Assembly: GCA_965215855.1 (NCBI GenBank)
Contig: CBDCER010000002.1
Span: 324,367-388,366 of the forward strand
Direction: 5' to 3'
Origin: Aggregatilineales bacterium
GTDB taxonomy: Bacteria > Chloroflexota > Anaerolineae > Aggregatilineales > J027
Length of the DNA: 64,000 nt
Part shown: piece by piece, positions 1-64,000 of the stretch
Layout: each line of letters opens with the position of its first letter
Numbering within the stretch: the stretch's first letter is position 1
Translations under genes and position numbers: made by a program
Notes under the pieces: generated by a model
The model's input: only the letters and a program-made list of their open reading frames with translations
Told to the model about the DNA's origin: nothing
Databases searched by the model: none

Positions 1-16
1 CTCTATTGGGTAGACC

Positions 17-45
17 GTTATATACGATAGCGATGGTGGTACAAT
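17..45 (+). promoter_or_regulatory. possible promoter (extended -10) upstream of sufE
   Basis: TGgTACAAT at 37-45 is a TG-extended -10. The only -35-like hexamer is a weak GTTATA at 17-22 with 17-nt spacing. The site is ~55 nt upstream of the sufE ATG. Confidence 0.25.
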
Positions 46-99
46 CGATATCCTTGATGTACCTGACTTGGGCAATAGATGAGATAAAATCAGGAGACT

Positions 100-543
100 A
101 TGGCCGAACTAAACGAATATCCAGAAGCCTTGCGCGAAATCCTGGAAATATTTGACGAGTCCAACGAAAGCGAACGCATGGAAATGTTGCTGGACTACAG
201 TGACCGTTTTCGAGAAGTGCCGGAGACCATCGCCAAACGCCCCTTCCCCGAAGAAAATCGGGTACAGCGTTGCGAGTCGGAGGCGTATGTCTTTGTGGAA
301 AGCCGCGACGATGATCGCTTGCATTTTCACTTTGCCGTTGAAAATCCGCAGGGTGTATCGGCGCGGGCAATGGGCGCGATTTTGCAGGAGTCACTCTCTG
401 GCGCGACTGCCAATGACATCCTGATCATACCGCATGATATTGTGATCCGGTTGTTCGGGCGACGAATCTCGATGGGCAAAGGCGAAGGGCTATTGGGGAT
501 GGTATCGTTGTTGAAGTATTATGCGAAGAAGCAAACATCATGA
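100..543 (+). CDS. sufE: SufE-family sulfur acceptor protein
   Basis: 147 aa with AGGAG at 92-96. The SufE-like acceptor-Cys context is RVQRCESEAYVFV. ATGA overlap with the downstream sufS. Confidence 0.85.
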   Translation: MAELNEYPEALREILEIFDESNESERMEMLLDYSDRFREVPETIAKRPFPEENRVQRCESEAYVFVESRDDDRLHFHFAVENPQGVSARAMGAILQESLSGATANDILIIPHDIVIRLFGRRISMGKGEGLLGMVSLLKYYAKKQTS

Positions 544-1784
544 CGACAAAAACACTTGATGTCCAGGCCGTGCGGGCCGATTTCCCCATTTTGCATCAGG
601 AGGTGCATCCCGGTAAACCGCTGGTGTTTCTGGATAGTGCCGCCAGCAGTCAGAAGCCAGTGCAGGTCATTGAGGCCATGAATCACTATTATCGCAATAC
701 GCACGCCAATGTGCATCGCGGGTTGCATGTCCTGAGTGAAGCGGCGACAGATGCTTATGAAGGTAGCCGTGACAAAGTGAAAGCCTTCATCAATGCTAAA
801 TCACGCAAGGAAGTGATTCTGACGGGTAACACCACCGCCAGCATGAACCTGTTAGTGCAGACGTGGGGCCGCGCTAATTTGCAGGCGGGCGATGTGGTGA
901 TTTTGAGCGAGATGGAACACCACGCCAACATCGTCCCCTGGCACATCCTGGCGCTGGAGAAGAACATCCAACTGCGCTATATCCCTATCACCGACGACTA
1001 TATCCTCGATATGGAAGCCTATGCACAGATGTTGCGCGAGGGACCAGTGAAAGCCGTGAGCGTGGCGCATGTCAGCAACGTGTTGGGCACGGTCACACCG
1101 CTGGCAGAAATGGTGCGGATGGCGCATGAGGTGGGCGCGATTGCTGTCGGCGATGGGGCACAGGGCGTGCCACACATGCCGGTGGATGTGCAGGCGTTGG
1201 ATATCGACTTCTATGCGTTCAGCAGCCACAAAATGTGTGGACCAACGGGCATTGGGGTGCTGTATGGCAAAAAGCACCTATTGGAAGCCATGCCCCCCTG
1301 GTTCGGCGGCGGTGATATGATCCGCAAAGTGACGTTTGAAGGCTCGCAATGGAACGACCTACCCTATAAATTCGAGGCCGGGACGCCACCCATTGCCGAA
1401 GGGATTGGTCTGGGGGCGGCGGTTGATTATCTGAACGATCTGGGGATGGGTGTGGTTCATGCCCATGAACAAATGATTACCGATTATGCCCATGAACGGC
1501 TGGCGGAAGTGCCCGGTTTGAAGCTCTTTAACCCACCGCAGCCGTATCGCAGTGGACTGGCAACGATGATGCTGGACGATATTCATGCTCATGATCTGGC
1601 GCAAATTCTGGACTTTGAAGGAGTGGCAGTGCGGGCTGGTCATCATTGTGCCATGCCGTTGCATCGCCAACGCTTGCAAGTTCCAGCCACCACCCGCGCC
1701 AGCTTTTACCTCTACACGACCCGTGAGGAAATTGATACACTGGTGGATGCCCTCTATGTAGCGAAAAGGAAATTCGCCCAATGA
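540..1784 (+). CDS. sufS: cysteine desulfurase SufS (class V aminotransferase)
   Basis: 414 aa. Motifs: HHANIVPW, PLP-lysine region FSSHKMCGPTGIG, and catalytic-Cys loop RAGHHCAMP. Overlaps both neighbouring genes. Confidence 0.95.
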   Translation: MTTKTLDVQAVRADFPILHQEVHPGKPLVFLDSAASSQKPVQVIEAMNHYYRNTHANVHRGLHVLSEAATDAYEGSRDKVKAFINAKSRKEVILTGNTTASMNLLVQTWGRANLQAGDVVILSEMEHHANIVPWHILALEKNIQLRYIPITDDYILDMEAYAQMLREGPVKAVSVAHVSNVLGTVTPLAEMVRMAHEVGAIAVGDGAQGVPHMPVDVQALDIDFYAFSSHKMCGPTGIGVLYGKKHLLEAMPPWFGGGDMIRKVTFEGSQWNDLPYKFEAGTPPIAEGIGLGAAVDYLNDLGMGVVHAHEQMITDYAHERLAEVPGLKLFNPPQPYRSGLATMMLDDIHAHDLAQILDFEGVAVRAGHHCAMPLHRQRLQVPATTRASFYLYTTREEIDTLVDALYVAKRKFAQ

Positions 1785-2176
1785 TGGATATGTACCAGGA
1801 AAACATATTGGATCATGCCCAACATCCGCGCCATTGGGGATTGCTGGATCAGCATAATCTACACGCCGAAGACGAAAATCCGTTGTGTGGCGATACGCTG
1901 GAATTGACGTTGCGCGTGGACGAACATGGTATCGTGGCCGGCCTGGGGTGGGACGGCCAGGGTTGTGCCATCAGCCAGGCCACGGCTTCCATGCTCGGCG
2001 AGGAAATTCTCGGTAAGTCATTGGATGATTTGAAGCAACTCAGCAAAGAGGAAGTGCTGGAACTGGTCGGGATTCCCCTCAGCATGAGTCGCCTGAAATG
2101 CGCCTTGTTATCACTAAAAGTGGTGAAGGCGGCGGCTTATAACCTGGAACGCTGGACAGACGACGATGACGATTAA
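1781..2176 (+). CDS. sufU: SufU/IscU-like Fe-S assembly / sulfur-transfer protein
   Basis: 131 aa. Shows the SufU pattern NPLCGD ... GQGCAISQASAS ... RLKCALL, giving three Cys plus Asp ligands. ATGA overlap with the sufS stop. Confidence 0.85.
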   Translation: MMDMYQENILDHAQHPRHWGLLDQHNLHAEDENPLCGDTLELTLRVDEHGIVAGLGWDGQGCAISQATASMLGEEILGKSLDDLKQLSKEEVLELVGIPLSMSRLKCALLSLKVVKAAAYNLERWTDDDDD

Positions 2177-3539
2177 TCTGAACATCCTGACGCCGGATGC
2201 GGTGCGATGTTTGGATATAGCCGTTGCTGCCGCCCGCGAACGCCATTATCCCTATGTGGACACTGAGCATCTGTTGATTGGTATCTTGAATACGGATATG
2301 GGTGACAATGTGTTGGCGGCCAGTGGTGTAGCGGCGGACGAGTTGTTGCAGGCGATTCTAAATGAACTGAGTATGGTGCGTGAAGAGCCGTTGAAACAAC
2401 TGAATGGCCTGACACGCAACGCTACCCAAGCTCTGTTCCGTGCTCAAGACATCGCACAATCACTGGCGTCGCAGCATCTCAATAGCGGCCACATCCTGCT
2501 CAGTTTGTTGAGAGAACCTGATCCGTTTCTGGCGGATGTTCTGTCACAATACCCACAGCTTGACCTAGATCAGATACAGGCATCCGTTATCAGTCAGAGT
2601 GCTGTGCCTTCCAGCACATTTGAGAAACACTGGCGACCCGCCACCTGGGAAACAGCGAAATATCTGGTTGGTAAAGGAACTGCTAGAACTGCGGCCAAAG
2701 TTACACCGATTCGTGGCAATGTCCGCATCGCACCGGCCGCCGCACAACGTCGCTCAACAACCCGCGCTCCTGGCGAGAGTTGGATGCCAGCCTGGGCAGC
2801 ATTGCTTTTGCTGGCAGCGGTGATCTCTGGTGCAATCATGCGACCCGACATCGCTGTGCCAGTGGTGATCGTGGTTGGGGGATGGATCATCTCGCTGGTT
2901 CTGCACGAATTTGGGCACGCGCTGGTGGCATATTGGGGCGGGGATCATACTGTCGTGGAAAAAGGGTATCTCTCACTCAACCCCATGAAATATATGCACC
3001 CATTACTCAGTATCGGCCTGCCGATGCTCTTTTTGTTGATGGGCGGCATCGGGCTGCCGGGCGGCGCGGTTTATATCGAGCGTCACCGATTGCGAAGCAG
3101 ATATTGGGGAGCTGCCGTATCAGCCGCCGGGCCGTTTGCCAACCTCATCTGTTTGCTGGTGTTTTCTGCGCCGTTTTGGACAGGCTATGTTGATAATGCG
3201 GAATATGTGGCTCGCAGTGATTTATGGAGTGCGGTGGCGTTTCTGGCCTGGCTGCAAGGCACAGCTATTCTATTTAACCTGATTCCTTTCCCGCCGCTGG
3301 ATGGGTTTGGCATTATTGAGCCATTTTTGCCGGAAGACCTCGCCATCAACCTGCGTTCGATGGGATTCGCGGGGTTGTTTCTCATCATCTTGATCTTCTG
3401 GTTGCCGCGCACCGACAACGGGTTTCATCCTGCCGACGCCTTCTTTGACCAGGTTGATAGCATCGCAGATCAAGTAGAAGTGCAAATCTATCAGTCCAGA
3501 CAGGGCTGGGATAATTTTCAATTCTGGGAAGATAATTAA
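2166..3539 (+). CDS. Clp N-terminal repeat domain fused to M50 (site-2 protease family) membrane metalloprotease
   Basis: 457 aa. The N-terminal ~150 aa resemble the ClpA/B N-domain double repeat (TEHLLIGIL ..., SGHILLSLL ...). These are followed by TM segments, HEFGHALVAY (HExxH) and LFNLIPFPPLDGF (the second S2P motif). Overlaps the sufU end by 11 nt. Confidence 0.8.
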   Translation: MTINLNILTPDAVRCLDIAVAAARERHYPYVDTEHLLIGILNTDMGDNVLAASGVAADELLQAILNELSMVREEPLKQLNGLTRNATQALFRAQDIAQSLASQHLNSGHILLSLLREPDPFLADVLSQYPQLDLDQIQASVISQSAVPSSTFEKHWRPATWETAKYLVGKGTARTAAKVTPIRGNVRIAPAAAQRRSTTRAPGESWMPAWAALLLLAAVISGAIMRPDIAVPVVIVVGGWIISLVLHEFGHALVAYWGGDHTVVEKGYLSLNPMKYMHPLLSIGLPMLFLLMGGIGLPGGAVYIERHRLRSRYWGAAVSAAGPFANLICLLVFSAPFWTGYVDNAEYVARSDLWSAVAFLAWLQGTAILFNLIPFPPLDGFGIIEPFLPEDLAINLRSMGFAGLFLIILIFWLPRTDNGFHPADAFFDQVDSIADQVEVQIYQSRQGWDNFQFWEDN

Positions 3540-3552
3540 CGGAGGATTCATT

Positions 3553-3885
3553 GTGGCTGGATATGTTACTGTTGCAACAGTTGATCAATTGCCACCTGGG
3601 GAGCGCATCGTCGTTGAAATCGGGGAGATGTATGTCGCGGTATTCAACGTGGGCGGAAAATTCTACGCGATTGAGGATTTCTGTACACATGATGAAGGGC
3701 CGCTGGCAGAAGGTGAACTCCATGCTGATGCCGACAACCCCAAAATCGAGTGCGACCGACATGGGGCGACGTTTGAATTGAAGACGGGCAAACCAACTTT
3801 TCCGGCGGTGGTTCCGGTGTCCCGTTTTGCGGTGCAGGTGCGGGACAGTGAGATTCAGGTGAATGTGGACGAGCCACTGCAATAA
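3553..3885 (+). CDS. Rieske [2Fe-2S] ferredoxin-like protein
   Basis: 110 aa with a GTG start and GGAGGA at 3541-3546. Rieske ligand boxes CTHDEGPL and CDRHGATF are present. Confidence 0.8.
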   Translation: MAGYVTVATVDQLPPGERIVVEIGEMYVAVFNVGGKFYAIEDFCTHDEGPLAEGELHADADNPKIECDRHGATFELKTGKPTFPAVVPVSRFAVQVRDSEIQVNVDEPLQ

Positions 3886-3907
3886 ACTACAAATCGCGGT
3901 TATTTCA

Positions 3908-3945
3908 AAAGCCCCATGAGTTCTTCTCTGGGGCTTTCTGATTCG
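3908..3945 (+). terminator. Rho-independent terminator candidate after the suf/Rieske operon
   Basis: AAAGCCCCA (3908-3916) pairs with TGGGGCTTT (3929-3937), giving a 9-bp stem and 12-nt loop. T-rich sequence follows. It lies between convergent genes. Confidence 0.5.
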
Positions 3946-4014
3946 CAATAATTCTGACGAGGGACCATATGCGCCGACCAGCAACTGTCAGTGTGGAGAA
4001 AACACTATAGGTAT

Positions 4015-4986
4015 CTAAAAAATCTCAGCCTGCGACTCGGCGGCTTTGGCAGCGTCGTCCACCATGCCCAACTTCGCAAATATCAGCGTGGCAGCTTGCA
4101 ATTGACGGGCGGCTGGCACACGACGGCCTCGCTTGGCAAGGCTGCGAGCATGCACGAGCATGGTGCGAGCGACTTCGCCTTCGGACTCCAACTCCTCGAA
4201 TGACTCAACAGACGCTTTGAAATAGTCATCGGGATTGGTCGAGAAATCGGCTTCATCGTTGGCGGGCGGTGTTTCAAGAGCCGTCAACACTTCGCCGACG
4301 GTACGGCTGGCAAGTCCGAGAACCAGTGGCTCTTTAATCTCTCTGGCAAGTTTTAGCGCCTGCCGGGCACGCTCCCAAGCTCCTTGCAGATCATTTTCAT
4401 TGAGATGAATAATCGCCATCCCATGACAGATTTCGGCCAATAAACCGGGAAGTGTGTTCTTATGTTCTGCGGGCCATTGATCAGACAATTGCTGGGCTTC
4501 TTGCAGTGCAGTACGGGCGCTTCTGAAATGCCCCATGCTGATCAGCATCAATCCTTCATTAGAACGAGCGACCGCCTGAGCGCGTAAATCACCTAAATGG
4601 ATAGCCTTTTCATAAGCAGCGTGGAACAGGCGACGCGCACGGGTGAAATCGCCCTTCTGACGATAACTCTCACCCAGATTGAGGTCGCAACTCATCAAAC
4701 GACTTTCATTGCCTAGCAGTTCATAGAGATCGCGGGCTTGCTCGAAGTGACGAATGCTGACATTCAGATTGGACCGATAGCCCTGCATATAGCCGAGCAG
4801 AAATTCAACACGGGCCTCATTTGCCATACAACTGCCTGCACAATCCTCCCGCTTCAATCGCTTGAAGGTTTCGACAGCGGTTTCAAACGGCAATTTGCCT
4901 GATTCCCATTCACGCAAAACCTCAAGGCAGCGTTGGTTGAATTCGGGGGATACATCTTGTGGTTGAGTAGATGATGAAGAGGCCAT
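4015..4986 (-). CDS. TPR repeat protein
   Basis: 323 aa with repeated ~34-aa helical units of TPR character (e.g. LGESYRQKGDFTRARRLFHAAYEKA, ISMGHFRSARTALQEA). Confidence 0.7.
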   Translation of the reverse strand: MASSSSTQPQDVSPEFNQRCLEVLREWESGKLPFETAVETFKRLKREDCAGSCMANEARVEFLLGYMQGYRSNLNVSIRHFEQARDLYELLGNESRLMSCDLNLGESYRQKGDFTRARRLFHAAYEKAIHLGDLRAQAVARSNEGLMLISMGHFRSARTALQEAQQLSDQWPAEHKNTLPGLLAEICHGMAIIHLNENDLQGAWERARQALKLAREIKEPLVLGLASRTVGEVLTALETPPANDEADFSTNPDDYFKASVESFEELESEGEVARTMLVHARSLAKRGRRVPAARQLQAATLIFAKLGMVDDAAKAAESQAEIF

Positions 4987-5199
4987 TGAAAGCTCCGCAA
5001 CAAAACATGGACTATTTTGTCTATCTTATTCAATCATAACAACTGGGGTTCAATTCGTCCAGTTTTGAAACCGTTAACAAACGCAAGAAATATCGGAGAT
5101 ACTCAGCTACATATGGATACATTGTGCTATATTCGCCCAATATAATTCGGTACAATGGAGTTTTGATAAGCAACAACACAATTGAGGACATGACAATCT

Positions 5200-6066
5200 A
5201 TGCCCCAACTCATCGTCAATGCCGACGACTTCGGTTTCAGCCCTGGTGTAAACAGTGGCATTATCCGCGCTTATAAAGAGGGTATCGTCACCTCGACAAC
5301 CGTGATGATTAACCTAGATTATGCCGAATCCGGATTGGAACAATTGTTGAAAGAAGCGCCCACCATCGGCATCGGGCTGCATATTAACCTGACACAAGGT
5401 CAACCAGTGGCTCCTGTCGCCCATGTGCCATCACTGGTTGACAGCGAGGGTCAGTTTTACCCCGAAACGCGGCTACTGGATGTTGCATTCGGCTTTGATG
5501 GTGACGAGTTGTATGAGGAAATCGCGGCGCAAATTGAGCTTTTTGTCGCCATCGCGGGACGCCCACCGACTCATCTGGACTCACATTTTCATGTGGCAAT
5601 GCTGCACCCATTGGCATTGGAGGCGACGTTGGCGCTGGCAGCGGAACATGGGAATTTGCCACTGCGCGAGTCGAAGGTTGATGCTCCGCCCGCGGAAATC
5701 GTCGCTAAAATTCAGCGGTTTATACCCGAACTACCCGATGCGCCCTTGCTGCAATTGATTCCACTTTTGAAGCAGATCATGGAACAAGAACCCATTCCCT
5801 ACATGCCCGCTCACTTCGAGACAGGCTTCAATGGGCCGGACACAACGTTAGGTGATCTGTTGAATATCTTGGTTGCCCTACCGGAAGATCGTCCCACTGA
5901 ATTGTTATGCCATCCGGGGATTGTCAATGATCCACTGAATCCCAATGCGGAACTGCGTCAAAAAGAACTGGATAGCCTAACGCATCCGGCGGCGCGAGAA
6001 GTGATCAACCGCTACAATATCCAACTGATCAATTACACGGCACTGCATCAAAGAACCGGAGAATGA
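5200..6066 (+). CDS. YdjC/ChbG-family carbohydrate deacetylase
   Basis: 288 aa. The N-terminus LIVNADDFGFSPGVNSGIIRAYKEGIVTSTTVM and the HLDSHFHV motif are typical of the YdjC family. Confidence 0.85.
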   Translation: MPQLIVNADDFGFSPGVNSGIIRAYKEGIVTSTTVMINLDYAESGLEQLLKEAPTIGIGLHINLTQGQPVAPVAHVPSLVDSEGQFYPETRLLDVAFGFDGDELYEEIAAQIELFVAIAGRPPTHLDSHFHVAMLHPLALEATLALAAEHGNLPLRESKVDAPPAEIVAKIQRFIPELPDAPLLQLIPLLKQIMEQEPIPYMPAHFETGFNGPDTTLGDLLNILVALPEDRPTELLCHPGIVNDPLNPNAELRQKELDSLTHPAAREVINRYNIQLINYTALHQRTGE

Positions 6067-6824
6067 TAACCATGACACATGATGCGCCTAACCCGGATGA
6101 CGACAAAGATATTGATGCTGCAACTCATTCGCTGCTGGATAGTCTGGACGATGAATTGAAACCAGCTCAACCACCGCCGGATGCGGCAACAGAGGCACTG
6201 TTGCAATCGCTGAACGACATAAAACCTCAAACGGTGAGTGAACCTCTGGCAGCAGCGGTTGTCGATGAAGCAACAGAAGACGCAACACGCTATCGCTATC
6301 GAATTGCAGCGGCGTTGCCCAAGACCTTGCAGGAAGCCATTACTGAGGCATTGGACACAGTGGATCTCGACCCCGCTGTAGGCATGTTCCAGTGGCAGGC
6401 GAGTTTTGAGGTTGAGCGCATGGATGTGTTGCGTGCGGCGTTGAATGAATGGTCTCAGGAACATCTGCCTATCGAGACCGGCACTGAAAAGGTGTATTGT
6501 GCGGTCGAAGGTTCACAGACCTATGTCGCAGGATGGACGCTCGCCAACACATCCGCAATTTATCAGGCTCAAAATGCACTGACAACGAGTCTGGCCGCCA
6601 TTGTCACACCGTTGGCCGGGGAATCGGCAGTTTTTCGCACGATACTACCCGTGATGGTCGGTGTGCCAGCAGATCGTTTCCCGCAATTGGTGGCGCATTT
6701 ACACGGACAGTTTACGCCGGAAACCTGGTCTATTCAGTCGCTTGAGATACTCCGTATCCCAATTGATGATAATGGCGTGATCATGACGGGAGCCGAATGG
6801 GAAGTTGTGAACAACCCAATATAA
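6063..6824 (+). CDS. hypothetical protein (acidic N-terminus)
   Basis: 253 aa. The 4-nt overlap with the ydjC-like gene suggests an operon. No motif recognised. Confidence 0.55.
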   Translation: MITMTHDAPNPDDDKDIDAATHSLLDSLDDELKPAQPPPDAATEALLQSLNDIKPQTVSEPLAAAVVDEATEDATRYRYRIAAALPKTLQEAITEALDTVDLDPAVGMFQWQASFEVERMDVLRAALNEWSQEHLPIETGTEKVYCAVEGSQTYVAGWTLANTSAIYQAQNALTTSLAAIVTPLAGESAVFRTILPVMVGVPADRFPQLVAHLHGQFTPETWSIQSLEILRIPIDDNGVIMTGAEWEVVNNPI

Positions 6825-6827
6825 GCG

Positions 6828-7565
6828 ATGGACCGCCCGCCTAACCCTCACTTCCAGCGACTTACGCCCCACGACAGTGGTTTTACGGCGGCGGTCGGCG
6901 CAACGCTGGGTTTCATATTTCATTTCCTGGTCTTGCAGGGGCTTTTTGCCAACCTTTACGACAACAATTCTTATCTGATAATCACGTTGATGCCTGCCCT
7001 GGCCGTTCCGCCTATGATTGCGCTGTATGCAGCCCGCTTCACTGCCCAGCATTGCCGCAGGGAGAACTATGAATGGCTGTATCTAACTTCATTGAGCAAC
7101 GCGCAATTGGTGTGGGGCTATGTGCGGGCAGTGACACAACGCACCGGATTTTTGGTTGGCTTTCAACGGGGGATAGTGATCATACACACGGTCATCGTGA
7201 TTTTCATTTGGAGAGTCACGGTGTTGTTTGAAGAAGAGGTGTTCTCCACCGAGCTGGCCGTTAGTCTCTTAGGGCCTATGACTGGATTGCTGGTTTTTAA
7301 CCGGCTGCCAGTTGCGCTAGGGGTCGGGTTTGGACTGCGATTCCGACATGTGCTTTATGCGACACTGAGTGCTTTGCTGCTGACCCTTTTGCTGTTTGCG
7401 ATCTGGGTGCAAAGCAGTATGCGACTGGTGCTGCCGGTGTTTCTGGACGCCAGTTCGCCTGAAACAGTGTATCCCCCTGTAATAGCTTTGCTGGCGACAC
7501 CCTATCTGGGAAGCCTGGGGATTACCCTGATGAGCTATCGTTGGGCACGATTGCAACGTGGCTAA
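6828..7565 (+). CDS. hypothetical integral membrane protein
   Basis: 245 aa with several long hydrophobic segments. Starts 3 nt after the upstream stop. Confidence 0.55.
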   Translation: MDRPPNPHFQRLTPHDSGFTAAVGATLGFIFHFLVLQGLFANLYDNNSYLIITLMPALAVPPMIALYAARFTAQHCRRENYEWLYLTSLSNAQLVWGYVRAVTQRTGFLVGFQRGIVIIHTVIVIFIWRVTVLFEEEVFSTELAVSLLGPMTGLLVFNRLPVALGVGFGLRFRHVLYATLSALLLTLLLFAIWVQSSMRLVLPVFLDASSPETVYPPVIALLATPYLGSLGITLMSYRWARLQRG

Positions 7566-7632
7566 TCGGTAATATCTGGGCAGCAAAACACGTCAATTTT
7601 CGTGAACAAAATAACAAATAAAGGAACTGTTT

Positions 7633-8160
7633 TTGAACAGACGATTTGGGCCAATTTTCCTCTTCGCCTCAATTTTTCTGGGCGGGTTGATGGTTTGGTT
7701 GGGGCGCGTAGATAGCCTAGATTTGGGGCCACCGGCTCCACGCACTGGCGCACCCGCGCCCGATTTCACGCTGGTTGACCTGGAAGGCAACACGCACAAG
7801 CTCTCGGAATATGTGGGGCAGGCGGTTATCATCAACTTCTGGTCGGTGTATTGTGTGCCGTGTCGTGCCGAAATGCCGGATTTGCAACAGGTTTATGAGG
7901 AATATCAGGATCAGGGGTTGGTATTGCTGGCAGTTAACCAGAATGAACCACCAAATGAGGTGGATGGCTTTATTGACGACTATGACCTAACATTCCCCAT
8001 TCTGTATGACACAGGTTTTGAGGTCAGCCGCGACTATGAAATCGAGTCATTCCCAACTACATATTTTGTTGACCGACGGGGGCGCGTCCGTCATGTCACG
8101 TTCACCGGCCCGATGAGCGCGAGCTTTGTCGAAAGCCTAGTTTTGGATTTGCTGAAGTAG
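7633..8160 (+). CDS. TlpA/ResA-like thiol:disulfide oxidoreductase (thioredoxin fold)
   Basis: 175 aa with a TTG start and AAGGAA at 7621-7626. It has an N-terminal membrane anchor and a CxxC motif in FWSVYCVPCRAEMP. Confidence 0.8.
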   Translation: MNRRFGPIFLFASIFLGGLMVWLGRVDSLDLGPPAPRTGAPAPDFTLVDLEGNTHKLSEYVGQAVIINFWSVYCVPCRAEMPDLQQVYEEYQDQGLVLLAVNQNEPPNEVDGFIDDYDLTFPILYDTGFEVSRDYEIESFPTTYFVDRRGRVRHVTFTGPMSASFVESLVLDLLK

Positions 8161-8163
8161 CCT

Positions 8164-8889
8164 ATGTATCGCACACTGCATATCGGTCCGGCAGCCTTGC
8201 AAACTGCCTTTGTTCTCTATCTGCTAGGTTTCTATCTGGCAACAGAGTTTGCCACACGCAATGCAAAACGCCATCACACCAACGGCAACACGATCCAAAA
8301 TGCCATGCTCGTGGGACTGGTCGGTGGATTAGTAGGCGCACGGTTGGTCTTTGCCGTGCTACATTGGGCAGCATATCAGGATGATTTGAGCGCATGGTTT
8401 TCGATTCGACCACAGGGATTGAATGTCGTCGGTGGGGTCATCGTTGGTAGCGCAGTGATGCTGGCATTTGGGCGCTGGCGGCGGGTTGCGCTGCGAGATT
8501 TTCTGGAAATCATCACGCCGGGTGTCGGCATTCTGATGGTCGTGCTGCCGCTGGCGTTTCTAGCAGAAGGCAGTGTCTTCGGCAAGGCCAGCGAGTTGCC
8601 CTGGGCCATTGAGTTGTGGGGTCTGAAGCGCCATCCCACGCAAGTTTACGCGGCCATTGGAAGTGCCGTGACATTCGGCATCTGGTGGCGTTATCGAGAC
8701 CGTCTGGATAATCATGAATTTCTGGTCATCGTCACAGGGAACGCGCTGACGTGGATGCTGGTAGGCTTCTTGTTGGCCGAACCTGCCCTGGCATTGGAGA
8801 GCTATCGCCTGGTGCAGGTGATGGCATGGGCGGTGCTGGTCGTTGTGGCCTTCGCCTGGAATCTGTCGCAACAAACCATGCAATCATGA
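8164..8889 (+). CDS. prolipoprotein diacylglyceryl transferase (Lgt)-like membrane protein
   Basis: 241 aa and polytopic. It contains the Lgt-like RHPTQVYAAIG motif. It is shorter than canonical Lgt, so the assignment is tentative. Confidence 0.5.
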   Translation: MYRTLHIGPAALQTAFVLYLLGFYLATEFATRNAKRHHTNGNTIQNAMLVGLVGGLVGARLVFAVLHWAAYQDDLSAWFSIRPQGLNVVGGVIVGSAVMLAFGRWRRVALRDFLEIITPGVGILMVVLPLAFLAEGSVFGKASELPWAIELWGLKRHPTQVYAAIGSAVTFGIWWRYRDRLDNHEFLVIVTGNALTWMLVGFLLAEPALALESYRLVQVMAWAVLVVVAFAWNLSQQTMQS

Positions 8890-10152
8890 CATGGTGGAAA
8901 CCGGCAACGTTTTCAGGGCATGGGGCACAATCAATGCCGACGGTGTGGAGGTTCCCAACAGAATTTCGGTCATGGCGACAGCGGTTGGCATATCGGGTGC
9001 GTGGAGCAGACCGGTATCTTTCAAAAAGCCGGGTTTCTGGACGCCGACCAACACCATACGATAACGTTGCTGCAATTGAGCAATCATGAAGGCGCGTTGT
9101 TCCCCTGGGCGGCTGTCGTTTGTCAATAAATGCGAAATCAGATCAGGCGTCGGGCCAAAGCGACGCAGCAAATCGAGTGTGTTTTGCTCGCCCTGCCCCT
9201 GACCGCCCTTTTCTGGCAGCGGAGCCGGCACAAGAATCACGCCACCATCGCGGATAACAGGATGGGCACTGAGACCGATATAAGTCGCGGCTCGCGATGC
9301 CTGATAGAGATTGGCGTCTTTAGGTGCGCCTACGCCTGCGATCACGACATCATACGGTGCATTGGGAACCGGACATTCGTAGAGACAGCGGGCCTGCTTC
9401 ACCAGCTTATCATGAACGTCATCGGGCGCGCCTGTCGCCAGATGTAGGATTTCCCCATCATTGTCCAACACAACGTTGATTGCATATTCGTGGCCGATTT
9501 TTGCGCCTGCTGCCTGCAAGAATCGCTGGAACGGGTTGCCTTCTACAGCACCGAGGCGTGTACCAGGCAGGTTGAGGAAAGCAGGGCTATGCGTGTGGGC
9601 GATGGTACCTGGGCCACCACAACCAATGACAGCCGTTTTGGTCCCGCCGCTATATCCGGCATACTGGTGCGGCTCGACAACACCGACCGTGATGATGGTC
9701 GCATCCAAGAGGAGGGGATTGATCTCAATAGGAACGCCATTAATCATGCCCAAGCTGAGGACTGTCGTCGGATCATGATCTACGACCTCGAAATTACCCA
9801 CCAACCAATCGCCCAGTTTGGCACGTTTTTCGGCGTCAGTGGAGCGACGGTGCATCCCTATGGCACACAATAGTTTTATGGATACACCAGTGGGTTGCAA
9901 TATACGGATAATCGGCTCCAGCAAAGTTTGGTCGGGAGAAGCACGAGTAGCGTCTGTGAAAATGGCGACCAACGGACGGCGCATATCCACTATCTCGGCA
10001 ATGTGGTGGGCGAAAGCCTCCAACTGTGCCCGAATGTCATCAGCCGTCAAGGGTTGAGCTGTCTGGAATTGCTCGACAACATCCACCAAATCCCAGGTAG
10101 AAGGTAGATCGAAGGACAGGTTGCCGTCCCCGAATGGCACGCAATAAGGCAT
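8884..10152 (-). CDS. LarA-like (DUF2088) nickel-pincer-cofactor-dependent racemase family protein
   Basis: ~422 aa. LarA-like motifs are CAIGMHR and VEPHQYAGYSGGTKTAV. I use the ATG at 10152; the ORF track starts one codon earlier at a TTG. The ATG overlaps the LysR stop (TGATG). Confidence 0.75.
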   Translation of the reverse strand: MPYCVPFGDGNLSFDLPSTWDLVDVVEQFQTAQPLTADDIRAQLEAFAHHIAEIVDMRRPLVAIFTDATRASPDQTLLEPIIRILQPTGVSIKLLCAIGMHRRSTDAEKRAKLGDWLVGNFEVVDHDPTTVLSLGMINGVPIEINPLLLDATIITVGVVEPHQYAGYSGGTKTAVIGCGGPGTIAHTHSPAFLNLPGTRLGAVEGNPFQRFLQAAGAKIGHEYAINVVLDNDGEILHLATGAPDDVHDKLVKQARCLYECPVPNAPYDVVIAGVGAPKDANLYQASRAATYIGLSAHPVIRDGGVILVPAPLPEKGGQGQGEQNTLDLLRRFGPTPDLISHLLTNDSRPGEQRAFMIAQLQQRYRMVLVGVQKPGFLKDTGLLHAPDMPTAVAMTEILLGTSTPSALIVPHALKTLPVSTMS

Positions 10153-11075
10153 CAACGGCTCTCTTCTTCCAAAACCATGTGGAGTTGCGGAAAGCTCCCG
10201 GTCAGAAAGCTAACAAATGCACGAGTGATCGGGTTGAATGGTGCGCGTTTGTCCCAAATTAGACGGATGGTGCGCTGGAGTGTGGCGTTCTGAATGGGAA
10301 GGGCGTGCATAATATCGAGGCGGCATTCGTGCTGCACGACGTATTCAGGCAGGATCGTGATACCCAAACCCGCACCGACAGCGCGTTTGATGGCCTCCGG
10401 ATTACCAAACTCGGCCACAATATCGAGGGTAACGTTGTGTTTTTGGAGCAAACTCTCCATCCAGGCGCGGGTATGGCTATTAGGCGGGCGGGCAATGAAG
10501 GGTTGAGCGTTTAGGGCCTCAAGCGGGATCATCTTGCGCTTGAACCAGGGATGGCCGCGCCCGACAATAACCATCTGATCGACTTCGCGCAACATCATCC
10601 GATCCAGGCGTTCGTCATCAGCAGGTTCGCCTTCGACAATCCCAAGATCCAGCGTGTGATTGAGAACCTGGCTCACGATTTGCGAGGTAACATCGGTGGT
10701 CAGCGAGGCAGTCAGATTGGGAAAACGCTGCTGGAAACCGCCGATCCAGTCTGGCAGTAAATAGACATCAGTGCCCGGCGTGGCTCCGAGGCGCAGTTGA
10801 CCACTTGCCAGCAATTCCACATCGGTCACGGCGCTGGCGGCCTCGCGGACGAGTTGCAATATGCGCGTGGTGTAATCCAGCAAAATCTGACCAGCGGGGG
10901 TCAACGTGACACCACGTCGCCCTCGGATGAACAACTGAGTCCCCAATTGACTTTCCAGATCTTGAATATGCTGACTGATGGCAGATTGAGTCAGGTAGAG
11001 CCGGTCAGCGGCTTTGCTGAAACTGCCCGCTTCGGTCACCGTTGCAAAGATTTCGAGTTTGTAGAGACTGAGCAT
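10152..11075 (-). CDS. LysR-family transcriptional regulator
   Basis: 307 aa. N-terminal wHTH FSKAADRLYLTQSAISQHIQDLE followed by a LysR substrate-binding domain. Confidence 0.9.
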   Translation of the reverse strand: MLSLYKLEIFATVTEAGSFSKAADRLYLTQSAISQHIQDLESQLGTQLFIRGRRGVTLTPAGQILLDYTTRILQLVREAASAVTDVELLASGQLRLGATPGTDVYLLPDWIGGFQQRFPNLTASLTTDVTSQIVSQVLNHTLDLGIVEGEPADDERLDRMMLREVDQMVIVGRGHPWFKRKMIPLEALNAQPFIARPPNSHTRAWMESLLQKHNVTLDIVAEFGNPEAIKRAVGAGLGITILPEYVVQHECRLDIMHALPIQNATLQRTIRLIWDKRAPFNPITRAFVSFLTGSFPQLHMVLEEESR

Positions 11076-11094
11076 GGGACAGTTCCCTTGAGCT

Positions 11095-11123
11095 ATAAGC
11101 CATGACTTATGTCAGATTATAAG
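11095..11123. promoter_or_regulatory. dyad-symmetric candidate LysR operator in the divergent intergenic region
   Basis: ATAAGcCATGaCTTAT (11095-11110) is palindromic at 14 of 16 positions. A further ATAAG lies at 11119-11123. The site sits between the divergent LysR and rhodanese genes. Confidence 0.3.
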
Positions 11124-11201
11124 CAATCTGCGCTGTTTCCCCTACCCTAAAACGCATAGAATTGCTGCATCAGGTCAATCCTATATCCTCGACGGTGCAA
11201 T

Positions 11202-11552
11202 ATGAATCTACTCAGGCAATTCCTACCCGGCGGCAATGCGCTCAACCTTGATGTTCAAGACGTATATCAGAACATGCAGAATGGCGCTGTGCCCTATCTA
11301 TTAGATGTTCGCCAACCCTTTGAATTCCAGAACGGCCACATCCCCGGCTCGATTCTAGTTCCAATGAGTGATCTGCGCTCCCATCTTGAACAACTGCCAC
11401 ATGACCGCCACATTATCTGCATCTGTCGCTCTGGAGCGCGGAGCGGGATGGTGGCCCAACAGTTGGCAGGGCTGGGTTTGGAAGCCTATAACCTGCGCGG
11501 CGGTATGATCGCCTGGCAACGTGCAGGATTACCAATCCAGATCGGGAACTAA
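11202..11552 (+). CDS. rhodanese-domain sulfurtransferase
   Basis: 116 aa with active-site loop CICRSGARS. Confidence 0.85.
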   Translation: MNLLRQFLPGGNALNLDVQDVYQNMQNGAVPYLLDVRQPFEFQNGHIPGSILVPMSDLRSHLEQLPHDRHIICICRSGARSGMVAQQLAGLGLEAYNLRGGMIAWQRAGLPIQIGN

Positions 11553-11554
11553 CA

Positions 11555-12304
11555 ATGGTCATTTTGGCAGGCCTGTTATTAGGCATGGTGATTGGGCTGC
11601 TGCTCGGCTTGATGGGCGGCGGCGGCTCGATTCTAACTGTGCCCGCTCTGGTCTACATTGCAGGCCAAAGTCCGCAGGCTGCCGTCACGACCTCGCTGGC
11701 GATTGTGGGAACTAACAGTGCTGTCGGAGCCTATTTCCATAACACACAAGGCACACTGAATTGGCGTGTGGCTCTATTTTTTGGCGGCACAGGTATGGGC
11801 GCGGCCTATTTCGCAGCCGGTTTATCGCAGCATTTTTCGCAAACGATGCTGCTCGTGGCGTTTGCAGGGCTAATGCTGATAGTCGGGACGATGATGTTGC
11901 TGTATGAACGGCCCGAACACAACCCTAATGCCAGTCAAAGCCTGCCATTAATTATTGGGAGTGGGGTCGGCGTGGGCATCTTAACCGGTATATTGGGTGT
12001 CGGTGGTGGCTTTTTAATTGTCCCGGCGCTGGTCATGCTGGTCGGATTGCCGATACAACAGGCGGTTGGCACATCGCTGGTTATCATCGCCATGAACAGC
12101 CTAGCCGGGTTGTTGGGACACCTGGACACTGGTGGCATTGATCTGCAACTGACGCTGGTGTTTATCGCCGCTGGTTTGATCGGGACATTTACTAGCGCAC
12201 GCCTGAGTAAATATCTACAAGCCAACCAACTACGGCAATTGTTTGCGATCTTTGTTGTAATCATGGCTGTATTGCTGCTGTATGACAATTTACCAGATCT
12301 ATAA
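11555..12304 (+). CDS. TauE/SafE-family sulfite/anion exporter
   Basis: 249 aa and polytopic, with repeated GGGGSIL / GVGGGFLIVPAL motifs typical of TauE/SafE. Confidence 0.85.
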   Translation: MVILAGLLLGMVIGLLLGLMGGGGSILTVPALVYIAGQSPQAAVTTSLAIVGTNSAVGAYFHNTQGTLNWRVALFFGGTGMGAAYFAAGLSQHFSQTMLLVAFAGLMLIVGTMMLLYERPEHNPNASQSLPLIIGSGVGVGILTGILGVGGGFLIVPALVMLVGLPIQQAVGTSLVIIAMNSLAGLLGHLDTGGIDLQLTLVFIAAGLIGTFTSARLSKYLQANQLRQLFAIFVVIMAVLLLYDNLPDL

Positions 12305-12363
12305 ACATTTGATAGAAAACGGGCAAGCCACAATTACGTTGCCCGACTGAAAGGAATAAGCAC

Positions 12364-12774
12364 ATGCAGGAAAAACTACGATTGGGCCTACAGGTAACGT
12401 TGGACACTGATTTCGATCAAGCGGTTGAGAAAGTGACAGCAGCACTGAAAGTTGAGGGGTTTGGCGTCTTGACCGAGATCGACGTGAAAGACACCCTCAA
12501 AAAGAAGATTGATGTGGACTTTCGTCCGTACAAAATTTTGGGGGCTTGCAACCCACCGCTGGCACACCAAGCCCTGACGGCAACCCCAGAAATTGGCCTG
12601 TTGCTGCCATGCAACGTAACGGTTTCGTATGTGGAAGACAACATGACGGAAATAACCCTGGTTGACCCAATGTCGATGATGAGTTTTGTGGAACATCCTG
12701 ATCTACAACCTATCGCTGCGGATGCCGGTGCGCGTCTGGCGCGAGTGAAAGCCAGCTTGGAGGAAAATAACTAA
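12364..12774 (+). CDS. DUF302 domain protein
   Basis: 136 aa. The pattern GFGVLTEIDV ... YKILGACNP is typical of DUF302. Confidence 0.7.
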   Translation: MQEKLRLGLQVTLDTDFDQAVEKVTAALKVEGFGVLTEIDVKDTLKKKIDVDFRPYKILGACNPPLAHQALTATPEIGLLLPCNVTVSYVEDNMTEITLVDPMSMMSFVEHPDLQPIAADAGARLARVKASLEENN

Positions 12775-12989
12775 TGCCCATTTATGAATTTGACTGTGTG
12801 GATTGCAACAACGATTTTCAGAAATTGGTACACCGCATCAGCGCCATTGATGAGGTGACCTGTCCAGATTGTGGCAGTCCCAACATCAAGAAGAAACTGT
12901 CGATATTCTCATCGAAAATAGCCAGCACGAGTTCCGTTGCCAGCACCAGCAGCAACAGTAGCGCCAGTTGTGCGCCAGGTGGTGGCTGA
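12774..12989 (+). CDS. FmdB-family zinc-ribbon protein
   Basis: 71 aa. MPIYEFDCVDCNNDF ... CPDCGS gives two CxxC pairs, followed by a Ser-rich tail. TAATG overlap with the upstream gene. Confidence 0.7.
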   Translation: MPIYEFDCVDCNNDFQKLVHRISAIDEVTCPDCGSPNIKKKLSIFSSKIASTSSVASTSSNSSASCAPGGG

Positions 12990-13189
12990 GGCATTCGATG
13001 GTAATGCTGGCCGTGTGCCAGCTTTCGCGCATACATCGACCAGTCGTAGCGGGTTGCGTTACGGCTGGTTTGCGTTTTTCAGGCGGAATGACAACAGATT
13101 TGCCGCCATTCGTCCATTGTTTTTCACCTGAATCTCAGTAGACTCAGCACTATATGTGATAGATATGCAACACCTTAAGGAGTTTCACC

Positions 13190-14176
13190 GTGAAGCAACC
13201 TATTCGCGTCGCAGTGACAGGCGGCGCAGGTCAAATTGGTTATAGTTTGTTGTTCCGGCTGGCAAATGGCGAAACATTTGGCACTGATCAACCTGTGATC
13301 CTGCAAATTTTGGAAATCCCGCAAGCAATGGACGGGCTGAAGGGTGTGGTCATGGAATTAAATGACTGCGCGTTCCCCCTCCTTGAAAACATCATCGCTA
13401 CCGATGACCCCAACGTGGCATTCAAGGGTGTCAACTGGGCGCTGTTGGTCGGCAGCCGCCCGCGCAGTGCGGATATGGAGCGCAAAGACCTGATCGCCAT
13501 TAATGGCAAGATTTTCGTGGGGCAAGGCAAGGCCCTCAATGACAATGCGGCAGATGATGTGCGAATTGTGGTGATCGGTAATCCATGCAATACGAACTGT
13601 TTGGTCGCTCGCAAGAATGCTCCAGACATTCCGTCAGATCGTTGGTTCGCCATGACACGTCTGGATCAGAATCGTTCGCAAAGCCAGATCGCGACCAAGG
13701 CGGGTGTTTTGTCGCGGGATGTCACCAATCTGGGGGTTTGGGGCAACCACAGCGCCACACAATTCCCCAGTTTTGAACATGCCATGGTCAACGGAAAACC
13801 GGCTCTGGAGGCAATTCCGGATCGTGGCTGGTTCGAGAATGACTTTCTGAAGACAGTCCAGCAGCGTGGCAAAGCCATCATTCAGGCACGTGGCAAGAGT
13901 TCGGCAGCCAGCGCCGCCAATGCTGGCATCGATACCATTGTTAGCCTATTAAATCCAACGCCCGCTGGCGACTGGCACAGTGTAGCCGTGATGTCGGACG
14001 GTAATCCGTATGGTGTCGCAGAGGATCTGATGTTCTCGTTCCCAATCCGCACCAATGCCGATGGCAGTTGGGAAATTGTGGACGGGCTGGAACTGAGCGA
14101 CTATGCACGCCAGAAGATAGCAGCTACCGAAGCTGAATTGAAAGAAGAAAAAGCGGCGGTTGCTGACTTAATGTAG
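13190..14176 (+). CDS. mdh: malate dehydrogenase (NAD-dependent, long/Thermus-type)
   Basis: 328 aa with a GTG start and TAAGGAG RBS. N-terminus [24 protein letters not shown]; also VIGNPCNTN and WGNHS motifs. Confidence 0.95.
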
Positions 14177-14197
14177 CAACATTCCGCAAAATTAAAG

Positions 14198-14229
14198 GGC
14201 ACTACCATACGTCATGGTGTGCCTTTTTT
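14198..14229. terminator. Rho-independent terminator (probably bidirectional) after mdh
   Basis: GGCAC(T)ACCAT (14198-14208) pairs with ATGGTGTGCC (14214-14223) around a 5-nt loop. TTTTTT follows at 14224-14229, and an A/T-rich run lies on the other side. Confidence 0.6.
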
Positions 14230-14270
14230 GTTGTAGCAAGCCAATAATTAAATAATTCGCTGGGTATCGC

Positions 14271-15317
14271 CTAACCGTATAATTTCTCCGCCATTGTTCG
14301 TGCTTGTTGGGGCCAGTCTGTCGGGTCCAGGTCTTCCAGGCCAGCCTTCTTTAAGGCTTTCTGCAACCCAGACACATCTGCTCTTGCCAGGTCATCGAAA
14401 CTACGAACACGCGCAGCATACAGTGTATCCTGTACCGCTTTGCTGATACCCCCAATCTGGGTAAGTTCATCGTACAAGTAGCCACTCTTGACACGCTCTT
14501 GTAACTCATTCAAAGCGGACATGTTGCCTTCGGCAGCCAATTTGGCCTGCCGTACCCAGGTCGTTGTGCTACCTACAATCCGAACTTTCTGTTCCGTCTT
14601 GACGATGCGCTCCAGATCTGTCGGAGACATGTCCGCGATTTGGGCGAAGGTCGTGATACCACTGGTGTTAAGTGCAGCAGCAACTTTTGGCCCGATTCCC
14701 TCAATGATCTTCAAGTCATCTGGTTCCGCCGGAGTAGCGTCTTCAACAACTTCAGCTACCGTTTCGGCTTCCTCAGCGACCGCTTCAGCTACTGTTTCAG
14801 CTTCCTCAGCAACCGCTTCAACAGCCTCTTCGACTGGCGCGGCATCTTCAACCGCCTCGACCGCTTCAACGGCTTCCTCGACTGGCGCTACATCTTCAAC
14901 CACCTCAACAGCTTCTTCGACTAGTGTAGCATCTTCAGCCGCCTCGACCGCTTCAGCGGCTTCCTCAACAACATCAACTTCGGCTATCTCAGCAGTCGCC
15001 ATCGCATCGGCTACAATCGCGGCAGCATCGTCTTCCAGGGTGACCACGTCAGCATATTCTTCCTCATGTTCGTCGTGGTGATGACCGGTATAATAAGGTG
15101 TTTTCAAATCATCAAAACGTTTCCAGGGCTGGGTCGCCAACCACATTCCTGTGCCGATAGCAAGCAAAATAGCACCAGCAAGAACGACCATCTGGGCAGT
15201 GTCGCTGTCTGAGCCAAACCCAAGCATCGCACCACCTGCCATCAACAAGAATATTCCCAATCCGGCAAAAACCGCCGCAATATTTTCCTTCATATTCAAA
15301 GGCTCGCGTGCAGACAT
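14271..15317 (-). CDS. membrane-anchored acidic-repeat protein with C-terminal helix-hairpin-helix-like modules
   Basis: 348 aa with two N-terminal TM helices. A long E/A/V tandem-repeat region follows. The C-terminus carries HhH-like units (IIEGIGPKVAAALNTSGITTFAQIA; LTQIGGISKAVQDTLYAARV). Confidence 0.65.
   Translation of the reverse strand: MSAREPLNMKENIAAVFAGLGIFLLMAGGAMLGFGSDSDTAQMVVLAGAILLAIGTGMWLATQPWKRFDDLKTPYYTGHHHDEHEEEYADVVTLEDDAAAIVADAMATAEIAEVDVVEEAAEAVEAAEDATLVEEAVEVVEDVAPVEEAVEAVEAVEDAAPVEEAVEAVAEEAETVAEAVAEEAETVAEVVEDATPAEPDDLKIIEGIGPKVAAALNTSGITTFAQIADMSPTDLERIVKTEQKVRIVGSTTTWVRQAKLAAEGNMSALNELQERVKSGYLYDELTQIGGISKAVQDTLYAARVRSFDDLARADVSGLQKALKKAGLEDLDPTDWPQQARTMAEKLYG
14751..14960 (-). 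repeat. in-frame tandem DNA repeats encoding the acidic E/A/V region
   Basis: Two 33-nt units (14751-14783 and 14784-14816) differ at 3 positions. They are followed by 48-nt units (14817-14864 and 14865-12) differing at 8 positions, plus a partial further copy. Confidence 0.8.
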
Positions 15318-15389
15318 CGGCTAACCATCCTCCAATAGAGTATCATTATTGTTAATTGGATTATTTATTGTGCCACAACAAGCACAATC

Positions 15390-16247
15390 ATGCGAATAAT
15401 TGGAAATATGCCAAATATCGACATTCGTATACTACAAACCATCGAGGAACTGACAGAAGTCGTCGAAGTCCAAGCGACGTTCTGGCGCGAAACACGCACG
15501 GTGATCCAGCGCAACATGTTGTTATCGTTAGCTCGGAATGGTGGGGCCATCATGGGTGCGTACCATGATGGCCGGATGATAGGGTTCATCATGGGCTATC
15601 TGGGGCTGGAACATCCACCATCGGGCCGTCCGGCTCGCGATCATCTGAAATTCGTCTCGCAACGCATGGCCGTGTTACCTGACTATCGCCATCAGGGGAT
15701 TGGCTATCAACTAAAATTGGCACAGCGCCAATATGCACGGCAACTCGATGTTCCGCTCATTACATGGACATTTGACCCACTGCTAAGCCGCAATGCTCAT
15801 TTCAATCTTCACAAATTGGGTAGCATTTCGCGTCAATACATTGTGGATTACTACGGAGCCGATTCGCCTGTTGCGCTGGCTGGATCTACGGACCGGTGGC
15901 TAGTTGAATGGTGGGTAGGAAGTGAACACGTTAGTCAACGACTTGGCGGGATGAAGTCAAGTGCTGCTGACTATCTGGCAAATGCACGATATATACATCC
16001 TCTGGAGCAAGATAGAACTGCCCTGCTTGAACATGTCGAAATACTGCTCATCGAGATACCTTATGACTATGAGCAAATAGTCGCAGATAACCCTGCTCAG
16101 GCACAACGATGGCGACAGCACAGCCGACGACTATTCCAACTTTGTCTACAGGCAGGCTATGTGGTGGTGGATTATATCCGCGAACATGAACGCGGCTTTT
16201 ATGTGCTGCGCCATACACCGCCCGTGTTATACTCTCGGAACGACTGA
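15390..16247 (+). CDS. GNAT-like acetyltransferase-fold protein
   Basis: 285 aa with a GNAT motif-A-like segment MAVLPDYRHQGIGYQLKLAQ. The start codon is uncertain because no clear RBS is present. Confidence 0.55.
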   Translation: MRIIGNMPNIDIRILQTIEELTEVVEVQATFWRETRTVIQRNMLLSLARNGGAIMGAYHDGRMIGFIMGYLGLEHPPSGRPARDHLKFVSQRMAVLPDYRHQGIGYQLKLAQRQYARQLDVPLITWTFDPLLSRNAHFNLHKLGSISRQYIVDYYGADSPVALAGSTDRWLVEWWVGSEHVSQRLGGMKSSAADYLANARYIHPLEQDRTALLEHVEILLIEIPYDYEQIVADNPAQAQRWRQHSRRLFQLCLQAGYVVVDYIREHERGFYVLRHTPPVLYSRND

Positions 16248-16268
16248 TTTTGTATAAAGGAGTTTTCA

Positions 16269-17216
16269 GTGAAATATCGTAATCTTGGCAAATCGGGTTT
16301 GAAGGTCAGTGTGTTGAGTCTGGGTGGCTGGCTCACATTTGGCGGCAGTGTCAAAGATCGTGAACTGACCGAACAGATCATCACCCACGCTTATGAGGCA
16401 GGCATTAATTTCTTCGACATCGCCGACATCTACGCTCGCGGCGAGTCGGAACGGTATATGGGTACAGTGTTGTCCAGATTCCCCCGTCACACACTCATCA
16501 TCTCGTCGAAAGTGTTCTGGCCGATGAGCGATGACGTGAATGATCGTGGTCTTTCGCGCAAGCACATTATGGAAAGTATTGACAAATCGTTGCAGCGCAT
16601 CGGCACGGACTACCTGGATATGTATTTTTGCCACCGTTTCGACGAAGAAACGCCAGTTGAGGAAACCTGTCGGGCCATGGATGACCTCGTGCATCAGGGC
16701 AAAGTGCTGTATTGGGGCACAAGCGAATGGACGGCAGCCCAGCTTCAAGAGGCACTGGACATCTGTGAACGCTACAATCTCTATAAACCCCAGGTCGAGC
16801 AGCCGCAATACAATTTGCTGGTGAATCAGCTTATGCACGACGATATTATCCCACTGGCCGAGCGTGAAGGATTGGGCCTGGTGGTTTGGAGTCCGCTGGC
16901 AAGCGGGGTTTTGACTGGCAAGTATGACGATGGCATCCCTGAAAATAGCCGTTTGGCTCAAGAGGACTGGTTGCGTGAAGCGATTCAGGATAGCGAGATG
17001 AACCCGTTTGAGAAGACAAAGGCGCTCAAACCCATCGCCGATGATCTGGGCATCAGCCGCGCTCAACTGGCACTGGCCTGGGCCATCCGTAAGAATGCCA
17101 TTACGAGTGCGATTACAGGTGCGACCAAGCTGCGCCAATTGGAGCAAAATCTGACGGTACTTGACCTGGAAATTGACGAGGCGACATGGGCCAACGTTGA
17201 CGCCATCTTCGCCTGA
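16269..17216 (+). CDS. aldo/keto reductase (Kv-beta-like subgroup)
   Basis: 315 aa with a GTG start after AAGGAG. AKR pattern: LGGW.TFGG, DIADIYA.GESE, YWGTSEW. Confidence 0.9.
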   Translation: MKYRNLGKSGLKVSVLSLGGWLTFGGSVKDRELTEQIITHAYEAGINFFDIADIYARGESERYMGTVLSRFPRHTLIISSKVFWPMSDDVNDRGLSRKHIMESIDKSLQRIGTDYLDMYFCHRFDEETPVEETCRAMDDLVHQGKVLYWGTSEWTAAQLQEALDICERYNLYKPQVEQPQYNLLVNQLMHDDIIPLAEREGLGLVVWSPLASGVLTGKYDDGIPENSRLAQEDWLREAIQDSEMNPFEKTKALKPIADDLGISRAQLALAWAIRKNAITSAITGATKLRQLEQNLTVLDLEIDEATWANVDAIFA

Positions 17217-17218
17217 GA

Positions 17219-18166
17219 CTAAGCACCCAGCGTTGCACCGTCAATCTCAGCAAATCCGTTGAGGAAGTCGGCAGCCCCCATCGCGGATCGTCCGGCCACT
17301 TGGAGCCGCGATGGGGCATAGCGTCCCTCGCCCGTGCCGATGACGAGTGGTGTATCCCCAGCTTGGCGTGTAACTTCTCCCACAGCCAGTCCCGCCGGAT
17401 TGCCCTCCAGCACCCTACCCTGAAGAATCTTCAGTAGACGACTATCCCAATAGGTAAATGTTCCCGGCCAGGGATAGAAAGCTCGCACACGCCGGTCAAT
17501 CTCGCTAGCAGATTGGCTCCAATCCAAACATCCATCTTCTTTCTTGATACGCGGGGCATAGGTCATGAGCGTCTCGTCCTGGGGTTGGGGGTGAATGTCT
17601 CCGCGCAAATAGGCCCGCAATGTCCTAACCAGCAAGGGGCCGCCCAAAGCGGCCAATTTATCATGCAGGCTTTGTCCAGTCTCGTCGGTGGCAATCTCTA
17701 CCGTTTCCTGACTGAGCATGGGGCCGGTATCTAGCCCGGCGTCCATTTGCATGATAGTGATGCCCGTCTGCGAATCGTCCGCCAGAATCGCGGCCTGGAT
17801 AGGAGCTGCCCCGCGCCAACGAGGTAACAGCGAAGCATGGACATTCAGGCTGCTATGAGGCGGCAAATATAGCACAGCATCGCGCAAAATCTGTCCATAA
17901 GCCGCCACGACTTGTACATCCGGGGACCAACCGCGCAATTGTTCCAATACAGCATCGCCACGCAGTTTTTCGGGCTGAAAAACCGCGATACCTGCTGCCA
18001 GCGCCACCTGTTTGACCGGGCTGGGACGCAATTTATTGCCACGTCCGGCGGGGCGGTCTGGCTGGGTAACGACCCCCACCACCTGAAAATCCTCGGCGTC
18101 GATTAAGGCTTGCAGAGATGGCACAGCAAAGTCCGGCGTGCCCATGAACACCACGCGATGAGACAT
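17219..18166 (-). CDS. fmt: methionyl-tRNA formyltransferase
   Basis: Begins MSHRVVFMGTPDFAVPSL and contains HASLLPRWRGAAPIQ. I prefer the internal ATG at 18166 (GAGGA RBS upstream) over the ORF-track start at 18208. Confidence 0.93.
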   Translation of the reverse strand: MSHRVVFMGTPDFAVPSLQALIDAEDFQVVGVVTQPDRPAGRGNKLRPSPVKQVALAAGIAVFQPEKLRGDAVLEQLRGWSPDVQVVAAYGQILRDAVLYLPPHSSLNVHASLLPRWRGAAPIQAAILADDSQTGITIMQMDAGLDTGPMLSQETVEIATDETGQSLHDKLAALGGPLLVRTLRAYLRGDIHPQPQDETLMTYAPRIKKEDGCLDWSQSASEIDRRVRAFYPWPGTFTYWDSRLLKILQGRVLEGNPAGLAVGEVTRQAGDTPLVIGTGEGRYAPSRLQVAGRSAMGAADFLNGFAEIDGATLGA

Positions 18167-18258
18167 CCTTAATGATCCTCTCAGAAAGTTTTTGTTGCCA
18201 GGAACCACACACTATAGTAGAGTGAGAATATAGTCAAGAGTTTTACGGGGTGTGAGAT

Positions 18259-18984
18259 ATGGGTAATCCTTTCCGCCAGATCAATAAAGCCAGTCGGCAA
18301 GCCAACCGGGCTATAAACGCCCCCCAACGTCAGGCTCGTCGTGTACTCCGTCAGCCAGGCCAGCAAGTGCGGCGGGCAAAAAGTCGAGCACGTCGTTTGC
18401 AACAAGCGCCACGCCGCATGAAAAATCAGGCATTGCGTCCGGTGCGCGGGATGCAACGAGACATGAACTATATGCGGAATCAAGCCGCTGGTGGTCGTGG
18501 CAGAAGTGGGCGTGCATACAAACGTCGTCCAGACCGTATGGCCCCCACTGATTTTGGTGTCAGTGCCATGCTTTATCCATTTGGGTTTTTCCTGACGCCG
18601 ATTGGTGGCATGATCGCCGATTGGGACACCGCCTACATCCGCTATCATCTGGCCCATGCCCGGTTGCTATCGTTGCTGGGCTTCATATTCGTACCGATTG
18701 CGTTTGTGCTGTTGCTTATTTCGCCGCCACTGGCGCTCATCCCGATAGTACCGATGCTGATGCTGTGGGGCTATGCGTGGTATCTGGGTTTCCAGGCCTA
18801 TGGCGGCAGCTATGTGTATATACCGATTCTGTCAGGGATTGCCGAACGCCGGGGCATGATTGACTTCGAGACACTGGAACAAGTGCAAGATGAGCAAATG
18901 CAACAGATGTATCAGCCCGGCTATGGACCATCGCCCGGCCAGGGAATGCCGCCCCCACCCGATTTAGGGCCATCAGATTTCTAG
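18259..18984 (+). CDS. hypothetical membrane protein with Arg/Gln-rich disordered N-terminus
   Basis: 241 aa. The first ~100 aa are extremely R/Q-rich. TM helices follow, then a P/G-rich tail. Confidence 0.5.
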   Translation: MGNPFRQINKASRQANRAINAPQRQARRVLRQPGQQVRRAKSRARRLQQAPRRMKNQALRPVRGMQRDMNYMRNQAAGGRGRSGRAYKRRPDRMAPTDFGVSAMLYPFGFFLTPIGGMIADWDTAYIRYHLAHARLLSLLGFIFVPIAFVLLLISPPLALIPIVPMLMLWGYAWYLGFQAYGGSYVYIPILSGIAERRGMIDFETLEQVQDEQMQQMYQPGYGPSPGQGMPPPPDLGPSDF

Positions 18985-19187
18985 TCCTGACGACGACTCA
19001 GCAATACTTCAGCATATGAGAACACGGCAGCGCCAATCAAACAACAGACTGCTGTGATAACAAATCCATTGAGCATCTCGGCATCCTGGCTCAAAAAGAT
19101 GCCAACGACTGCCCCAGATAGAATACCCAGGTTTAGAACCAACCGTGAGGGCTGTGGCAATGGCCCTCCTTTTTTTTCAAACATCAT
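18981..19187 (-). CDS. small hypothetical membrane protein
   Basis: 68 aa with two hydrophobic helices. It converges on and overlaps the upstream gene by 4 nt. Support is weak. Confidence 0.35.
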   Translation of the reverse strand: MMFEKKGGPLPQPSRLVLNLGILSGAVVGIFLSQDAEMLNGFVITAVCCLIGAAVFSYAEVLLSRRQD

Positions 19188-19322
19188 TGTTTCGCTATCT
19201 CAAATCGCTTAATTTCCTGTATATGATAACTTGCTAATCCAGCGTTGTCAGGCTATTGTCTGGCATGGTAACATCAACAGATCAATATTCTGAATCTTGA
19301 ACCTATTTAGAGCGAGATACGC

Positions 19323-21050
19323 GTGAGTAAACCGCCCAAACGCTGGCTTATTGCCCCAGAGCCACCCCATGACTATGCTAATGAACTGGCCGAGTTGGGG
19401 CCAATCATGGCGAAAGTTCTCTACAACCGGGGGCTGACCACCCCGGAAGCTGCCCGACGCTTTCTGTTTGATGAGTTGCCCCTGCACGACCCATTTCAGA
19501 TGAAAGATATGGGAAAAGCGGTGGCCCGCATCCGCAACGCTATTCGTCGCCAGGAACCGATAGCGATATATGGCGATTTCGATGCCGATGGCGTGACCAG
19601 TACGGCGCTGATGGTGTTGACACTGCGTGCGTTGGGAGCCAGTGTCCACCCCTATATCCCGGATCGTGTGGATGAGGGATATGGGTTGAACACTCCGGCG
19701 CTCGAACGGCTATCGGCGGACGGCATTAAACTCATCATCACGGTGGATTGTGGTATCCGCTCTGTGGAAGAAGTCGAGACCAGTATTGCCAATGGACTAG
19801 ACATCATCATCACCGACCATCATTCAGTGGGCGATGTCATCCCGCCAGCAATCGCCGTGTTGAATCCCAAGCAAGACGATTGTCCTTATCCAGAGGATAT
19901 GTTGGCTGGGGTGGGAATCGCCTTCAAATTGGCCTCGGCTCTGTTACGCGTCGCCACCCAACAGGACACAACACCGCCACCGATCACAGAAGAAGATCTG
20001 CTTGATTTGGTGGCGATTGGCACAGTGGCTGATCTAGCGCCACTCAACCGCCTGGAAAATCGCCAGTTGGTCAAGGTAGGGCTGCATAGGCTATCGAAGG
20101 CCCGCCGCCCCGGCATCTATGCATTGATGGATGTCAGTCGCATCCGGCCCGAACAGGTGACGACGATCAGTATTGGCTATGGCCTGGGGCCACGCATTAA
20201 TGCCGCCGGGCGGCTGGAACACGCCATGACCGCCTACGATTTGCTGATGACCGATAACCTGGGCGAGGCGACTCGTCTTGCCAGAGAATTGCAGGAAATC
20301 AACCTGCGGCGACAGCAATTAACCACCTCGGCTCATGAAAATGCACGGCAACTGGCGATTGCCAACGGCGAGACACCTTCACTCATTTTTGCCGCCGATG
20401 AATCATTTATCGCGGGTATCGTTGGTTTGGTGGCGGGCAAACTGGTGGAAGAGTTCTATCGACCAGCGGTGGTTATTGAGGTCGGCGAGCGTGAATCGCA
20501 TGGATCGTGCCGGAGTATGCCCGAATTCCACATCACGAATGCGCTGGATCAATGTGCCGATCTGTTGGTGCGGCATGGTGGACATGCTCAAGCAGCTGGA
20601 TTCACCATCCTGAACGAAAACTTGCCTGTTTTCAAAGAGCGTCTGCAACAGTTAGCCGAAATCGAACTGGTTCACCACGACTTGCGCCCCACTCTGATGC
20701 TGGATGCTCAACTGGAGATGATCGATCTAACGATGAATCTGGCCGAGACTCTGCAACTGTTGGAGCCAATGGGCACGGACAACCCGGAACCGGTTTTCAG
20801 CACACTGCGGCTGCGGGTGTCGGAGGCACGGGCAGTTGGCAATGACGGCAATCATTTGAAACTGAGATTAGCCGATGGGCCACTAAGTATTGATGGGATT
20901 GCCTTTGGGTTCGGTGAACTGGCGGCGAGCGTCTTGCAAACAGCAAGTGGACGTGGCTTACCATCTCCAGGTCAACGAATGGAAAGGTCATCGGAACCTG
21001 CAAATGAATGTGGTCGATATTCGACTGAGCGACTGATAATCCTGCGATGA
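19323..21050 (+). CDS. recJ: single-stranded-DNA-specific exonuclease RecJ (3' end apparently frameshifted)
   Basis: DHH motifs are present (GDFDADGVTS, IITDHH, GGHAQAAG). After ~20938 the annotated frame gives a non-RecJ tail. The neighbouring frame encodes VDVAYHLQVNEWKGHRNLQMNVVDIRLSD and stops at 21036. Confidence 0.9.
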   Translation: MSKPPKRWLIAPEPPHDYANELAELGPIMAKVLYNRGLTTPEAARRFLFDELPLHDPFQMKDMGKAVARIRNAIRRQEPIAIYGDFDADGVTSTALMVLTLRALGASVHPYIPDRVDEGYGLNTPALERLSADGIKLIITVDCGIRSVEEVETSIANGLDIIITDHHSVGDVIPPAIAVLNPKQDDCPYPEDMLAGVGIAFKLASALLRVATQQDTTPPPITEEDLLDLVAIGTVADLAPLNRLENRQLVKVGLHRLSKARRPGIYALMDVSRIRPEQVTTISIGYGLGPRINAAGRLEHAMTAYDLLMTDNLGEATRLARELQEINLRRQQLTTSAHENARQLAIANGETPSLIFAADESFIAGIVGLVAGKLVEEFYRPAVVIEVGERESHGSCRSMPEFHITNALDQCADLLVRHGGHAQAAGFTILNENLPVFKERLQQLAEIELVHHDLRPTLMLDAQLEMIDLTMNLAETLQLLEPMGTDNPEPVFSTLRLRVSEARAVGNDGNHLKLRLADGPLSIDGIAFGFGELAASVLQTASGRGLPSPGQRMERSSEPANECGRYSTERLIILR

Positions 21051-22501
21051 ACGCACGATACCTGAGATATATCCTGCTGCCATTGGCAATGTTCGCTGCT
21101 GGTGTTGCAGCTTATTCTCCGGCACAACTTGGAGCACAGGAGAATGTCTCTACCGACTCATATTTTGGCATCGTGGATGGACATTGGCGACCCCAAGCGG
21201 CTGATGAGTTAGGAGTCTCGTGGAATCGGATCACCTTTGATTGGGCACGCATTCAGCCCGACGGCCCCGGTGATTTCAATACCGAGGCAGTGCGCCCCGA
21301 ATGGCTTCACTACGATGCACAACACCAACGCCAGGTCGTTGGCCTCATCATCAATACCCCAGCCTGGGCGTCGGCTAGCGGGACGCCAACTGCCGTGCCA
21401 GATGGTTTGTATCTGCCAGTTGATAGCCCGGAAAATCATTGGGCGGTGTTTCTGCGGCAACTGGTCGAGACATACGCCCCGCAAGGCATTCACCACTGGA
21501 TAATTTGGAACTGGCCCGATACCCCACAGACCTTTGAAGGCAGCATCGAAGACTACTACCGGCTGGTCAAGATCGCGCACAGTGTCATCAAACCACTGGA
21601 TGAAGAGGCGGAAATATTTCTGGGTGGATTGGTGTGGTGGTATGACATCGCTACTGAACGTGAGCGTTGGTTGGCGCGTTTCCTGGCAATTGCGCTGGCC
21701 GACCCGACGGCGACTGACAACAATAACTACTTCGATGGCGTTACGTTGAGTATTCTGATACGGCCTACGCCTTTCGGTGGCCTGAATAGCACGACGGACA
21801 GCGTCGGAGACATCACCCGCACCATTCGCCAGCAATTGAATGACGCTGGTCTAGCTGACAAGCACATCTGGATCACTGAACTGAATGCAAGCCCGACGCT
21901 TGATCTGATGGGAGGGCTACCCAATGCGACCAGCGGCATCAGCCTGGAACAACAGGCCGATTTCGTGGTGCAGGGAATGGCAACCGCGCTGGCTGCTGGA
22001 GCAGAGCGCGTGGCAGTTTTCAGACTCTTCGACGCTGATTTTAGCCCAGGCGAGACACCACCTTATGGGCTACTGCGTCATGATAATACGCGCCGCCCGG
22101 CTTTCGATGGGTATGCCTCCGTCATCCAGACATTCTCCGGCACCATCAGTGCAACTGCCGGACGCTCTACCAATAGCCGGTTGGTGGTTCTTAATCAAGC
22201 CGACCGTACTGTCTTCGTCATGTGGTCGGCGGGCACACAGCCAGTTGATTATTGGGTCGAAGCCCGCTTCGATGATACATTTACACTGACTGATCCTTTG
22301 GGGAATACACTTCCCGAACCGCGCTTTAGTGTCGGGCCAGGCGATGCAACAGTGTTGGTCATTGAGACGCCACCCGCCATTCCGGATCGTTCTGGCGCTG
22401 TGTTGGTCAGCGGATCGCCGCGCATCTTCATCCTGAATACCACCGAAGATCGTGATGTCTGGGCCTCATTGGGAGATGCCACTGGCGTCCAGGTTCACTA
22501 A
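21047..22501 (+). CDS. secreted glycoside-hydrolase-like (TIM-barrel, clan GH-A-like) protein
   Basis: 484 aa with a signal peptide (LLPLAMFAAGVAAYSPAQ). HHWIIWNWPD resembles the W-E-I-W-N-E-P acid/base strand but has Trp at the Glu position. KHIWITELN resembles the nucleophile strand. Confidence 0.55.
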   Translation: MNARYLRYILLPLAMFAAGVAAYSPAQLGAQENVSTDSYFGIVDGHWRPQAADELGVSWNRITFDWARIQPDGPGDFNTEAVRPEWLHYDAQHQRQVVGLIINTPAWASASGTPTAVPDGLYLPVDSPENHWAVFLRQLVETYAPQGIHHWIIWNWPDTPQTFEGSIEDYYRLVKIAHSVIKPLDEEAEIFLGGLVWWYDIATERERWLARFLAIALADPTATDNNNYFDGVTLSILIRPTPFGGLNSTTDSVGDITRTIRQQLNDAGLADKHIWITELNASPTLDLMGGLPNATSGISLEQQADFVVQGMATALAAGAERVAVFRLFDADFSPGETPPYGLLRHDNTRRPAFDGYASVIQTFSGTISATAGRSTNSRLVVLNQADRTVFVMWSAGTQPVDYWVEARFDDTFTLTDPLGNTLPEPRFSVGPGDATVLVIETPPAIPDRSGAVLVSGSPRIFILNTTEDRDVWASLGDATGVQVH

Positions 22502-23911
22502 ATGCGGCATCTGCTCACACTAACGATCTTCGTCGGTTTCCTCGCCCTCTATTTGTTCTCGGTTGGCATCCCCTTCTATAGCAGCGATGGGCTAGTGATG
22601 TATGAAACGGCGCGGGCGATTGCGTTTGACGGTCGCTTGGACATACCTCACCATGAGTTGCCGCAGGTTATCGAAGGCCGAGAAGGGCGCTATTACAGCA
22701 AATATGACCCCGGTATGTCGCTGCTGGCGGCCCCAGTGGTGGCTTATGCCGATCAGGTAGCCCAGGGGGCCAGTGCCAATCGCTATGCTGTCGGGGCGAT
22801 ATTCGTGATATTGGTTCCTGCGGCAAGCATGGCACTCGGCGTTGCCTCTACCGCTGTCATCGCCCGTCGTTTCTATACTCCACGCCTGTCACTCCTGATA
22901 GCAATAGTCGCCGGAGCAGGGACGATGGCCTGGCCTTATGGTCGTCTGTTCTTCAGCGAGGCTGTGCTGACTGGTGCATTATGCCTGTCGATTGCGGCGC
23001 TGACCGCCCAGCAGCCGCGTGTAGGGCTGGCCTCGGTGGCACTGGGTATCGGCATTTTGACACGAGCCAGCATGATGATTTATCTGCCAGGGTTGGTCTA
23101 TTTGATCTGGCAGCAGCACTCGCCTCCGGATCGGAGGCGACATTTGGTCTGGCTGATTATTGGCGCGGTGGTGGCGATTGGGGTGCTGCTGTGGCATAAC
23201 TGGCTACGATTTGGAACGCTCTTTAGCACAGGCTATCAGGGTGAAACCTTTGATACATGGCCCTGGGTCGGAATATTTGGTCTGCTGTTCAGCCCTGGCA
23301 AAAGTATTTTCATCTATGCGCCGCCACTGATACTGAGCGTCCTGCTCTGGCGACGGTTTCGGCGCCGGACGCCGATCCTCGCTAACGCCGTGTTGCTCAT
23401 GACCGCTACCGCATTCGTATATTATGGCACTTGGTGGGCCTGGCACGGCGGTTGGGTCTGGGGACCGCGTTTTCTTGTGCCGTTGATGCCGCTGTGGTGT
23501 TTAGCCTGGGGCGAAGTACCATCGCGCATTGGGTGGCGTCTCGCGGCGGCAATGATCCTTTTGGTGGGAATCGGCGTACAGTTGATAGGAACCTTCAGCG
23601 ACATCAACCCAACCTATGCGGAGGCTTTTGCGGGTGCAACAGACCCCGATGACAGGGCGCGTTATGCTATGGTACACTATCACCTCGACAAAACGCCGCT
23701 GGTGATGGCGTTGAAACGTCGTCAATGGGAAGAACAAGCCATCTATAACCTGCAAAGCACCGACCTGACCGAAGCGTGGGTGTATGGTATCCCTCGTGTC
23801 GTGCATTGGATGTTGGCGCTGAGTGCAGGATTTATGGGCTGGATAATAGTAACAGGACGGGAACCGGCATGGCATCTGAACCGAAATTCAACTACGGCGG
23901 ACAGGCAGTAA
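22502..23911 (+). CDS. polytopic membrane protein, GT-C-type glycosyltransferase-like (PMT/ArnT-like)
   Basis: 469 aa with more than 10 hydrophobic segments. The N-terminal loop YSSDGLVMYETARAIA is reminiscent of GT-C Asp/Glu loops. TAAATG junction with the upstream gene. Confidence 0.5.
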   Translation: MRHLLTLTIFVGFLALYLFSVGIPFYSSDGLVMYETARAIAFDGRLDIPHHELPQVIEGREGRYYSKYDPGMSLLAAPVVAYADQVAQGASANRYAVGAIFVILVPAASMALGVASTAVIARRFYTPRLSLLIAIVAGAGTMAWPYGRLFFSEAVLTGALCLSIAALTAQQPRVGLASVALGIGILTRASMMIYLPGLVYLIWQQHSPPDRRRHLVWLIIGAVVAIGVLLWHNWLRFGTLFSTGYQGETFDTWPWVGIFGLLFSPGKSIFIYAPPLILSVLLWRRFRRRTPILANAVLLMTATAFVYYGTWWAWHGGWVWGPRFLVPLMPLWCLAWGEVPSRIGWRLAAAMILLVGIGVQLIGTFSDINPTYAEAFAGATDPDDRARYAMVHYHLDKTPLVMALKRRQWEEQAIYNLQSTDLTEAWVYGIPRVVHWMLALSAGFMGWIIVTGREPAWHLNRNSTTADRQ

Positions 23912-25008
23912 TGGAAGGCGTGATGATGCGCGGCGTACATCTGGCCGCCATCGCCGTCCGTGATCCACAAGGCAACATCGTTATTCACGAAGAATCTCTT
24001 AATGCTGCACTTTATCGAGGACGTATCAGCCGTATTCCCTTCTTGCGAGGGCTGATTGGCCTATGGGATGCACTGGTGTTGGGAACACGCGCCCTGATCT
24101 GGAGCGCCAACATTGCCCTGCAAGAAGAAGAGGAAGAAAAACCTGTCGAAGAACCAATAGAGCAGGCCGAAAAAAGCGGCTGGGTTAGCCGGTTACCTTT
24201 CGTCGGCAAAACAATAAGCCTGATGAACCTGAGCGCCCGTGCCTTACTCGGCGGTGCAAATCTAGTCGCCAGCGATGGCGGCGGCGGCAGCAGCAAAAGC
24301 AATGACAATGCGTTTTCGGATATTGCGGTAGCTGGTGCGGTCATGTTGTCGCTGTCGATGGGCATCGGCTTATTTTTCGTATTGCCCGCCACGGCCTCCA
24401 ATTGGATTCGCGATGCACTGAATATCGAAAGTCGTCTGGCAGTGGATACGATTGAGGGCATCGTCAAATTGTCGATCTTCATCGGCTATATCGCGGCCAT
24501 CGGTCTGATGAACGATGTAAAGCGATTGTTTGGCTATCATGGCGCGGAACACAAGACGATCAATGCTTACGAAGCCGGTAGCGAACTCACGCCAGCCGAG
24601 GTGCAACAACACTCCATCGAGCATCCACGTTGTGGGACCGCATTCCTGCTGAATGTAATCGTCCTCAGTATTCTGGTACATGCTATCACTGGACGTTCAG
24701 ACAACATCTTTTTGCTGGCCTTATCACGGGTGGCGGTCATCCCGATTATTGCGGGAATAGCCTACGAGATGATCCGGTTCACTGCCCGTCATGCCAATCA
24801 TCCTGTCATCAAAGCCATCATCATCCCGAATCTGTTGATGCAACGCCTGACCACACGCCAGCCCGATGACTCGATGGTCGAGGTCGCGGTGGCCGCGCTG
24901 GAGCGTGTATTGATGGCCGAAGCAGCAGTTCGGCGCGGCGAAACAGTCACGCCCCAAGACGAAATTATCATCGCGCGTGTACCGGCTACGGCTGAGGGCA
25001 CCGGTTAG
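23869..25008 (+). CDS. DUF1385 family membrane protein
   Basis: Begins MASEPKFNYGGQAVMEGVMMRG, the DUF1385 hallmark, and contains YHGAEHK and HPRCGT motifs. I prefer the internal ATG at 23869 over 23776. It carries an acidic and Gly-rich insertion (EEEEEKPVEEP ... DGGGGSS). Confidence 0.8.
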   Translation: MASEPKFNYGGQAVMEGVMMRGVHLAAIAVRDPQGNIVIHEESLNAALYRGRISRIPFLRGLIGLWDALVLGTRALIWSANIALQEEEEEKPVEEPIEQAEKSGWVSRLPFVGKTISLMNLSARALLGGANLVASDGGGGSSKSNDNAFSDIAVAGAVMLSLSMGIGLFFVLPATASNWIRDALNIESRLAVDTIEGIVKLSIFIGYIAAIGLMNDVKRLFGYHGAEHKTINAYEAGSELTPAEVQQHSIEHPRCGTAFLLNVIVLSILVHAITGRSDNIFLLALSRVAVIPIIAGIAYEMIRFTARHANHPVIKAIIIPNLLMQRLTTRQPDDSMVEVAVAALERVLMAEAAVRRGETVTPQDEIIIARVPATAEGTG

Positions 25009-25016
25009 GAGTAGAA

Positions 25017-25574
25017 ATGCTGGGAAATAACCTGCTACAAGGCAAGCTGATCTATCTGGATGCGGTGCGACGCGAGGATGTAAAATCGCTCGGTCAATGG
25101 TTCGATGATATGGAGTTTCTGGCACTATTGTTTCCTGGCGTAGCATTTCCACAAACCGAGGAAGACGAGATGGACTGGTATGAACGTCAGCGCAAAGGGA
25201 AGGATTATGTATTTGCTATCCGCACCCGCGAACAGAACAATCTAATTGGTACAACCAGCCTAATGCGTATTGATTGGCGCAGTCGTCATTCCGAATTTGG
25301 TATCGCCATCGGTGATAAAAATTATTGGGGTAAGGGCTTTGGCACAGACGCTACACGCCGCATGTTAGGCTATGCGTTCTTGGAACTAAATTTGAATCGT
25401 GTGGAATTGCAGGTCTATGACTTTAACAAACGCGCCATTAGAAGCTATGAAAAAGTGGGATTTACGCACGAGGGCGCACGTCGTCAAGCTATTTTCCGCG
25501 ATGGTCAATATCACGATATTCATGTTATGTCGATTTTGCGCGACGAGTGGCTGGCAGAGCGAGAGGTGGATTGA
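25017..25574 (+). CDS. GNAT N-acetyltransferase (RimJ/RimL-like)
   Basis: 185 aa with YWGKGFGTDATRRML ... RAIRSYEKVGF. Confidence 0.85.
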   Translation: MLGNNLLQGKLIYLDAVRREDVKSLGQWFDDMEFLALLFPGVAFPQTEEDEMDWYERQRKGKDYVFAIRTREQNNLIGTTSLMRIDWRSRHSEFGIAIGDKNYWGKGFGTDATRRMLGYAFLELNLNRVELQVYDFNKRAIRSYEKVGFTHEGARRQAIFRDGQYHDIHVMSILRDEWLAEREVD

Positions 25575-26116
25575 TGCCCAGCGACGAGTTGCTGCATGGT
25601 GAGCTGGTTGTCTTGGATGCAATTGTCCGTGAGGATTTGCAGCGCATTGCCGACTGGTTCTCGGACGAAGAAACCTTGCGCCTGACATGGCATTCGGCCA
25701 TGATGCCGATCACCGTGGATGATGAAACCGAGCGCTTTGAGCAAGCCCGGAAAAGCAAACGATATGACTTCGCAATCCGGACACTCGATAGCCGCACGCT
25801 TATTGGTGTTTGCCAACTGACGCATTTCGACCACCGCAGCCAATCTGCCATGTTCGGCATCACGGTGGGTGATCAAAATTATTGGGGCAAAGGTTTTGGG
25901 ACAGACGCTACACGTCGCATCCTAGACCATGCGTTTCTGGAATTGAATCTGCATCGCGTCGAGCTGGGCGTGTGGAGCTATAACCAGCGGGCAGTCAAAT
26001 CGTACGAAAAAGTCGGCTTTCGGCACGAAGTTACCCAACGACAAGCAATTGTCCGCGACGGACAGTATCACGACATTCATATTATGGGAATTTTACGGGA
26101 CGAGTGGCTTAAATAA
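25574..26116 (+). CDS. GNAT N-acetyltransferase (tandem paralogue)
   Basis: The ATG at 25574 overlaps the upstream stop (TGATG). The C-terminal half is nearly colinear with the upstream paralogue (YWGKGFGTDATRRIL ... RAVKSYEKVGF ... DGQYHDIHIMGILRDEWL). Confidence 0.85.
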   Translation: MPSDELLHGELVVLDAIVREDLQRIADWFSDEETLRLTWHSAMMPITVDDETERFEQARKSKRYDFAIRTLDSRTLIGVCQLTHFDHRSQSAMFGITVGDQNYWGKGFGTDATRRILDHAFLELNLHRVELGVWSYNQRAVKSYEKVGFRHEVTQRQAIVRDGQYHDIHIMGILRDEWLK

Positions 26117-26118
26117 CA

Positions 26119-28161
26119 ATGTTTGACATCTTACAAGAACATCCGCGCCGCACGGCAATCATCATGTTGTCGGTTGCGGCGATTTCAATTGTCTATCTGT
26201 TGATCGTAGTGGCACACACGTTGGACGTGAATGACGGCAACATCGGCGCGTTGCTGGACGACACCTGGATTCATGTCCGGTTTGCGGAACACATCAGCCA
26301 GGGAGAAGGTCTCAGCTATAACGACGGCGAATTGACGGCGGGAGCGACTAGCCCGCTGTGGGTATTGCTGCTGGCAATCCCCTTCGCGCTATTCGATCCA
26401 GGCATCATGCAACAAGTAGATATTGCCATTATCATGAGCGCCATCGGGCATGTAGTCTCGGCGCTGGCGATTACGGGCTTCGGATGGTGGGCCACGCGCC
26501 AGGCATGGGTCGGCTGGGCAGCAGGTGTACTCACAGCCCTGACTGGCCGCTATATTTGGATGGGCCTGACTGGCATGGAAATTACGACGTTCACCACATT
26601 CTGCATCTTGAGCGTCTGGAGTCATATGCACGATGTTCGTGAAAGACGAACCTTCTCGCCACGAACGGGTATCATGCTAGCGCTCGCCAGTCTGGGGCGT
26701 CCTGAAGCAGCTTTGTTGGCAGCATTGATCGGACTTGATGCCTTCATCTTGATCCCCTTGCGCGAACACAAAACACCCGAAGCCATCAGCGCCGGCATCA
26801 AACGTGGCTGGCGGGGTGTGGTGGTTTTCCTACTACTGGCGGGCACATATCCGTTCGCCAACTGGGTCATCAGTGGCTATCCGGTCCCCAATACGTTCCG
26901 CGCCAAGTCACAATTAGGCAATGAAGCCCCTGAACTGCCGCGGGCCTTGTTATGGATGACCAATGTCGATCATGGGCCGTTGCTAATCTTGCTGGCGGGA
27001 ATTGGCACGAGCTATATTCTGTGGCGGGCACGCCAGCGAGGTGGCTATAGCATGGTCTGGGCACTGTGGGGGCCGCTGTTCATCCTCGGTGTGCTGTTTC
27101 TGGGCGCGGAACGCTATGTGGTCAATCACTCGCGCTATGTTGCGCCCTCCATCCCCTTCAACGCACTAGCGGCGGTTGTGGGTGTGTGGGCGTTGACGCA
27201 GATACAATGGCCGCGCATCCAGACAAAAATGATGCAATATGCGCTTCCCGTCACCCTGGTGGGATTGATGGGAATTATCACGGTAGAGCGCGGCTGGCCC
27301 AATCGTGAGCAGGTCGCCAACGATGTCAAACAGATGCGTGCCATGCACATCCAGGCCGGATTCTGGTTTGCGGAGAATAGCGAGCCGGATGACGCGATTG
27401 CCTTGAATGATGTGGGTGCGATGATTCACATTTCAGATCGGCGCGTGATTGACTTGGAGGGGCTGGTCTATCCCAAAGTTATTGACTACACCCGTGATAC
27501 ACTCGATCACACTTGCGAACATGACCTGCAACTGGCACGAATCATGCTGGAAGACCCGCCGCGCTATATCGCAGTATTTCCGTGGTTCTATGAATGTTTG
27601 ACCGCCTGGCCGGACGCTTTGCAACCCTATTTCATCTTCGAGATCCGTGGGCCGACGGTGCTGGCCGGTGGTGAGACGGTGGTCTATATTCCGGTGTGGG
27701 AAAATTGGCCGATGCTGGCTACTGTACCATCTGATGTGATACCTGTCGGTGCATACTTCGAAGACAGGATTGAATTGGCAGGCTATCAGGCACAGTTGGT
27801 AGATGGCGGGCTGGAAGTCACGCTCTGGTGGCGGGCGCATGGGCAACCCGCTGATAACCATCACATTTTTGTGCATGTGGTGGATGACAGCGGAACACTG
27901 GCCGAAGTTGGCGAGGGCATCACATTGCAACATGACAGTGCCCCCCAACAGCAAGGCGGTCATGCGTTTGAAATGGCCTGGTGGCGCGATGGCGACATTA
28001 TCCGCGACGTTCACCTGATCCAATGGGAAGATCATTCCGTATTCCAGCAGGAAGGCCTGAGCCTGAATGTGGGCGTTTATCGCTATCCACAGGGGATCCG
28101 CCTGCAGGTACGCGGTGGTGGCGATTTCGTGAATCTGCCGTTGGCGTCAGTTACCGAATAG
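26119..28161 (+). CDS. large polytopic membrane protein, GT-C-like, with soluble C-terminal domain
   Basis: 680 aa. About 400 aa of TM helices are followed by a ~250-aa non-hydrophobic domain. The N-terminal loop is DDTWIHVRFAEHI. Confidence 0.45.
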   Translation: MFDILQEHPRRTAIIMLSVAAISIVYLLIVVAHTLDVNDGNIGALLDDTWIHVRFAEHISQGEGLSYNDGELTAGATSPLWVLLLAIPFALFDPGIMQQVDIAIIMSAIGHVVSALAITGFGWWATRQAWVGWAAGVLTALTGRYIWMGLTGMEITTFTTFCILSVWSHMHDVRERRTFSPRTGIMLALASLGRPEAALLAALIGLDAFILIPLREHKTPEAISAGIKRGWRGVVVFLLLAGTYPFANWVISGYPVPNTFRAKSQLGNEAPELPRALLWMTNVDHGPLLILLAGIGTSYILWRARQRGGYSMVWALWGPLFILGVLFLGAERYVVNHSRYVAPSIPFNALAAVVGVWALTQIQWPRIQTKMMQYALPVTLVGLMGIITVERGWPNREQVANDVKQMRAMHIQAGFWFAENSEPDDAIALNDVGAMIHISDRRVIDLEGLVYPKVIDYTRDTLDHTCEHDLQLARIMLEDPPRYIAVFPWFYECLTAWPDALQPYFIFEIRGPTVLAGGETVVYIPVWENWPMLATVPSDVIPVGAYFEDRIELAGYQAQLVDGGLEVTLWWRAHGQPADNHHIFVHVVDDSGTLAEVGEGITLQHDSAPQQQGGHAFEMAWWRDGDIIRDVHLIQWEDHSVFQQEGLSLNVGVYRYPQGIRLQVRGGGDFVNLPLASVTE

Positions 28162-28212
28162 CAAAAAACGCGACAACTGGTTGCCGCGCTTCGTTCTCGC
28201 CAATGGCCTTCA

Positions 28213-28614
28213 TCAGCCCGTCGGCGGTTGCACCAGGACATGCGTATTGCCATACAAATCGGTGAATACGGCCTGCACGCCCCAGGGAACCGCTTCTGGC
28301 TCAGTTGTGAATTCAACGCCTTTGGCCTTCAATTCAGCAACCGTCTGGCGACAATCATCAGTGGCGAACACAAAACCCGGCCCTTTGCCTATTTGGGCTG
28401 CCCGCTCTGCGACAGTACCGGCCGATCCCCATCCGGCGGGTTGCAACACAATCTCCATGTCAGGATGATTCTTGGGGCCAACGGTCACCCACCGTGCGCC
28501 CTCACCCATCGGCTGATCGGTGCGTTTCTCAAATCCCAATGTTTCTGTGTAGTAGTTCAGCGCCTCTTCTTGATCGCGGACCAGGATTGAAGCATGGGTT
28601 AGTTTGGTTATCAT
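28213..28614 (-). CDS. VOC (glyoxalase/bleomycin-resistance/dioxygenase) family protein
   Basis: Begins MITKLTHASILVRDQEEALNYYTETLGF. The internal ATG at 28614 has an AGGA RBS and is preferred over 28635. Confidence 0.8.
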   Translation of the reverse strand: MITKLTHASILVRDQEEALNYYTETLGFEKRTDQPMGEGARWVTVGPKNHPDMEIVLQPAGWGSAGTVAERAAQIGKGPGFVFATDDCRQTVAELKAKGVEFTTEPEAVPWGVQAVFTDLYGNTHVLVQPPTG

Positions 28615-28654
28615 GGTGATTATCCTACAATGCAATATTAGAACGATTGTTCTG

Positions 28655-28682
28655 ATTATACCTCCAAAACGCCCAAAGTCAA
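28655..28682 (-). promoter_or_regulatory. near-consensus sigma70-type promoter for the VOC gene
   Basis: The minus strand reads TTGACT (28682-28677), a 16-nt spacer, then TATAAT (28660-28655). This is ~41 nt upstream of the ATG. The palindrome AGAACGATTGTTCT (28640-28653) lies just downstream. Confidence 0.45.
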
Positions 28683-28705
28683 TATCGACAGGACGAGTTT
28701 GGGCG
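28662..28705 (-). terminator. terminator candidate after the TPR gene
   Basis: CGCCCAAA and TTTGGGCG form an 8-bp stem (28670-28677 with 28698-28705). TTTT follows on the minus strand. The 20-nt loop weakens the call. Confidence 0.35.
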
Positions 28706-28775
28706 CGGCGGCAGCGCGGACGAGGTCAGGCCGCAGGTCTGGGCGAGATCGCGCAAATTAGGTATCAAATGCAGA

Positions 28776-30062
28776 TCATTCGCCCAGTTCAGTCAGCATC
28801 GTGTCCAGTTGGGGAATGTAGTCTTCTAACAGCAAGGCTTTGAAGCGAGCACGAGTATAAGCAATTTCCTTGCGGATAATGTCTATATCATCGGCTTCGG
28901 TACGTTTAAGTTGAATCGTATGAATTCTTATCAGCGATTCAGCAGCTTGCTTCAGTGTATAAGCATCCTGCAACTCGCCAGCCATCGTCAACGCCTGTCG
29001 GATGCGTTCGGTGGCAGCAGTGGCATCACCATTTCGCAGCAAAACCAACTGTCCTAATGTGATCTGCGACACGGCAAAGTTGCGGCGACGTCCCAGGCGA
29101 GAGAACATCTCACTGCTGAGACGGACATGTTCCTCGGCAGCATCAAATTTGCTCAGACGTCCTTCCAAACGCCCCAAATCATGATAAACGACCGCCAGCT
29201 CGGCTGTAGATCGTAGTGGCAACAGATCTTCCACCGCATCATTCAGACGACGTTCAGCCTCGGCCAGAAGACGCTTTTTCTCAACTTTATTAGGAGCGGA
29301 TTGGGCACGCACCTGATCAGCATAGGCCATCTGTCGTGACACCTGGGCACGCAAAGCCCACAGCCCCATCGTTTCGCAGGTCTGGAAGGCATCGTCTAAC
29401 AGCGTCGCGGCCCGTTCCAAATCGTTCTGGTGAATCAATGCCCCCGCCAAATCAACCGAAACACGGGTTCGCGTTTCAACAGCCCCCGAACTCAACGCCA
29501 CCAATACACGTTCAAACTGGGGGATGGCTGCCGCGAATTCACCACGACTGAGATAGGCACGCCCCATTTCATAGACGGCTGTGGCTTCAAGATCTACCGG
29601 ACCATCGCCATCGAGTAAGGACAATGCTTGCTCATAGCTGATTATGGCAGCTTCCATCTGACCACGGGCCAATAAATGCTGCCCATAGGCCAACAACGCA
29701 TGAATAAAATCGACCCGCAATTCATCCCGATTGGCGGCATAGAATTCGAGCGCCTGCCGAAACAGCCCCTCAGCCTCGTGTCGCATTCCACCTACTTCAT
29801 CCAACGTAGCTGCCATCTCGATGACAACCTTGGCATAGTGCGGGGTATGTTCATCGAGACGATAGTAGAGGCTTTCCAAATATTCCAAAAGTTCTTGAGC
29901 AAGCCCAGCCTCGCGCATCATTGATGCATGGCGCAGAATCAAATCCGCGACCTTCAGCGGATCAACAGTGCTGACGGGGCGCAGTTGTCGTCGGACAATG
30001 GCTCGGATGTTATTCAAGGTGGCCTGTTGTTCGGTGGTAAACAAAGTTGGAGTGTCCGCCAT
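28776..30062 (-). CDS. stand-alone TPR-repeat protein coupled to the STAND NTPase
   Basis: 428 aa, all alpha-helical with TPR_12-like units (e.g. YEMGRAYLSRGEFAAAIPQFERVL, YHDLGRLEGRLSKFDAAEEHV). Its ATG overlaps the upstream stop (TGATG, 30060-30064). Confidence 0.8.
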   Translation of the reverse strand: MADTPTLFTTEQQATLNNIRAIVRRQLRPVSTVDPLKVADLILRHASMMREAGLAQELLEYLESLYYRLDEHTPHYAKVVIEMAATLDEVGGMRHEAEGLFRQALEFYAANRDELRVDFIHALLAYGQHLLARGQMEAAIISYEQALSLLDGDGPVDLEATAVYEMGRAYLSRGEFAAAIPQFERVLVALSSGAVETRTRVSVDLAGALIHQNDLERAATLLDDAFQTCETMGLWALRAQVSRQMAYADQVRAQSAPNKVEKKRLLAEAERRLNDAVEDLLPLRSTAELAVVYHDLGRLEGRLSKFDAAEEHVRLSSEMFSRLGRRRNFAVSQITLGQLVLLRNGDATAATERIRQALTMAGELQDAYTLKQAAESLIRIHTIQLKRTEADDIDIIRKEIAYTRARFKALLLEDYIPQLDTMLTELGE

Positions 30063-32218
30063 CAGGGAGTTATCCTTAGCATATACTCAATCAGGGATTG
30101 GTCGATTTCATCCTGTTCTAAATCGCTCAGGGACAGGGTTTGACGCAAGAAATAGCGGATAGCCGCCGGAATATGATACAGTCGTCCGACACGGCCCAGT
30201 AATCCACGTTGCACCAACACACGCAACTGATCCTGTGTCGATTCGCCACCGATCACCACTGCCATTTCACGAGTAAAGCTATCTGGCAACCCTTTCAAAC
30301 GCCGCACTAAATTGAGCGCGTCTTCGGGCAATGTCTCCAGTTGGTCGCGCATATAAATATCATAGGCATCAGCCACGTCGCCAGTTAATTCCGCCAGGTC
30401 AGTCAATGTGGTGGACAATCCCTGGCGGCGCACCATCTGGGTCCCGGCATGGATCAACCAGGGCATTGCACCAGTATGTTCCACAAAAGCTGCCACTGCA
30501 TCATCATCAGGAAATTCGGATTGCAAATCATAATCGGCAATGAGTTGCAACGCCAGCCGTTCAGCCTCATCAGGCAATAACGTTTCCACCGTATTTTCTT
30601 CCGTGCCGCTGGTGTAGGTGATGGGCTGCACTGGACCGTAGGCCGTCAACAAGAAGCGTGTGCCACCAATGTTATCCAGGCGCGACACAAAATCGGCCAA
30701 CTCCCCAATCTCCAATGGATCGCCCCAAGCATCAACCTGATCCAACACCACCAACACCTGCCGTTCGCGCAGAATATCGCGCAGTGTGGCCCAATTGGTA
30801 TCCGCTGGCAGTTCCAACAAAGCCAGCAATTGCTCCACCACATCTTCCGACTTGGTGCGGTCGCTGACATTCATCCACAACACGCCATCAGGATAGCGCC
30901 AACCAAAGCGGGCTGCATATTCCGCCGCCAGCCAGCTTTTACCCGCACCACCCGACCCATAAATCGCGATTTGCCGGAAACTGGTTGAGGCGATTTCCTG
31001 GCTGAGTTCACTGAGCGGGGCACGTTGTCCAATAAAATCGGCATACTGTGGCACATTTCGCATGGGTGGCAGGCCAGGATCAATCAAAGAACGGCTGGCC
31101 CGCATAGTTTCAGGTGGAAAATCCAGGCGTAGGTTGTCTAATTCAGGCTTAAACCACAATTGATAGCACGCGACGTCGTCGGGGAATGTTTCCCGCAAAG
31201 CAGACGTAGCGGCATCAAACGCATCGCGCACGCTTTGTTGAGTGGCGATCCCACCATAGAAATGACGGGCGAAATACGCTGCACCACTAGCCGACGGTTG
31301 TTTGCTGGTTCCGATGAGTGCTTTAACCACTGTTTCCTCTAACAAAAAGTGGGCAGTTGGCTCACTGATGGGACTATCCATCACAACCAACTGCACGGCG
31401 CTATCGCGGAACAAATTGATAAAGGGTTGTGGGTAAAGCGGCGCTTCATGGCCCCATTCATCCTCCAAGATAAATACATCGTTCGCGCTGTGGCACACCA
31501 AATGCACGATAGGATATTCATTGCCCGCTGCCAGCGTATTCACCAGATGATCTGCTATGGGTGGATTTAGGCGGGTCAGGGCCAGTGGTACGCCTTGAGC
31601 ATGGGCAACTGCCGCCGCCAACTTTTGCCAGCCCTGAAGACCATCTAGCGCCATCTGGGGTGGAGATTCACCACCGTTACTGGCATAGGGCGCAGCAACA
31701 ACAGCCAATATTCCCAGGTAGCGACGTAGGTCGTAGGGAATGATATGGCGCATATCGTAAGGCACAACCACCCGTCCCTGCGCCACTTCGACTGGTACAT
31801 TGGAGAACGTGCTGGAAGCCGATACCACATCAGGCGTCCGGCCTGCCCACAACGCCACCAACTTCGACAGATTAAGCGTATACCGCTCATTACTGCTCAG
31901 GTCAACCCAATCCAACGTCTCCAGCGCAGGCATTACCGGAGCAAAGCGAGATACTACTGGCAAGATGATCTGATCGTTATCGCGGGCGAAATTCACCGCT
32001 TGCTGCACAACTGAAGATCCCATTGCATCAGGTGAGATCACCACCAAAACATAAGCTGCTTCTTCCAGCCCGGCCCTAGTAGCAGCATCACGGTCCGCAC
32101 CCGTGGGGATATGTTTTTCATCGAACCAGATATTCAGACCCGCTGCTTCCAAATCTTTGACCAGGCGACGAACAAAGCCTAAATCTTCGCGGGCATAACT
32201 GACAAACACATGCGACAT
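30062..32218 (-). CDS. TIR / CHAT-like / P-loop STAND NTPase multidomain protein
   Basis: 718 aa. The TIR-like N-terminus is VFVSYAREDLGFVRRLVKDLEAAGLNIWFDE. The middle region fits the CHAT pattern (IVHLVCHS, FILEDE, LVVMDSPIS, FARHFYGGI). Walker A is IYGSGGAGKSW and Walker B is VLVVLDQVD, followed by a helical C-terminal tail. Confidence 0.75.
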   Translation of the reverse strand: MSHVFVSYAREDLGFVRRLVKDLEAAGLNIWFDEKHIPTGADRDAATRAGLEEAAYVLVVISPDAMGSSVVQQAVNFARDNDQIILPVVSRFAPVMPALETLDWVDLSSNERYTLNLSKLVALWAGRTPDVVSASSTFSNVPVEVAQGRVVVPYDMRHIIPYDLRRYLGILAVVAAPYASNGGESPPQMALDGLQGWQKLAAAVAHAQGVPLALTRLNPPIADHLVNTLAAGNEYPIVHLVCHSANDVFILEDEWGHEAPLYPQPFINLFRDSAVQLVVMDSPISEPTAHFLLEETVVKALIGTSKQPSASGAAYFARHFYGGIATQQSVRDAFDAATSALRETFPDDVACYQLWFKPELDNLRLDFPPETMRASRSLIDPGLPPMRNVPQYADFIGQRAPLSELSQEIASTSFRQIAIYGSGGAGKSWLAAEYAARFGWRYPDGVLWMNVSDRTKSEDVVEQLLALLELPADTNWATLRDILRERQVLVVLDQVDAWGDPLEIGELADFVSRLDNIGGTRFLLTAYGPVQPITYTSGTEENTVETLLPDEAERLALQLIADYDLQSEFPDDDAVAAFVEHTGAMPWLIHAGTQMVRRQGLSTTLTDLAELTGDVADAYDIYMRDQLETLPEDALNLVRRLKGLPDSFTREMAVVIGGESTQDQLRVLVQRGLLGRVGRLYHIPAAIRYFLRQTLSLSDLEQDEIDQSLIEYMLRITP

Positions 32219-32361
32219 TATGTTTCAATCTTTCAATAAGTACGACACGCCAACACGCCCATTATAACGGCTGTTAGGAATGCGCGAAACTTGAATACGA
32301 TAAGTTCATTTATGATTGGTTTCCCAGCACGCGCCCAAGAATAATGAAAGTCTCTCCACAC

Positions 32362-32410
32362 CCTACTATCAACACTACCACCTATTAGGGGTGGTAGTGT
32401 TGATAGTAGG
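32362..32410. repeat. perfect 21-bp inverted repeat (hairpin, 7-nt loop)
   Basis: CCTACTATCAACACTACCACC (32362-32382), loop tattagg, then GGTGGTAGTGTTGATAGTAGG (32390-32410). It lies between the SDR stop (32517) and the TIR-STAND start (32218). Confidence 0.9.
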
Positions 32411-32516
32411 ATTTCTCAGTGGTATGGAGACAGAATTTCCGTTAGATGTTTTCCAAGAACTTTCAGAAGCCGGGCAACCTCAAAGTCGACTAACGACAAT
32501 ACACTGCCACCAACAG

Positions 32517-33308
32517 CTACATCGTGGCCTTAATTTCGCCACCATCCACCGGAATCATTGCGCCATGAATGAAACCTGCCGCTGGTGAACATAGGAAAGC
32601 GGCTACATTGCCGAATTCCTCTGGCGTACCCATACGTTTCAGGGGGATGCTCGCGGTTCGCGTGGCACGTTCTTCCTCTAGTGTTAGATTGTTAGATTTT
32701 GCCCGGAACTCCAACAATTGATCTGTGCGAGCCGTGGCCGTCCAGCCCGGCAGAATAGCATTCACCCGAATACCTTCTGATCCCAATTCATTCGCCAGTG
32801 TCTTGACCAGTCCGGCAATGCCCGCGCGATAGGTATTGGATAACAGTAGGTTCTGGGCAGGTTGTTTGACGGTCAGGGAGGTGATGGTCAAAATCGCTGC
32901 TCGGTCCGATTGGCGGAGATAGGGCAAAGCTGTCTTAATCATCTGGACGGTACTACTCAACAGCAGATGATAGGCCGTGTCCCAATCATCTAGCACCAAA
33001 TCATCAAATTTACCAGCACGCGGGCCACCCGCATTGGTCACCAGCACATCCAGGCCACCCAATTTTTCCGCAGCCTGTTCAATCACTGCTGAAATTGTGT
33101 CGCGCCGAATGAGATCACCTGCAATAGCGTGAATGCTTCCCCCACTCTCAGCCTGAATTGCCTGAGCAGTGGCTGTCAAGGTCTGCAAATCGCGTCCGTT
33201 GATGGCGACGTGCGCCCCCTCTAAACTAAATCGGCGAGCAGTGGCGGCTCCTAAACCAGAGCGACTGGCCGCCACAAAAACCTTTGCACCTGCAAGTCCT
33301 AAATCCAT
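32517..33308 (-). CDS. short-chain dehydrogenase/reductase (SDR) family protein
   Basis: 263 aa with a Rossmann N-terminus (KVFVAASRSGLGAATA) and NAGG. In the catalytic region (NTYRAGIAGLVKTLANELG), Tyr is present. By my alignment the Lys of YxxxK reads Ile. Confidence 0.85.
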   Translation of the reverse strand: MDLGLAGAKVFVAASRSGLGAATARRFSLEGAHVAINGRDLQTLTATAQAIQAESGGSIHAIAGDLIRRDTISAVIEQAAEKLGGLDVLVTNAGGPRAGKFDDLVLDDWDTAYHLLLSSTVQMIKTALPYLRQSDRAAILTITSLTVKQPAQNLLLSNTYRAGIAGLVKTLANELGSEGIRVNAILPGWTATARTDQLLEFRAKSNNLTLEEERATRTASIPLKRMGTPEEFGNVAAFLCSPAAGFIHGAMIPVDGGEIKATM

Positions 33309-33431
33309 AGATGGTTACTCCTTGTATGCAGCACCATTCTACCGCATCAGGGCATAACGCCAACCATTTCAGCCTATTAATTTGGTTGGCGAAGAAACAA
33401 ATCATTTTATGATGCGCGGGTGTAGTGTGAG

Positions 33432-34568
33432 CTACGAAAACAGCTCGCTCAACGCATATCGCAAATCTGTGAGGCGTTCTGGATCTGCCAAATACAAGAC
33501 ATAGTAGCTGGAACGTTGCGTTGTTACCCAACCATTTCTTTGCAAAATTTTCAGGTGTTTTGAAATAGCAGCATCAGAGATACCGATAATCTCTGCCAAT
33601 TCCCGTGTTGAGCGTGCTTTTTTAGCAATGAGTTTAATAATCTGCAATCTTGTCGGATCACTCAATGCCCGTAACATCGCCACCAAATCTTCCCCCAAAA
33701 CCGGTGAGCGACCTGCTTGTTGTATAGCAGACATTGGATATGTTATCGAAAGTGAGAAAGCACTCATTTTCAGCGAATTATCCAGAACGAAAGACATGTA
33801 TGGATACAGAAAATAAGAGGGATACAAATTCAAAGAACTCTGTTCATCCAGATGGAGCGTTTCATTTTCATATGAAGATACAAAAGTTACCGTTTGTGCA
33901 ACATCATCAATGTGTGTCCGAGGAGTCAGGTGTTTTAACGTTGCTGCCACTCCTGCATTGTATAAAAGCCGCCCTCGTTGCATAACCTCCTGGAAAAAAA
34001 GACCTTCAAGTGCGAGCCACTGTTCGCTAAAATGTGCCTCCCAGTACATATCAATGAACTCAATAAACCGTTGCTTCAAACGTTGTGGATCAGCAACTAA
34101 AATGTCTACCAATTCCAACGAATCAGGATAGTGTTGATTGATCCATGTTTTGGCTTTCACCTGCAAGCCGTAGTCTTCCAAAAAAACTTCAGGATCGGGG
34201 CAATTCAATATCTTGCGTTGGCCTTCGGGCGCTCTATCATGAGTGAGAAACATAATTATGGGTTCGATAAATCTATTGAGTGGCAAATGCGTAAACTGCC
34301 AGATTTCCTGACTATAGGATGGTTCCTCTACGTATTCAGACTGCCACAAGAGGCTGATACACTCTCGTATGATTACCCTAAAAAACCGTAGCTCGGCACG
34401 GAAATCAGACGGTAGATGTTTCATGGTTTCAACTGCCCAATTAATGTGTAGAGGATGGTGTTTATAGTCGTCTAGGACACGCAAACTAACGAGCAGTTCA
34501 TACAAAACAGAATAGCTGAAGGCCACTCGCTCAATCGGTAAATCTGCTAAATGGAGTTTTATCGACAT
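33432..34568 (-). CDS. ArsR-family wHTH regulator with large N-terminal domain (DUF5937-like)
   Basis: The C-terminal ArsR HTH is LSDPTRLQIIKLIAKKARSTRELAEIIGISDAAISKHLKILQRNGWV. The start is uncertain: TTG 34637, ATG 34601 or ATG 34568. I chose 34568 because it leaves a realistic divergent promoter region. The gene is markedly AT-rich. Confidence 0.7.
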   Translation of the reverse strand: MSIKLHLADLPIERVAFSYSVLYELLVSLRVLDDYKHHPLHINWAVETMKHLPSDFRAELRFFRVIIRECISLLWQSEYVEEPSYSQEIWQFTHLPLNRFIEPIIMFLTHDRAPEGQRKILNCPDPEVFLEDYGLQVKAKTWINQHYPDSLELVDILVADPQRLKQRFIEFIDMYWEAHFSEQWLALEGLFFQEVMQRGRLLYNAGVAATLKHLTPRTHIDDVAQTVTFVSSYENETLHLDEQSSLNLYPSYFLYPYMSFVLDNSLKMSAFSLSITYPMSAIQQAGRSPVLGEDLVAMLRALSDPTRLQIIKLIAKKARSTRELAEIIGISDAAISKHLKILQRNGWVTTQRSSYYVLYLADPERLTDLRYALSELFS

Positions 34569-34655
34569 CTGATTCACTATTTCGTTAATAAGTTGATTCA
34601 TCAGCTGACTATAGCTTAATGTAGAAGCGCCCTGCAAATTTTAGGAGGTTTCGCT

Positions 34656-35834
34656 ATGGAACTGTTGTCTGAAATCCAATCCGCTATCCGCGATCATTAT
34701 GTTCTCACCGATCAGGTTGATGAGGTTATTTCGGCGCTTGATACACGAGCCGATAAGTTGACAGCAAACCTCGGCCCTCAACAACTTGCCCAAATCGTGA
34801 CCACCATCTTACGCGAAATTACCAATGATATGCACTTTGCGCTTATGTACAGTCCAGCGGGGCAAGGTTCGCCACAACAAGCACAAACGCCTATCTATTT
34901 TCAGCAGAGTGCCCGAAACAACTATTACTTTGAGGAGGCCAAACGGCTGACCGGCAATATTGGATACCTCCACATTCGCATGTTTTCAAATGCACGCGCA
35001 GCCCTGGAAACAGCGATGGGAGCGATGGCTTTTGTGGCACATACTGATGCGCTTATTTTCGATATTCGTCAGCATCGTGGGGGTACGCCGGAGATGATCC
35101 AAGTGCTGTTAAGTTACCTGTTCGATGAAACAACCCATATCAACACGTTTTATCATCGGAGTACCGACGAATATACACAGACCTGGACACTCCCGTATGT
35201 GCCGGGTAAAAGTTTAAGCCATGCGCCAGTTTATGTTCTCATTAGTTCGATGACGGGTTCGGCGGGCGAAGAATTTGCCTATGATTTGCAACAACTTGAC
35301 CGCGCAACACTGATTGGGCAAACAACGGCTGGAGCCGGGCATACCGCCTGTGTTGTCCCTGTAGGCGATAGCTATAAACTCATGGTCCCGCATGGCCGCC
35401 CCATCAATCCCATATCGGGCACAGGCTGGCAGGGCATGGGTGTTGTCCCGGATATTGAAACCCCAGCGGAAGAAGCACTTCGGGTCGCGCATCTCCATGC
35501 CCTCGAAACACTTATTGAGGCAAGTGCAGATGACATGTCGCGTGCTTACTATCAGTGGGAATATGAAACTGCCCAGGCTCATTACCAGCCCTATGTTGTG
35601 AATGATGTATCTGCATATGTTGGAGATTATCAGGGGCGACAGATTATCGAAGAAAACGGCATGTTAGTTTATCACTCGCCGCGAATGCACCAGACGCTGA
35701 CTCCAATCGCGGAACATGTTTTTGCGTTAGGGGATGAAGTGCGTATTCGCTTTGCAGACGATCAAATGCAATTGATCTGGCGGGACCAACCACGCCGAGA
35801 AACCCTTACGAAGCTGACCAACGCCTCAGCATAA
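34656..35834 (+). CDS. S41-family peptidase-like protein (no signal peptide)
   Basis: 392 aa with an AGGAGG RBS. S41 pattern: GNIGYLHIRMF, DIRQHRGGTPE, SSMTGSAGEEFAYDLQ. Confidence 0.75.
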   Translation: MELLSEIQSAIRDHYVLTDQVDEVISALDTRADKLTANLGPQQLAQIVTTILREITNDMHFALMYSPAGQGSPQQAQTPIYFQQSARNNYYFEEAKRLTGNIGYLHIRMFSNARAALETAMGAMAFVAHTDALIFDIRQHRGGTPEMIQVLLSYLFDETTHINTFYHRSTDEYTQTWTLPYVPGKSLSHAPVYVLISSMTGSAGEEFAYDLQQLDRATLIGQTTAGAGHTACVVPVGDSYKLMVPHGRPINPISGTGWQGMGVVPDIETPAEEALRVAHLHALETLIEASADDMSRAYYQWEYETAQAHYQPYVVNDVSAYVGDYQGRQIIEENGMLVYHSPRMHQTLTPIAEHVFALGDEVRIRFADDQMQLIWRDQPRRETLTKLTNASA

Positions 35835-35849
35835 TTTTGGCACAAAACC

Positions 35850-35889
35850 CCGGATAAGCCATCTGGCAAGTCGCACTCGGCTTATCCGG
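35850..35889 (-). terminator. terminator hairpin after the ABC exporter operon
   Basis: Perfect 11-bp arms CCGGATAAGCC and GGCTTATCCGG with an 18-nt loop. On the minus strand GGTTTTGTG follows. It lies between convergent genes. Confidence 0.5.
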
Positions 35890-35911
35890 ATTGCTCAGAA
35901 GTTCTATCTCA

Positions 35912-37702
35912 TCACGGCATGACGCCAACTATTTCCGCCGCCTGTCGGCCATCGGCAGCACGATCCCCTTGCCACAAATGCCGCATCTCATCGCAAGTTG
36001 TCAGCAGACCATCTAAATTGCCCTCGGCTTCGATGCGCCCCTGCTTTAACACGATGATGTGGTCGGCGCGGCGCAAGGCCGGTTTGCGATGGGAGACGAC
36101 CAGACAGGTTGCCTCGTGCTGGAAAACTCGTTCCCATAGCGTGCGTTCGGTCTCGACATCCAACGCACTCGACAGATCATCAAACACCAACAGTTCTGGT
36201 TGGCGCACAAACATCCGCGCTGCTGCCGTGCGTTGAATCTGACCGCCGGACAACCTTACACCTTTGGGGCCGACCATCGTCTCCAGACCTTCGTCTAACT
36301 CCGCCAGATCACGCTCCATCACCGCCGTTCGCAGCGCAGCCTCAACCGGTTCGTCGTTTGCATCCAGGCCCATCAGGATGTTATCGCGCAAAGATTCGCT
36401 GAACAGGCGCGGAACCTGGCCGGTGTAGGCGGTTCGCGGTGGTACGAAGAATTCGCCCAAATTATCTACTGTTTGCCCATTCCAACGCACGTCGCCGCCA
36501 TCTTTGGGGAGCAGGCCCAATAGCGTCCGCAGCAGAGTCGTCTTGCCGGAGCCGATACGTCCCGTGATGACCACAAACTGACCACGTTTCACCGAAAAAC
36601 TGATGTCATGGATGCTGTTCTGTGTGCCAGGATAGGTAAAGCTGAGGTTGGAGACCGTTAGCGCCTCTAGGTGATCTGTCGCTGTTTTCGGTGTATAGAA
36701 CTCAGCCGGTTGAGGAATATGTGGTTGCTGCACCAATATTTCCGGCGGCGCACCCTGCATCAATTCGGTCAGACGCTCATTGGCGACGCTGGCTTGCTTA
36801 TAACGTGCCAGCGCAACTCCAAAGAACCAGGTGGCCTCGGTCACATAGTCCAAATAGTAAACAAACAGCGCGAAATCGCCCACGCTGAAGCTGCCGTCAC
36901 GGATCGAACTGGCGGACAGCAGCAAAATGATACCTGTGCCGATGTTGAGCGTATTCCAGAACACCGATTCCAGCAGTTCGTTAAATAGCCGGTCCAGTAA
37001 AGCAGCTTTGCGGCGACGTTCGTTGATGCCCTCAAAATGGCGGACAACCGGTTCCTCAGCAGTCGCCACCTTCACCGCCTGGGTCGCGCCGAATAGTTCG
37101 CCGATGAAGCCCATCACCTCGCCCGCCACTTTCCGGTGTGCCCGGCGATAGCGTTCGACACGTTGGCGAGCCATGCTCGATAGGATAATCACAATTACCA
37201 GCGGGATGAACACGACCAACGTGATTTTGACGTTGATGCTCAACAAAATCGCAATCGCAATCACCGAAAAGAAAGTGAAGCCAAGCAGATCATTGGTCCA
37301 GATGATGAAGACACCAAGTTGGTCTACATCGCCATCAAAGCGGCTGATGGCCTCGCCAGGTGAGCGTGGCAGCGAACGCGCACCAGGACGTTGCAGGATA
37401 CGCGCCATGACATTGCGCCGCACCAGGTCGCCAACCAGGAAGAATTCGTTCATCCACCCAGCAAACACACCCATATGGACAATACGACGCCCAATCAAAA
37501 ACGCGGCCATGAGTGCAATAATTGTCCAGGCATTCATGCCTGCTGCTGTACTATCGGTCAAGTAATCGAAGAATTCACGCAGTAGCAAGCCCGGCGCTTG
37601 TAGACTTGTAAAGACCAGCAATGTCCCAATGCCATGAATCAGATGCCAGCGCCAGGCACGCCGCATCAATTGAAGCGAGAGTTTCCAGGTCGGCATCATC
37701 AT
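35912..37702 (-). CDS. ABC exporter, fused permease/ATPase subunit (Walker B Asp variant)
   Basis: 596 aa with six TM helices and one NBD. Walker A is GRIGSGKTT and the signature is LSGGQIQR. Walker B is [12 protein letters not shown], with Asp where the catalytic Glu is expected. Confidence 0.9.
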
Positions 37703-39444
37703 GCCAACACCTCCTCCAGACCGACTTCCAGTAACTGAGAAAATCGTGAACGGGGATCACGCACCAAGTCGAGCCGATTGCCATGCTCGGCGATTTCCCC
37801 GCCCTCAAGAATCATGATTTCATCGGCGCGATCAACCGTCGCCAGCCGATGCGCGATGATGATGCCGGTGCGGTTTTGTAGCAACTTATCGACAGCACGT
37901 TCGATCAGAGATTCGGTAGCTGGATCAAGGCGCGACGAGGCTTCGTCCAGAATTACCAGACCTGGATCGCGTAAGAAAACACGGGTGAAAGCCAGCAATT
38001 GCCCCTCGCCCGCCGACAGTCCTTTGCCGCCGAAATCGAGTTCGGTATCCAGGCCATCCGCCAGCGATTCCAGCCACCCCACCAGCCCCAGTGCCTCAAT
38101 CACTCCCATAATCTGCGCGTCGGGAACAGTCTCATCAAAGAACGTGATATTGTCGCGGATTGTACCCCGAAACAGTTGAACGTCTTGCGTGACCATGCCG
38201 ACGCGCTGGCGCAGATGTTCCAGATGCGACTCGCGCAAATCAACCCCGCCCAGGCGAACCGCGCCCTCGGTAGCGTCATACAGGCGGAATAGTAGGCGGG
38301 CGATGGTCGATTTTCCCGCGCCGGTGCGTCCCAGCAGGCCCAGAATACGCCCCGGCTGTAGATCGAACTCCAGACCATGCAGCACAGTTTCTTCATCGTT
38401 ATAGCGGAACAGCACACGATCAAATTCAACCGAGAGCGGCCCGGTTGGGATTTCGTCGCCTTTACCATCGTTGATCTGTTTGCCGGTGTGATAAAGCTCA
38501 TTGATGCGAAGAATACTGCCGCTGGCGCGTTGCAAGTCTTGAATTTGGCGGCTGATTTGCTCCAGGGGTCGAAACAAGACGTTGGTGTAGTAAACCAACA
38601 AATAGACTGTGCCGAGGGTGATGATGCCGCGCTCGTAAAGGAGCAATCCTAACGCCATCGCAATCACCAGATTCAGGGCACTCAGCGTTTGCAGTACGAA
38701 CAGCACCGAGTAGTTCATCCACCAAGCTTTGTGCCAGCGTTGAACACGGAAGTTCAGCCAGTTGTCGAAACGATTCATCACGTAGCCGGTGGCTCCGCTG
38801 GAGCGAATATCCTCGGTACCTGATAGCCGTTCTTCCAAAAAGCCATACACATCGGCACTCGCGCTGTGGGCATTGCGCCAATGTACGACGGCAATGCTCC
38901 GCATTTTGTTGAGCGTGAATAGTGTGAAGATGGCAAAGGCTGTAAACGCTGCCCCAACGCGCACATCCTCAAGATACATCGCCACCAGTACACCAATCAG
39001 CAAGATCAGGTTGCCGAAGATGCGAATGGTGAAGGCCGAGAAGAAATTCGCCAGGGCGGTCACATCGGTCTCGATGCGCTCAATCAATTCACCAGGGGTC
39101 GTCACGTTATGGAAACGCATATCCAGGCGAAGGCAGTGCATCGCTAAATCGCGGCGCAAGCTGTTGGTGGCCCGCCATGCCACATCCTCGGAGGTATAGG
39201 CCGCCCCCACCGCTGTGATCTGCTGGACTATCGCCATGCCCAAAAAGAACAACGCCGCCCAGGTTAAAGCCTGTGTCTCGCCGCCTTCGGTAGCGGTGTC
39301 AATGAAATAGCGGATCACCTGCGGGTTGATGATCTGTAAGCCGATGCTGGTCAATAGCAAAACAGTCAGGAGAATCACCCGCCGTTTCAGTGGACGGAGA
39401 TAGGTGACTAACAGCGTTCGATATTGTTTGAAAGGTATTTTCAT
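37699..39444 (-). CDS. ABC exporter, fused permease/ATPase subunit (non-canonical signature)
   Basis: 581 aa. Walker A is GRTGAGKST and Walker B is LVILDEASS. The signature reads LSAGEGQ rather than LSGGQ. Overlaps the partner gene by 4 nt. Confidence 0.9.
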
Positions 39445-39462
39445 TCAGGTTCCTCAAAGTGC

Positions 39463-39490
39463 AAAAAGACCACGTGCCCGGCACGCAGTC
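39463..39490 (-). terminator. intrinsic terminator / attenuator hairpin immediately upstream of the ABC exporter RBS
   Basis: The minus strand reads GACUGCGUGC-cgg-GCACGUGGUC, a 10-bp stem including two G.U pairs. UUUUU follows. The GAGGAA RBS and the ATG at 39444 come only ~15-20 nt later. Confidence 0.45.
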
Positions 39491-39604
39491 ATTCGACAGT
39501 AAGGCACAGCCAATCGCGCACGAATGCACTACCACACCGTGCTTGTTCTGGCCATTAAAGACTCTCACACTATCAAACTGAAAAGAAATTCGGTCAGGCA
39601 ACAG

Positions 39605-39646
39605 TTACAGGGTGTCGAGGGTAGGGTACAGGAACATCACATTCAT
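39605..39646 (-). CDS. candidate 13-aa leader peptide (MNVMFLYPTLDTL)
   Basis: AGGAG (39657-39653) lies 6 nt before the ATG at 39646, and TAA is at 39607-39605. It sits in the 307-nt spacer upstream of the ABC exporter. Confidence 0.3.
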   Translation of the reverse strand: MNVMFLYPTLDTL

Positions 39647-39751
39647 CGCAGGCTCCTAATAACTTGAACACCCCAAAAGCGTATCACGAGTCGGCGGTGT
39701 GGTCAACTATCTGATCCGTATTTTTGCCCCTTCTCGACCCTTAGATGATGT

Positions 39752-40186
39752 TTATTCCGGCTTTACAACAGGACTGTCTTGGCGTGTCGGCGCAAGTTCA
39801 AAACGCAAGCGCACCGCTCTCCAACTGATGACATCGCCCGCGGACAGTGCCGTTGGCCCCGCTACTTGTACGCTATTAACACGAACACCGCCATTCTGTA
39901 CATGCAGCCACCAAAACCCATCTTGCCAGGCGACTTTCATCGGTTCGGTTGTCTCGTTAAGGGTCAAAGTGGTCACAGAGGATAGCGCGAAGATATGCCC
40001 AGCTTCGATCTCGTGGGTTTCACTTTCCAACACAATCAGGCGTCCGGTCGGGGGTTGTTCGGCCATTGCCGCCGCCCACTGAAAATCGCGCCACAGCATA
40101 TAGCCCACTACCCCGACGAATATCAGCAAGCAGCCACTCGCGGCCAGCCGCAACACCAGAATCCCAATTTCGGCGCTCAAATCCAC
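39752..40186 (-). CDS. membrane-anchored FHA-like domain protein
   Basis: 144 aa with an N-terminal TM helix. The C-terminal part shows an FHA-like pattern (GRLIVLE ..., TLNETTEP ..., NGGVRVNSVQVAGPTALSAGDVISWRAVRLRFE). Confidence 0.5.
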   Translation of the reverse strand: MDLSAEIGILVLRLAASGCLLIFVGVVGYMLWRDFQWAAAMAEQPPTGRLIVLESETHEIEAGHIFALSSVTTLTLNETTEPMKVAWQDGFWWLHVQNGGVRVNSVQVAGPTALSAGDVISWRAVRLRFELAPTRQDSPVVKPE

Positions 40187-40279
40187 CTCATTTCGGACGT
40201 GCCAACCTCCACCCTGATACTATACCAGAATTCCGTAAGAAACCCGACGATTGCCCGCCAGCTATGCTACAATGAGCGC

Positions 40280-41887
40280 ATGATTATCTTACCGGATTTC
40301 CGTATTCACCAACGCGACTATTTGCTGAAAATCTCGCGGGCCATCACCGCCCAGCTTGATTTGGAGGTGGTGCTGCGTATGGTTCTCGAAGCCTCAGTGT
40401 CGATGCTCGGTGGCGAAGTTGGTCTGATTGCGCTGCGTGATCCCGAAGGGCACCTGGGTGTACAGGCCGTGTTGGGCGTTGACCCCGATCAAGCAGAGAT
40501 ATTCGAGCCATTGCTGGACCTAGTCAACGAGGAAGTTGAGGAAACCGAATCTGATTCGAGTGACATTCAGCTGCGAATGCGCCTGATCTCGCGCAAGTTG
40601 GAACTGAATTTACGACAAATGGTCTCGCTGCCGATGCGGATTTCGGGCGAAATGTTGGGCATCATCTTCGTCTTCCGGCCTTATCCGGGCAACCCGACCG
40701 CTGACGATCTTCGCATTTTGCAGAGTTTTGGCGACCAGGCGGCCATTGCTGTTCATAATGCCGGGCTATATCAGGCGACGATTGCCGAGAAACAACGGCT
40801 GGCGACCATTTTGGATGCTAGCGCGGATGGCATCGCTATTCTCGATGCGAATTTGCGGGTCATGCGGATTAATGCGGTTTTGTCCAGGATGACGGGCTGG
40901 CAACCAGAGTATGCACTGGGCCGTGAACACGCCGATGTTATCCGCTGGGCCGACCCGCCACCAGGCTATACACTGGAAACGGCCATTGCTAAAAACTGGC
41001 CGCTGGATAGCACTGTTGAATCCGAAAACCGCTCGACCTCCCCACCCCACACCTTCCATGTCGAGGGCGAATTGGAGCGCCTGGATGGCCTGAATTTGAG
41101 TGTGGAGATCAAATATGCGCCGGTCTTTTTCGAGGACGGCAGTTTGCGGAACATCATCGCCAACGTGCGCGACATCACCCGTTTCCGCGAGGCCGAGGAT
41201 CTGAAAAACACGTTCATCTCGGTGGTTTCGCACGAACTCAAGACGCCCGTTGCGCTGATTAAGGGCTATGCCAGCACACTGCGGCGCGATGATACACAAT
41301 GGGATGCCGAGACGGTACAACGTAGCCTGACAGTTATTGAAGAAGAGGCGGATCGTCTGACCGAACTTATTGACAACCTGCTGATGGCGTCGCGGATTCA
41401 AGTCGAGGGGATGTTGGACCTACATCTCCTGGATGTGGCGTTGGATCAGATTGCGGCGCGAGCAGTTAGTCGTTTTGAACCACAGACACAACATCATGCG
41501 TTCGCATTGGATTTTGAAGTTGATTTCCCCATCATCGTCGGTGATGAGAAACGCCTGCGGCATGTGATCGACAACTTGGTCTCGAATGCCATCAAGTATT
41601 CCCCGAATGGCGGCACGATTACGATTGGCGGACGCGCTTCTGAAGGACAGGTGCAGGTCTTTGTGCGCGATGAGGGCATTGGGCTATCGCCGGCAGATGC
41701 CGAGCTTATCTTCGACCGCTTCTATCGAGCTGATAATGCGGTGAAACACGGCGCACCAGGAACGGGGCTTGGTTTATATCTGGTACGTGCTATTATCGAA
41801 GCGCACGGCGGACACATTTGGGCCACGCCTCATAAAGGGCAATCCGGCACAACCTTTACCTTTACCCTGCCGCGCTTGCAGCAATAG
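40280..41887 (+). CDS. cytoplasmic GAF-PAS sensor histidine kinase
   Basis: I use the ATG at 40280. The 95-codon 5' extension in the ORF track overlaps the divergent gene. The H-box is FISVVSHELKTPV. ATPase boxes are NAIKYSPNGG, DEGIGL and GTGLGLYLV. No TM segment is present. Confidence 0.9.
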   Translation: MIILPDFRIHQRDYLLKISRAITAQLDLEVVLRMVLEASVSMLGGEVGLIALRDPEGHLGVQAVLGVDPDQAEIFEPLLDLVNEEVEETESDSSDIQLRMRLISRKLELNLRQMVSLPMRISGEMLGIIFVFRPYPGNPTADDLRILQSFGDQAAIAVHNAGLYQATIAEKQRLATILDASADGIAILDANLRVMRINAVLSRMTGWQPEYALGREHADVIRWADPPPGYTLETAIAKNWPLDSTVESENRSTSPPHTFHVEGELERLDGLNLSVEIKYAPVFFEDGSLRNIIANVRDITRFREAEDLKNTFISVVSHELKTPVALIKGYASTLRRDDTQWDAETVQRSLTVIEEEADRLTELIDNLLMASRIQVEGMLDLHLLDVALDQIAARAVSRFEPQTQHHAFALDFEVDFPIIVGDEKRLRHVIDNLVSNAIKYSPNGGTITIGGRASEGQVQVFVRDEGIGLSPADAELIFDRFYRADNAVKHGAPGTGLGLYLVRAIIEAHGGHIWATPHKGQSGTTFTFTLPRLQQ

Positions 41888-41902
41888 CAGAGGAAATCGC
41901 GC

Positions 41903-43234
41903 ATGTCATCACAATCCAGGCAAATGCTTCTTGCCTGTCCCAACTGTGGCAACCAATCGCAGGCCACAGTGCAGCAAATCGTCGATGTGGGCCAAGATCA
42001 ATCGGCCAAATACCGTTTTTTGACTGGGCAGGTCAATAATTTCCGCTGCCCACAATGCCAATATCCCATTAGCATCAGCACGACTCTAGCCTATCATGAC
42101 CCCGAACAAGAACTTCTGCTCATCTATGTGCCGATGGAACTCAATATGGGGCACGATGAGCAGGAACGTATGATTGGGCAACTAACACGCACAATCACCG
42201 AAGACCTGCCCATGGAACAACGCAAAGGCTACTTGCTCAATCCACGTCGTAGCCTGACACTAAAAGGGATGCAGGACACAGTTTTCGATGCCGAGCGCCA
42301 CAATATCACACTAATTGATAAACTGTTGCGGGCCACTCCCGAGGAATTGGAGGAGACGGTGGCGGAACAGAATGATATATTCGACGAACAGTTCTTCGTG
42401 GGCCTGATCGCGGATATGGAACTGGCGCAGGCACTTGGCAGAGAAGAATTTGCCGGACAAATGGAGGGCTTACGCGACATCCTCATCGAACAAAGTAGCT
42501 ATGGCCGCGAACTTATTGCCAACATCCAGAGCCAGGAAGCAACTCGCGAGCAGGTGGTTACTGACCTCAACAACTTGGGACAGCAAGTCACACTTGATGA
42601 TTTGATTGATTTAGCAGTCTCCTATGAAAGCGATGAGGACAAGTTGTTGGCGTTTGTGCGGCTGGTGCGCCCAGCGATGGACTATAACTTCTTCCAACGC
42701 ATGACCGAGCGCGTGGAGACATCTAGCTCTAAGAAAGAGCGGCGTAGGACACGTCGGGTGCGGGATGTGTTGCTTGAAATGACACAAGCATTCGACGCCC
42801 AGGCCCAGGCGCTCATCGTGGCAGCTTTGCAGCAAATCATCAACAGTTCCGATTTGGAACAGGCCGTTCTGCAAAGTCTGTCAATTATCGACAACAATTT
42901 TATTGCAGTGCTAACGGCCAATATCGACGAAGCCCGCAAGCGTGGCGACGATGAATTGTTGCAGCGACTGGAACAGGTGCAGGCCATCATTGAACGTATA
43001 GCAAGCGAAAGTAACCGGCCCGAAGTTCAACTGATTAATGATTTACTGCAACTAGAGGACCCACTCGAAATGCGGTTGATGCTGATTGATCGCGCTCCTG
43101 AATTTGGCCCAACATTACTGCAATACCTGGATGTGTTGGTCGAGCAGGTTCAGCAACAGGGCGGCAATCCGGCTTTGCAACAACGGTTACTGGAAATTCG
43201 TGACGAGGCCGAACAAGTCCTTAATGGTAGTTGA
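41903..43234 (+). CDS. CpXC-type zinc-ribbon protein with long helical C-terminus
   Basis: 443 aa with CPNCGN ... CPQCQ (two CxxC pairs), then an acidic helical region. Starts 15 nt after the kinase stop and has an AGAGGAAA RBS. Confidence 0.6.
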   Translation: MSSQSRQMLLACPNCGNQSQATVQQIVDVGQDQSAKYRFLTGQVNNFRCPQCQYPISISTTLAYHDPEQELLLIYVPMELNMGHDEQERMIGQLTRTITEDLPMEQRKGYLLNPRRSLTLKGMQDTVFDAERHNITLIDKLLRATPEELEETVAEQNDIFDEQFFVGLIADMELAQALGREEFAGQMEGLRDILIEQSSYGRELIANIQSQEATREQVVTDLNNLGQQVTLDDLIDLAVSYESDEDKLLAFVRLVRPAMDYNFFQRMTERVETSSSKKERRRTRRVRDVLLEMTQAFDAQAQALIVAALQQIINSSDLEQAVLQSLSIIDNNFIAVLTANIDEARKRGDDELLQRLEQVQAIIERIASESNRPEVQLINDLLQLEDPLEMRLMLIDRAPEFGPTLLQYLDVLVEQVQQQGGNPALQQRLLEIRDEAEQVLNGS

Positions 43235-44642
43235 GCAACGCCGTCCGGGCAATGTGGGCCGCATCGTCTGGCATGTCAGCATCCTGTACAACCACCACGA
43301 CCACCAGTGATCCACCATTCGGCACGTCAACAAACCCCAAAAACCAACTCACGAGCGCCGCTGGCTTCCCAGCATAAGCGGCGCTGCTATATCCATAAAT
43401 CGGCATCTCCACAATATGGTCGCTGGTGAATTCCAGGGCTGTTCGCAATTGCTGGGCTACATCGGGCGAAAAGAAACGGGTAGATTGATCGGGAATGTCG
43501 AAAGATTGCCATTCGCGCTCGCCCGGTTGCCGGTAAGCATCGGCCATGTATAGCGATGGGGCACGGCCATCATTTGCTATCGCGGCAGCTATTCGCGCCA
43601 TATGCAGGGGTGTCACTGTCAATTGTCCCTGACCGATGACTTCTATCCACGTTTGCTGTTGCAGGTCTGGACGTTGATCGAGGGGAACTGGCGTCGCACC
43701 AGCTCCGGTGTCCATCCGATAGAGAGGCACGGGTTCCAGTAATCCAAATTGCATGAGTAGTGTCTGATAATCCCGGGGCTGTTGCAAGGCAGCAATGAAG
43801 GGCGCGGGGCAACCATAGGCAAATGCTTCGATGAGTTGGATTGGCTCTAGATCGGGCAGAGAAAACAGACACGTTATTCGCTCAAATTCTGGTCCCAGTT
43901 CAGGTAATGATATGACCTGTACTCCGTCTGATAATTGATTTTCTAACGAGTCTCCAGCTTCTAACATTGCGGCCAGCCAGATAATCTGCATGGTTCCACC
44001 AGGCTGGTATTGCCCACGCCGGGCACGGTTGAGCAAAGGCGAGGCGTCGGCACGACCCTGCTCCTCAAGTGTGGTAAATGCGAGCCAGTTCAAATCAAGC
44101 ATGTTGGGATCAAGTTCAGGATGGCTGACCATCGCCATCACTTCACCAGAGGGCACAAGCACAACCACGGCTGCACCATCTTTTCCCTCAAAACTCGTCG
44201 TCAGGTGTTGTTGCAAATCCAGATCAATCGTGGTTCGCAGGTCATAGCCCGGCTGCGGACGATTGAGCAGCTCATCCCATTGGGCCTGCCGCGCATCTTG
44301 CCCATCTACTTGACCAGTCAGCACATCGTCAAAAGCACGTTCCAGGCCATCGGCTCCATATTGGTGGCTGTGATAACCAACTGCGCCCGCCACATGGTCG
44401 TAAGGATAGAGGCGGCGCAGATATTGAGTGGCAGTGTAGGGGCTGCTGACAGCCAGCGCCAGGCCGTGGCGATCCAGGATCAACCCGCGTGGCGATCCCT
44501 GCACCAATCGAATGCGGCGCGGGTTATCATCACGAGTCATTAAATCATCATGTTGAAACAGGATCCAATAGGTGCTACTGGTGGCTACCAGTGCGAAGCC
44601 GAAGACAATCGCCAGCATTAAATTACGAAGTTCGCGAGTCAT
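43221..44642 (-). CDS. class B penicillin-binding-protein homologue (transpeptidase motifs substituted)
   Basis: 473 aa with an N-terminal TM anchor. The bPBP fold pattern is present (GAAVVVLVPSGEVMAMVSHPELDPN, IGQGQLTVTPLHMARIAAAIANDG). However SxxK reads GTMQ, SxN reads GCP and KTG reads KPA. Confidence 0.75.
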   Translation of the reverse strand: MTRELRNLMLAIVFGFALVATSSTYWILFQHDDLMTRDDNPRRIRLVQGSPRGLILDRHGLALAVSSPYTATQYLRRLYPYDHVAGAVGYHSHQYGADGLERAFDDVLTGQVDGQDARQAQWDELLNRPQPGYDLRTTIDLDLQQHLTTSFEGKDGAAVVVLVPSGEVMAMVSHPELDPNMLDLNWLAFTTLEEQGRADASPLLNRARRGQYQPGGTMQIIWLAAMLEAGDSLENQLSDGVQVISLPELGPEFERITCLFSLPDLEPIQLIEAFAYGCPAPFIAALQQPRDYQTLLMQFGLLEPVPLYRMDTGAGATPVPLDQRPDLQQQTWIEVIGQGQLTVTPLHMARIAAAIANDGRAPSLYMADAYRQPGEREWQSFDIPDQSTRFFSPDVAQQLRTALEFTSDHIVEMPIYGYSSAAYAGKPAALVSWFLGFVDVPNGGSLVVVVVVQDADMPDDAAHIARTALLNYH

Positions 44643-45915
44643 GGCTGCTGATAATCAACAATAAGCCAACGGCAATAAAACTGGTCAACAGGGAAGAGCC
44701 ACCATAGCTGACAAAAGGCAATGTCACACCAGTCAGAGGCCACAGCCGCAATGTGCCCCCCATGATCAAGAGGCTCTGCGTCGCCAACATCAGGCTCAAC
44801 CCCGCTGCTAAGAATGCGGCGAAAGGGCGCGGTTGGTTCAATATGGCGATCCGCAGGCCGCGTACAATAATCAGTGCCAACGCCATCAGCAAACCCAACA
44901 CGCCAATCAGTCCCCACTCCTCGGCAATGGCGGCAAACACAAAATCGGAATGGGCCACTGGAATAAAAGTGGGGATACCCTGGCCGATGCCAGCACCAGT
45001 GAGGCCGCCAGCCGCCACTGCCATTAAGCTTTGCACAATTTGAAAAGCGCGGCCCTCGGCGTCGGCCCAGGGATTGAGCCATACATCAACACGCAGTGCC
45101 ACAACATCGAAGGCCAGATAGCTCGCCAGCGTCGCCAGCACCAACAATACACCGCCCCCCACCAACAACAGCCATTGTCCGCTGGCGACATACAACATCA
45201 AGATAAACACGGCAAAGAAAATCGAGGCTGTGCCCAGATCGCGTTGCCAGATCAAAATGACAATGCTCAATCCGAACATGGGCAGGGTTGGGATCAGAAA
45301 TCGTAGTGAGGGCATCACTAGGGAACCTAGCTTGATATTTTCTTGGCGGAGTGTCTGCCAGTGTCGCGCACAATAATTCGCCAGGAATACCACCAGCAGG
45401 ATTTTGAGCAACTCTGACGGTTGATAGTAGATCACACCGCCCCCCAACCATAAACGCGGCCCAAAACCCGACGGGTTGACCCCCCAACGTATGGTGGTCG
45501 CCAGCATCACAATGCCGCCCCATAACCATACCGACTGATAACGTCGCAGCCAGTCTAAACTTAATGGCAAATAAAGGAGGCTGACTACCGCCATCGTGCT
45601 GATGACCAGCCAGCCAGTCTGTCGATCTGCAAATGTTGGGGCCAACCGGTCGATGATATTCAGCCCCCATCCTACCAGCAACATCATGGCAGGCAGGATA
45701 TACAAATCGCGCTGAGGCAACCGCCGGTTGAGTGCAACATGCAACAACACCGCACACAATATCCAGATTCCCACCGGCCATAAATCCCACAGGGAACGGT
45801 CTTGCACCTGAATCAAATTCACCTGGTTAATAGCAACAAACACGCCTGCCACCATCAGCAGCAGGCATTCGCGTGTTCTTATGATCGAGGGCAATGAATC
45901 GGGTAAAGGCTGCAC
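44623..45915 (-). CDS. FtsW/RodA/SpoVE (SEDS) family peptidoglycan polymerase
   Basis: 430 aa and polytopic. Motifs: PSELLKILLVVFLANY, RDLGTASIFF, AHSDFVFAAIAEEWGLIG, PFVSYGGSS. Confidence 0.9.
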   Translation of the reverse strand: MQPLPDSLPSIIRTRECLLLMVAGVFVAINQVNLIQVQDRSLWDLWPVGIWILCAVLLHVALNRRLPQRDLYILPAMMLLVGWGLNIIDRLAPTFADRQTGWLVISTMAVVSLLYLPLSLDWLRRYQSVWLWGGIVMLATTIRWGVNPSGFGPRLWLGGGVIYYQPSELLKILLVVFLANYCARHWQTLRQENIKLGSLVMPSLRFLIPTLPMFGLSIVILIWQRDLGTASIFFAVFILMLYVASGQWLLLVGGGVLLVLATLASYLAFDVVALRVDVWLNPWADAEGRAFQIVQSLMAVAAGGLTGAGIGQGIPTFIPVAHSDFVFAAIAEEWGLIGVLGLLMALALIIVRGLRIAILNQPRPFAAFLAAGLSLMLATQSLLIMGGTLRLWPLTGVTLPFVSYGGSSLLTSFIAVGLLLIISSHDSRTS

Positions 45916-45926
45916 GCGCCGAATAA

Positions 45927-46793
45927 TCAGTCCAACATACTTTGTAGGAACAGACGCATTTTCTCCCGCCGTTCATCCGAAATGAGATTCGGGTCCGTAG
46001 TCAATGTGCCTTTCAGCGCACTGTGGGCCGGAGTCGGTTCGGTCAATGCGGCGATTTTCGGAATCGCGCCAGTAATGACACGCTGAATCAATTCAAGATT
46101 TTCGGCAAAAGCCGCCATCACCTCACCCACACTTACTTCACTTTCATACCAGACATCATAATCGGTGACGACAGCCATCACGGCATAACTAATCTCGGCT
46201 TCGCGGGCCAGGAATGCTTCGGGCGAGGTCGTCATGCCAATAATATCCATGCCCCACTGACGAAAGAGGTTGCTCTCAGCTTTGGTACTAAAGCGCGGTC
46301 CTTCACACGTGATGAAATTGCCCTGGCGATGCACCGTGCCGCCTTGCTCATCAATAGTATCGGCCAGCACCCCGCGCAATTGGTTACAAAATGGCTCGGC
46401 GACGCCGACATGAGCCACCAGCCCTTGCCCAAAGAACGAGTAGGAGCGTAACCCCTTGGTGAAATCAACCAGTTGATCGGGCACAACAATATGGCCGGGC
46501 GCATAATCTTCGCGCAAGGAGCCACATGCGCTGACTGCCATGATGTATTGCACGCCCAAAGATTTCAGGGCGTAGATGTTGGCACGATAGGGAACTTCGC
46601 TGGGCGTTAGCATATGGCCGCGCCCATGCCGGGGGATAAATGCCACGCGTTGTTCACCAATGGTAACCGTAATGACATTATCGCTGGGTGGGCCGAACGG
46701 TGTATGAATAACGTGTTCCTGTTTATCGGTCAATGCCTCCATCTGATAGAGGCCAGTGCCGCCAATGATCCCGATGGTACTATCTGTAGTCAT
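45927..46793 (-). CDS. mtnP: S-methyl-5'-thioadenosine phosphorylase
   Basis: Begins MTTDSTIGIIGGTGLY and contains FIPRHGRGH and GMTTSPEA. The internal ATG at 46793 has a GAGGA RBS and is preferred over 46871. Confidence 0.9.
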   Translation of the reverse strand: MTTDSTIGIIGGTGLYQMEALTDKQEHVIHTPFGPPSDNVITVTIGEQRVAFIPRHGRGHMLTPSEVPYRANIYALKSLGVQYIMAVSACGSLREDYAPGHIVVPDQLVDFTKGLRSYSFFGQGLVAHVGVAEPFCNQLRGVLADTIDEQGGTVHRQGNFITCEGPRFSTKAESNLFRQWGMDIIGMTTSPEAFLAREAEISYAVMAVVTDYDVWYESEVSVGEVMAAFAENLELIQRVITGAIPKIAALTEPTPAHSALKGTLTTDPNLISDERREKMRLFLQSMLD

Positions 46794-46928
46794 AGTAATC
46801 CTCAAATTTCCTATCAGCCGTTGCAAGTATAGCAAAAGGGGAACTGCTTGCAACTGATGTTTGCAGTTCAACGCATCTCAGATTAGGATTAACGGGAAAA
46901 TACTCGCAATTATTAGGAAGGTAAACCG

Positions 46929-48764
46929 ATGTCAACCCCTTATGATGGCAAGGTTGCATTGTGGCATTGGAAAGGCTCGTCCGTCAGCGAAGACACCATC
47001 GAAGACCTGGCCCGCACCATTCGGCAGTGGTCTCCCCACGTTAAACAGATATGGGTTAAGACAACGGATGGCACCGATTGGATGGGGCGTTTTGACTCCG
47101 ATAACCCGCTGGCGATCACTGGCCCGGCGGCCATCGCACGTTGGGCACAGGTGTTAGAGGCCAATGGCCTCGAGCTTCATGCTTGGTGTGTGCCAAAAGG
47201 CCAGGACGTGGTAGCCGAGGCGGATCTTATCATCGAAACTTGCAATGTGCCCGGCGTTCGCAGCATGATTCTCGATATTGAGCCTTATCAGGGATTTTGG
47301 AGCGGTGGGCGCGAGAATATCCGGCCCTTTATGACACGCTTGCGACGGGGTGTTGGTGGGCGATTTCATATTGGGATGAGCGTTGATCCACGCCCGCACC
47401 ACTACAACCGCATTTTTCCCGAAGAATGGCGGCCTTTCGTCAACAGTATCCACCCACAATGTTACTGGGTCTCGTTCGACCGTCCTTTTGACGAAGTCTT
47501 AGACGAAGCCTATCAAGTCTGGGGGCGCTATGGGTTGCCGATTTATCCGGCGCTGCAAGGTAATGCCCAGCCCAGTGATATGACACAGGCCCGTGATTAC
47601 AGCATCAACTTCCATAGCGCAGACGGTGTAAGTTGGTGGCGCTTTGGCGTCATTGGTCCCAGCCAATTCACGGCCATTAACCACCCCATCGGCGATGTGG
47701 ATCCGCCTGGGGATGACGACGGGCCACCCGCCGGGGGGCACTATGGGGCCGAAATCGTTGTAACACCAAATGATCCGGGGTTCCGGGCGGGCACTCACAC
47801 AGGCGAACACCCTGACGACTTGCTGCGGACATTTCGGGGAACATGGGGCTGGGATGTTAAGTATAAAGACACCCGCGCCGATACCAGCACCATCTGGACG
47901 CTGTGGGATCCCAATCTGACGGCAAGCGGTTGGTACGAGGTATCCACGTTTGTTCCAGCTCGGCACGCGACCACCAGCAATGCCCGCTACAAACTGCACG
48001 GCGTTCAGGGAATGCAACGCGAACTACAAATCAAAATCGCGCAATCAGAATATTATAATTTGTGGGTTCCGTTGGGCGTTTTCCAGTTCGATGCCAATAA
48101 TGCGCGGGCTGGTATCGTCTTCTTGAATGACTTGACCTATGAAGATGATCGAGAAATTGCCATTGATGCCATCCGCTATCGTCAGATCATTGGACGTGTT
48201 CCCACTTCAGAATTCCTGGCGGACGGCTATGATCCTCCCATTGGCACGCGCATGGAGCGCCAGGAGGCGAAAGTCTGGCCCGGCCATTGGTTCGATGCAA
48301 CAGGCTATGGTGTGCGCTATTTTCGGGGAACGCCACAGGAAGCCTTTCACACCGGCGCAGACCTGAACCTGAATCGGCCCTATTGGGATGCCGATGCCCG
48401 CAGTCCGGTCTATGCCATGGCATCTGGTGTGGTAACCTTCGCCGGACGGCTGGCAGGCTGGGGCAAAGTGGTGATTATTCGCCATGATCCTCTGGTATCT
48501 ACGGGGCAGGTGATGATGGGCCGCTATGCTCATGTGGAGAATGTGCGCGTCAAAGTGGGAGATCGTGTGCAGCGCGGCCAGCAAGTTGCCAGTGTCGGCA
48601 ATGCCGAGGGTGTCTTCCCATACCATCTGCATGTGGATTTGAGTCCCACGACTGTCCTAGAACGCGCTCCCTGGGATTGGCCGAAGCTCGACCTGAATCG
48701 CCTGCATCAACACTACGTTGACCCACGCAAATTCATTGAAGATAATCGCCCACTATCCCGATAG
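46929..48764 (+). CDS. multidomain cell-wall hydrolase: N-terminal glycoside-hydrolase-like domain, central beta-rich domain, C-terminal M23 peptidase
   Basis: 611 aa. The M23 motifs HTGADLN and PYHLHVDL lie in the last ~170 aa. No N-terminal signal peptide or TM segment is visible. Confidence 0.75.
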   Translation: MSTPYDGKVALWHWKGSSVSEDTIEDLARTIRQWSPHVKQIWVKTTDGTDWMGRFDSDNPLAITGPAAIARWAQVLEANGLELHAWCVPKGQDVVAEADLIIETCNVPGVRSMILDIEPYQGFWSGGRENIRPFMTRLRRGVGGRFHIGMSVDPRPHHYNRIFPEEWRPFVNSIHPQCYWVSFDRPFDEVLDEAYQVWGRYGLPIYPALQGNAQPSDMTQARDYSINFHSADGVSWWRFGVIGPSQFTAINHPIGDVDPPGDDDGPPAGGHYGAEIVVTPNDPGFRAGTHTGEHPDDLLRTFRGTWGWDVKYKDTRADTSTIWTLWDPNLTASGWYEVSTFVPARHATTSNARYKLHGVQGMQRELQIKIAQSEYYNLWVPLGVFQFDANNARAGIVFLNDLTYEDDREIAIDAIRYRQIIGRVPTSEFLADGYDPPIGTRMERQEAKVWPGHWFDATGYGVRYFRGTPQEAFHTGADLNLNRPYWDADARSPVYAMASGVVTFAGRLAGWGKVVIIRHDPLVSTGQVMMGRYAHVENVRVKVGDRVQRGQQVASVGNAEGVFPYHLHVDLSPTTVLERAPWDWPKLDLNRLHQHYVDPRKFIEDNRPLSR

Positions 48765-48773
48765 TCATCAAAA

Positions 48774-48806
48774 AGAGGGTGCAGAACCAACACAACTGCA
48801 CCCTCT
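48774..48806. terminator. bidirectional Rho-independent terminator
   Basis: Perfect 11-bp stem AGAGGGTGCAG / CTGCACCCTCT with an 11-nt loop. It is flanked by AAAA upstream and TTGTTTAT downstream, and lies between convergent genes. Confidence 0.65.
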
Positions 48807-48827
48807 ATTGTTTATCCAGTGCGCGAG

Positions 48828-50174
48828 TTAGAAACCGTGTGCGGCTTCGGCTTCGGCCAATGCTTTATCCAAGATATGCAGTGCTTCGTCAGCAGTCGGC
48901 TTGTCGAGGTTCAATGGTGGCATCAGACGTAGTGTACTGGTGCCACACCCTAGCATCAGCAAGCTATGATTAAAGGCGCGATGCACCACCTCGTTGCGTA
49001 ATTTTTTGGCGGGTTCTTTCGTAGCCTGATCTTTGACCAATTCCACACCAATCATCATGCCCAGGCCACGCACCTGCCCAATGCTCGGGTGGCGGGGAGT
49101 GATTTCTTCCAGCGCATCCATGATATGACCGCCAACCTCGACAGCGTTCTCAATGTAGCCACCCTGGCCCGCATCATCACCCAATAACTCCAATGTCGCC
49201 AGTGATGCAGCGCAGGAGATGGGATTGCCACCGAACGTATTGCCATGTGCGCCGGGTTGCCATTCGCGCATGATACTGTCGCGGGCGATGATAGCTCCCA
49301 ACGGCATCCCGCTGGCGATTCCTTTGGCACTAGTCACGATGTCCGGTTCCACGCTGAAGTGTTCAATCGCCCACCATTTGCCGGTGCGTCCGATACCCGA
49401 TTGTACTTCATCGGCAATCAGCAAAATCCCGTATTTATCGCACAGTTCGCGCAGTGCAGGGAAGAACCTCGGCGGGGGAATGACATAGCCTCCCTCGCCC
49501 TGCACCGGCTCGACCAGGATACCGGCCACCTCGTCTGCCGGAACAATGGTCTGGAAGATCGTCTTCTCGATGTAGTCCACCACGCGCTGGCCGTAATCAT
49601 CATAGCCATCCATATTCAACAGGGGGCGATATGGATTGGGATAGGGGACATGGGTGAAACCCGGCATCATGGGGAAATAGCGGGCACGTTGGACGGGCTT
49701 GCTGGATGTGGCCCCCAAAGACCCCATCGTGCGCCCGTGAAATGAACTGAGAAAGGCGATGAACTGTGGGCGTCGGGTATGAAAACGCGCCAGTTTCAGC
49801 GCCCCTTCGACAGCCTCAGTTCCACTGTTAGCAAAGAAAACCCGTGCCTGCTCTTCAAAGGGGGCAATGGCCGCCAGACGCTCGGCCAGTTGGGTCTGCA
49901 CTGGATAGTAAAAATCAGTACCTGCCATGTGGATGAACTTGTCGGCCTGGTCTTTGATGGCTTGCACAACTTTGGGATGAGAATGACCGGTGGCATTGAC
50001 GGCAATGCCTGTGGTCAGATCCAAATAGCGCCGCCCATCAACATCCCAGACTTCGGCCCCTTTACCATGCGACATCACAAAAGGATAATCGCGGGTATAG
50101 GAGGGAGATACCACCTTGCTATCACGTTCCACAAACTTCTGGGCATTTTGCCCTACATTGAACTCTACTGCCAT
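48828..50174 (-). CDS. class III pyridoxal-phosphate aminotransferase (GABA/acetylornithine aminotransferase-like)
   Basis: Contains DEVQSGIGRTGKWWA and TSAKGIASGMPLGA (PLP Lys). The internal ATG at 50174 has an AAGGAG RBS and is preferred over 50234. Confidence 0.9.
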   Translation of the reverse strand: MAVEFNVGQNAQKFVERDSKVVSPSYTRDYPFVMSHGKGAEVWDVDGRRYLDLTTGIAVNATGHSHPKVVQAIKDQADKFIHMAGTDFYYPVQTQLAERLAAIAPFEEQARVFFANSGTEAVEGALKLARFHTRRPQFIAFLSSFHGRTMGSLGATSSKPVQRARYFPMMPGFTHVPYPNPYRPLLNMDGYDDYGQRVVDYIEKTIFQTIVPADEVAGILVEPVQGEGGYVIPPPRFFPALRELCDKYGILLIADEVQSGIGRTGKWWAIEHFSVEPDIVTSAKGIASGMPLGAIIARDSIMREWQPGAHGNTFGGNPISCAASLATLELLGDDAGQGGYIENAVEVGGHIMDALEEITPRHPSIGQVRGLGMMIGVELVKDQATKEPAKKLRNEVVHRAFNHSLLMLGCGTSTLRLMPPLNLDKPTADEALHILDKALAEAEAAHGF

Positions 50175-50295
50175 TCCACGCAAACTCCTTTGGGGATTTT
50201 TAAACAACCAATACATACTATCGACCAACACCAACAGACAGGTCGATACAATTAGGTTGATTATCCATCAGAAAACACCGTTTGGCGAGAGGAAC

Positions 50296-51012
50296 TCAGA
50301 AATTGGGATGAAACCGATAGCCCAGACCTTGCTCATTGAGAAGATAGACCGGCTTCTTGGGGTCAGCCTCAATCTTTCGACGTAAATGCCAGATATAGAC
50401 GCGCAAATTATCTATATCTTCAGCATAATCATAGCCCCAGACATTTTCGAGCAAAGACCGATAGGAAACGACGCGAGGTGCTTCGCGCACCAATATTTCC
50501 AACAAACGATACTCTGTTGCCGACAGGCGCATTGGCTCGCCCTGAACCGTCACCCGCCGCTTATCCAGATTAATGGTCAAATAGTCATCGCTATAAACCA
50601 GCTTGGAGCGATGTTGAGATGTGGGTTCAGCCACAGCCCGCCGCAATACGGCCTTGGTACGAGCTACCAATACGTCTTTATCATAGGGCTTTTCAAGATA
50701 GTCATCGGCCCCTAGGCTCAGACTATGCACAATCGCTTCTGGTTCTTGATGTGAGGAGACAATAATAATCGGAATATTGCTTATTTCGCGAATACGTTGA
50801 CAGACGGTGTAACCGTCCATAGTGGGCATGTTAATGTCCAGCAAAACCAGATCGGGCCGATGGTGGTATAGTTGGCGCAATCCTTCCTTGCCATCTATGG
50901 CGCTGATAACCTCAAAGCCTTCACTTTCCAGCCGCCACTGAGCCGTCTCCCGGTCCAGATTATCATCTTCAATCAACAATATTTTATATACAATGACAGG
51001 ATTCACCTGCAT
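50296..51012 (-). CDS. OmpR/PhoB-family response regulator
   Basis: The receiver domain has ILLIEDD and DLVLLDINMP. The winged-helix output has LSATEYRLLE ... VYIWHLRRKIE. The internal ATG at 51012 is preferred. No cognate kinase is adjacent. Confidence 0.9.
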   Translation of the reverse strand: MQVNPVIVYKILLIEDDNLDRETAQWRLESEGFEVISAIDGKEGLRQLYHHRPDLVLLDINMPTMDGYTVCQRIREISNIPIIIVSSHQEPEAIVHSLSLGADDYLEKPYDKDVLVARTKAVLRRAVAEPTSQHRSKLVYSDDYLTINLDKRRVTVQGEPMRLSATEYRLLEILVREAPRVVSYRSLLENVWGYDYAEDIDNLRVYIWHLRRKIEADPKKPVYLLNEQGLGYRFHPNF

Positions 51013-51139
51013 CGTTAAACTCCCTAAAACTCCCATACAGTACCTGCACAACCCCGATTTTAGCTGTTACAATGAATTATCGCATATACTTTTCATAATA
51101 ACAAACCCTTATCTAAGCCTGAAATAAGTCACTAAACCC

Positions 51140-53752
51140 ATGTCCAAGAGCAAACGCAAACACTCTCCGTCCCGAAAACAGTATCTCGACATCAAAACTC
51201 AATTTCCCAATGCCATTGTTTTTTTCCGTATGGGTGATTTTTATGAAACTTTTGATGAAGATGCAGAATTGATTGCCCGCGAACTAGACATCACCCTCAC
51301 GAGTCGTCCGTTTAGCAAAGGCAATCGCGTACCGATGGCAGGCGTTCCCCATCACGCTGCCGAAGCCTACATTGCCCGACTGATCGAGAAAGGGTATCAC
51401 GTTGCGGTAGCGGATCAAATCGGCAGCGAACCTGTCAATGGGCTGGTCCCGCGAGAGGTCACGCAAGTTGTCACACCGGGCACAGTCGTCTCGCCAACCA
51501 TGCTCACTGATCGTCAAAACAACTTCTTGCTGGCATTGTTGCCCGAATTGGATTATGAAGGCGACAACTGGTCTCGGGCAGGATTGGCCTATGTGGACAT
51601 CACTACTGGCGAATTTGCAGCCACCGAACTGGATGGCGACAACACGCCAGTCAAAGTATTGGACGAACTGGCCCGCCTGACGCCGCGAGAAGCTTTGATG
51701 CCACAAAGTTGGGCCGAGCGTGGCGTTTCTATGCCATCCGACACGCATCTGACCCCCCTACCTGATTTTCGCTTCGATTTATCCGCAGCGCGTTCAACTT
51801 TGCTGCATCATTTTCAAGTTGCCACATTGACCGGTTTTGGCATTCAGGATCAGCCATTGGCATTACGCGCTGCCGGGGCCATTGTCCACTATTTGCAAGA
51901 AACACAACCCAGCGCACTGCAACACCTAATGACCTTGCGAGCCTATTCGACCAGCAGTTTCATGGCACTCGACACCGCCACGCGCACCAACCTGGAATTA
52001 ACACGTGCGCTGCGAAGTGGTAGTACACGCGGCTCGTTGCTAGAAGTGATTGATCGCACGACAACGGCCATGGGGGCGCGGTTACTACGGAATTGGCTGG
52101 GACAACCGTTGCTAAAACTCGACCATCTTATGGCTCGGTTGGATGCTGTCGAGACCTGCTTTCGCAATGGACAATTGCGGGCAGAGATGATCGTTTTATT
52201 GCGCCAGATCGCCGACCTAGAACGGCTGACCAATCGAGTGGTGATGGGCAAGGCCGGGCCACGCGAAGTGTTGACGCTGGGCAATACCTTGCGCCTGATA
52301 CCCGATGTGCGCGAGCTGATTGCGTCTCATGAAGCCCTGATACCCTTTCTGGAACGTCTCAATCCATTACCGAGCGTCGTAGAAACGATTGAACAGGCGT
52401 TGAATGACGATCCTCCGGCCTTGATGAACCAGATTGGTGTCATCCGTGCAGGATATTCCGAGGAATTGGACGCAGTGTATCACGGATCCAGCGACGCCAA
52501 AGCATATATCAGCAACCTGGAAGCTCACGAACGCCAACGAACTGGCATCAAAAACCTGAAAGTCGGTTATAACAAGGTCTTTGGTTACTATATCGAAGTT
52601 TCACACGCCAACACTAGCCTCGTCCCTGAAGACTACGTCCGTAAACAAACGTTAGTCAACGCTGAACGCTACATCACGCCGGAAATGAAGGAATATGAGA
52701 CGCTAATTCTCAATGCTGAAGCCCGTGCATTGGAGATTGAAACGCGCCTCTATCGCGAACTATGCGGCTTTGTTGCAGGCCACAGTCCCACGCTGCTCGA
52801 TATTGCACGTGTACTGGCACATCTGGATGTATTCGCTGGGTTGGCCGAAGTGGCTGCCCGCGAGGGGTATGTGCGCCCATTGCTAGTCGAGCATGATATT
52901 CTGGAAATCCGCGAGGGCCGTCATCCAGTAGTGGAGCGGGCATTGCAGAGCGAACAGTTTGTGCCCAACGATGCCTATTTCGACAGCGACGAGCGCATTC
53001 TCATCATCACTGGCCCCAATATGTCTGGCAAAAGTGTCTATATGCGCCAGGTGGCCCTGATCGTATTGTTAGCACAAATTGGCTCGTTCGTTCCGGCGCA
53101 ACAGGCGACTATCGGACTTGTAGATCGCATCTTCGCCCGCGTTGGCGCTCAGGACGAAATCTACCGAGGACAATCGACATTTATGGTCGAAATGACGGAA
53201 ACGGCGGTTATCCTATCCCATGCCACATCGCGCAGTCTGGTGCTGCTGGATGAGATCGGGCGTGGAACCAGCACTTACGACGGCATGGCAATCGCGCGGG
53301 CCGTCATCGAATATTTGCACAGCAACCCACGCCTAGGCTGCAAAACGTTGTTCGCCACCCATTACCACGAATTGACCGAGCTGGAACACATCCTGCCGCA
53401 TGTGCGAAATTACAACGTGGCCGTCGCCGACCAGGGCGAGCATGTGGTCTTTTTACACCGTGTAATGCCTGGCGGGGCAGATCAGTCCTATGGGATCTAC
53501 GTGGCAAAATTAGCAGGCGTGCCTAAAGCTGTTGTCAATCGGGCTGACGAGTTACTGGATCAATTGGAAGCTCAAGCCAGCGATTTTCGCCTGAAAAAAC
53601 ATCGCAAGGACAGCGACTACCAGATCTCCTTGTTTGATGATCGTCGCCACCCGGTGATTGAGGCGCTACGCCGCATCGAAGTTGAGAGTCTGAGTCCGAT
53701 AGACGCCATCACCCAGTTGTACGAATTGAAACGGATGCTGGGCGATGAGTGA
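51140..53752 (+). CDS. mutS: DNA mismatch repair protein MutS
   Basis: 870 aa. N-terminal mismatch-binding region FFRMGDFYETF, Walker A GPNMSGKS, and STFMVEM ... DEIGRGTSTYDG. Confidence 0.97.
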   Translation: MSKSKRKHSPSRKQYLDIKTQFPNAIVFFRMGDFYETFDEDAELIARELDITLTSRPFSKGNRVPMAGVPHHAAEAYIARLIEKGYHVAVADQIGSEPVNGLVPREVTQVVTPGTVVSPTMLTDRQNNFLLALLPELDYEGDNWSRAGLAYVDITTGEFAATELDGDNTPVKVLDELARLTPREALMPQSWAERGVSMPSDTHLTPLPDFRFDLSAARSTLLHHFQVATLTGFGIQDQPLALRAAGAIVHYLQETQPSALQHLMTLRAYSTSSFMALDTATRTNLELTRALRSGSTRGSLLEVIDRTTTAMGARLLRNWLGQPLLKLDHLMARLDAVETCFRNGQLRAEMIVLLRQIADLERLTNRVVMGKAGPREVLTLGNTLRLIPDVRELIASHEALIPFLERLNPLPSVVETIEQALNDDPPALMNQIGVIRAGYSEELDAVYHGSSDAKAYISNLEAHERQRTGIKNLKVGYNKVFGYYIEVSHANTSLVPEDYVRKQTLVNAERYITPEMKEYETLILNAEARALEIETRLYRELCGFVAGHSPTLLDIARVLAHLDVFAGLAEVAAREGYVRPLLVEHDILEIREGRHPVVERALQSEQFVPNDAYFDSDERILIITGPNMSGKSVYMRQVALIVLLAQIGSFVPAQQATIGLVDRIFARVGAQDEIYRGQSTFMVEMTETAVILSHATSRSLVLLDEIGRGTSTYDGMAIARAVIEYLHSNPRLGCKTLFATHYHELTELEHILPHVRNYNVAVADQGEHVVFLHRVMPGGADQSYGIYVAKLAGVPKAVVNRADELLDQLEAQASDFRLKKHRKDSDYQISLFDDRRHPVIEALRRIEVESLSPIDAITQLYELKRMLGDE

Positions 53753-54224
53753 TCCTTGGCGCTTTTTCTGCCTAGTTTCGACCCACAACGGGGTGGCACT
53801 ATTAACCACGAATGAGCTAGCACAGGTGGCGCTGGATGCCCTGCAAGACACCGTTGAAAAGCACAATGGACAATTGTGGGGATATGTCATCCTGCCCGCT
53901 TCAGTCCAATTCGTCATCGAGGTCACTTCAGAACGTGCCTATCACCACTATGTAGAGGCGTTCAAAGCTGCCAGTGAACAAGCGTTAATCGAGGCGATTC
54001 AAGCAGGATATGAAGTCTTGCTGGATGCCATCACGTTCTACAACCCAGCCTGGCCGCAACCCGTTCATCATATCTGGCAAAGTGGCTATCAGACCCAACT
54101 GCTGCCGAGCGCCTATGCTCTGTCGAATAAAGTTGCTGATTTAGTGCAGCGTCCGGTAGAGATGGGGTTAGTCAAGCAGCCAGCGGATTGGGCGTTTAGC
54201 AGTTATCAGGTTGATAATACATAG
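53745..54224 (+). CDS. IS200/RAYT-like Y1 transposase-fold protein lacking the HUH motif
   Basis: 159 aa. Its ATG lies inside the last codons of mutS (8-nt overlap). The family pattern is present (IWQSGYQ ..., LVQRPVEMGLVKQPADWAFSSY), but the position of MP-D-H-V-H-L reads LPASVQFV. Confidence 0.6.
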   Translation: MSDPWRFFCLVSTHNGVALLTTNELAQVALDALQDTVEKHNGQLWGYVILPASVQFVIEVTSERAYHHYVEAFKAASEQALIEAIQAGYEVLLDAITFYNPAWPQPVHHIWQSGYQTQLLPSAYALSNKVADLVQRPVEMGLVKQPADWAFSSYQVDNT

Positions 54225-54280
54225 CTGGCTGGTATTCAATCTGGGCGACCCCATTACCGGATCGCCCTGTGCAACATTGC

Positions 54281-55639
54281 CTATTGCCCAAACGGTGTTG
54301 ACGTGGGTGGGAATTGATATGCCTGTGTCGGGGGAATATCCGGGTCTGGGTTAAGACCAATATACGCCCGCCATTGACGCTCCAACTCAATAAATGGCAC
54401 GCCCGTCACCTGTTCCAATGCATCATCCAACACAACATTGGAACTGACCAATTCAATAACCTGACGATGTGTGTCCAGCCCGCCATATGTGCCAACCAGC
54501 CAGTTGATAAACGATGCGCCCATCTCATAGCCCAGATGTGTGCAGCCATCCGACGCTGGCGTGCCGACCATACCACTGGGACCAGACCCTTGCAGTGTAG
54601 CCAAATCCTCACCCAGTGCGGCCAATCGTTGCAGGCGTTGGTCCACCGGCCCCATCTCCAATTCAAAGAAGGTCGCCTCGCCCTCAATCCACCAGGCTGT
54701 GGCACGCACACCATAATCAAACTGATAAAGATGGGCCACTTCATGCGTGGCTACCGAAGCCGCAAACCGCATCTGCCATTCCAAATCACGCGGTTCATTC
54801 CAGATGCAGTCCTGTCGAATCTCCTCAATCTCCAGTCCACGCACGCGCAGCACCGCCGAATAGGTTTCGTTGCTAGCCTGGCCGGTTGTACGCGGATTGA
54901 TCTGTCCTCCGGCCTGAAATTCGCCCATCGAGTCACCGGGTGGGAAGATTACGACGGTCGGCTTGAACGACAACCCCCCACCAAAGCCCAGCGCAAACTT
55001 CTCCCGCAAATGAGCAAACGCCGTCACGACGACTTCGCCCATTTCCTCTGGAAAATCGAACCAATAAACGATGACATCCTCACTTTCGGCCCGGAACCAG
55101 TCACGGGTGGCGTCAATGTACATCACATTCACCGGCTCAGTCTCAACCAGCCCTTCTTCACCATAGGCCACACGCCAGACAACATCCATTGGCATCCAGG
55201 GGGCCAGACCACGTGCCTCATAAGGAATGGCCTGCCACACACCATTTTCGGGGTCGATATTGGTCGCTCGTACCCGCCCTTGCGACCCACCAGCAAAACG
55301 ATAGACTAGATTTATAGATACAACCTCAGCGTCTTCGGGCGGCGTGATGGTGGCCGTGAATTCCAATCCCAACGGGTAGTGTGTCACGTAGGTAAAATCG
55401 GTGAACTGAAACCCGTCGATTTCTTGGTCATCAAAATGAATGGAATCATCGGTCATACTCAGCGTTTCGAGCGTAAACGCAAAATCATCATCCAACGGCA
55501 AGTAGGTTGGCGTTGGCACAAAATTTTCTTGAAATACACCATTGCGAATGGTCGGCACAATGGTACTGGCGAATACTGCCGAGGCCAATAACATCAATAC
55601 CAGGGTTGTGCTGATTATCAGATAAAATCGTTTTGTCAT
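54281..55639 (-). CDS. secreted HExxH metallopeptidase-like protein
   Basis: The internal ATG at 55639 (AAAGGTG RBS) gives MTKRFYLIISTTLVLMLLASAVFAS, a signal peptide. VATHEVAHLYQ is a zinc-protease-type HExxH. The ORF-track extension to 55852 is Arg/Cys-rich and overlaps the divergent gene. Confidence 0.6.
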   Translation of the reverse strand: MTKRFYLIISTTLVLMLLASAVFASTIVPTIRNGVFQENFVPTPTYLPLDDDFAFTLETLSMTDDSIHFDDQEIDGFQFTDFTYVTHYPLGLEFTATITPPEDAEVVSINLVYRFAGGSQGRVRATNIDPENGVWQAIPYEARGLAPWMPMDVVWRVAYGEEGLVETEPVNVMYIDATRDWFRAESEDVIVYWFDFPEEMGEVVVTAFAHLREKFALGFGGGLSFKPTVVIFPPGDSMGEFQAGGQINPRTTGQASNETYSAVLRVRGLEIEEIRQDCIWNEPRDLEWQMRFAASVATHEVAHLYQFDYGVRATAWWIEGEATFFELEMGPVDQRLQRLAALGEDLATLQGSGPSGMVGTPASDGCTHLGYEMGASFINWLVGTYGGLDTHRQVIELVSSNVVLDDALEQVTGVPFIELERQWRAYIGLNPDPDIPPTQAYQFPPTSTPFGQ

Positions 55640-55675
55640 GTAAGCACCTTTAGGATTACAACGAGGACACATTCC

Positions 55676-56989
55676 GTGTCGATTGTAGCGCAATTTCAGC
55701 GAATTGTTTTCTCTGCTTTGATTACTACTGCACTGACGCTGGCGTTCATTCCAGCCCAGGCGCAGGAGACACCGCCAACGGAGACAGGAGTCCAACTCTG
55801 GCATCCGCATACAGGCGAACGACAGGCGGCGCTCGAAGCGCTGGTTGAGCAATTCAATGCTGAAAATGAATGGGGCATCATAGTGACGCCAGCCAGCTTC
55901 GAGAATCCAGGGTTGCTTTATGATCAGATCATCCTACAACTGACTGGCGCAATGGCATTGCCGCATCTGGCAATGATCTGGCCGCATGAAGCGGCACTGT
56001 TTGATCTGAGCAATGCGGTACTCGACCTAGAGCCATATATCAACGATGCTGAGACCGGTTTCACAGACGAGGATTGGGACGATTTTCTGCCTGAATGGGA
56101 AGCACGCACCCGCAATCCTTTTACTGGCAAAGTGCTAGGCTGGTCGGCGCGAACCTTCACCCCCATCATGGCTGTCAATCGGGCAGCACTGGCCGAACTC
56201 GGCTTCGATACACCGCCGCAAACACAGGCAGAATTGTTGGAGATGGCCTGCGCGTTCCAGGGATGGTCAGCAGGCAAGTTCGGTGTGGCGCATGGTTTCC
56301 TAATTCCGACCGATGCTGAAGTGCTGTTTGGATTAGGTGGCAATCCATATGATGATAGTCCCTCGCCTCAATTCACACTCAGCCTGCTGGAGCCAACGCT
56401 ACAAACGTTGATTAGGGCTATTCAGGAAGGCTGTGCCAGCATCGTAGCAAACTCAACCGAAGCGATTGACAAATTCGCTGCCGGGCAAACCTTGTTCTAT
56501 TTCGGCAGTTCATCCAGCCTGCCGGTATTGCGGGACAATATTGCACTCAACTATGCCGAGCCGTTTGCATGGGGTGTCTATTCTCTGCCCACCGATGCAC
56601 CACCACTGGTCTTTGGACCAATTATCACCATCTTCGATCATGATGCTGAGAGCAATCTGGCCGCGTGGCATTTTTTACAATGGTTCACCAGCCCGGAAAT
56701 CAACGCTGGCTGGGTTGCCGCCACCGGCAGCCTGCCCGTGCGTGCCCCAGCCACCGAATCCCTGGATTTTCCGCAACAACAGCAAGCCTGGGAATTGTTG
56801 GAGCGGCCAATGACTGCCATTCCGGCTATCGCAGGCTATGATGTCATCCGGCTGGAAATACAATTTGCGCTCGAACGCCTGCTGAGTGGCACAACCACGC
56901 TTGAAGACGAGTTGCCTGCGCTGGAAACGTTGATTAACCAGATTTTGCAGGATTTCGCTCCACTGCCCGAAACCCAACCAGAGGATTAG
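55676..56989 (+). CDS. extracellular solute-binding protein (ABC family 1, sugar-type), orphan
   Basis: 437 aa with a GTG start and GAGGA at 55663-55667. The signal peptide ends AQAQE. No permease or ATPase genes are adjacent. Confidence 0.75.
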   Translation: MSIVAQFQRIVFSALITTALTLAFIPAQAQETPPTETGVQLWHPHTGERQAALEALVEQFNAENEWGIIVTPASFENPGLLYDQIILQLTGAMALPHLAMIWPHEAALFDLSNAVLDLEPYINDAETGFTDEDWDDFLPEWEARTRNPFTGKVLGWSARTFTPIMAVNRAALAELGFDTPPQTQAELLEMACAFQGWSAGKFGVAHGFLIPTDAEVLFGLGGNPYDDSPSPQFTLSLLEPTLQTLIRAIQEGCASIVANSTEAIDKFAAGQTLFYFGSSSSLPVLRDNIALNYAEPFAWGVYSLPTDAPPLVFGPIITIFDHDAESNLAAWHFLQWFTSPEINAGWVAATGSLPVRAPATESLDFPQQQQAWELLERPMTAIPAIAGYDVIRLEIQFALERLLSGTTTLEDELPALETLINQILQDFAPLPETQPED

Positions 56990-57682
56990 TTGATGCCCAT
57001 TGAACCTAAATTCACCCCGCTGAATTTCCAGCATCTACCAGAAGGCGAACAATTGGCACGTTCCCGCGAATTCCTGGCACGGATGCAGACGCGGCGCACT
57101 GTGCGAGATTTTTCGTCAGCACCAGTCCCTTTTGAACTGATCGCCAACGCCATTACCACTGCTGGGACAGCACCATCTGGGGCGAACCAACAACCCTGGA
57201 CGTTCGTGGTGGTCAGCGACCCCGCCATCAAACGCCAGATCCGTGTGGCAGCTGAAGAAGAGGAAAAAGAAAGCTACGAACGTCGCATGAGCCAGGAATG
57301 GTTAGACGCACTGGCACACCTCGGCACAGACTGGCACAAACCGCACCTGGAAGACGCATCCTATCTGATTGTGGTATTCAGTCAACCTTACGGGGTAGAG
57401 GTTGATCCCGACACAGGCGAAGAGCAGCGCATCAAGCATTATTACGTTGCTGAATCAGTGGGGATTGCAGTCGGGATATTGCTCGCCAGCTTGCATCAGG
57501 CCGGACTTGCTACATTGACCCACACGCCAAGCCCGATGGGATTTCTGAGCGAGATTCTGGAACGTCCCGCTAATGAACGCGCTTATGTGGTCATTCCGGT
57601 GGGGTACCCGGCTCAAGATGCCCAGGTTCCCAACATCAGCAAGAAATCGCTGGACGAGATCATGGTGCGAATCGGAGATTAA
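56990..57682 (+). CDS. nitroreductase-family flavoprotein
   Basis: 230 aa with RRTVRDF ... APSGANQQPWTFVVV, typical of the nitroreductase / iodotyrosine-deiodinase-like family. The ATG at 56993 is an alternative start. Confidence 0.85.
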   Translation: MMPIEPKFTPLNFQHLPEGEQLARSREFLARMQTRRTVRDFSSAPVPFELIANAITTAGTAPSGANQQPWTFVVVSDPAIKRQIRVAAEEEEKESYERRMSQEWLDALAHLGTDWHKPHLEDASYLIVVFSQPYGVEVDPDTGEEQRIKHYYVAESVGIAVGILLASLHQAGLATLTHTPSPMGFLSEILERPANERAYVVIPVGYPAQDAQVPNISKKSLDEIMVRIGD

Positions 57683-58248
57683 CGAGACGTTGCCCATCCA
57701 TCCAGGTAAGCTTGCAGTGCTTTTTCAAAGGTGGCGGGCAAATCACCGCCGCGCTGAAATTGGCCGCCGAGTTCGAGCATCACGAAGCCATGCACCAACG
57801 CCCACGCTCCGCGTAAGGCTGCCAACGAGTCAGGTTCGCCGACGATAGCCGCCATTTCGTTTTGTACAGGCAGTGCTAGTTGTAACAAGGCGTCGGGGTC
57901 CGGTTGGGTTTCAGCATCAGTGAAATGATAAGCCAACGGATAGGTGTGGGGATTTTGGTGAGCAAATTCACGGTAGGCGTTCATCAAAGCCAGAATTCGC
58001 GCTCGCGGATCATCACCAGATTTTTGGGCAGCCCCCAACACATATTCAACTAATCGCCGTTGTGTCAGCAGATTAACCTCACGCAACAAAACAGCCTTGT
58101 TTTTCACATGCTTATACAGCGATGGCGCTTTGACATCGAAAGCCGCCGCCAGTTTGCTCAGAGATAGCGTTTCCAGGCCGTCATCCTCAATCATCTGGTG
58201 GGCAGTTTCGATCAACGAATTGTAATCAACCTGAGCCGGATAGGGCAT
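57679..58248 (-). CDS. TetR/AcrR-family transcriptional regulator
   Basis: HTH segment LSKLAAAFDVKAPSLYKHVKNK. The ATG at 58248 (AGAAAGG RBS) is preferred over the TTG at 58272. Confidence 0.85.
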   Translation of the reverse strand: MPYPAQVDYNSLIETAHQMIEDDGLETLSLSKLAAAFDVKAPSLYKHVKNKAVLLREVNLLTQRRLVEYVLGAAQKSGDDPRARILALMNAYREFAHQNPHTYPLAYHFTDAETQPDPDALLQLALPVQNEMAAIVGEPDSLAALRGAWALVHGFVMLELGGQFQRGGDLPATFEKALQAYLDGWATSR

Positions 58249-58323
58249 GTGGAGAGCCTTTCTTGCATCCAAAATTGCTATAGTCGGTACATTGAAGTGC
58301 AGGATGGAGAAAATAATGTGTAA

Positions 58324-58346
58324 GGGAGGGCCTGAGAGACCCTCCC
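58324..58346 (-). terminator. weak terminator candidate after the SH3-domain gene
   Basis: GGGAGGG / CCCTCCC form a 7-bp stem with a 9-nt loop. On the minus strand TTACACATTATTTTCTCC follows. Confidence 0.3.
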
Positions 58347-58409
58347 CGACAACCCACTATGCCTTCGCAGACAGCAGATCTTCTGTCTACATTTTCAAAT
58401 AACACAATT

Positions 58410-59033
58410 CTAGGGATTAACCTGGAACCAACCTTCAATGTCCACAATCCAGCCAGTCTGACCTGCTGCGTCTTGATATTGCCACCAGACAAAATACTGC
58501 GCTTGATAAGGGCCACCCACAATTGTCAGCGTCTCGCCCGCGTTGACCAACCGCACAATATTGTCACGGCCTGGCAGCACGGTCGCTCCTGAACGGAAGT
58601 TGGCCTGATCACCCGTTGCGGTCACGGTCACGGTCTTGCCAATCTCCATACCGGGCGTCGTGTAGGTGGCGCTGCTGACCTTCAATTTGACATTCACATC
58701 AGCCAGATTCGCAATGATCCAACCCGAAACGCCTTCAGCAATCGACACTTTAATCCAGCGATTGCCAGCGGTGTCAGTCTGCTGAGTCGCACCATCCCAC
58801 ATCACACGATCTCCCCACAGCAAGACATCGACCTGCTGAGTATCGGTCAGATCGGGCTGCGAATAGACACCGGCGGGGCTGCCGGCCTGCAAAATCTCGA
58901 TAATTTGATTACTATAGCCATCGTTCGAGGTATCGGCCTGGGCCATCCGCAGATGGTTGACCGCAACACCAGCCACAAACGCGACCAATACCAACATGAC
59001 CGTCATCATACGGTGCGATTTCCAGTTCACCAT
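58410..59033 (-). CDS. secreted/anchored protein with two bacterial SH3-like domains
   Basis: 207 aa with an N-terminal hydrophobic anchor. SH3b-like ends: NRWIKVSIAEGVSGWIIANL and VWWQYQDAAGQTGWIVDIEGW. Confidence 0.55.
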   Translation of the reverse strand: MVNWKSHRMMTVMLVLVAFVAGVAVNHLRMAQADTSNDGYSNQIIEILQAGSPAGVYSQPDLTDTQQVDVLLWGDRVMWDGATQQTDTAGNRWIKVSIAEGVSGWIIANLADVNVKLKVSSATYTTPGMEIGKTVTVTATGDQANFRSGATVLPGRDNIVRLVNAGETLTIVGGPYQAQYFVWWQYQDAAGQTGWIVDIEGWFQVNP

Positions 59034-59134
59034 TTATTCTCCATCAAACGTATCTTTGTTTAAGTCAGCACGAGTGTAGACGATCCATCTGGGCTATGCA
59101 AGGCCCGCCAGCGATGCGTTGGCGATGCGTCAGG

Positions 59135-60340
59135 TCAATGGGGCAAACTACTCCACAATAGCACCCCTGTCACCCACTCCAAATTCGAGCCATCGGGCTG
59201 AATGCGATAGGTTCCGGTCAACAGTGGGCTAAGTGCGCCCGACTGCTGCGAAATGAAGAAATAAATACCTTCAGGATTCCAAACCAGATGGCCGGGGCGC
59301 GTCTTCAAAAGGCTATCTGTCGGGCCTTCAAACTGCAACAATACCACCTGCGACTCGGTAGCCGGAATATACATCGTCAACCGAAGCGGGTGCGTCGTTC
59401 CCAACGGTCCTTCGGTTTCAGCCCAGTAGACAATCGCCGACTCGTCAGGGGCCAGCACCGCCTGGGTTGCCACATGGAAGGCGGGAGCCAGCGAGCGATG
59501 TTCTCCTGTAACCAGATCAGTCAGCCACACACCACGATTGAACATGATGGCAGGCTGCGCCGGAAACGACAGGATGAACCGTTGGCCCGTTTCCTCAACG
59601 GTCAAGGCTGTTGCTGGTCGGGCATCCGCTGGCATCTCCAACGACGCATACAATTGCTCCGACGACGACGGCCCCAGACCAAGTTCAAACGACACAACCT
59701 CATTGCCAACCCAGCCCAATGCACGATATTGACGGTCTTCGGTGAGTGTCTCGCCACCTAAGTCCACACCATCCACTGGCGCAGGCCGCAACACCGTCGT
59801 TTCGCCATTGGCACGAATACCCAGCGCCGAATGCCCTGCCTCATCCCGTGTCTGGAACAAAATGCGCGTGCTATCCGGCGACCAATGCACATTAGTCTGG
59901 TTACAGCCACCCAGCGTCTCGAAACGATCCACCGTTGTGCCCGTCAGCAAGTCTAAAATGCCACAAGTAATCACTTCCAACGCGCCGTCGGGAACCGTAT
60001 AGATGCCATATTGCCCGCTGGGACTGACCGGATGAACACCGTAATCATAGGTGATATTATAGGCATACAGGCGATTATCGAGCGTGAGGTTCATGATGGT
60101 GTAGCGTTCGCCATAGCTCTCAAAGTTGAAGAACAACGTGCCGGGAATTAGCGGCTCTGGCAAATTCAAGCGTGGCATGGCAGAGATTGGTGGCAGCATG
60201 TCCGGATTAGCAGGCATCTCGCCGGGGTTAAGCGCCGCAGGCCATTCAAAGGCAGGCTGATCTTGCCCCTGGGCTGGCATCATCACGCCCAACATCGCGC
60301 CTATTATCAGCATCAAACTCAATAACCGGATCATACCCAT
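59135..60340 (-). CDS. secreted beta-propeller-like (TolB/DPP-IV N-terminal-like) protein
   Basis: 401 aa with a signal peptide (LLSLMLIIGAMLGVMMPAQG). Propeller-blade-like motifs include HWSPDSTRILFQTRD and LAPDESAIVYW. Confidence 0.5.
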   Translation of the reverse strand: MGMIRLLSLMLIIGAMLGVMMPAQGQDQPAFEWPAALNPGEMPANPDMLPPISAMPRLNLPEPLIPGTLFFNFESYGERYTIMNLTLDNRLYAYNITYDYGVHPVSPSGQYGIYTVPDGALEVITCGILDLLTGTTVDRFETLGGCNQTNVHWSPDSTRILFQTRDEAGHSALGIRANGETTVLRPAPVDGVDLGGETLTEDRQYRALGWVGNEVVSFELGLGPSSSEQLYASLEMPADARPATALTVEETGQRFILSFPAQPAIMFNRGVWLTDLVTGEHRSLAPAFHVATQAVLAPDESAIVYWAETEGPLGTTHPLRLTMYIPATESQVVLLQFEGPTDSLLKTRPGHLVWNPEGIYFFISQQSGALSPLLTGTYRIQPDGSNLEWVTGVLLWSSLPH

Positions 60341-60371
60341 ATCAAAACACCCCTATAACGTTGTTTGGCGG

Positions 60372-60848
60372 TTAAATTGAGAGTAACTGTAGAACTAACT
60401 CAGGAACTTCGACAGATTCGTACCCTATCAAACGATGCACCTGTTCTAATGGCAACTGTTCCTGGGGGTCTGCATAAGCATACACGCGATATTCTGCACC
60501 AAAATCCAACTCTCGCAAGAAAATCTGCACATTCTCGCCCTCAGTATTCAAGCCGAACACCTCGGCGCGTGGATAAAGCTGGTAGTTCTCGACCACAAAG
60601 CGCCAGGCTTGCTCGCCATAGAGCAGCAGTCCGCGCTCTGAAACAAAAACCGCCGGAATCACGGCCAGATGTGCGGGGCCGAGCATCGGAATGGCATAGC
60701 GCAGCGTCACTGGCGGACTTGCCAGCACCCTACCCTTTGGCATGGTATTGTCCAACACTAACACTGTCTCACTGTCACATTGCCACACACGGCCCTGAAG
60801 CGTATGTTGCACGCAATTGTTCAGAATATCCACTGCATTGTCCATCAA
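60372..60848 (-). CDS. hypothetical protein
   Basis: 158 aa in the same orientation as its neighbours. No motif recognised. The overlapping plus-strand ORF is Arg-rich and less plausible. Confidence 0.45.
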   Translation of the reverse strand: MMDNAVDILNNCVQHTLQGRVWQCDSETVLVLDNTMPKGRVLASPPVTLRYAIPMLGPAHLAVIPAVFVSERGLLLYGEQAWRFVVENYQLYPRAEVFGLNTEGENVQIFLRELDFGAEYRVYAYADPQEQLPLEQVHRLIGYESVEVPELVLQLLSI

Positions 60849-60909
60849 ACAAAATCGCCCACACCGGCATGATAACCGGCATGGGCGATAGGATGCAAAC
60901 TCAGATCAA

Positions 60910-62502
60910 TTAGACTTTTGGACCCGCATTGACGATGTCGTCGCTAGCACGATCCTTAAATTGCTCGAAATTCTTGCTGAACATTCCCGCCAGTTGCGAC
61001 GCCTTCGCATCGTAGGCGTCCTTATTCGACCAGGCATCGCGTGGATTCAGGATGCCATCGGGTACACCTTCGATGGAGGTCGGGATCGACAGACCGAAGA
61101 AGGATTCTTCCACAAATTCGGTATTATCCAACTCGCCCTGCAACGCAGCATGGACCATGCGACGTGTGTAGGGCAATGAGATGCGATCTACCTCGCCCGC
61201 TGGACCGCCAGACCAACCCGTGTTGACCAGCCAGACATTGCTGCCATGCTCTTTGATCTTCTCGGCCAGCATCTCGGCGTAAACCGTCGGGTGCAGTGGC
61301 ATAAACGGCGCACCAAAGCACGCACTGAAGGTGGCCTGTGGCTCGGTCACGCCACGCTCGGTACCAGCAACTTTGGCGGTGTAGCCACTGATGAAGTGAT
61401 ACATGGCCTGTTCTGGCGTCAGCTTGGAAATCGGAGGCAACACACCAAACGCATCGGCTGTCAAGAACACGACATTCTTAGGATGGCCGCCGATACCGGT
61501 GTCGCTGGCATTGGGAATGTAGTGAATGGGGTAGGAGCAGCGCGTATTCTGCGTATATTGCGTATCGTCGAAGTTGGGGCTGCGATCCCCGGTGAGTGGT
61601 ACATTTTCCAGAATCGTGCCGAACCGTTTGGTCGTGGCATAGATTTCCGGCTCGGTCTCGGCGCTGAGGTTGATGGTCTTGGCATAACAGCCACCTTCCA
61701 TATTGAAGACGCCCTCATTGCTCCAGGCATGTTCGTCATCACCAATCAGCGTGCGGGAAGAGTCAGCGGAAAGCGTAGTCTTACCAGTGCCACTCAGGCC
61801 GAAGAAGATAGCCGTACCTTCGGGGCCGATATTAGCCGAGCAGTGCATCGGCATGACGCCCATCTTCGGCAGGCGATAGTTCATCACACCAAAGATACCC
61901 TTCTTGACCTCGCCTGAATACAGCGAACCCAAGATAATAATCCGCTTCTTGGCGAAGTTCACACCGATGAAGGTCGGGGTGCGCGTCCCATCGGTTTCGG
62001 GATCAGCCTGCAAGGTGGGGGCGGCCAGGATGGTCCATTCTGGCTGATGGTTCGCTTGTTCTGCCTCGGTGGGACGAACGAACATATTCCAAGCAAAGAG
62101 ACCATGATAGGCAGCTTCACTGACCAGGCGAATCGGCATCCGATAGTTGGCATCGGCCCCAGCAAAGGTGTCCAACACGAACAATTCTTCTTTGTTTTTC
62201 AGGTAATTGATAACCTTCTGTTCCAGGTGTTCGAACAATTCTGGCTCAACAGGTTGGTTGATATCACCCCACCAGATGTCATCATGCACACCCGGTTCAT
62301 CCACAGTAAATTTATCTTTTGGCGAACGCCCGGTATACTGACCCGTCAGCACACGCAGTGCCCCTTCATTGGTTAAAACCGCTTCGCCTCTACGAAGTGC
62401 ATGTTCATAAAGTTCGGCAGGATTCTGGTTCCAGTGGACAACTTCTACATTGCCCAAGCCATATGCGTCCAGGCCAAACGAACTACGAACGTGTTCACCC
62501 AT
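60910..62502 (-). CDS. pckA: phosphoenolpyruvate carboxykinase (ATP)
   Basis: 530 aa with kinase-1a FFGLSGTGKTTLS and the motif IGDDEHAW. AAGGAG RBS. Confidence 0.97.
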   Translation of the reverse strand: MGEHVRSSFGLDAYGLGNVEVVHWNQNPAELYEHALRRGEAVLTNEGALRVLTGQYTGRSPKDKFTVDEPGVHDDIWWGDINQPVEPELFEHLEQKVINYLKNKEELFVLDTFAGADANYRMPIRLVSEAAYHGLFAWNMFVRPTEAEQANHQPEWTILAAPTLQADPETDGTRTPTFIGVNFAKKRIIILGSLYSGEVKKGIFGVMNYRLPKMGVMPMHCSANIGPEGTAIFFGLSGTGKTTLSADSSRTLIGDDEHAWSNEGVFNMEGGCYAKTINLSAETEPEIYATTKRFGTILENVPLTGDRSPNFDDTQYTQNTRCSYPIHYIPNASDTGIGGHPKNVVFLTADAFGVLPPISKLTPEQAMYHFISGYTAKVAGTERGVTEPQATFSACFGAPFMPLHPTVYAEMLAEKIKEHGSNVWLVNTGWSGGPAGEVDRISLPYTRRMVHAALQGELDNTEFVEESFFGLSIPTSIEGVPDGILNPRDAWSNKDAYDAKASQLAGMFSKNFEQFKDRASDDIVNAGPKV

Positions 62503-62639
62503 GTTTATGTCTCCTTAAAATTATCAAATTATGTCACCCCAAACAGGTAACGTTAAACATCAATGATTTGTGTGGCTATTCGCCAATTTAAGAATCTAGC
62601 AGGAAACTCAACAGAATTCCATGATAGATGACAATATTT

Positions 62640-62655
62640 TGTGAACAATTTCACA
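62640..62655. promoter_or_regulatory. CRP/FNR-type palindrome upstream of pckA
   Basis: TGTGAacaattTCACA is a perfect TGTGA-N6-TCACA site. Its edge is ~138 nt upstream of the pckA ATG, within an AT-rich spacer. Confidence 0.4.
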
Positions 62656-62675
62656 TATTATCTATTCTAATACGC

Positions 62676-63296
62676 TTATTCGCCATCAAAATGCGGTGTC
62701 TCGCCGAATGAAACCAGTTTCCAGCGATTCTCACTATACTCTAACGTAGTTAGCGAAGTATTTGCCAAACGCGGACTTGGCAGATTCGACAAATGATCCT
62801 CCCAAAGTCCCAACATCTGCAAAATGCCACGTATCGTCCCGCCATGCGACACAGCCAGCACAAAGGCATCAGGATATTGCTGAACATAATCCTCCAATGC
62901 GGCCACCCCACGTGTGCCCAGGTCGGTTTGGCTCTCGCCGCCGGGCCGTGGTGTAGTCAATGGATTGGCCCGCACGGCAGCCAATGTTTCGCTATCCCAC
63001 AGTTCAATCTCATGACCTGTTAACCCCTGCCACAATCCCACATCGACCTCGCGCAGGCGAGCATCCAGGCTAACGGGCAATTTCAGAACATTCGCCACAA
63101 TTTCAGCGGTCATGCGTGTGCGACTCAAATCGCTGCTATAGATGTGGTTGATACCTGCGTTCATCAAATAATCTGCTGCTAACCGTGCCTGTTGTATACC
63201 AACATCGTCCAATGGAACTGGGGCATGACCTTGTAGACGCCTACTCGCGTTCCAAGCGGTCTGCCCATGCCTCATCAAAAGTAATCGTGTCGTCAT
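62676..63296 (-). CDS. histidine phosphatase (phosphoglycerate mutase-like) family protein
   Basis: Begins MTTRLLLMRHGQTAWN (RHG catalytic motif) and contains VSHGGTIR. The internal ATG at 63296 has a GGGAG RBS and is preferred over 63485. Confidence 0.85.
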   Translation of the reverse strand: MTTRLLLMRHGQTAWNASRRLQGHAPVPLDDVGIQQARLAADYLMNAGINHIYSSDLSRTRMTAEIVANVLKLPVSLDARLREVDVGLWQGLTGHEIELWDSETLAAVRANPLTTPRPGGESQTDLGTRGVAALEDYVQQYPDAFVLAVSHGGTIRGILQMLGLWEDHLSNLPSPRLANTSLTTLEYSENRWKLVSFGETPHFDGE

Positions 63297-63369
63297 TCGC
63301 TCCCTTTTTGTGATTCGCCTATCATTAAACAAATCAATCCGCGCATTCTGCAGGGGATAAGGTCCTATC

Positions 63370-64000
63370 ATGAAAAAACGGCTCTGGGTACTAATGCTTT
63401 TATTGCTGCTTTCCATTAATGGTGTGTTGGCCCAAGCTCCATTGCCACCTGCCGAAGCCGACGCCGATGCCTTTCTAGAAACCAATTTCTTGTTACAGGA
63501 TACCTACGCCCGGGTGTTGTGCGCCTCCCAAAATAACGCATGTCCCGCTGAAGTCACAGCCACCGTGCCGTGCCTGACCACCGCCTGCCAGCGCCATGCC
63601 GCCACATATCCCATCACCGAAACCTATGCCACCATTCAGGCAGCTGTTGAAGTTGCTCAAGCTGGTGACCTCATCATCATCACACCAGGGCGCTATCGCG
63701 GAGTAGAAATCGAGAATACAGGCGGCGCAGGCGGCGCATATATTCACTTGCTGGGCTGGGGCGATCCTGGTTCGATCATCATTGATAGCCCGGCGGATCC
63801 TGACAAAAACTACCTGCGCCATCACTTCTATTTCATCAACGCCCACCACTATATCATTCAAAATCTGGCGTTTGAAGGCGCGGAAAATGGTGCGGGCATC
63901 TTCTTTTCTGGTTTTTTCAGCTATAGCGGAACCTTCGCACATCACGTTATTGTGATGGACACCTATAGCCACGATAACTATAAATGGGGGCTACACACAA
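63370..64000 (+). CDS. secreted right-handed beta-helix (pectate-lyase-fold)-like protein, 5' partial (runs off window)
   Basis: This ORF is absent from the ORF track because no stop is reached. My translation is MKKRLWVLMLLLLLSINGVLAQA (signal peptide) ... TIQAAVEVAQAGDLIIITPGRYRG ... HHYIIQNLAFEG. The frame is open to position 64000. Confidence 0.6.
   Translation, partial: MKKRLWVLMLLLLLSINGVLAQAPLPPAEADADAFLETNFLLQDTYARVLCASQNNACPAEVTATVPCLTTACQRHAATYPITETYATIQAAVEVAQAGDLIIITPGRYRGVEIENTGGAGGAYIHLLGWGDPGSIIIDSPADPDKNYLRHHFYFINAHHYIIQNLAFEGAENGAGIFFSGFFSYSGTFAHHVIVMDTYSHDNYKWGLHT

Follow-up and report, generated by a model that had tools for sequence, protein, structure and literature searches.

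Bacterial STAND or NLR-like proteins are usually seen as a sensor joined to an enzymatic effector, with rapid turnover in defence islands. Several described groups resemble the locus reported here. In bacterial relatives of Apaf-1, a CHAT domain is followed by an AP-ATPase or NB-ARC domain and then by TPR or WD40 repeats. TIR-NB-ARC receptors, including the plant TNLs RPP1 and Roq1, bacterial TIR-AP-ATPase-TPR proteins and TIR-bearing Avs, place an N-terminal TIR before NB-ARC, and their expected logic is TIR activation driven by oligomerisation. MalT and AfsR are STAND regulators, and in MalT-type regulators and an archaeal STAND-TPR protein (8bob, 6mfv) an NBD-HD-WHD module precedes a helical-repeat sensor. 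Additionally, animal cFLIP pseudo-caspases and MyD88-type TIR adaptors are catalytically dead folds that selection has preserved as interaction modules. In multicellular bacteria, caspase/TIR-AP-ATPase-TPR proteins have long been known (PMC7159879, PMC8195603, PMC13581612). Type IV Thoeris relies on N7-cADPR, made by a TIR protein, to activate the caspase-like protease ThsE (10.1101/2024.10.24.620036; 10.64898/2025.12.03.692087).

The locus lies in the window, that is, the whole 64-kb stretch of DNA that was analysed, and consists of two genes on the minus strand, to which all coordinates below refer. The first (30062..32218, stop codon at 30062-30064) encodes a 718-aa protein in which a TIR domain, a CHAT/caspase-fold domain and an NB-ARC-type STAND NTPase follow one another from the N- to the C-terminus. 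The second (28776..30062) encodes a 428-aa all-TPR protein, corresponding to the detached sensor arm. Both ORFs were as stated in the preliminary description, whose three-domain architecture was borne out by Pfam for the TIR and NTPase and by BLASTP and structure for the CHAT part. The AlphaFold model of the full-length 718-aa protein (pLDDT 83.9, pTM 0.78) matched RPP1, Roq1, Apaf-1, CED-4, MalT and SAVED-CHAT in Foldseek. The pair is one orthologue of a small family specific to Anaerolineae (Chloroflexota) and is related to the NLR immune switches known from plants and animals. With a rough probability of 0.45, we read it as the local orthologue of an NLR-like module, a two-subunit ATP-driven switch without canonical enzymatic output that probably serves as a scaffold or adaptor.

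The TIR domain (aa 1-125; 31844..32218) was matched by Pfam TIR_2 (PF13676) with E=1.1e-22 and 81.2 bits against a cut-off of 28, over positions 1-121 of the 122 in the profile, and phmmer matched it to the solved bacterial TIRs 7uwg, 8g83 and 7uxr. To our knowledge, the catalytic Glu is universally required in TIR NADases. In the window protein, Ala74 (codon 31997..31999, checked) takes the place of this Glu, expected on the helix after the S-x-W motif; the residue aligned to it in 7uxr is the Glu within the W-x-x-x-E motif (NWTEYEL). In a census of 40 TIR-clade sequences, this column held Glu in 24, Asp in seven, Ala in three, Ile in three and Val in two. The Trp at Glu-4, typical of NADase TIRs, is absent from all family members, so that the ancestral TIR activity is itself uncertain. 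In the BB-loop region, the window TIR reads IPTGADRDAATRAG against the family consensus IxPGxNWDAAIExG, a divergence that could equally mean decay. The domain is followed by a disordered linker (aa 126-158; 31745..31843), with pLDDT below 50 at aa 127-155 and a mean pairwise identity of 0.20.

For the next domain (aa 159-360; 31139..31744), Pfam CHAT (PF12770) stayed below its cut-off of 24 bits, both in the whole 718-aa protein (E=0.071, 13 bits) and in the isolated domain (16.3 bits). Profile HMMs were to support every domain; the TIR and NTPase regions scored above their cut-offs and the TPR protein was matched as well, whereas CHAT was not recovered by Pfam alone. Despite this miss, CHAT homology is established, because aa 142-555 aligned in BLASTP (E=7e-28) with P0029, which itself scores Pfam CHAT at E=9e-11, because the AlphaFold model of aa 156-396 (pLDDT 90.6, pTM 0.88) had SAVED-CHAT 8tl0 as its best Foldseek match (E=1.3e-9, TM 0.62, rmsd 3.4 Å), and because the syntenic orthologue P0042 scored above the Pfam cut-off (E=8e-12, 45.6 bits). 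The matches after 8tl0 were gingipain, MALT1, C11 protease, DdvA, Csx29 and caspases. Moreover, a profile search retrieved canonical CHAT-STAND-TPR proteins.

In place of the His-Gly...Cys dyad of an active CHAT protease, the window protein has His-Ser and a Pro. Specifically, BLASTP aligned His243 (codon 31490..31492) with the His of HFSGHG in P0029 and Pro283 (codon 31370..31372) with the Cys of VVLNAC, both codons being checked, and Ser244 stands where Gly normally succeeds the catalytic His. The Cys was found in all nine TIR-less relatives but in none of the 40 TIR-clade census members. Only five of the 40 have the His, indicating that selection does not preserve His243 for catalysis. The by-eye placement of both losses in the preliminary description was right, the exact residues being Ala74 by the 7uxr alignment and the census, and Pro283 with His243 kept. 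Given these substitutions, the scarcity of the His and the standing of the CHAT-like domain as the least conserved folded domain (identity 0.34), it is unlikely that either domain remains active through non-canonical residues, such as His243 with another nucleophile or another acidic residue in the TIR pocket. Such activity would make the pair an ordinary, effector-bearing antiviral STAND system with a split sensor, and the retained His243, the complete TIR fold with its strong TIR_2 score and the strongly constrained TIR of Glu-bearing relatives (omega ~0.05) are consistent with it.

The NTPase is preceded by a conserved linker (aa 361-398; 31025..31138) with the motif LIDxGLPPMRNVP. The nucleotide-binding domain (NBD; aa 399-546; 30581..31024) was matched by Pfam NB-ARC (E=2.4e-7, 30.7 bits against a cut-off of 23.5) and by AAA_22; it is the most conserved domain (identity 0.60), followed by the linker (mean pairwise identity 0.51). 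Its Walker A (GSGGAGKS, 30935-30958) and Walker B (LVVLDQ, 30737-30754) motifs are invariant across the TIR clade, with Lys427, Asp493 and Gln494 present in 40 of 40 sequences. Helical domain 1 and a winged-helix domain with a C-terminal helix (aa 547-718; 30065..30580) were assigned from secondary structure and Foldseek, and the GLPL-like motif T582/P586/W587/L588 is also invariant. For the tripartite NBD-helical-winged-helix module, Foldseek aligned the full-length AlphaFold model with Apaf-1, MalT, NRC1/2 and 6mfv over ~350-375 columns, at rmsd 4.9-6.2 Å. The protein stops after the winged helix, where a sensor arm would normally continue on the same polypeptide; here, the TPR arm is the next gene.

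The two genes are joined by a TGATG stop/start overlap (30060..30064; ...CCC TGA TGG...), in which one base is common to the NTPase stop and the TPR ATG. This agrees with the earlier claim of a separate, translationally coupled TPR gene. In homologues, the two genes meet at ATGA or TAATG or lie 1-2 nt apart, and in a few the gap is 28-107 nt. Linkage of the TPR gene, which had been proposed as a check, was present in every homologue looked at, the gene always lying directly downstream of the NTPase gene. The TPR protein itself was matched by TPR_12 (E=4.7e-12) and many further Pfam TPR models, including TPR_2 and TPR_MalT, and gave nothing significant in a PADLOC search. In P0006 and in L022-L027, the arm is fused to the NTPase, and the fusions in P0006 and the sister clade provide a Rosetta-stone confirmation of the TPR-NTPase link. 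At its N-terminus, the TPR protein carries a segment (aa 8-60; 29883..30041; motif LTxEQQAxLNNxRxVxxRQLRP) whose column identities of 0.56-0.64 rank among its highest and which runs on from the NTPase C-terminus in fused relatives. This segment is presumed to be the docking interface with the NTPase.

Orthologues in the same slot form a stepwise series. A sister clade without TIR has a fused CHAT-NTPase-TPR protein with the His and Cys. In P0042, counted in addition to the census to give 41 TIR-clade sequences beside the nine TIR-less relatives, the TPR gene is split off, and the TIR Glu is kept together with the CHAT His-Gly and Cys, making it a transitional orthologue and the sole exception to the loss of the CHAT Cys, which is absent from the other 40 of 41. 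The majority of the TIR clade combines a Glu-bearing TIR with a dead CHAT domain, and in about one third, including the window copy, both are dead. The preliminary view that both effector domains are degenerate therefore holds for the window protein but not for the family, where the TIR Glu is retained in 24 of 40 sequences and P0042 has both the Glu and the CHAT dyad. On this basis, the window copy marks the point at which the effectors have been lost step by step, rather than a designed adaptor architecture.

Purifying selection acts on the genes of the pair in relatives. Among those close enough to measure, dN/dS was ~0.05-0.23 in all domains, including dead CHAT domains and truncated TIRs; in close pairs, omega was 0.05-0.11 for TIR, 0.14-0.23 for CHAT-like, 0.06-0.13 for NBD and 0.07-0.14 for TPR. 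In the doubly degenerate pair L005/L021, omega was 0.07 for the TIR remnant and 0.03 for the NBD. L005/L021 and L011/L020, in which CHAT is dead and the TIR is truncated or altered, together gave omega of 0.03-0.18 across dS above 2, indicating that doubly degenerate forms are maintained long-term.

This bears on the alternative that the locus is a relic in decay, a former TIR-effector immune receptor whose output ended with the loss of Glu74 and whose ORFs, now without function, are intact merely through shortness of time. We consider this unlikely. Besides the low omega at high divergence, both long ORFs are unbroken and the coupling junction is kept, the window protein deviates at no more than 14 of the family's strongly conserved columns, all outside the NTPase motifs, and at least 3-4 lineages have exchanged the Glu independently while keeping the genes. 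What such decay would explain is the loss of both catalytic residues, the additional substitutions at conserved BB-loop positions of the window TIR, and the TIRs shortened by 8-26 aa that 14 of 40 family members carry, a sign that TIR chemistry is under relaxed constraint. In addition, the omega values come from pairs of relatives, dS being saturated for the window copy, whose closest relative is 53% identical.

The pair occupies a conserved, vertically inherited slot among housekeeping genes in Anaerolineae. The slot neighbours are an SDR gene and an ABC pair upstream and genes for a 680-aa protein, a GNAT protein and a DUF1385 protein downstream; in the window, the flanks encode SDR, ABC transporters, GNAT, DUF1385, glyoxalase and a conserved membrane protein. 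The same neighbours recur at loci where the pair is only 40-51% identical. Patchy occurrence beside defence or mobility genes, as in defence islands, was not found; rather than an isolated oddity or a product of a defence island, the locus is part of a conserved syntenic block. No further TIR, CHAT or STAND gene occurs in the 64-kb window. FhaA/FHA, RodA/FtsW and PBP genes were also observed near the pair in several loci.

It is doubtful that the pair is a domesticated housekeeping regulator, a signalling ATPase co-opted outside conflict and perhaps tied to the SDR oxidoreductase or a cell-envelope/FHA cluster. The synteny with core genes, the absence of mobile or defence genes nearby and the proximity of the cell-envelope genes would fit such a role, as would the SDR gene that, in most loci, immediately precedes the pair on its own strand, at times separated by less than 50 nt or by DinB alone. 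The TPR omega is likewise low, where an antigen sensor would be expected to show diversification. However, the SDR adjacency is missing in L010, L023, L025, L027 and L034, and neither Pfam nor the model revealed an output domain of the DNA-binding or any other regulatory kind. Identity across loci is 31-51% for the pair and 49-73% for the flanks, and compared with the flanking SDR and 680-aa genes, dN and omega of the pair are roughly doubled. Moreover, most members keep the TIR Glu, and basal members keep the protease dyad typical of conflict systems.

Under the preferred reading of a two-subunit switch, the ancestor would have been a single protein with a CHAT (caspase-like protease) domain, an NB-ARC NTPase and a TPR arm. 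An N-terminal TIR would have been gained next, the TPR arm then split into a translationally coupled gene, and the protease dyad lost afterwards, with the TIR Glu also lost in several lineages, including that of the window. The TPR protein may dock by its conserved N-terminus onto the winged-helix end of the NTPase and serve as both ligand sensor and autoinhibitor. Ligand binding would permit nucleotide exchange and oligomerisation via the intact P-loop module, and the clustered TIR and pseudo-CHAT domains might act non-catalytically, as a scaffold or adaptor recruiting or sequestering a partner encoded elsewhere; no candidate partner was found within the 64-kb window. It is less probable that the pair is a domesticated NLR-like receptor that, having lost both protease and NADase chemistry, persisted for very long as an ATP switch without effectors. 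Its dead TIR and pseudo-caspase would then be assembly platforms, corresponding in bacteria to MyD88-type TIR adaptors and cFLIP-type pseudo-caspases, and the receptor would control a partner encoded in trans or some cellular process of the filamentous Anaerolineae.

In one stable, vertically inherited slot, the locus combines a change of effector from CHAT to TIR, a split of the sensor and recurrent loss of the catalytic residue that was left. Purifying selection continues through all steps on the NTPase and the sensor as well as on the dead protease fold. Should the doubly dead forms prove functional, they would represent a naturally occurring case of bacterial immune enzymes turned scaffolds. 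Such a transition has been inferred for animal TIR adaptors and pseudo-caspases, and preserved intermediates are rarely seen. The orthologue series (P0043-type, P0042, P0002-type and window-type) is a ready panel for it, and with living intermediates of every step in one slot, the transition could be reconstructed experimentally.

Searches of PADLOC-DB v2 (Avs, Thoeris and others) gave only partial TIR-domain matches (PDC-S66, ThsB and SAVED-TIR, ~60-85 aa each), and no system model of NCBIfam or PADLOC was matched beyond partial domains. The description of the locus as an undescribed system is fair in this respect, but the pair varies a design long known from caspase/TIR-AP-ATPase-TPR proteins. 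The FxSxx-COOH system (the NB-ARC/TPR protein FxsT with the TIR-like FxsC) was also considered and rejected: NF040586 scored 43.6 bits against a cut-off of 300, over aa 390-497 only, and, with FxsA/FxsB genes expected as neighbours, neither a radical-SAM nor a precursor peptide gene was found nearby.

Among the known systems, CHAT-AP-ATPase-TPR proteins show direct sequence homology to the window protein (P0029 and P0067-P0098), and the sister clade at the same locus has exactly their architecture; the window protein differs in its lost Cys, additional N-terminal TIR, separate TPR gene and conserved housekeeping neighbourhood. TIR-NB-ARC receptors share the order of TIR and NB-ARC and include the best Foldseek matches of the full model, RPP1 (7dfv, E=2.8e-12) and Roq1. 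Unlike these, the window protein has a 200-aa caspase-fold insert between TIR and NTPase, Ala in place of the Glu, and a separately encoded TPR sensor instead of LRR, and no PADLOC Avs model matches it. In type IV Thoeris, too, TIR and caspase-like domains belong to the same system, and by analogy P0042, with both domains apparently intact, could use TIR-to-caspase logic in cis. However, type IV Thoeris consists of two separate small proteins without STAND NTPase or TPR, the ThsB models matched only part of the TIR, and both window domains lack catalytic residues. The MalT-type regulators and the archaeal protein are similar in module order (Foldseek to 8bob/6mfv: E ~1e-9, query-normalised TM 0.31-0.32, rmsd 5.5-5.8 Å), in the TPR_MalT match and in the chromosomal, non-mobile context, whereas MalT has no N-terminal TIR and CHAT and the window pair has no DNA-binding output domain. 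Finally, cFLIP and MyD88-type proteins offer the same mode of action as that proposed for the pair, by analogy only and with no specific sequence relationship.

The pair consists of two minus-strand ORFs, a 718-aa TIR/CHAT-like/STAND NTPase gene (30062-32218) and a 428-aa TPR gene (28776-30062), exactly as delimited in the preliminary description. The overlap of stop and start codons claimed there was also found, the junction being CCC-TGA-TGG, in which the TGA of the 718-aa gene and the ATG of the TPR gene have one base in common. Profile searches supported the proposed TIR, NTPase and TPR domains: TIR_2 matched the 718-aa protein across the whole profile (E=1.1e-22), NB-ARC scored 30.7 bits against a curated cut-off of 23.5, AAA_22 matched as well, and many TPR models matched the 428-aa protein. 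The full-length structural model (pLDDT 83.9) matched the plant TIR-NLRs RPP1 and Roq1, Apaf-1, CED-4, MalT and an archaeal STAND-TPR protein, which confirms, in the predicted structure, an NBD, helical-domain and winged-helix module ending where a sensor arm usually starts. PADLOC and NCBIfam gave no system-level match to the pair. FxsT and Thoeris identities were rejected, as these matches were partial domains with scores far under the cut-offs.

Pfam CHAT scored only 13-16 bits in the 718-aa protein, below its cut-off of 24, and was therefore dropped as the only support for the claimed CHAT-like domain in favour of transitive homology and fold. Three lines of evidence agree that the middle domain is a genuine CHAT/caspase-fold domain. 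Residues 142-555 aligned (E=7e-28) with P0029, a homologous 980-aa CHAT-NTPase-TPR protein with a Pfam CHAT match of 9e-11 and canonical HFSGHG and VVLNAC motifs. An AlphaFold model of residues 156-396, built from 19 family sequences, was confident (pLDDT 90.6, pTM 0.88), and its best structural match was the CHAT domain of SAVED-CHAT (8tl0; E=1.3e-9, TM 0.62, rmsd 3.4 A), followed by gingipain, MALT1, C11 protease, the CHAT anti-sigma factor DdvA, Csx29 and caspases. Additionally, a profile of the domain retrieved thousands of proteins from 1.84 billion representatives, and the top matches outside the family were canonical CHAT-STAND-TPR proteins.

The catalytic positions had been placed by eye, with the TIR Glu and the CHAT Cys lost and the CHAT His kept, and the alignments showed these assignments to be correct. 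In the P0029 alignment, His243 occupied the position of the CHAT catalytic His, followed by Ser244 in place of Gly, and Pro283 that of the catalytic Cys. Using phmmer, Ala74 aligned to the Glu of NWTEYEL in the solved bacterial TIR 7uxr, the homologue of the catalytic Glu in AbTIR-type NADases.

Approximately 28 full-length homologues, 40-53% identical, were found among 5.8 billion clustered proteins. Among GTDB species, each represented by a single genome, 21 loci were found, all in Chloroflexota/Anaerolineae MAGs. When residues were counted at the key columns, a clear evolutionary order emerged at one locus. The outgroup proteins P0029 and P0067 are CHAT(HG...C)-NTPase-TPR proteins. In an Anaerolineae sister clade (L022-L027; about 30 representatives at 50% identity) the proteins are fused, lack the TIR and measure about 1030-1070 aa; the CHAT Cys is kept at all 9 loci examined and the His at 6 of 8. 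P0042, a syntenic orthologue whose TPR gene is separate, has the TIR Glu together with a CHAT dyad that is intact (HLVAHG, LLNGC), and Pfam detects TIR_2, CHAT (8e-12) and NB-ARC in it; it is the transitional form, both of its effector domains being apparently active. The TIR clade (about 10 representatives, 40 distinct sequences) lacks the CHAT Cys throughout (40/40) and keeps the His in only five sequences and the following Gly in one, while the Walker A Lys and Walker B Asp-Gln are invariant (40/40). In the TIR Glu column, 24 of these sequences have Glu, 7 have Asp and 8 have one of Ala, Ile and Val, and 14 members have TIR deletions of 8-26 aa. A rough NJ tree, built without support values, placed the window protein near P0006 (Ala, fused TPR), L009 (Asp) and P0002-4 (Glu), which suggests that the Glu was replaced independently at least three or four times. 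A residual, non-canonical enzymatic activity of the window protein is very unlikely, considering that His243 is not conserved and that Ala stands at the universally required Glu.

Several TIR-less, dyad-keeping proteins (L022, L023, L025 and L027) showed eroded NTPase motifs, such as GVGRRS for Walker A (L023) and, for Walker B, LVLQDVD or LILEHVD. The TIR clade shows the opposite pattern, an invariant NTPase with a dead CHAT. In addition, locus L028 is broken, a 429-aa fragment and the TPR fragment lying apart (8233-9522 and 9997-10977), and is possibly a pseudogene; the 429-aa product of L029 (7815-9104) combines a canonical CHAT dyad with a truncated NTPase.

The linkage of the two genes, which the preliminary description had left to be checked in homologues, held throughout: the TPR gene directly follows in every TIR-bearing locus, with ATGA or TAATG junctions or gaps of 1-2 nt, and of 28-107 nt in a few. 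The N-terminal motif of the TPR protein, LTxEQQAxLNNxRxVxxRQLRP, is among its better conserved parts; in fused relatives this segment continues directly from the NTPase C-terminus, with the fission point about ten residues ahead of the segment. Such a pattern is consistent with a simple fission of the gene in which co-expression was kept by translational coupling and the interface was retained, the two proteins presumably still interacting physically.

The window pair is flanked by the same genes as the related loci. The conserved upstream neighbours are an SDR oxidoreductase (58-73% identical) and, further out, two ABC transporter genes; those downstream encode a 680-aa membrane protein, a GNAT acetyltransferase and DUF1385. 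Across related loci the pair is 31-51% identical and the flanks 49-73%. Judged by these identities, the pair evolves at about twice the rate of its neighbours, yet it is retained. The window flanks near the pair contained no integrase or transposase and no gene recognised as a defence gene, and the 64-kb window contained no further TIR, CHAT or STAND paralogue. A defence-island setting is ruled out by the conserved flanks, with neither mobility genes nor recognised defence genes nearby; the setting is one of vertical inheritance in a stable chromosomal slot. This synteny, together with the SDR adjacency and the slow evolution of the sensor, would also suit a domesticated regulator unconnected to conflict, a reading that we consider unlikely given the conflict-type ancestry and the lack of any output domain.

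The SDR gene (32517-33308 in the window) lies directly upstream of the STAND gene on the same strand in most loci, sometimes with a gap of less than 50 nt or only a DinB-family gene between, in an operon-like arrangement (L001, L005, L007 and L030). In the TIR-less clade it adjoins L022 and L026 and lies about 2 kb away in L024. It was considered as a third component because of this adjacency, and rejected as an obligate one because it does not adjoin L010, L023, L025, L027 and L034. A functional link of the NAD(P)-dependent SDR with the TIR module is conceivable. The 300-nt gap between the SDR and TIR genes contains a perfect 21-bp inverted repeat with a 7-nt loop (CCTACTATCAACACTACCACC ... 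GGTGGTAGTGTTGATAGTAGG; 32362-32410), about 145 nt upstream of the ATG, single-copy in the window and not followed by a T-run, which could be an SDR terminator or a protein-binding palindrome. Rfam returned only chance, sub-threshold matches to hairpin-shaped miRNAs in this upstream region, and a promoter/terminator scan of it performed no better than shuffles.

FhaA/FHA-domain, RodA/FtsW and PBP transpeptidase genes recur within a few kb (L003, L007, L024 and L030), placing the slot beside a conserved cell-envelope and division cluster. The 680-aa predicted membrane protein (26119-28161), whose gene runs convergently to the TPR gene at most loci, has a mean column identity of 71% among relatives, and numerous Trp, Asp, His and Arg residues are invariant; it matched no Pfam or NCBIfam model and is an uncharacterised conserved family. 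To see whether the pair is core or patchily distributed, metagenome contigs were anchored on this protein; they gave two loci only, and the distant L032 (anchor 45% identical) had no pair within 3 kb. A 140-aa glyoxalase/VOC-family gene (28213-28635) lies between the TPR and 680-aa genes and is missing from this interval in all related loci. Two tandem GNAT genes (185 and 189 aa, 28-nt overlap; 25017-26116) look like a window-specific duplication, since both match one place in the related loci, where the gene is single-copy. The lower-GC stretch at 33432-35834 (0.45-0.48 vs about 0.53) encodes two proteins, one of 401 aa with DUF5937 and an ArsR-type HTH, the other an S41 peptidase of 392 aa; no related locus has a counterpart of either one between the SDR and ABC transporter genes, and the stretch is therefore probably a lineage-specific insertion. 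The DUF1385 ORF (23776-25008) is listed with a GTG 86 codons ahead of the Pfam domain, and its true start is probably further downstream.

Nei-Gojobori dN/dS estimates, limited to locus pairs close enough to measure, gave omega values of 0.05-0.11 for the TIR, 0.14-0.23 for the CHAT-like domain, 0.06-0.13 for the NBD, 0.07-0.14 for the TPR gene and about 0.05 for the flanking SDR and 680-aa genes. By this sequence-based measure, the close pairs show purifying selection in every region. Specifically, L005 and L021, in which the TIR has lost 26 aa and carries Asp in place of Glu and the CHAT is dead, had omega values of 0.07 for the TIR remnant and 0.03 for the NBD at dS >2. These low values indicate that, in the measured relatives, the protease fold, though dead, does not drift and that proteins with both domains degenerate are maintained under constraint. 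The window copy lies outside these estimates, its nearest relative being 51-53% identical with dS saturated; it differs at only 14 strongly conserved family columns, none of them in the NTPase motifs. That the pair is an inert relic seems improbable when similar forms are under long-term constraint.

As the likeliest reading, with a probability of about 0.45, we tentatively propose that the pair is still a two-subunit nucleotide-driven switch, one whose output has become independent of TIR or CHAT catalysis. The TPR subunit would sense a ligand and restrain the NTPase, activation would lead to ATP-dependent oligomerisation, and the clustered TIR and pseudo-CHAT domains may then serve as a scaffold. 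The earlier observation of a split STAND module with both effector domains degenerate was confirmed, and its interpretation was supported in part.

The literature, whose coverage here was incomplete, contained work on caspase-STAND and TIR-STAND proteins, and neither a TIR, dead-CHAT and STAND family nor a published TIR, CHAT and STAND fusion, dead-CHAT derivative or split sensor was found in it. Caspase-like-AP-ATPase and TIR-AP-ATPase-TPR proteins are well described in multicellular bacteria (PMC7159879, PMC8195603), and in type IV Thoeris N7-cADPR links TIR to a caspase-like protease (10.1101/2024.10.24.620036). The pair is interesting not so much as a new defence system as for the series of preserved intermediates of effector turnover and loss at an NLR-like locus that is inherited vertically, and for the puzzle of what role an effector-less STAND switch plays.

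Follow-up and report, generated by a model that had tools for sequence, protein, structure and literature searches.

Pairs of a SEDS polymerase and a class B PBP (bPBP) are the core wall-building machines of bacteria and a main target of beta-lactams. The idea that bPBPs do two separable jobs, cross-linking and SEDS activation, is based on point mutants from a small number of model organisms. In the RodA–PBP2 and FtsW–FtsI synthases (T. thermophilus 6pl5, E. coli 8tj3 and P. aeruginosa 8bh1), the genes of a SEDS protein and a single-pass bPBP form a pair, as they do in the locus described here. A SEDS polymerase requires its cognate bPBP (10.1101/358663). Ser-to-Ala mutants of B. subtilis PBP2B and C. 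difficile SpoVD (S311A), which lack transpeptidase activity, still support their SEDS while another enzyme cross-links (PMC12713402). In M. tuberculosis, RodA and PbpA (Rv0016c) belong to the operon fhaA-fhaB-pstP-rodA-pbpA-pknA-pknB (PMC11898655). M. tuberculosis PbpA, which beta-lactams acylate (titles of PDB entries 3upn, 3upo and 3upp), has the motifs S-T-F-K, S-C-N and K-T-G.

The Chloroflexota locus analysed here lies in a 64-kb stretch of DNA (the window). Its gene order, SEDS then PBP, is that of the M. tuberculosis operon, and FhaA and FhaB are encoded upstream in Chloroflexota relatives. Unlike M. tuberculosis PbpA, the Chloroflexota protein, which we call PBP*, is without all three motifs (Table 1).

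Table 1. Features of the SEDS–PBP* locus, in window coordinates
Feature	Position	Strand	Remarks
PBP*, predicted catalytically dead PbpA-type class B PBP, 473 aa	43221..44642	-	ATG start; from ORF list, Pfam, AF2 and structure match
PBP* domains			TM helix, residues 2-28; pedestal (PBP_dimer_2), 52-120; transpeptidase-like domain, 156-459
G216-T-M-Q219	43986..43997	-	S-x-x-K column; has lost the nucleophile Ser as well as the general-base Lys
G277-C-P279	43806..43814	-	S-x-N column; clade consensus G/A-C-P
Y418-S-S420	43383..43391	-	True K-T-G column; clade consensus H-x-[AGS]
KPA, residues 426-428	43359..43367	-	Not homologous to KTG; column misplaced in the sequence-only reading
SEDS (FtsW/RodA-family) glycan polymerase, 430 aa	44623..45915	-	GTG start; from Pfam and motifs
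SEDS stop/PBP* start overlap, 20 nt	44623..44642	-	Translational coupling
MTAP (S-methyl-5'-thioadenosine phosphorylase)	45927..46871	-	11 nt upstream of the SEDS gene
FhaB-like TM protein, 144 aa	39752..40186	-	Homologous to FhaB of related clusters; no recognisable FHA S-x-x-H segment
Golvesin_C + M23 peptidase	46929..48764	+	HxxxD and HxH by eye; divergent from MTAP
CpXC zinc-ribbon protein	41903..43234	+	Convergent; overlaps the PBP* 3' end by 14 nt

A PbpA-type fold without the transpeptidase motifs

PBP* carries a single N-terminal TM anchor (an AF2 helix; hydrophobic stretch LMLAIVFGFALVATSSTYWIL), followed by domains that Pfam assigns to PBP_dimer_2 (PF21922; E 2e-9, 37.9 bits against a cutoff of 27) and Transpeptidase (PF00905; E 8e-16, 58.5 bits against 22.1). 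The AF2 model has a pLDDT of 94.3 and a pTM of 0.92, and its top structural match is M. tuberculosis PbpA (Foldseek 3un7, E 2.7e-28, TM 0.74/0.80). This protein is the closest match in both sequence and structure (3lo7/3un7) and has the short PBP_dimer_2 pedestal subclass in common with PBP*. With its TM anchor, pedestal and penicilloyl-serine transferase fold, PBP* is structurally a class B PBP of the PbpA subclass, and the claim of the sequence-only reading that the bPBP architecture is kept is borne out by Pfam, fold and structural match alike. Its scores lie below the curated NCBIfam equivalog cutoffs for PBP2/MrdA, FtsI and SpoVD (TIGR03423, 138.5 versus 455; NF011685, 34.4 versus 737; TIGR02214, 39 versus 688). 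The pedestal signature RG-I-DR-G-LA (R52, G53, I55, D57, G60, L63 and A64) is invariant across the clade and aligns with residues 44-83 of E. coli PBP2, the L61 position included. The TM helix and the pedestal are intact, and so is the hinge region (RG-I-DR-G-LA / R-I-R-L-V) through which bPBPs contact and activate SEDS.

The active site is a different matter. A phmmer alignment to M. tuberculosis PbpA (3lo7/3un7) places GTMQ on S-T-F-K and GCP on S-C-N, and MAFFT alignments with active relatives reproduce both columns, which are those named in the sequence-only reading. For the third motif that reading had pointed to KPA, which is the wrong column: the G-K-T-G-T-A-E of active relatives aligns to G417-Y-S-S-A-A-Y423, so that K-T-G corresponds to Y418-S419-S420. 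Since K-T-G is absent from the corrected column too, the statement that all three motifs are replaced stands. It also survives a search for Ser-x-x-Lys elsewhere in the domain: the motif is absent from the whole of PBP*, and there is no alternative S..K column common to the clade. Measured against catalytic class B PBPs, the window protein lacks S-x-x-K, S-x-N and the K-T/S-G of strand beta3 alike. Without the nucleophilic Ser, the SxxK Lys, the SxN Ser/Asn and the KTG Lys, PBP*, as judged from its sequence, cannot form the acyl-enzyme required for D,D-transpeptidation or beta-lactam binding.

It is very improbable that PBP* is still a D,D-transpeptidase whose residues have been misplaced by the alignments. 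A serine does occupy the nucleophile column in 27 of 147 clade members, but none pairs it with the Lys, and these sequences have lost SxN and KTG as well. In the window protein this position is Gly and there are only two Lys in 473 residues (154 and 426), and three independent alignment methods concur on the columns.

An old clade under purifying selection

All three motifs are absent from 147 of the 150 closest 50%-identity representatives, a recurrence far greater than chance would give, and the loss is all-or-none. Motif-less proteins make up about 105 of 120 word-index matches, and the motifs are missing at all Chloroflexota genome loci (L001-L056). The substitutions recur in hundreds of independent assemblies and are not, as the sequence-only reading had considered, peculiar to one. 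The intact ORF, the high-confidence fold, the number of assemblies and an omega (dN/dS) of about 0.2 rule out both an error of assembly or sequencing and a pseudogene in decay. In an NJ tree, 141 of 142 dead sequences fall into one clade free of active members, the sister group of which is the active PbpA type; the remaining sequence, P0366, groups with active sister proteins in this tree, which carries no support values. On this evidence, the dead PBPs of Anaerolineae-type Chloroflexota form an old and near-monophyletic clade that lost the three motifs together.

The clade has acquired a consensus of its own (YQPG-x-x-x-Q, G/A-C-P and G-H-x-x), while the framing motifs YxPG, GQG and WFxG are kept. 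Near-invariant residues lie at the old active-site segments (C278 in 144, P279 in 133 and Q213 in 132 of 147 sequences); H418 (95/147) and Q219 (90/147) are common but variable, the window protein having Tyr at 418. The omega values, 0.11-0.40 for PBP* and 0.09-0.29 for SEDS, show that the PBP* gene is under purifying selection, with the whole protein evolving at about twice the rate of active PBP2 controls. By domain, the median omega is 0.217 for the pedestal and 0.208 for the dead transpeptidase-like domain. The head is as constrained as the pedestal and carries new near-invariant residues, and it therefore probably still has a function.

What this function might be leads to a rather unlikely alternative, in which the head has been neofunctionalised as a ligand- or PG-binding receptor, or as an enzyme with other chemistry, and mainly senses the state of the wall or of a partner. 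The similar omega of the two domains, the new residues exactly at the former active-site segments within retained framing motifs, and an FHA/histidine-kinase signalling neighbourhood are consistent with such a role. However, no new conserved nucleophile/base pair is evident in the clade. C278 is a Cys in active PbpA too (S-C-N), and conserved C258, with which it is paired, matches a Cys in M. tuberculosis PbpA; the two proteins have this Cys pair around the SxN segment in common. H418, for its part, is not invariant. A receptor-like head would moreover overlap with the role of a non-catalytic partner instead of excluding it.

Coupling to an intact SEDS polymerase

The adjoining gene encodes a protein with the FTSW_RODA_SPOVE domain (PF01098, E 5e-74). 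Its catalytic aspartate, D324 (codon 44944..44946), lies in AHS-D324-FVF and aligns to the H-T-D-F of TtRodA and PaFtsW, and QPSELLK (family motif QPSELxK), QRDLG and SYGGSS are retained. By domain, catalytic Asp and extracellular-loop motifs it classifies as a SEDS polymerase, although it scores below the equivalog cutoffs for FtsW (243 versus 337.5) and RodA (200 versus 336.7). The SEDS catalytic residues and motifs are intact at every related locus examined. The sequence-only reading had recognised the typical SEDS motifs, to which the aligned aspartate can now be added, and its two ORFs and their overlap are as it gave them: the PBP* ATG occupies 44642-44640 and the SEDS TAA 44625-44623.

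In relatives, the junction is a 4-nt overlap or a direct abutment (0 nt), and PBP* overlaps or adjoins a SEDS gene in about 50 loci. At least eight natural single-chain SEDS–PBP* fusions exist; one, P0109, sits in the same type of cluster, and the others are P0119, P0347, P0348, P0369, P0377, P0381 and P0384. Most SEDS–PBP fusions found are motif-less, and one, P0351, is active.

The block conserved in relatives reads FhaA-FhaB-…-MTAP-SEDS-PBP*. FhaA and FhaB genes lie upstream of the SEDS–PBP pair in about 35 related loci, and active sister proteins occur in FhaA-FhaB-SEDS-PBP clusters. At every dead-clade locus the MTAP-SEDS-PBP* block opens with a conserved MTAP gene; in the window the true start of this gene is probably near 46796. 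FhaA was not found in the window, where the sole Fha-type ORF is the diverged FhaB-like gene, displaced about 3 kb from the pair. A homologue of the Golvesin_C + M23 gene flanks FhaA in related loci, and its product is possibly a cluster-associated cell-wall hydrolase. The CpXC zinc-ribbon gene is a recurrent downstream neighbour in related loci.

This neighbourhood could also accommodate a negative regulator or decoy, a PBP* that holds SEDS inactive or competes with an active bPBP until released by FhaA/FhaB-linked phospho-signalling. The cluster is indeed conserved with FHA proteins, and an unpaired, active MecA_N-type bPBP family in the class could be the alternative partner. We nevertheless consider this improbable: covalent SEDS–PBP* fusions make a releasable inhibitor unlikely, and translational coupling implies 1:1 co-production. 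Furthermore, no PP2C or Pkinase Pfam entries were seen in the called genes of the related loci with Pfam annotation (L001-L003, L084 and L085) or among the window neighbours.

A probable non-catalytic partner and its known counterparts

The reading we favour, and regard as probable, is that PBP* is a non-catalytic PbpA-type bPBP that serves as an obligate cognate partner or activator of the adjoining SEDS, while cross-linking would fall to other enzymes. Its TM helix and pedestal would bind SEDS at TM8/9 and ECL4, as in solved RodA–PBP2 complexes, and so provide the scaffold or allosteric activation on which SEDS polymerases depend. Other enzymes would then act in trans to cross-link the glycan strands of the pair. 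The 64-kb window contains no further PBP, GT51 or YkuD signature; candidates in the phylum are MecA_N-type active bPBPs (abundant in Anaerolineales, unpaired and without an adjoining SEDS gene), class A PBPs, and YkuD or VanW L,D-transpeptidases, the VanW type being relatively common in Chloroflexota (PMC10980060). Because the dead head is as constrained as the pedestal, it may retain a role outside catalysis: it could hold or position nascent strands or stem peptides, or serve as a docking site for a partner enzyme or a regulator.

The sequence-only reading had proposed a pseudo-enzyme bPBP retained purely as an allosteric partner, with cross-linking done elsewhere or differently. The omega values, the clade with its near-universal motif loss, the fusions and the intact hinge agree with a conserved, selected and SEDS-coupled pseudo-enzyme; "purely" overstates the case, since the dead domain is under constraint as well and has gained Q213, C278 and P279. 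More tentatively, a principal SEDS wall synthase of Anaerolineae-type Chloroflexota may have handed cross-linking permanently to non-cognate YkuD/VanW L,D-transpeptidases or to an unpaired MecA_N-type bPBP, with the dead domain repurposed as a stem-peptide- or PG-binding or partner-docking module that gates the polymerase. Such a SEDS machine, co-inherited with an MTAP gene, would be blind to beta-lactams by nature and follow a new regulatory logic.

Nature appears to have split the helper role of a bPBP from its enzyme role, and we found no prior literature report of such a natural dead-PBP/SEDS clade. The clade provides independent evolutionary evidence that the two jobs are separable, catalysis having long been dispensed with while the protein was kept, coupled and sometimes fused, and it gives structural and biochemical studies a separation-of-function system that already exists. 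Wall synthesis by SEDS–PBP* is predicted to be intrinsically beta-lactam-insensitive at the bPBP step, and genome surveys or annotation pipelines that rely on the number of "transpeptidase domains" would overestimate how many active cross-linkers Chloroflexota have.

Precedents exist at several distances. The dLytM factors EnvC, NlpD and DipM are homologues of wall enzymes that have lost their catalytic residues and whose role is to activate a different wall enzyme; their fold (M23) is unrelated and the activity concerned is hydrolytic, making this an analogy only. SEDS–PbpA fusions in Coriobacteriales, with FtsW/RodA, PBPA_dimer and TPase in one chain (Microlife 2025, PMC12516126), have the same architecture as P0109, P0347 and others; that survey was built on domain architecture, and active-site loss is not reported there. 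Compared with the M. tuberculosis operon, the Chloroflexota loci have MTAP inserted ahead of SEDS, and PstP and PknA/B are not seen in the annotated loci. The PBP2B and SpoVD mutants embody the mechanism proposed for PBP*, but each carries one substitution made in the laboratory and would otherwise be active, whereas the PBP* clade as a whole represents a natural, ancient loss of all three motifs. Finally, the RodA–PBP2 and FtsW–FtsI synthases share with the window pair the SEDS catalytic Asp and the bPBP hinge/pedestal signature; canonical pairs couple polymerisation and cross-linking in one complex, whereas SEDS–PBP* is predicted to perform polymerisation only.

Fold and active-site columns of PBP*

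PBP*, the window's PbpA-type class B PBP (bPBP), is encoded downstream of an FtsW/RodA-family glycan polymerase (SEDS), the stop codon of which (TAA, 44625–44623) falls 20 nt within the PBP* gene. Both ORFs agree with their description in a sequence-only reading, and the PBP* start codon (ATG, 44642–44640) is backed by homology because the clade consensus likewise starts with MTREL. Pfam recognizes a 'PbpA' pedestal (PBP_dimer_2) followed by a Transpeptidase domain; scores against the NCBIfam models of PBP2/MrdA, FtsI and SpoVD all lie far under the curated cutoffs. By sequence, the nearest protein of solved structure is PbpA of M. tuberculosis (3lo7/3un7; E about 2e-24). AlphaFold2, supplied with a 62-sequence alignment, gave a very confident model (pLDDT 94.3, pTM 0.92), for which Foldseek ranked PbpA structures best (E 3e-28, TM 0.74–0.80), ahead of the PbpA-type proteins from Atopobium and Eggerthella; PBP2 and PBP3 enzymes came next. 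The Pfam domains, the PbpA alignment and the modeled structure therefore agree that PBP* has the full architecture and fold of a bPBP.

In the alignment to PbpA, the S-T-F-K column reads GTMQ in PBP* and the S-C-N column reads GCP. The sequence-only reading had located the third motif at 'KPA', which is the wrong column: the G-K-T-G-T-A-E segment of active relatives aligns to G417-Y-S-S-A-A-Y423, and therefore Y-S-S stands in place of KTG. Despite this shift, its claim that all three transpeptidase motifs are lost is upheld. A Ser-x-x-Lys elsewhere in the domain, which the same reading had named as counter-evidence, was not found: neither PBP* nor the clade as a whole offers an alternative S-x-x-K nucleophile, and the relatives share no S..K column. 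PBP* contains two lysines in total, at positions 154 and 426; Lys426, eight positions downstream of the KTG column, is atypical for the clade. A Cys-His neo-active site formed by C278 and H418 is unlikely, C278 being common to active S-C-N enzymes and position 418 being a tyrosine in PBP*. Judged from these columns, residual catalysis by PBP* is effectively excluded.

Extent and origin of the motif-less clade

A word-indexed search returned 285 homologues; among the best 120, all three motifs are missing from about 105 ('dead' proteins). When 1.84 billion 50%-identity representatives were searched exhaustively with HMMER, 2,227 matches reached E ≤ 1e-30. SxxK is absent in 147 of the 150 best matches (E ≤ 1e-84), and the three that have it also retain SCN and KTG; since the motifs are kept together or absent together, their loss is all-or-none. 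A 22-sequence core alignment was used to scan GTDB species genomes; the representatives returned, which do not include the window's own genome, gave about 55 Chloroflexota loci (labeled Anaerolineae, Anaerolineales, Thermoflexus, Aggregatilineales, Phototrophicaceae, Ardenticatenia or Promineifilaceae), and the PBP is motif-less in every one. The substitutions are thus not confined to this assembly, a point that the sequence-only reading had raised with sequencing error in mind, and the size of the motif-less clade effectively excludes an artefact. Source databases name many of its members 'hypothetical protein' or 'penicillin-binding protein 2'.

The dead-clade consensus reads Y-Q-P-G-[G/S/A/T]-x-x-[Q/E/Y/H] at the SxxK segment, [G/A]-C-P at the SxN column and G-[H/Y/Q]-x-[A/G/S] at the KTG segment. 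In a neighbour-joining tree, which carries no bootstrap or other support values, 141 of 142 dead sequences form one clade with zero active members, and active PbpA-type proteins are its sister group; this topology fits a single ancient motif loss. Inside the clade, P0263 keeps S-C-N, P0316 and P0329 have a lysine in the KTG column and P0337 has one in the SxxK column. These are single remnant or reverted residues, and none of the four proteins has a complete motif set. The dead clade is a conserved pseudo-enzyme lineage within the SEDS–bPBP synthase family.

Proposed role alongside the SEDS polymerase

The SEDS motifs QPSELLK, QRDLG, QSL, EEWG and SYGGSS are kept in all related loci, and Asp324 (AHSDFVF) aligns with the aspartate of H-T-D-F in RodA from T. 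thermophilus and in FtsW from P. aeruginosa, identifying it as the catalytic aspartate. With motifs and catalytic residue preserved, the window's SEDS is intact. Its equivalog score is slightly higher for FtsW than for RodA, both under cutoff. Promoter and terminator scans gave no signal over shuffled expectation.

SEDS polymerases require a cognate bPBP (10.1101/358663), and in B. subtilis and C. difficile Ser→Ala bPBPs still sustain SEDS function, with cross-linking performed by other enzymes (PMC12713402). TM helix, pedestal and hinge are all retained in PBP*, and the R-I-R-L-V of the hinge aligns with R-I-K-L61-V of E. coli PBP2. Given these retained elements, the SEDS requirement and the Ser→Ala precedent, we infer that PBP* is probably an obligate non-catalytic partner or activator of the neighbouring SEDS polymerase, and that the glycan strands made by the pair would be cross-linked in trans.

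Selection was assessed by Nei–Gojobori (NG86) dN/dS on close pairs among the fetched loci. Values were 0.11–0.40 for the dead PBP and 0.09–0.29 for its SEDS. Within the dead clade, median omega was 0.217 for the pedestal/TM part and 0.208 for the transpeptidase domain (ratio 1.09); the active PBP2 controls gave 0.124 and 0.109 (ratio 0.96). The dead PBP thus evolves about twice as fast as active PBP2, and relaxation specific to either domain was not seen. These values reject a pseudogene or relaxed selection, both over the full length of the protein and domain by domain, and the dead head (transpeptidase-like) domain is under retention. Its most conserved positions are still the segments framing the old active site, and in these segments new residues have become fixed (Q213 in 90%, C278 in 98% and P279 in 90% of sequences). 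The proposal of the sequence-only reading, a bPBP kept purely as an allosteric partner, is therefore too narrow: the non-catalytic partnership stands as the favoured interpretation, 'purely' does not, because the head domain is constrained. The same constraint makes it likely that the remodeled cleft serves in binding, positioning or docking; taken as a separate explanation, rival to the partner role or extending it, this has a low probability.

Natural SEDS–PbpA fusions of 776–942 aa also bear on the partner role. At least eight single-chain fusions are motif-less (P0109, P0119, P0347, P0348, P0369, P0377, P0381 and P0384); one, P0351 (L087), is fully active by its motifs. The C-terminus of SEDS and the N-terminus of bPBPs are both cytoplasmic, so that such a fusion is topologically natural. 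The fusions provide strong evidence that SEDS and PBP* function as a single unit even where transpeptidase chemistry is missing, and they count against PBP* being a decoy or inhibitor, which is unlikely.

If PBP* is a non-catalytic partner, other enzymes would supply the cross-links. No other PBP, GT51 or YkuD signature and no further wall-synthesis gene was found within the 64-kb window. Active bPBPs with MecA_N, PBP_dimer and Transpeptidase domains form a large Anaerolineales family without an adjacent SEDS gene. The example in locus L067, flanked by Maf upstream and RsgA downstream, is from a family of more than 3,700 homologues, most of them labeled Anaerolineales. VanW-type L,D-transpeptidases are reported to be relatively common in Chloroflexota (PMC10980060). 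Both types are candidate trans cross-linkers, at class or phylum level only.

A domain-based pan-bacterial survey of SEDS and bPBPs from 2025 noted PBPA_dimer proteins and SEDS–PbpA fusions, not the loss of the active site (PMC12516126). Our full-text searches, with subscription-only papers outside their coverage, found no description of a natural motif-less bPBP paired with SEDS. The question of the 'two jobs of a bPBP' becomes directly testable in a natural system.

Gene neighbourhood and related clusters

Coordinates of the features discussed (window unless another locus is named)
Feature	Location	Position	Strand	Remarks
FhaB-like TM protein	window	39752..40186	-	144 aa; BLASTP E 6e-15 to L001 FhaB
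GAF-PAS histidine kinase	window	39995..41887
CpXC zinc-ribbon protein	window	41903..43234	+	443 aa; convergent, 14-nt overlap with PBP* 3' end
PBP*	window	43221..44642	-	473 aa
SEDS	window	44623..45915	-	430 aa; FTSW_RODA_SPOVE, E 5e-74 (Pfam)
MTAP	window	45927..46871	-	bona fide, TIGR01694 above cutoff; 11 nt upstream of SEDS
Golvesin_C + M23 peptidase	window	46929..48764	+	611 aa; divergent from MTAP
TIR + NB-ARC/STAND protein, then TPR protein	window	28776..32218	-	718 aa; 428 aa
Large ORF	window	21047..23911	+
Large ORF	window	26119..28161	+
Large ORF	window	54281..55852	-
Large ORF	window	59135..60340	-
MecA_N + PBP_dimer + Transpeptidase bPBP	L067	9044..11287	+	747 aa; SVFK/SCN/KTG whole
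P0109, motif-less SEDS–PBP* fusion	L084	8001..10331		inside same FHA-FHA-MTAP cluster

The window carries the block in partly rearranged form: MTAP (S-methyl-5'-thioadenosine phosphorylase), SEDS and PBP* are unbroken, with the M23 peptidase divergent upstream and the CpXC and GAF-PAS histidine kinase genes convergent downstream, as in L001. In about 16 related loci, too, the pair has a CpXC homologue as its convergent neighbour downstream, frequently with a GAF-PAS histidine kinase. FhaA was not detectable in the window. The FhaB-like ORF has no Pfam FHA match and carries an 11-residue deletion that takes out the S-x-x-H phosphothreonine-binding segment of the FHA domain; its product could be another degenerate component, besides PBP*. 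The M23 motifs HxxxD (HTGAD) and HxH (HLH) are whole by eye, and homologues adjoin FhaA in L001, L008 and L018; the peptidase may be a hydrolase partner of the SEDS–PBP* synthase. Elsewhere in the window, the TIR + NB-ARC/STAND and TPR genes look like a putative NLR-type anti-phage defence pair, and the large ORFs (401–680 aa) match no Pfam family at E ≤ 1e-5.

The block conserved in relatives runs FhaA–FhaB–(0–6 kb)–MTAP–SEDS–PBP*, with the pair at its end, often with a convergent CpXC gene downstream of it and an M23 peptidase near FhaA. In all dead-PBP loci (L001–L051, L084) the gene directly upstream of SEDS is MTAP. Active clusters have the order FhaA–FhaB–SEDS–PBP and no MTAP (L052, L055 and L058, from Bacillota and Limnochordia MAGs, and L085, a metagenomic locus). 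MTAP insertion and motif loss are co-inherited. Unlike the terrabacterial/actinobacterial fhaA-fhaB-...-rodA-pbpA cluster (PMC11898655), the annotated related loci hold no phosphatase or kinase genes. The order of that cluster is nevertheless recognisable in the dead-clade cluster, which differs in having MTAP inserted ahead of SEDS.
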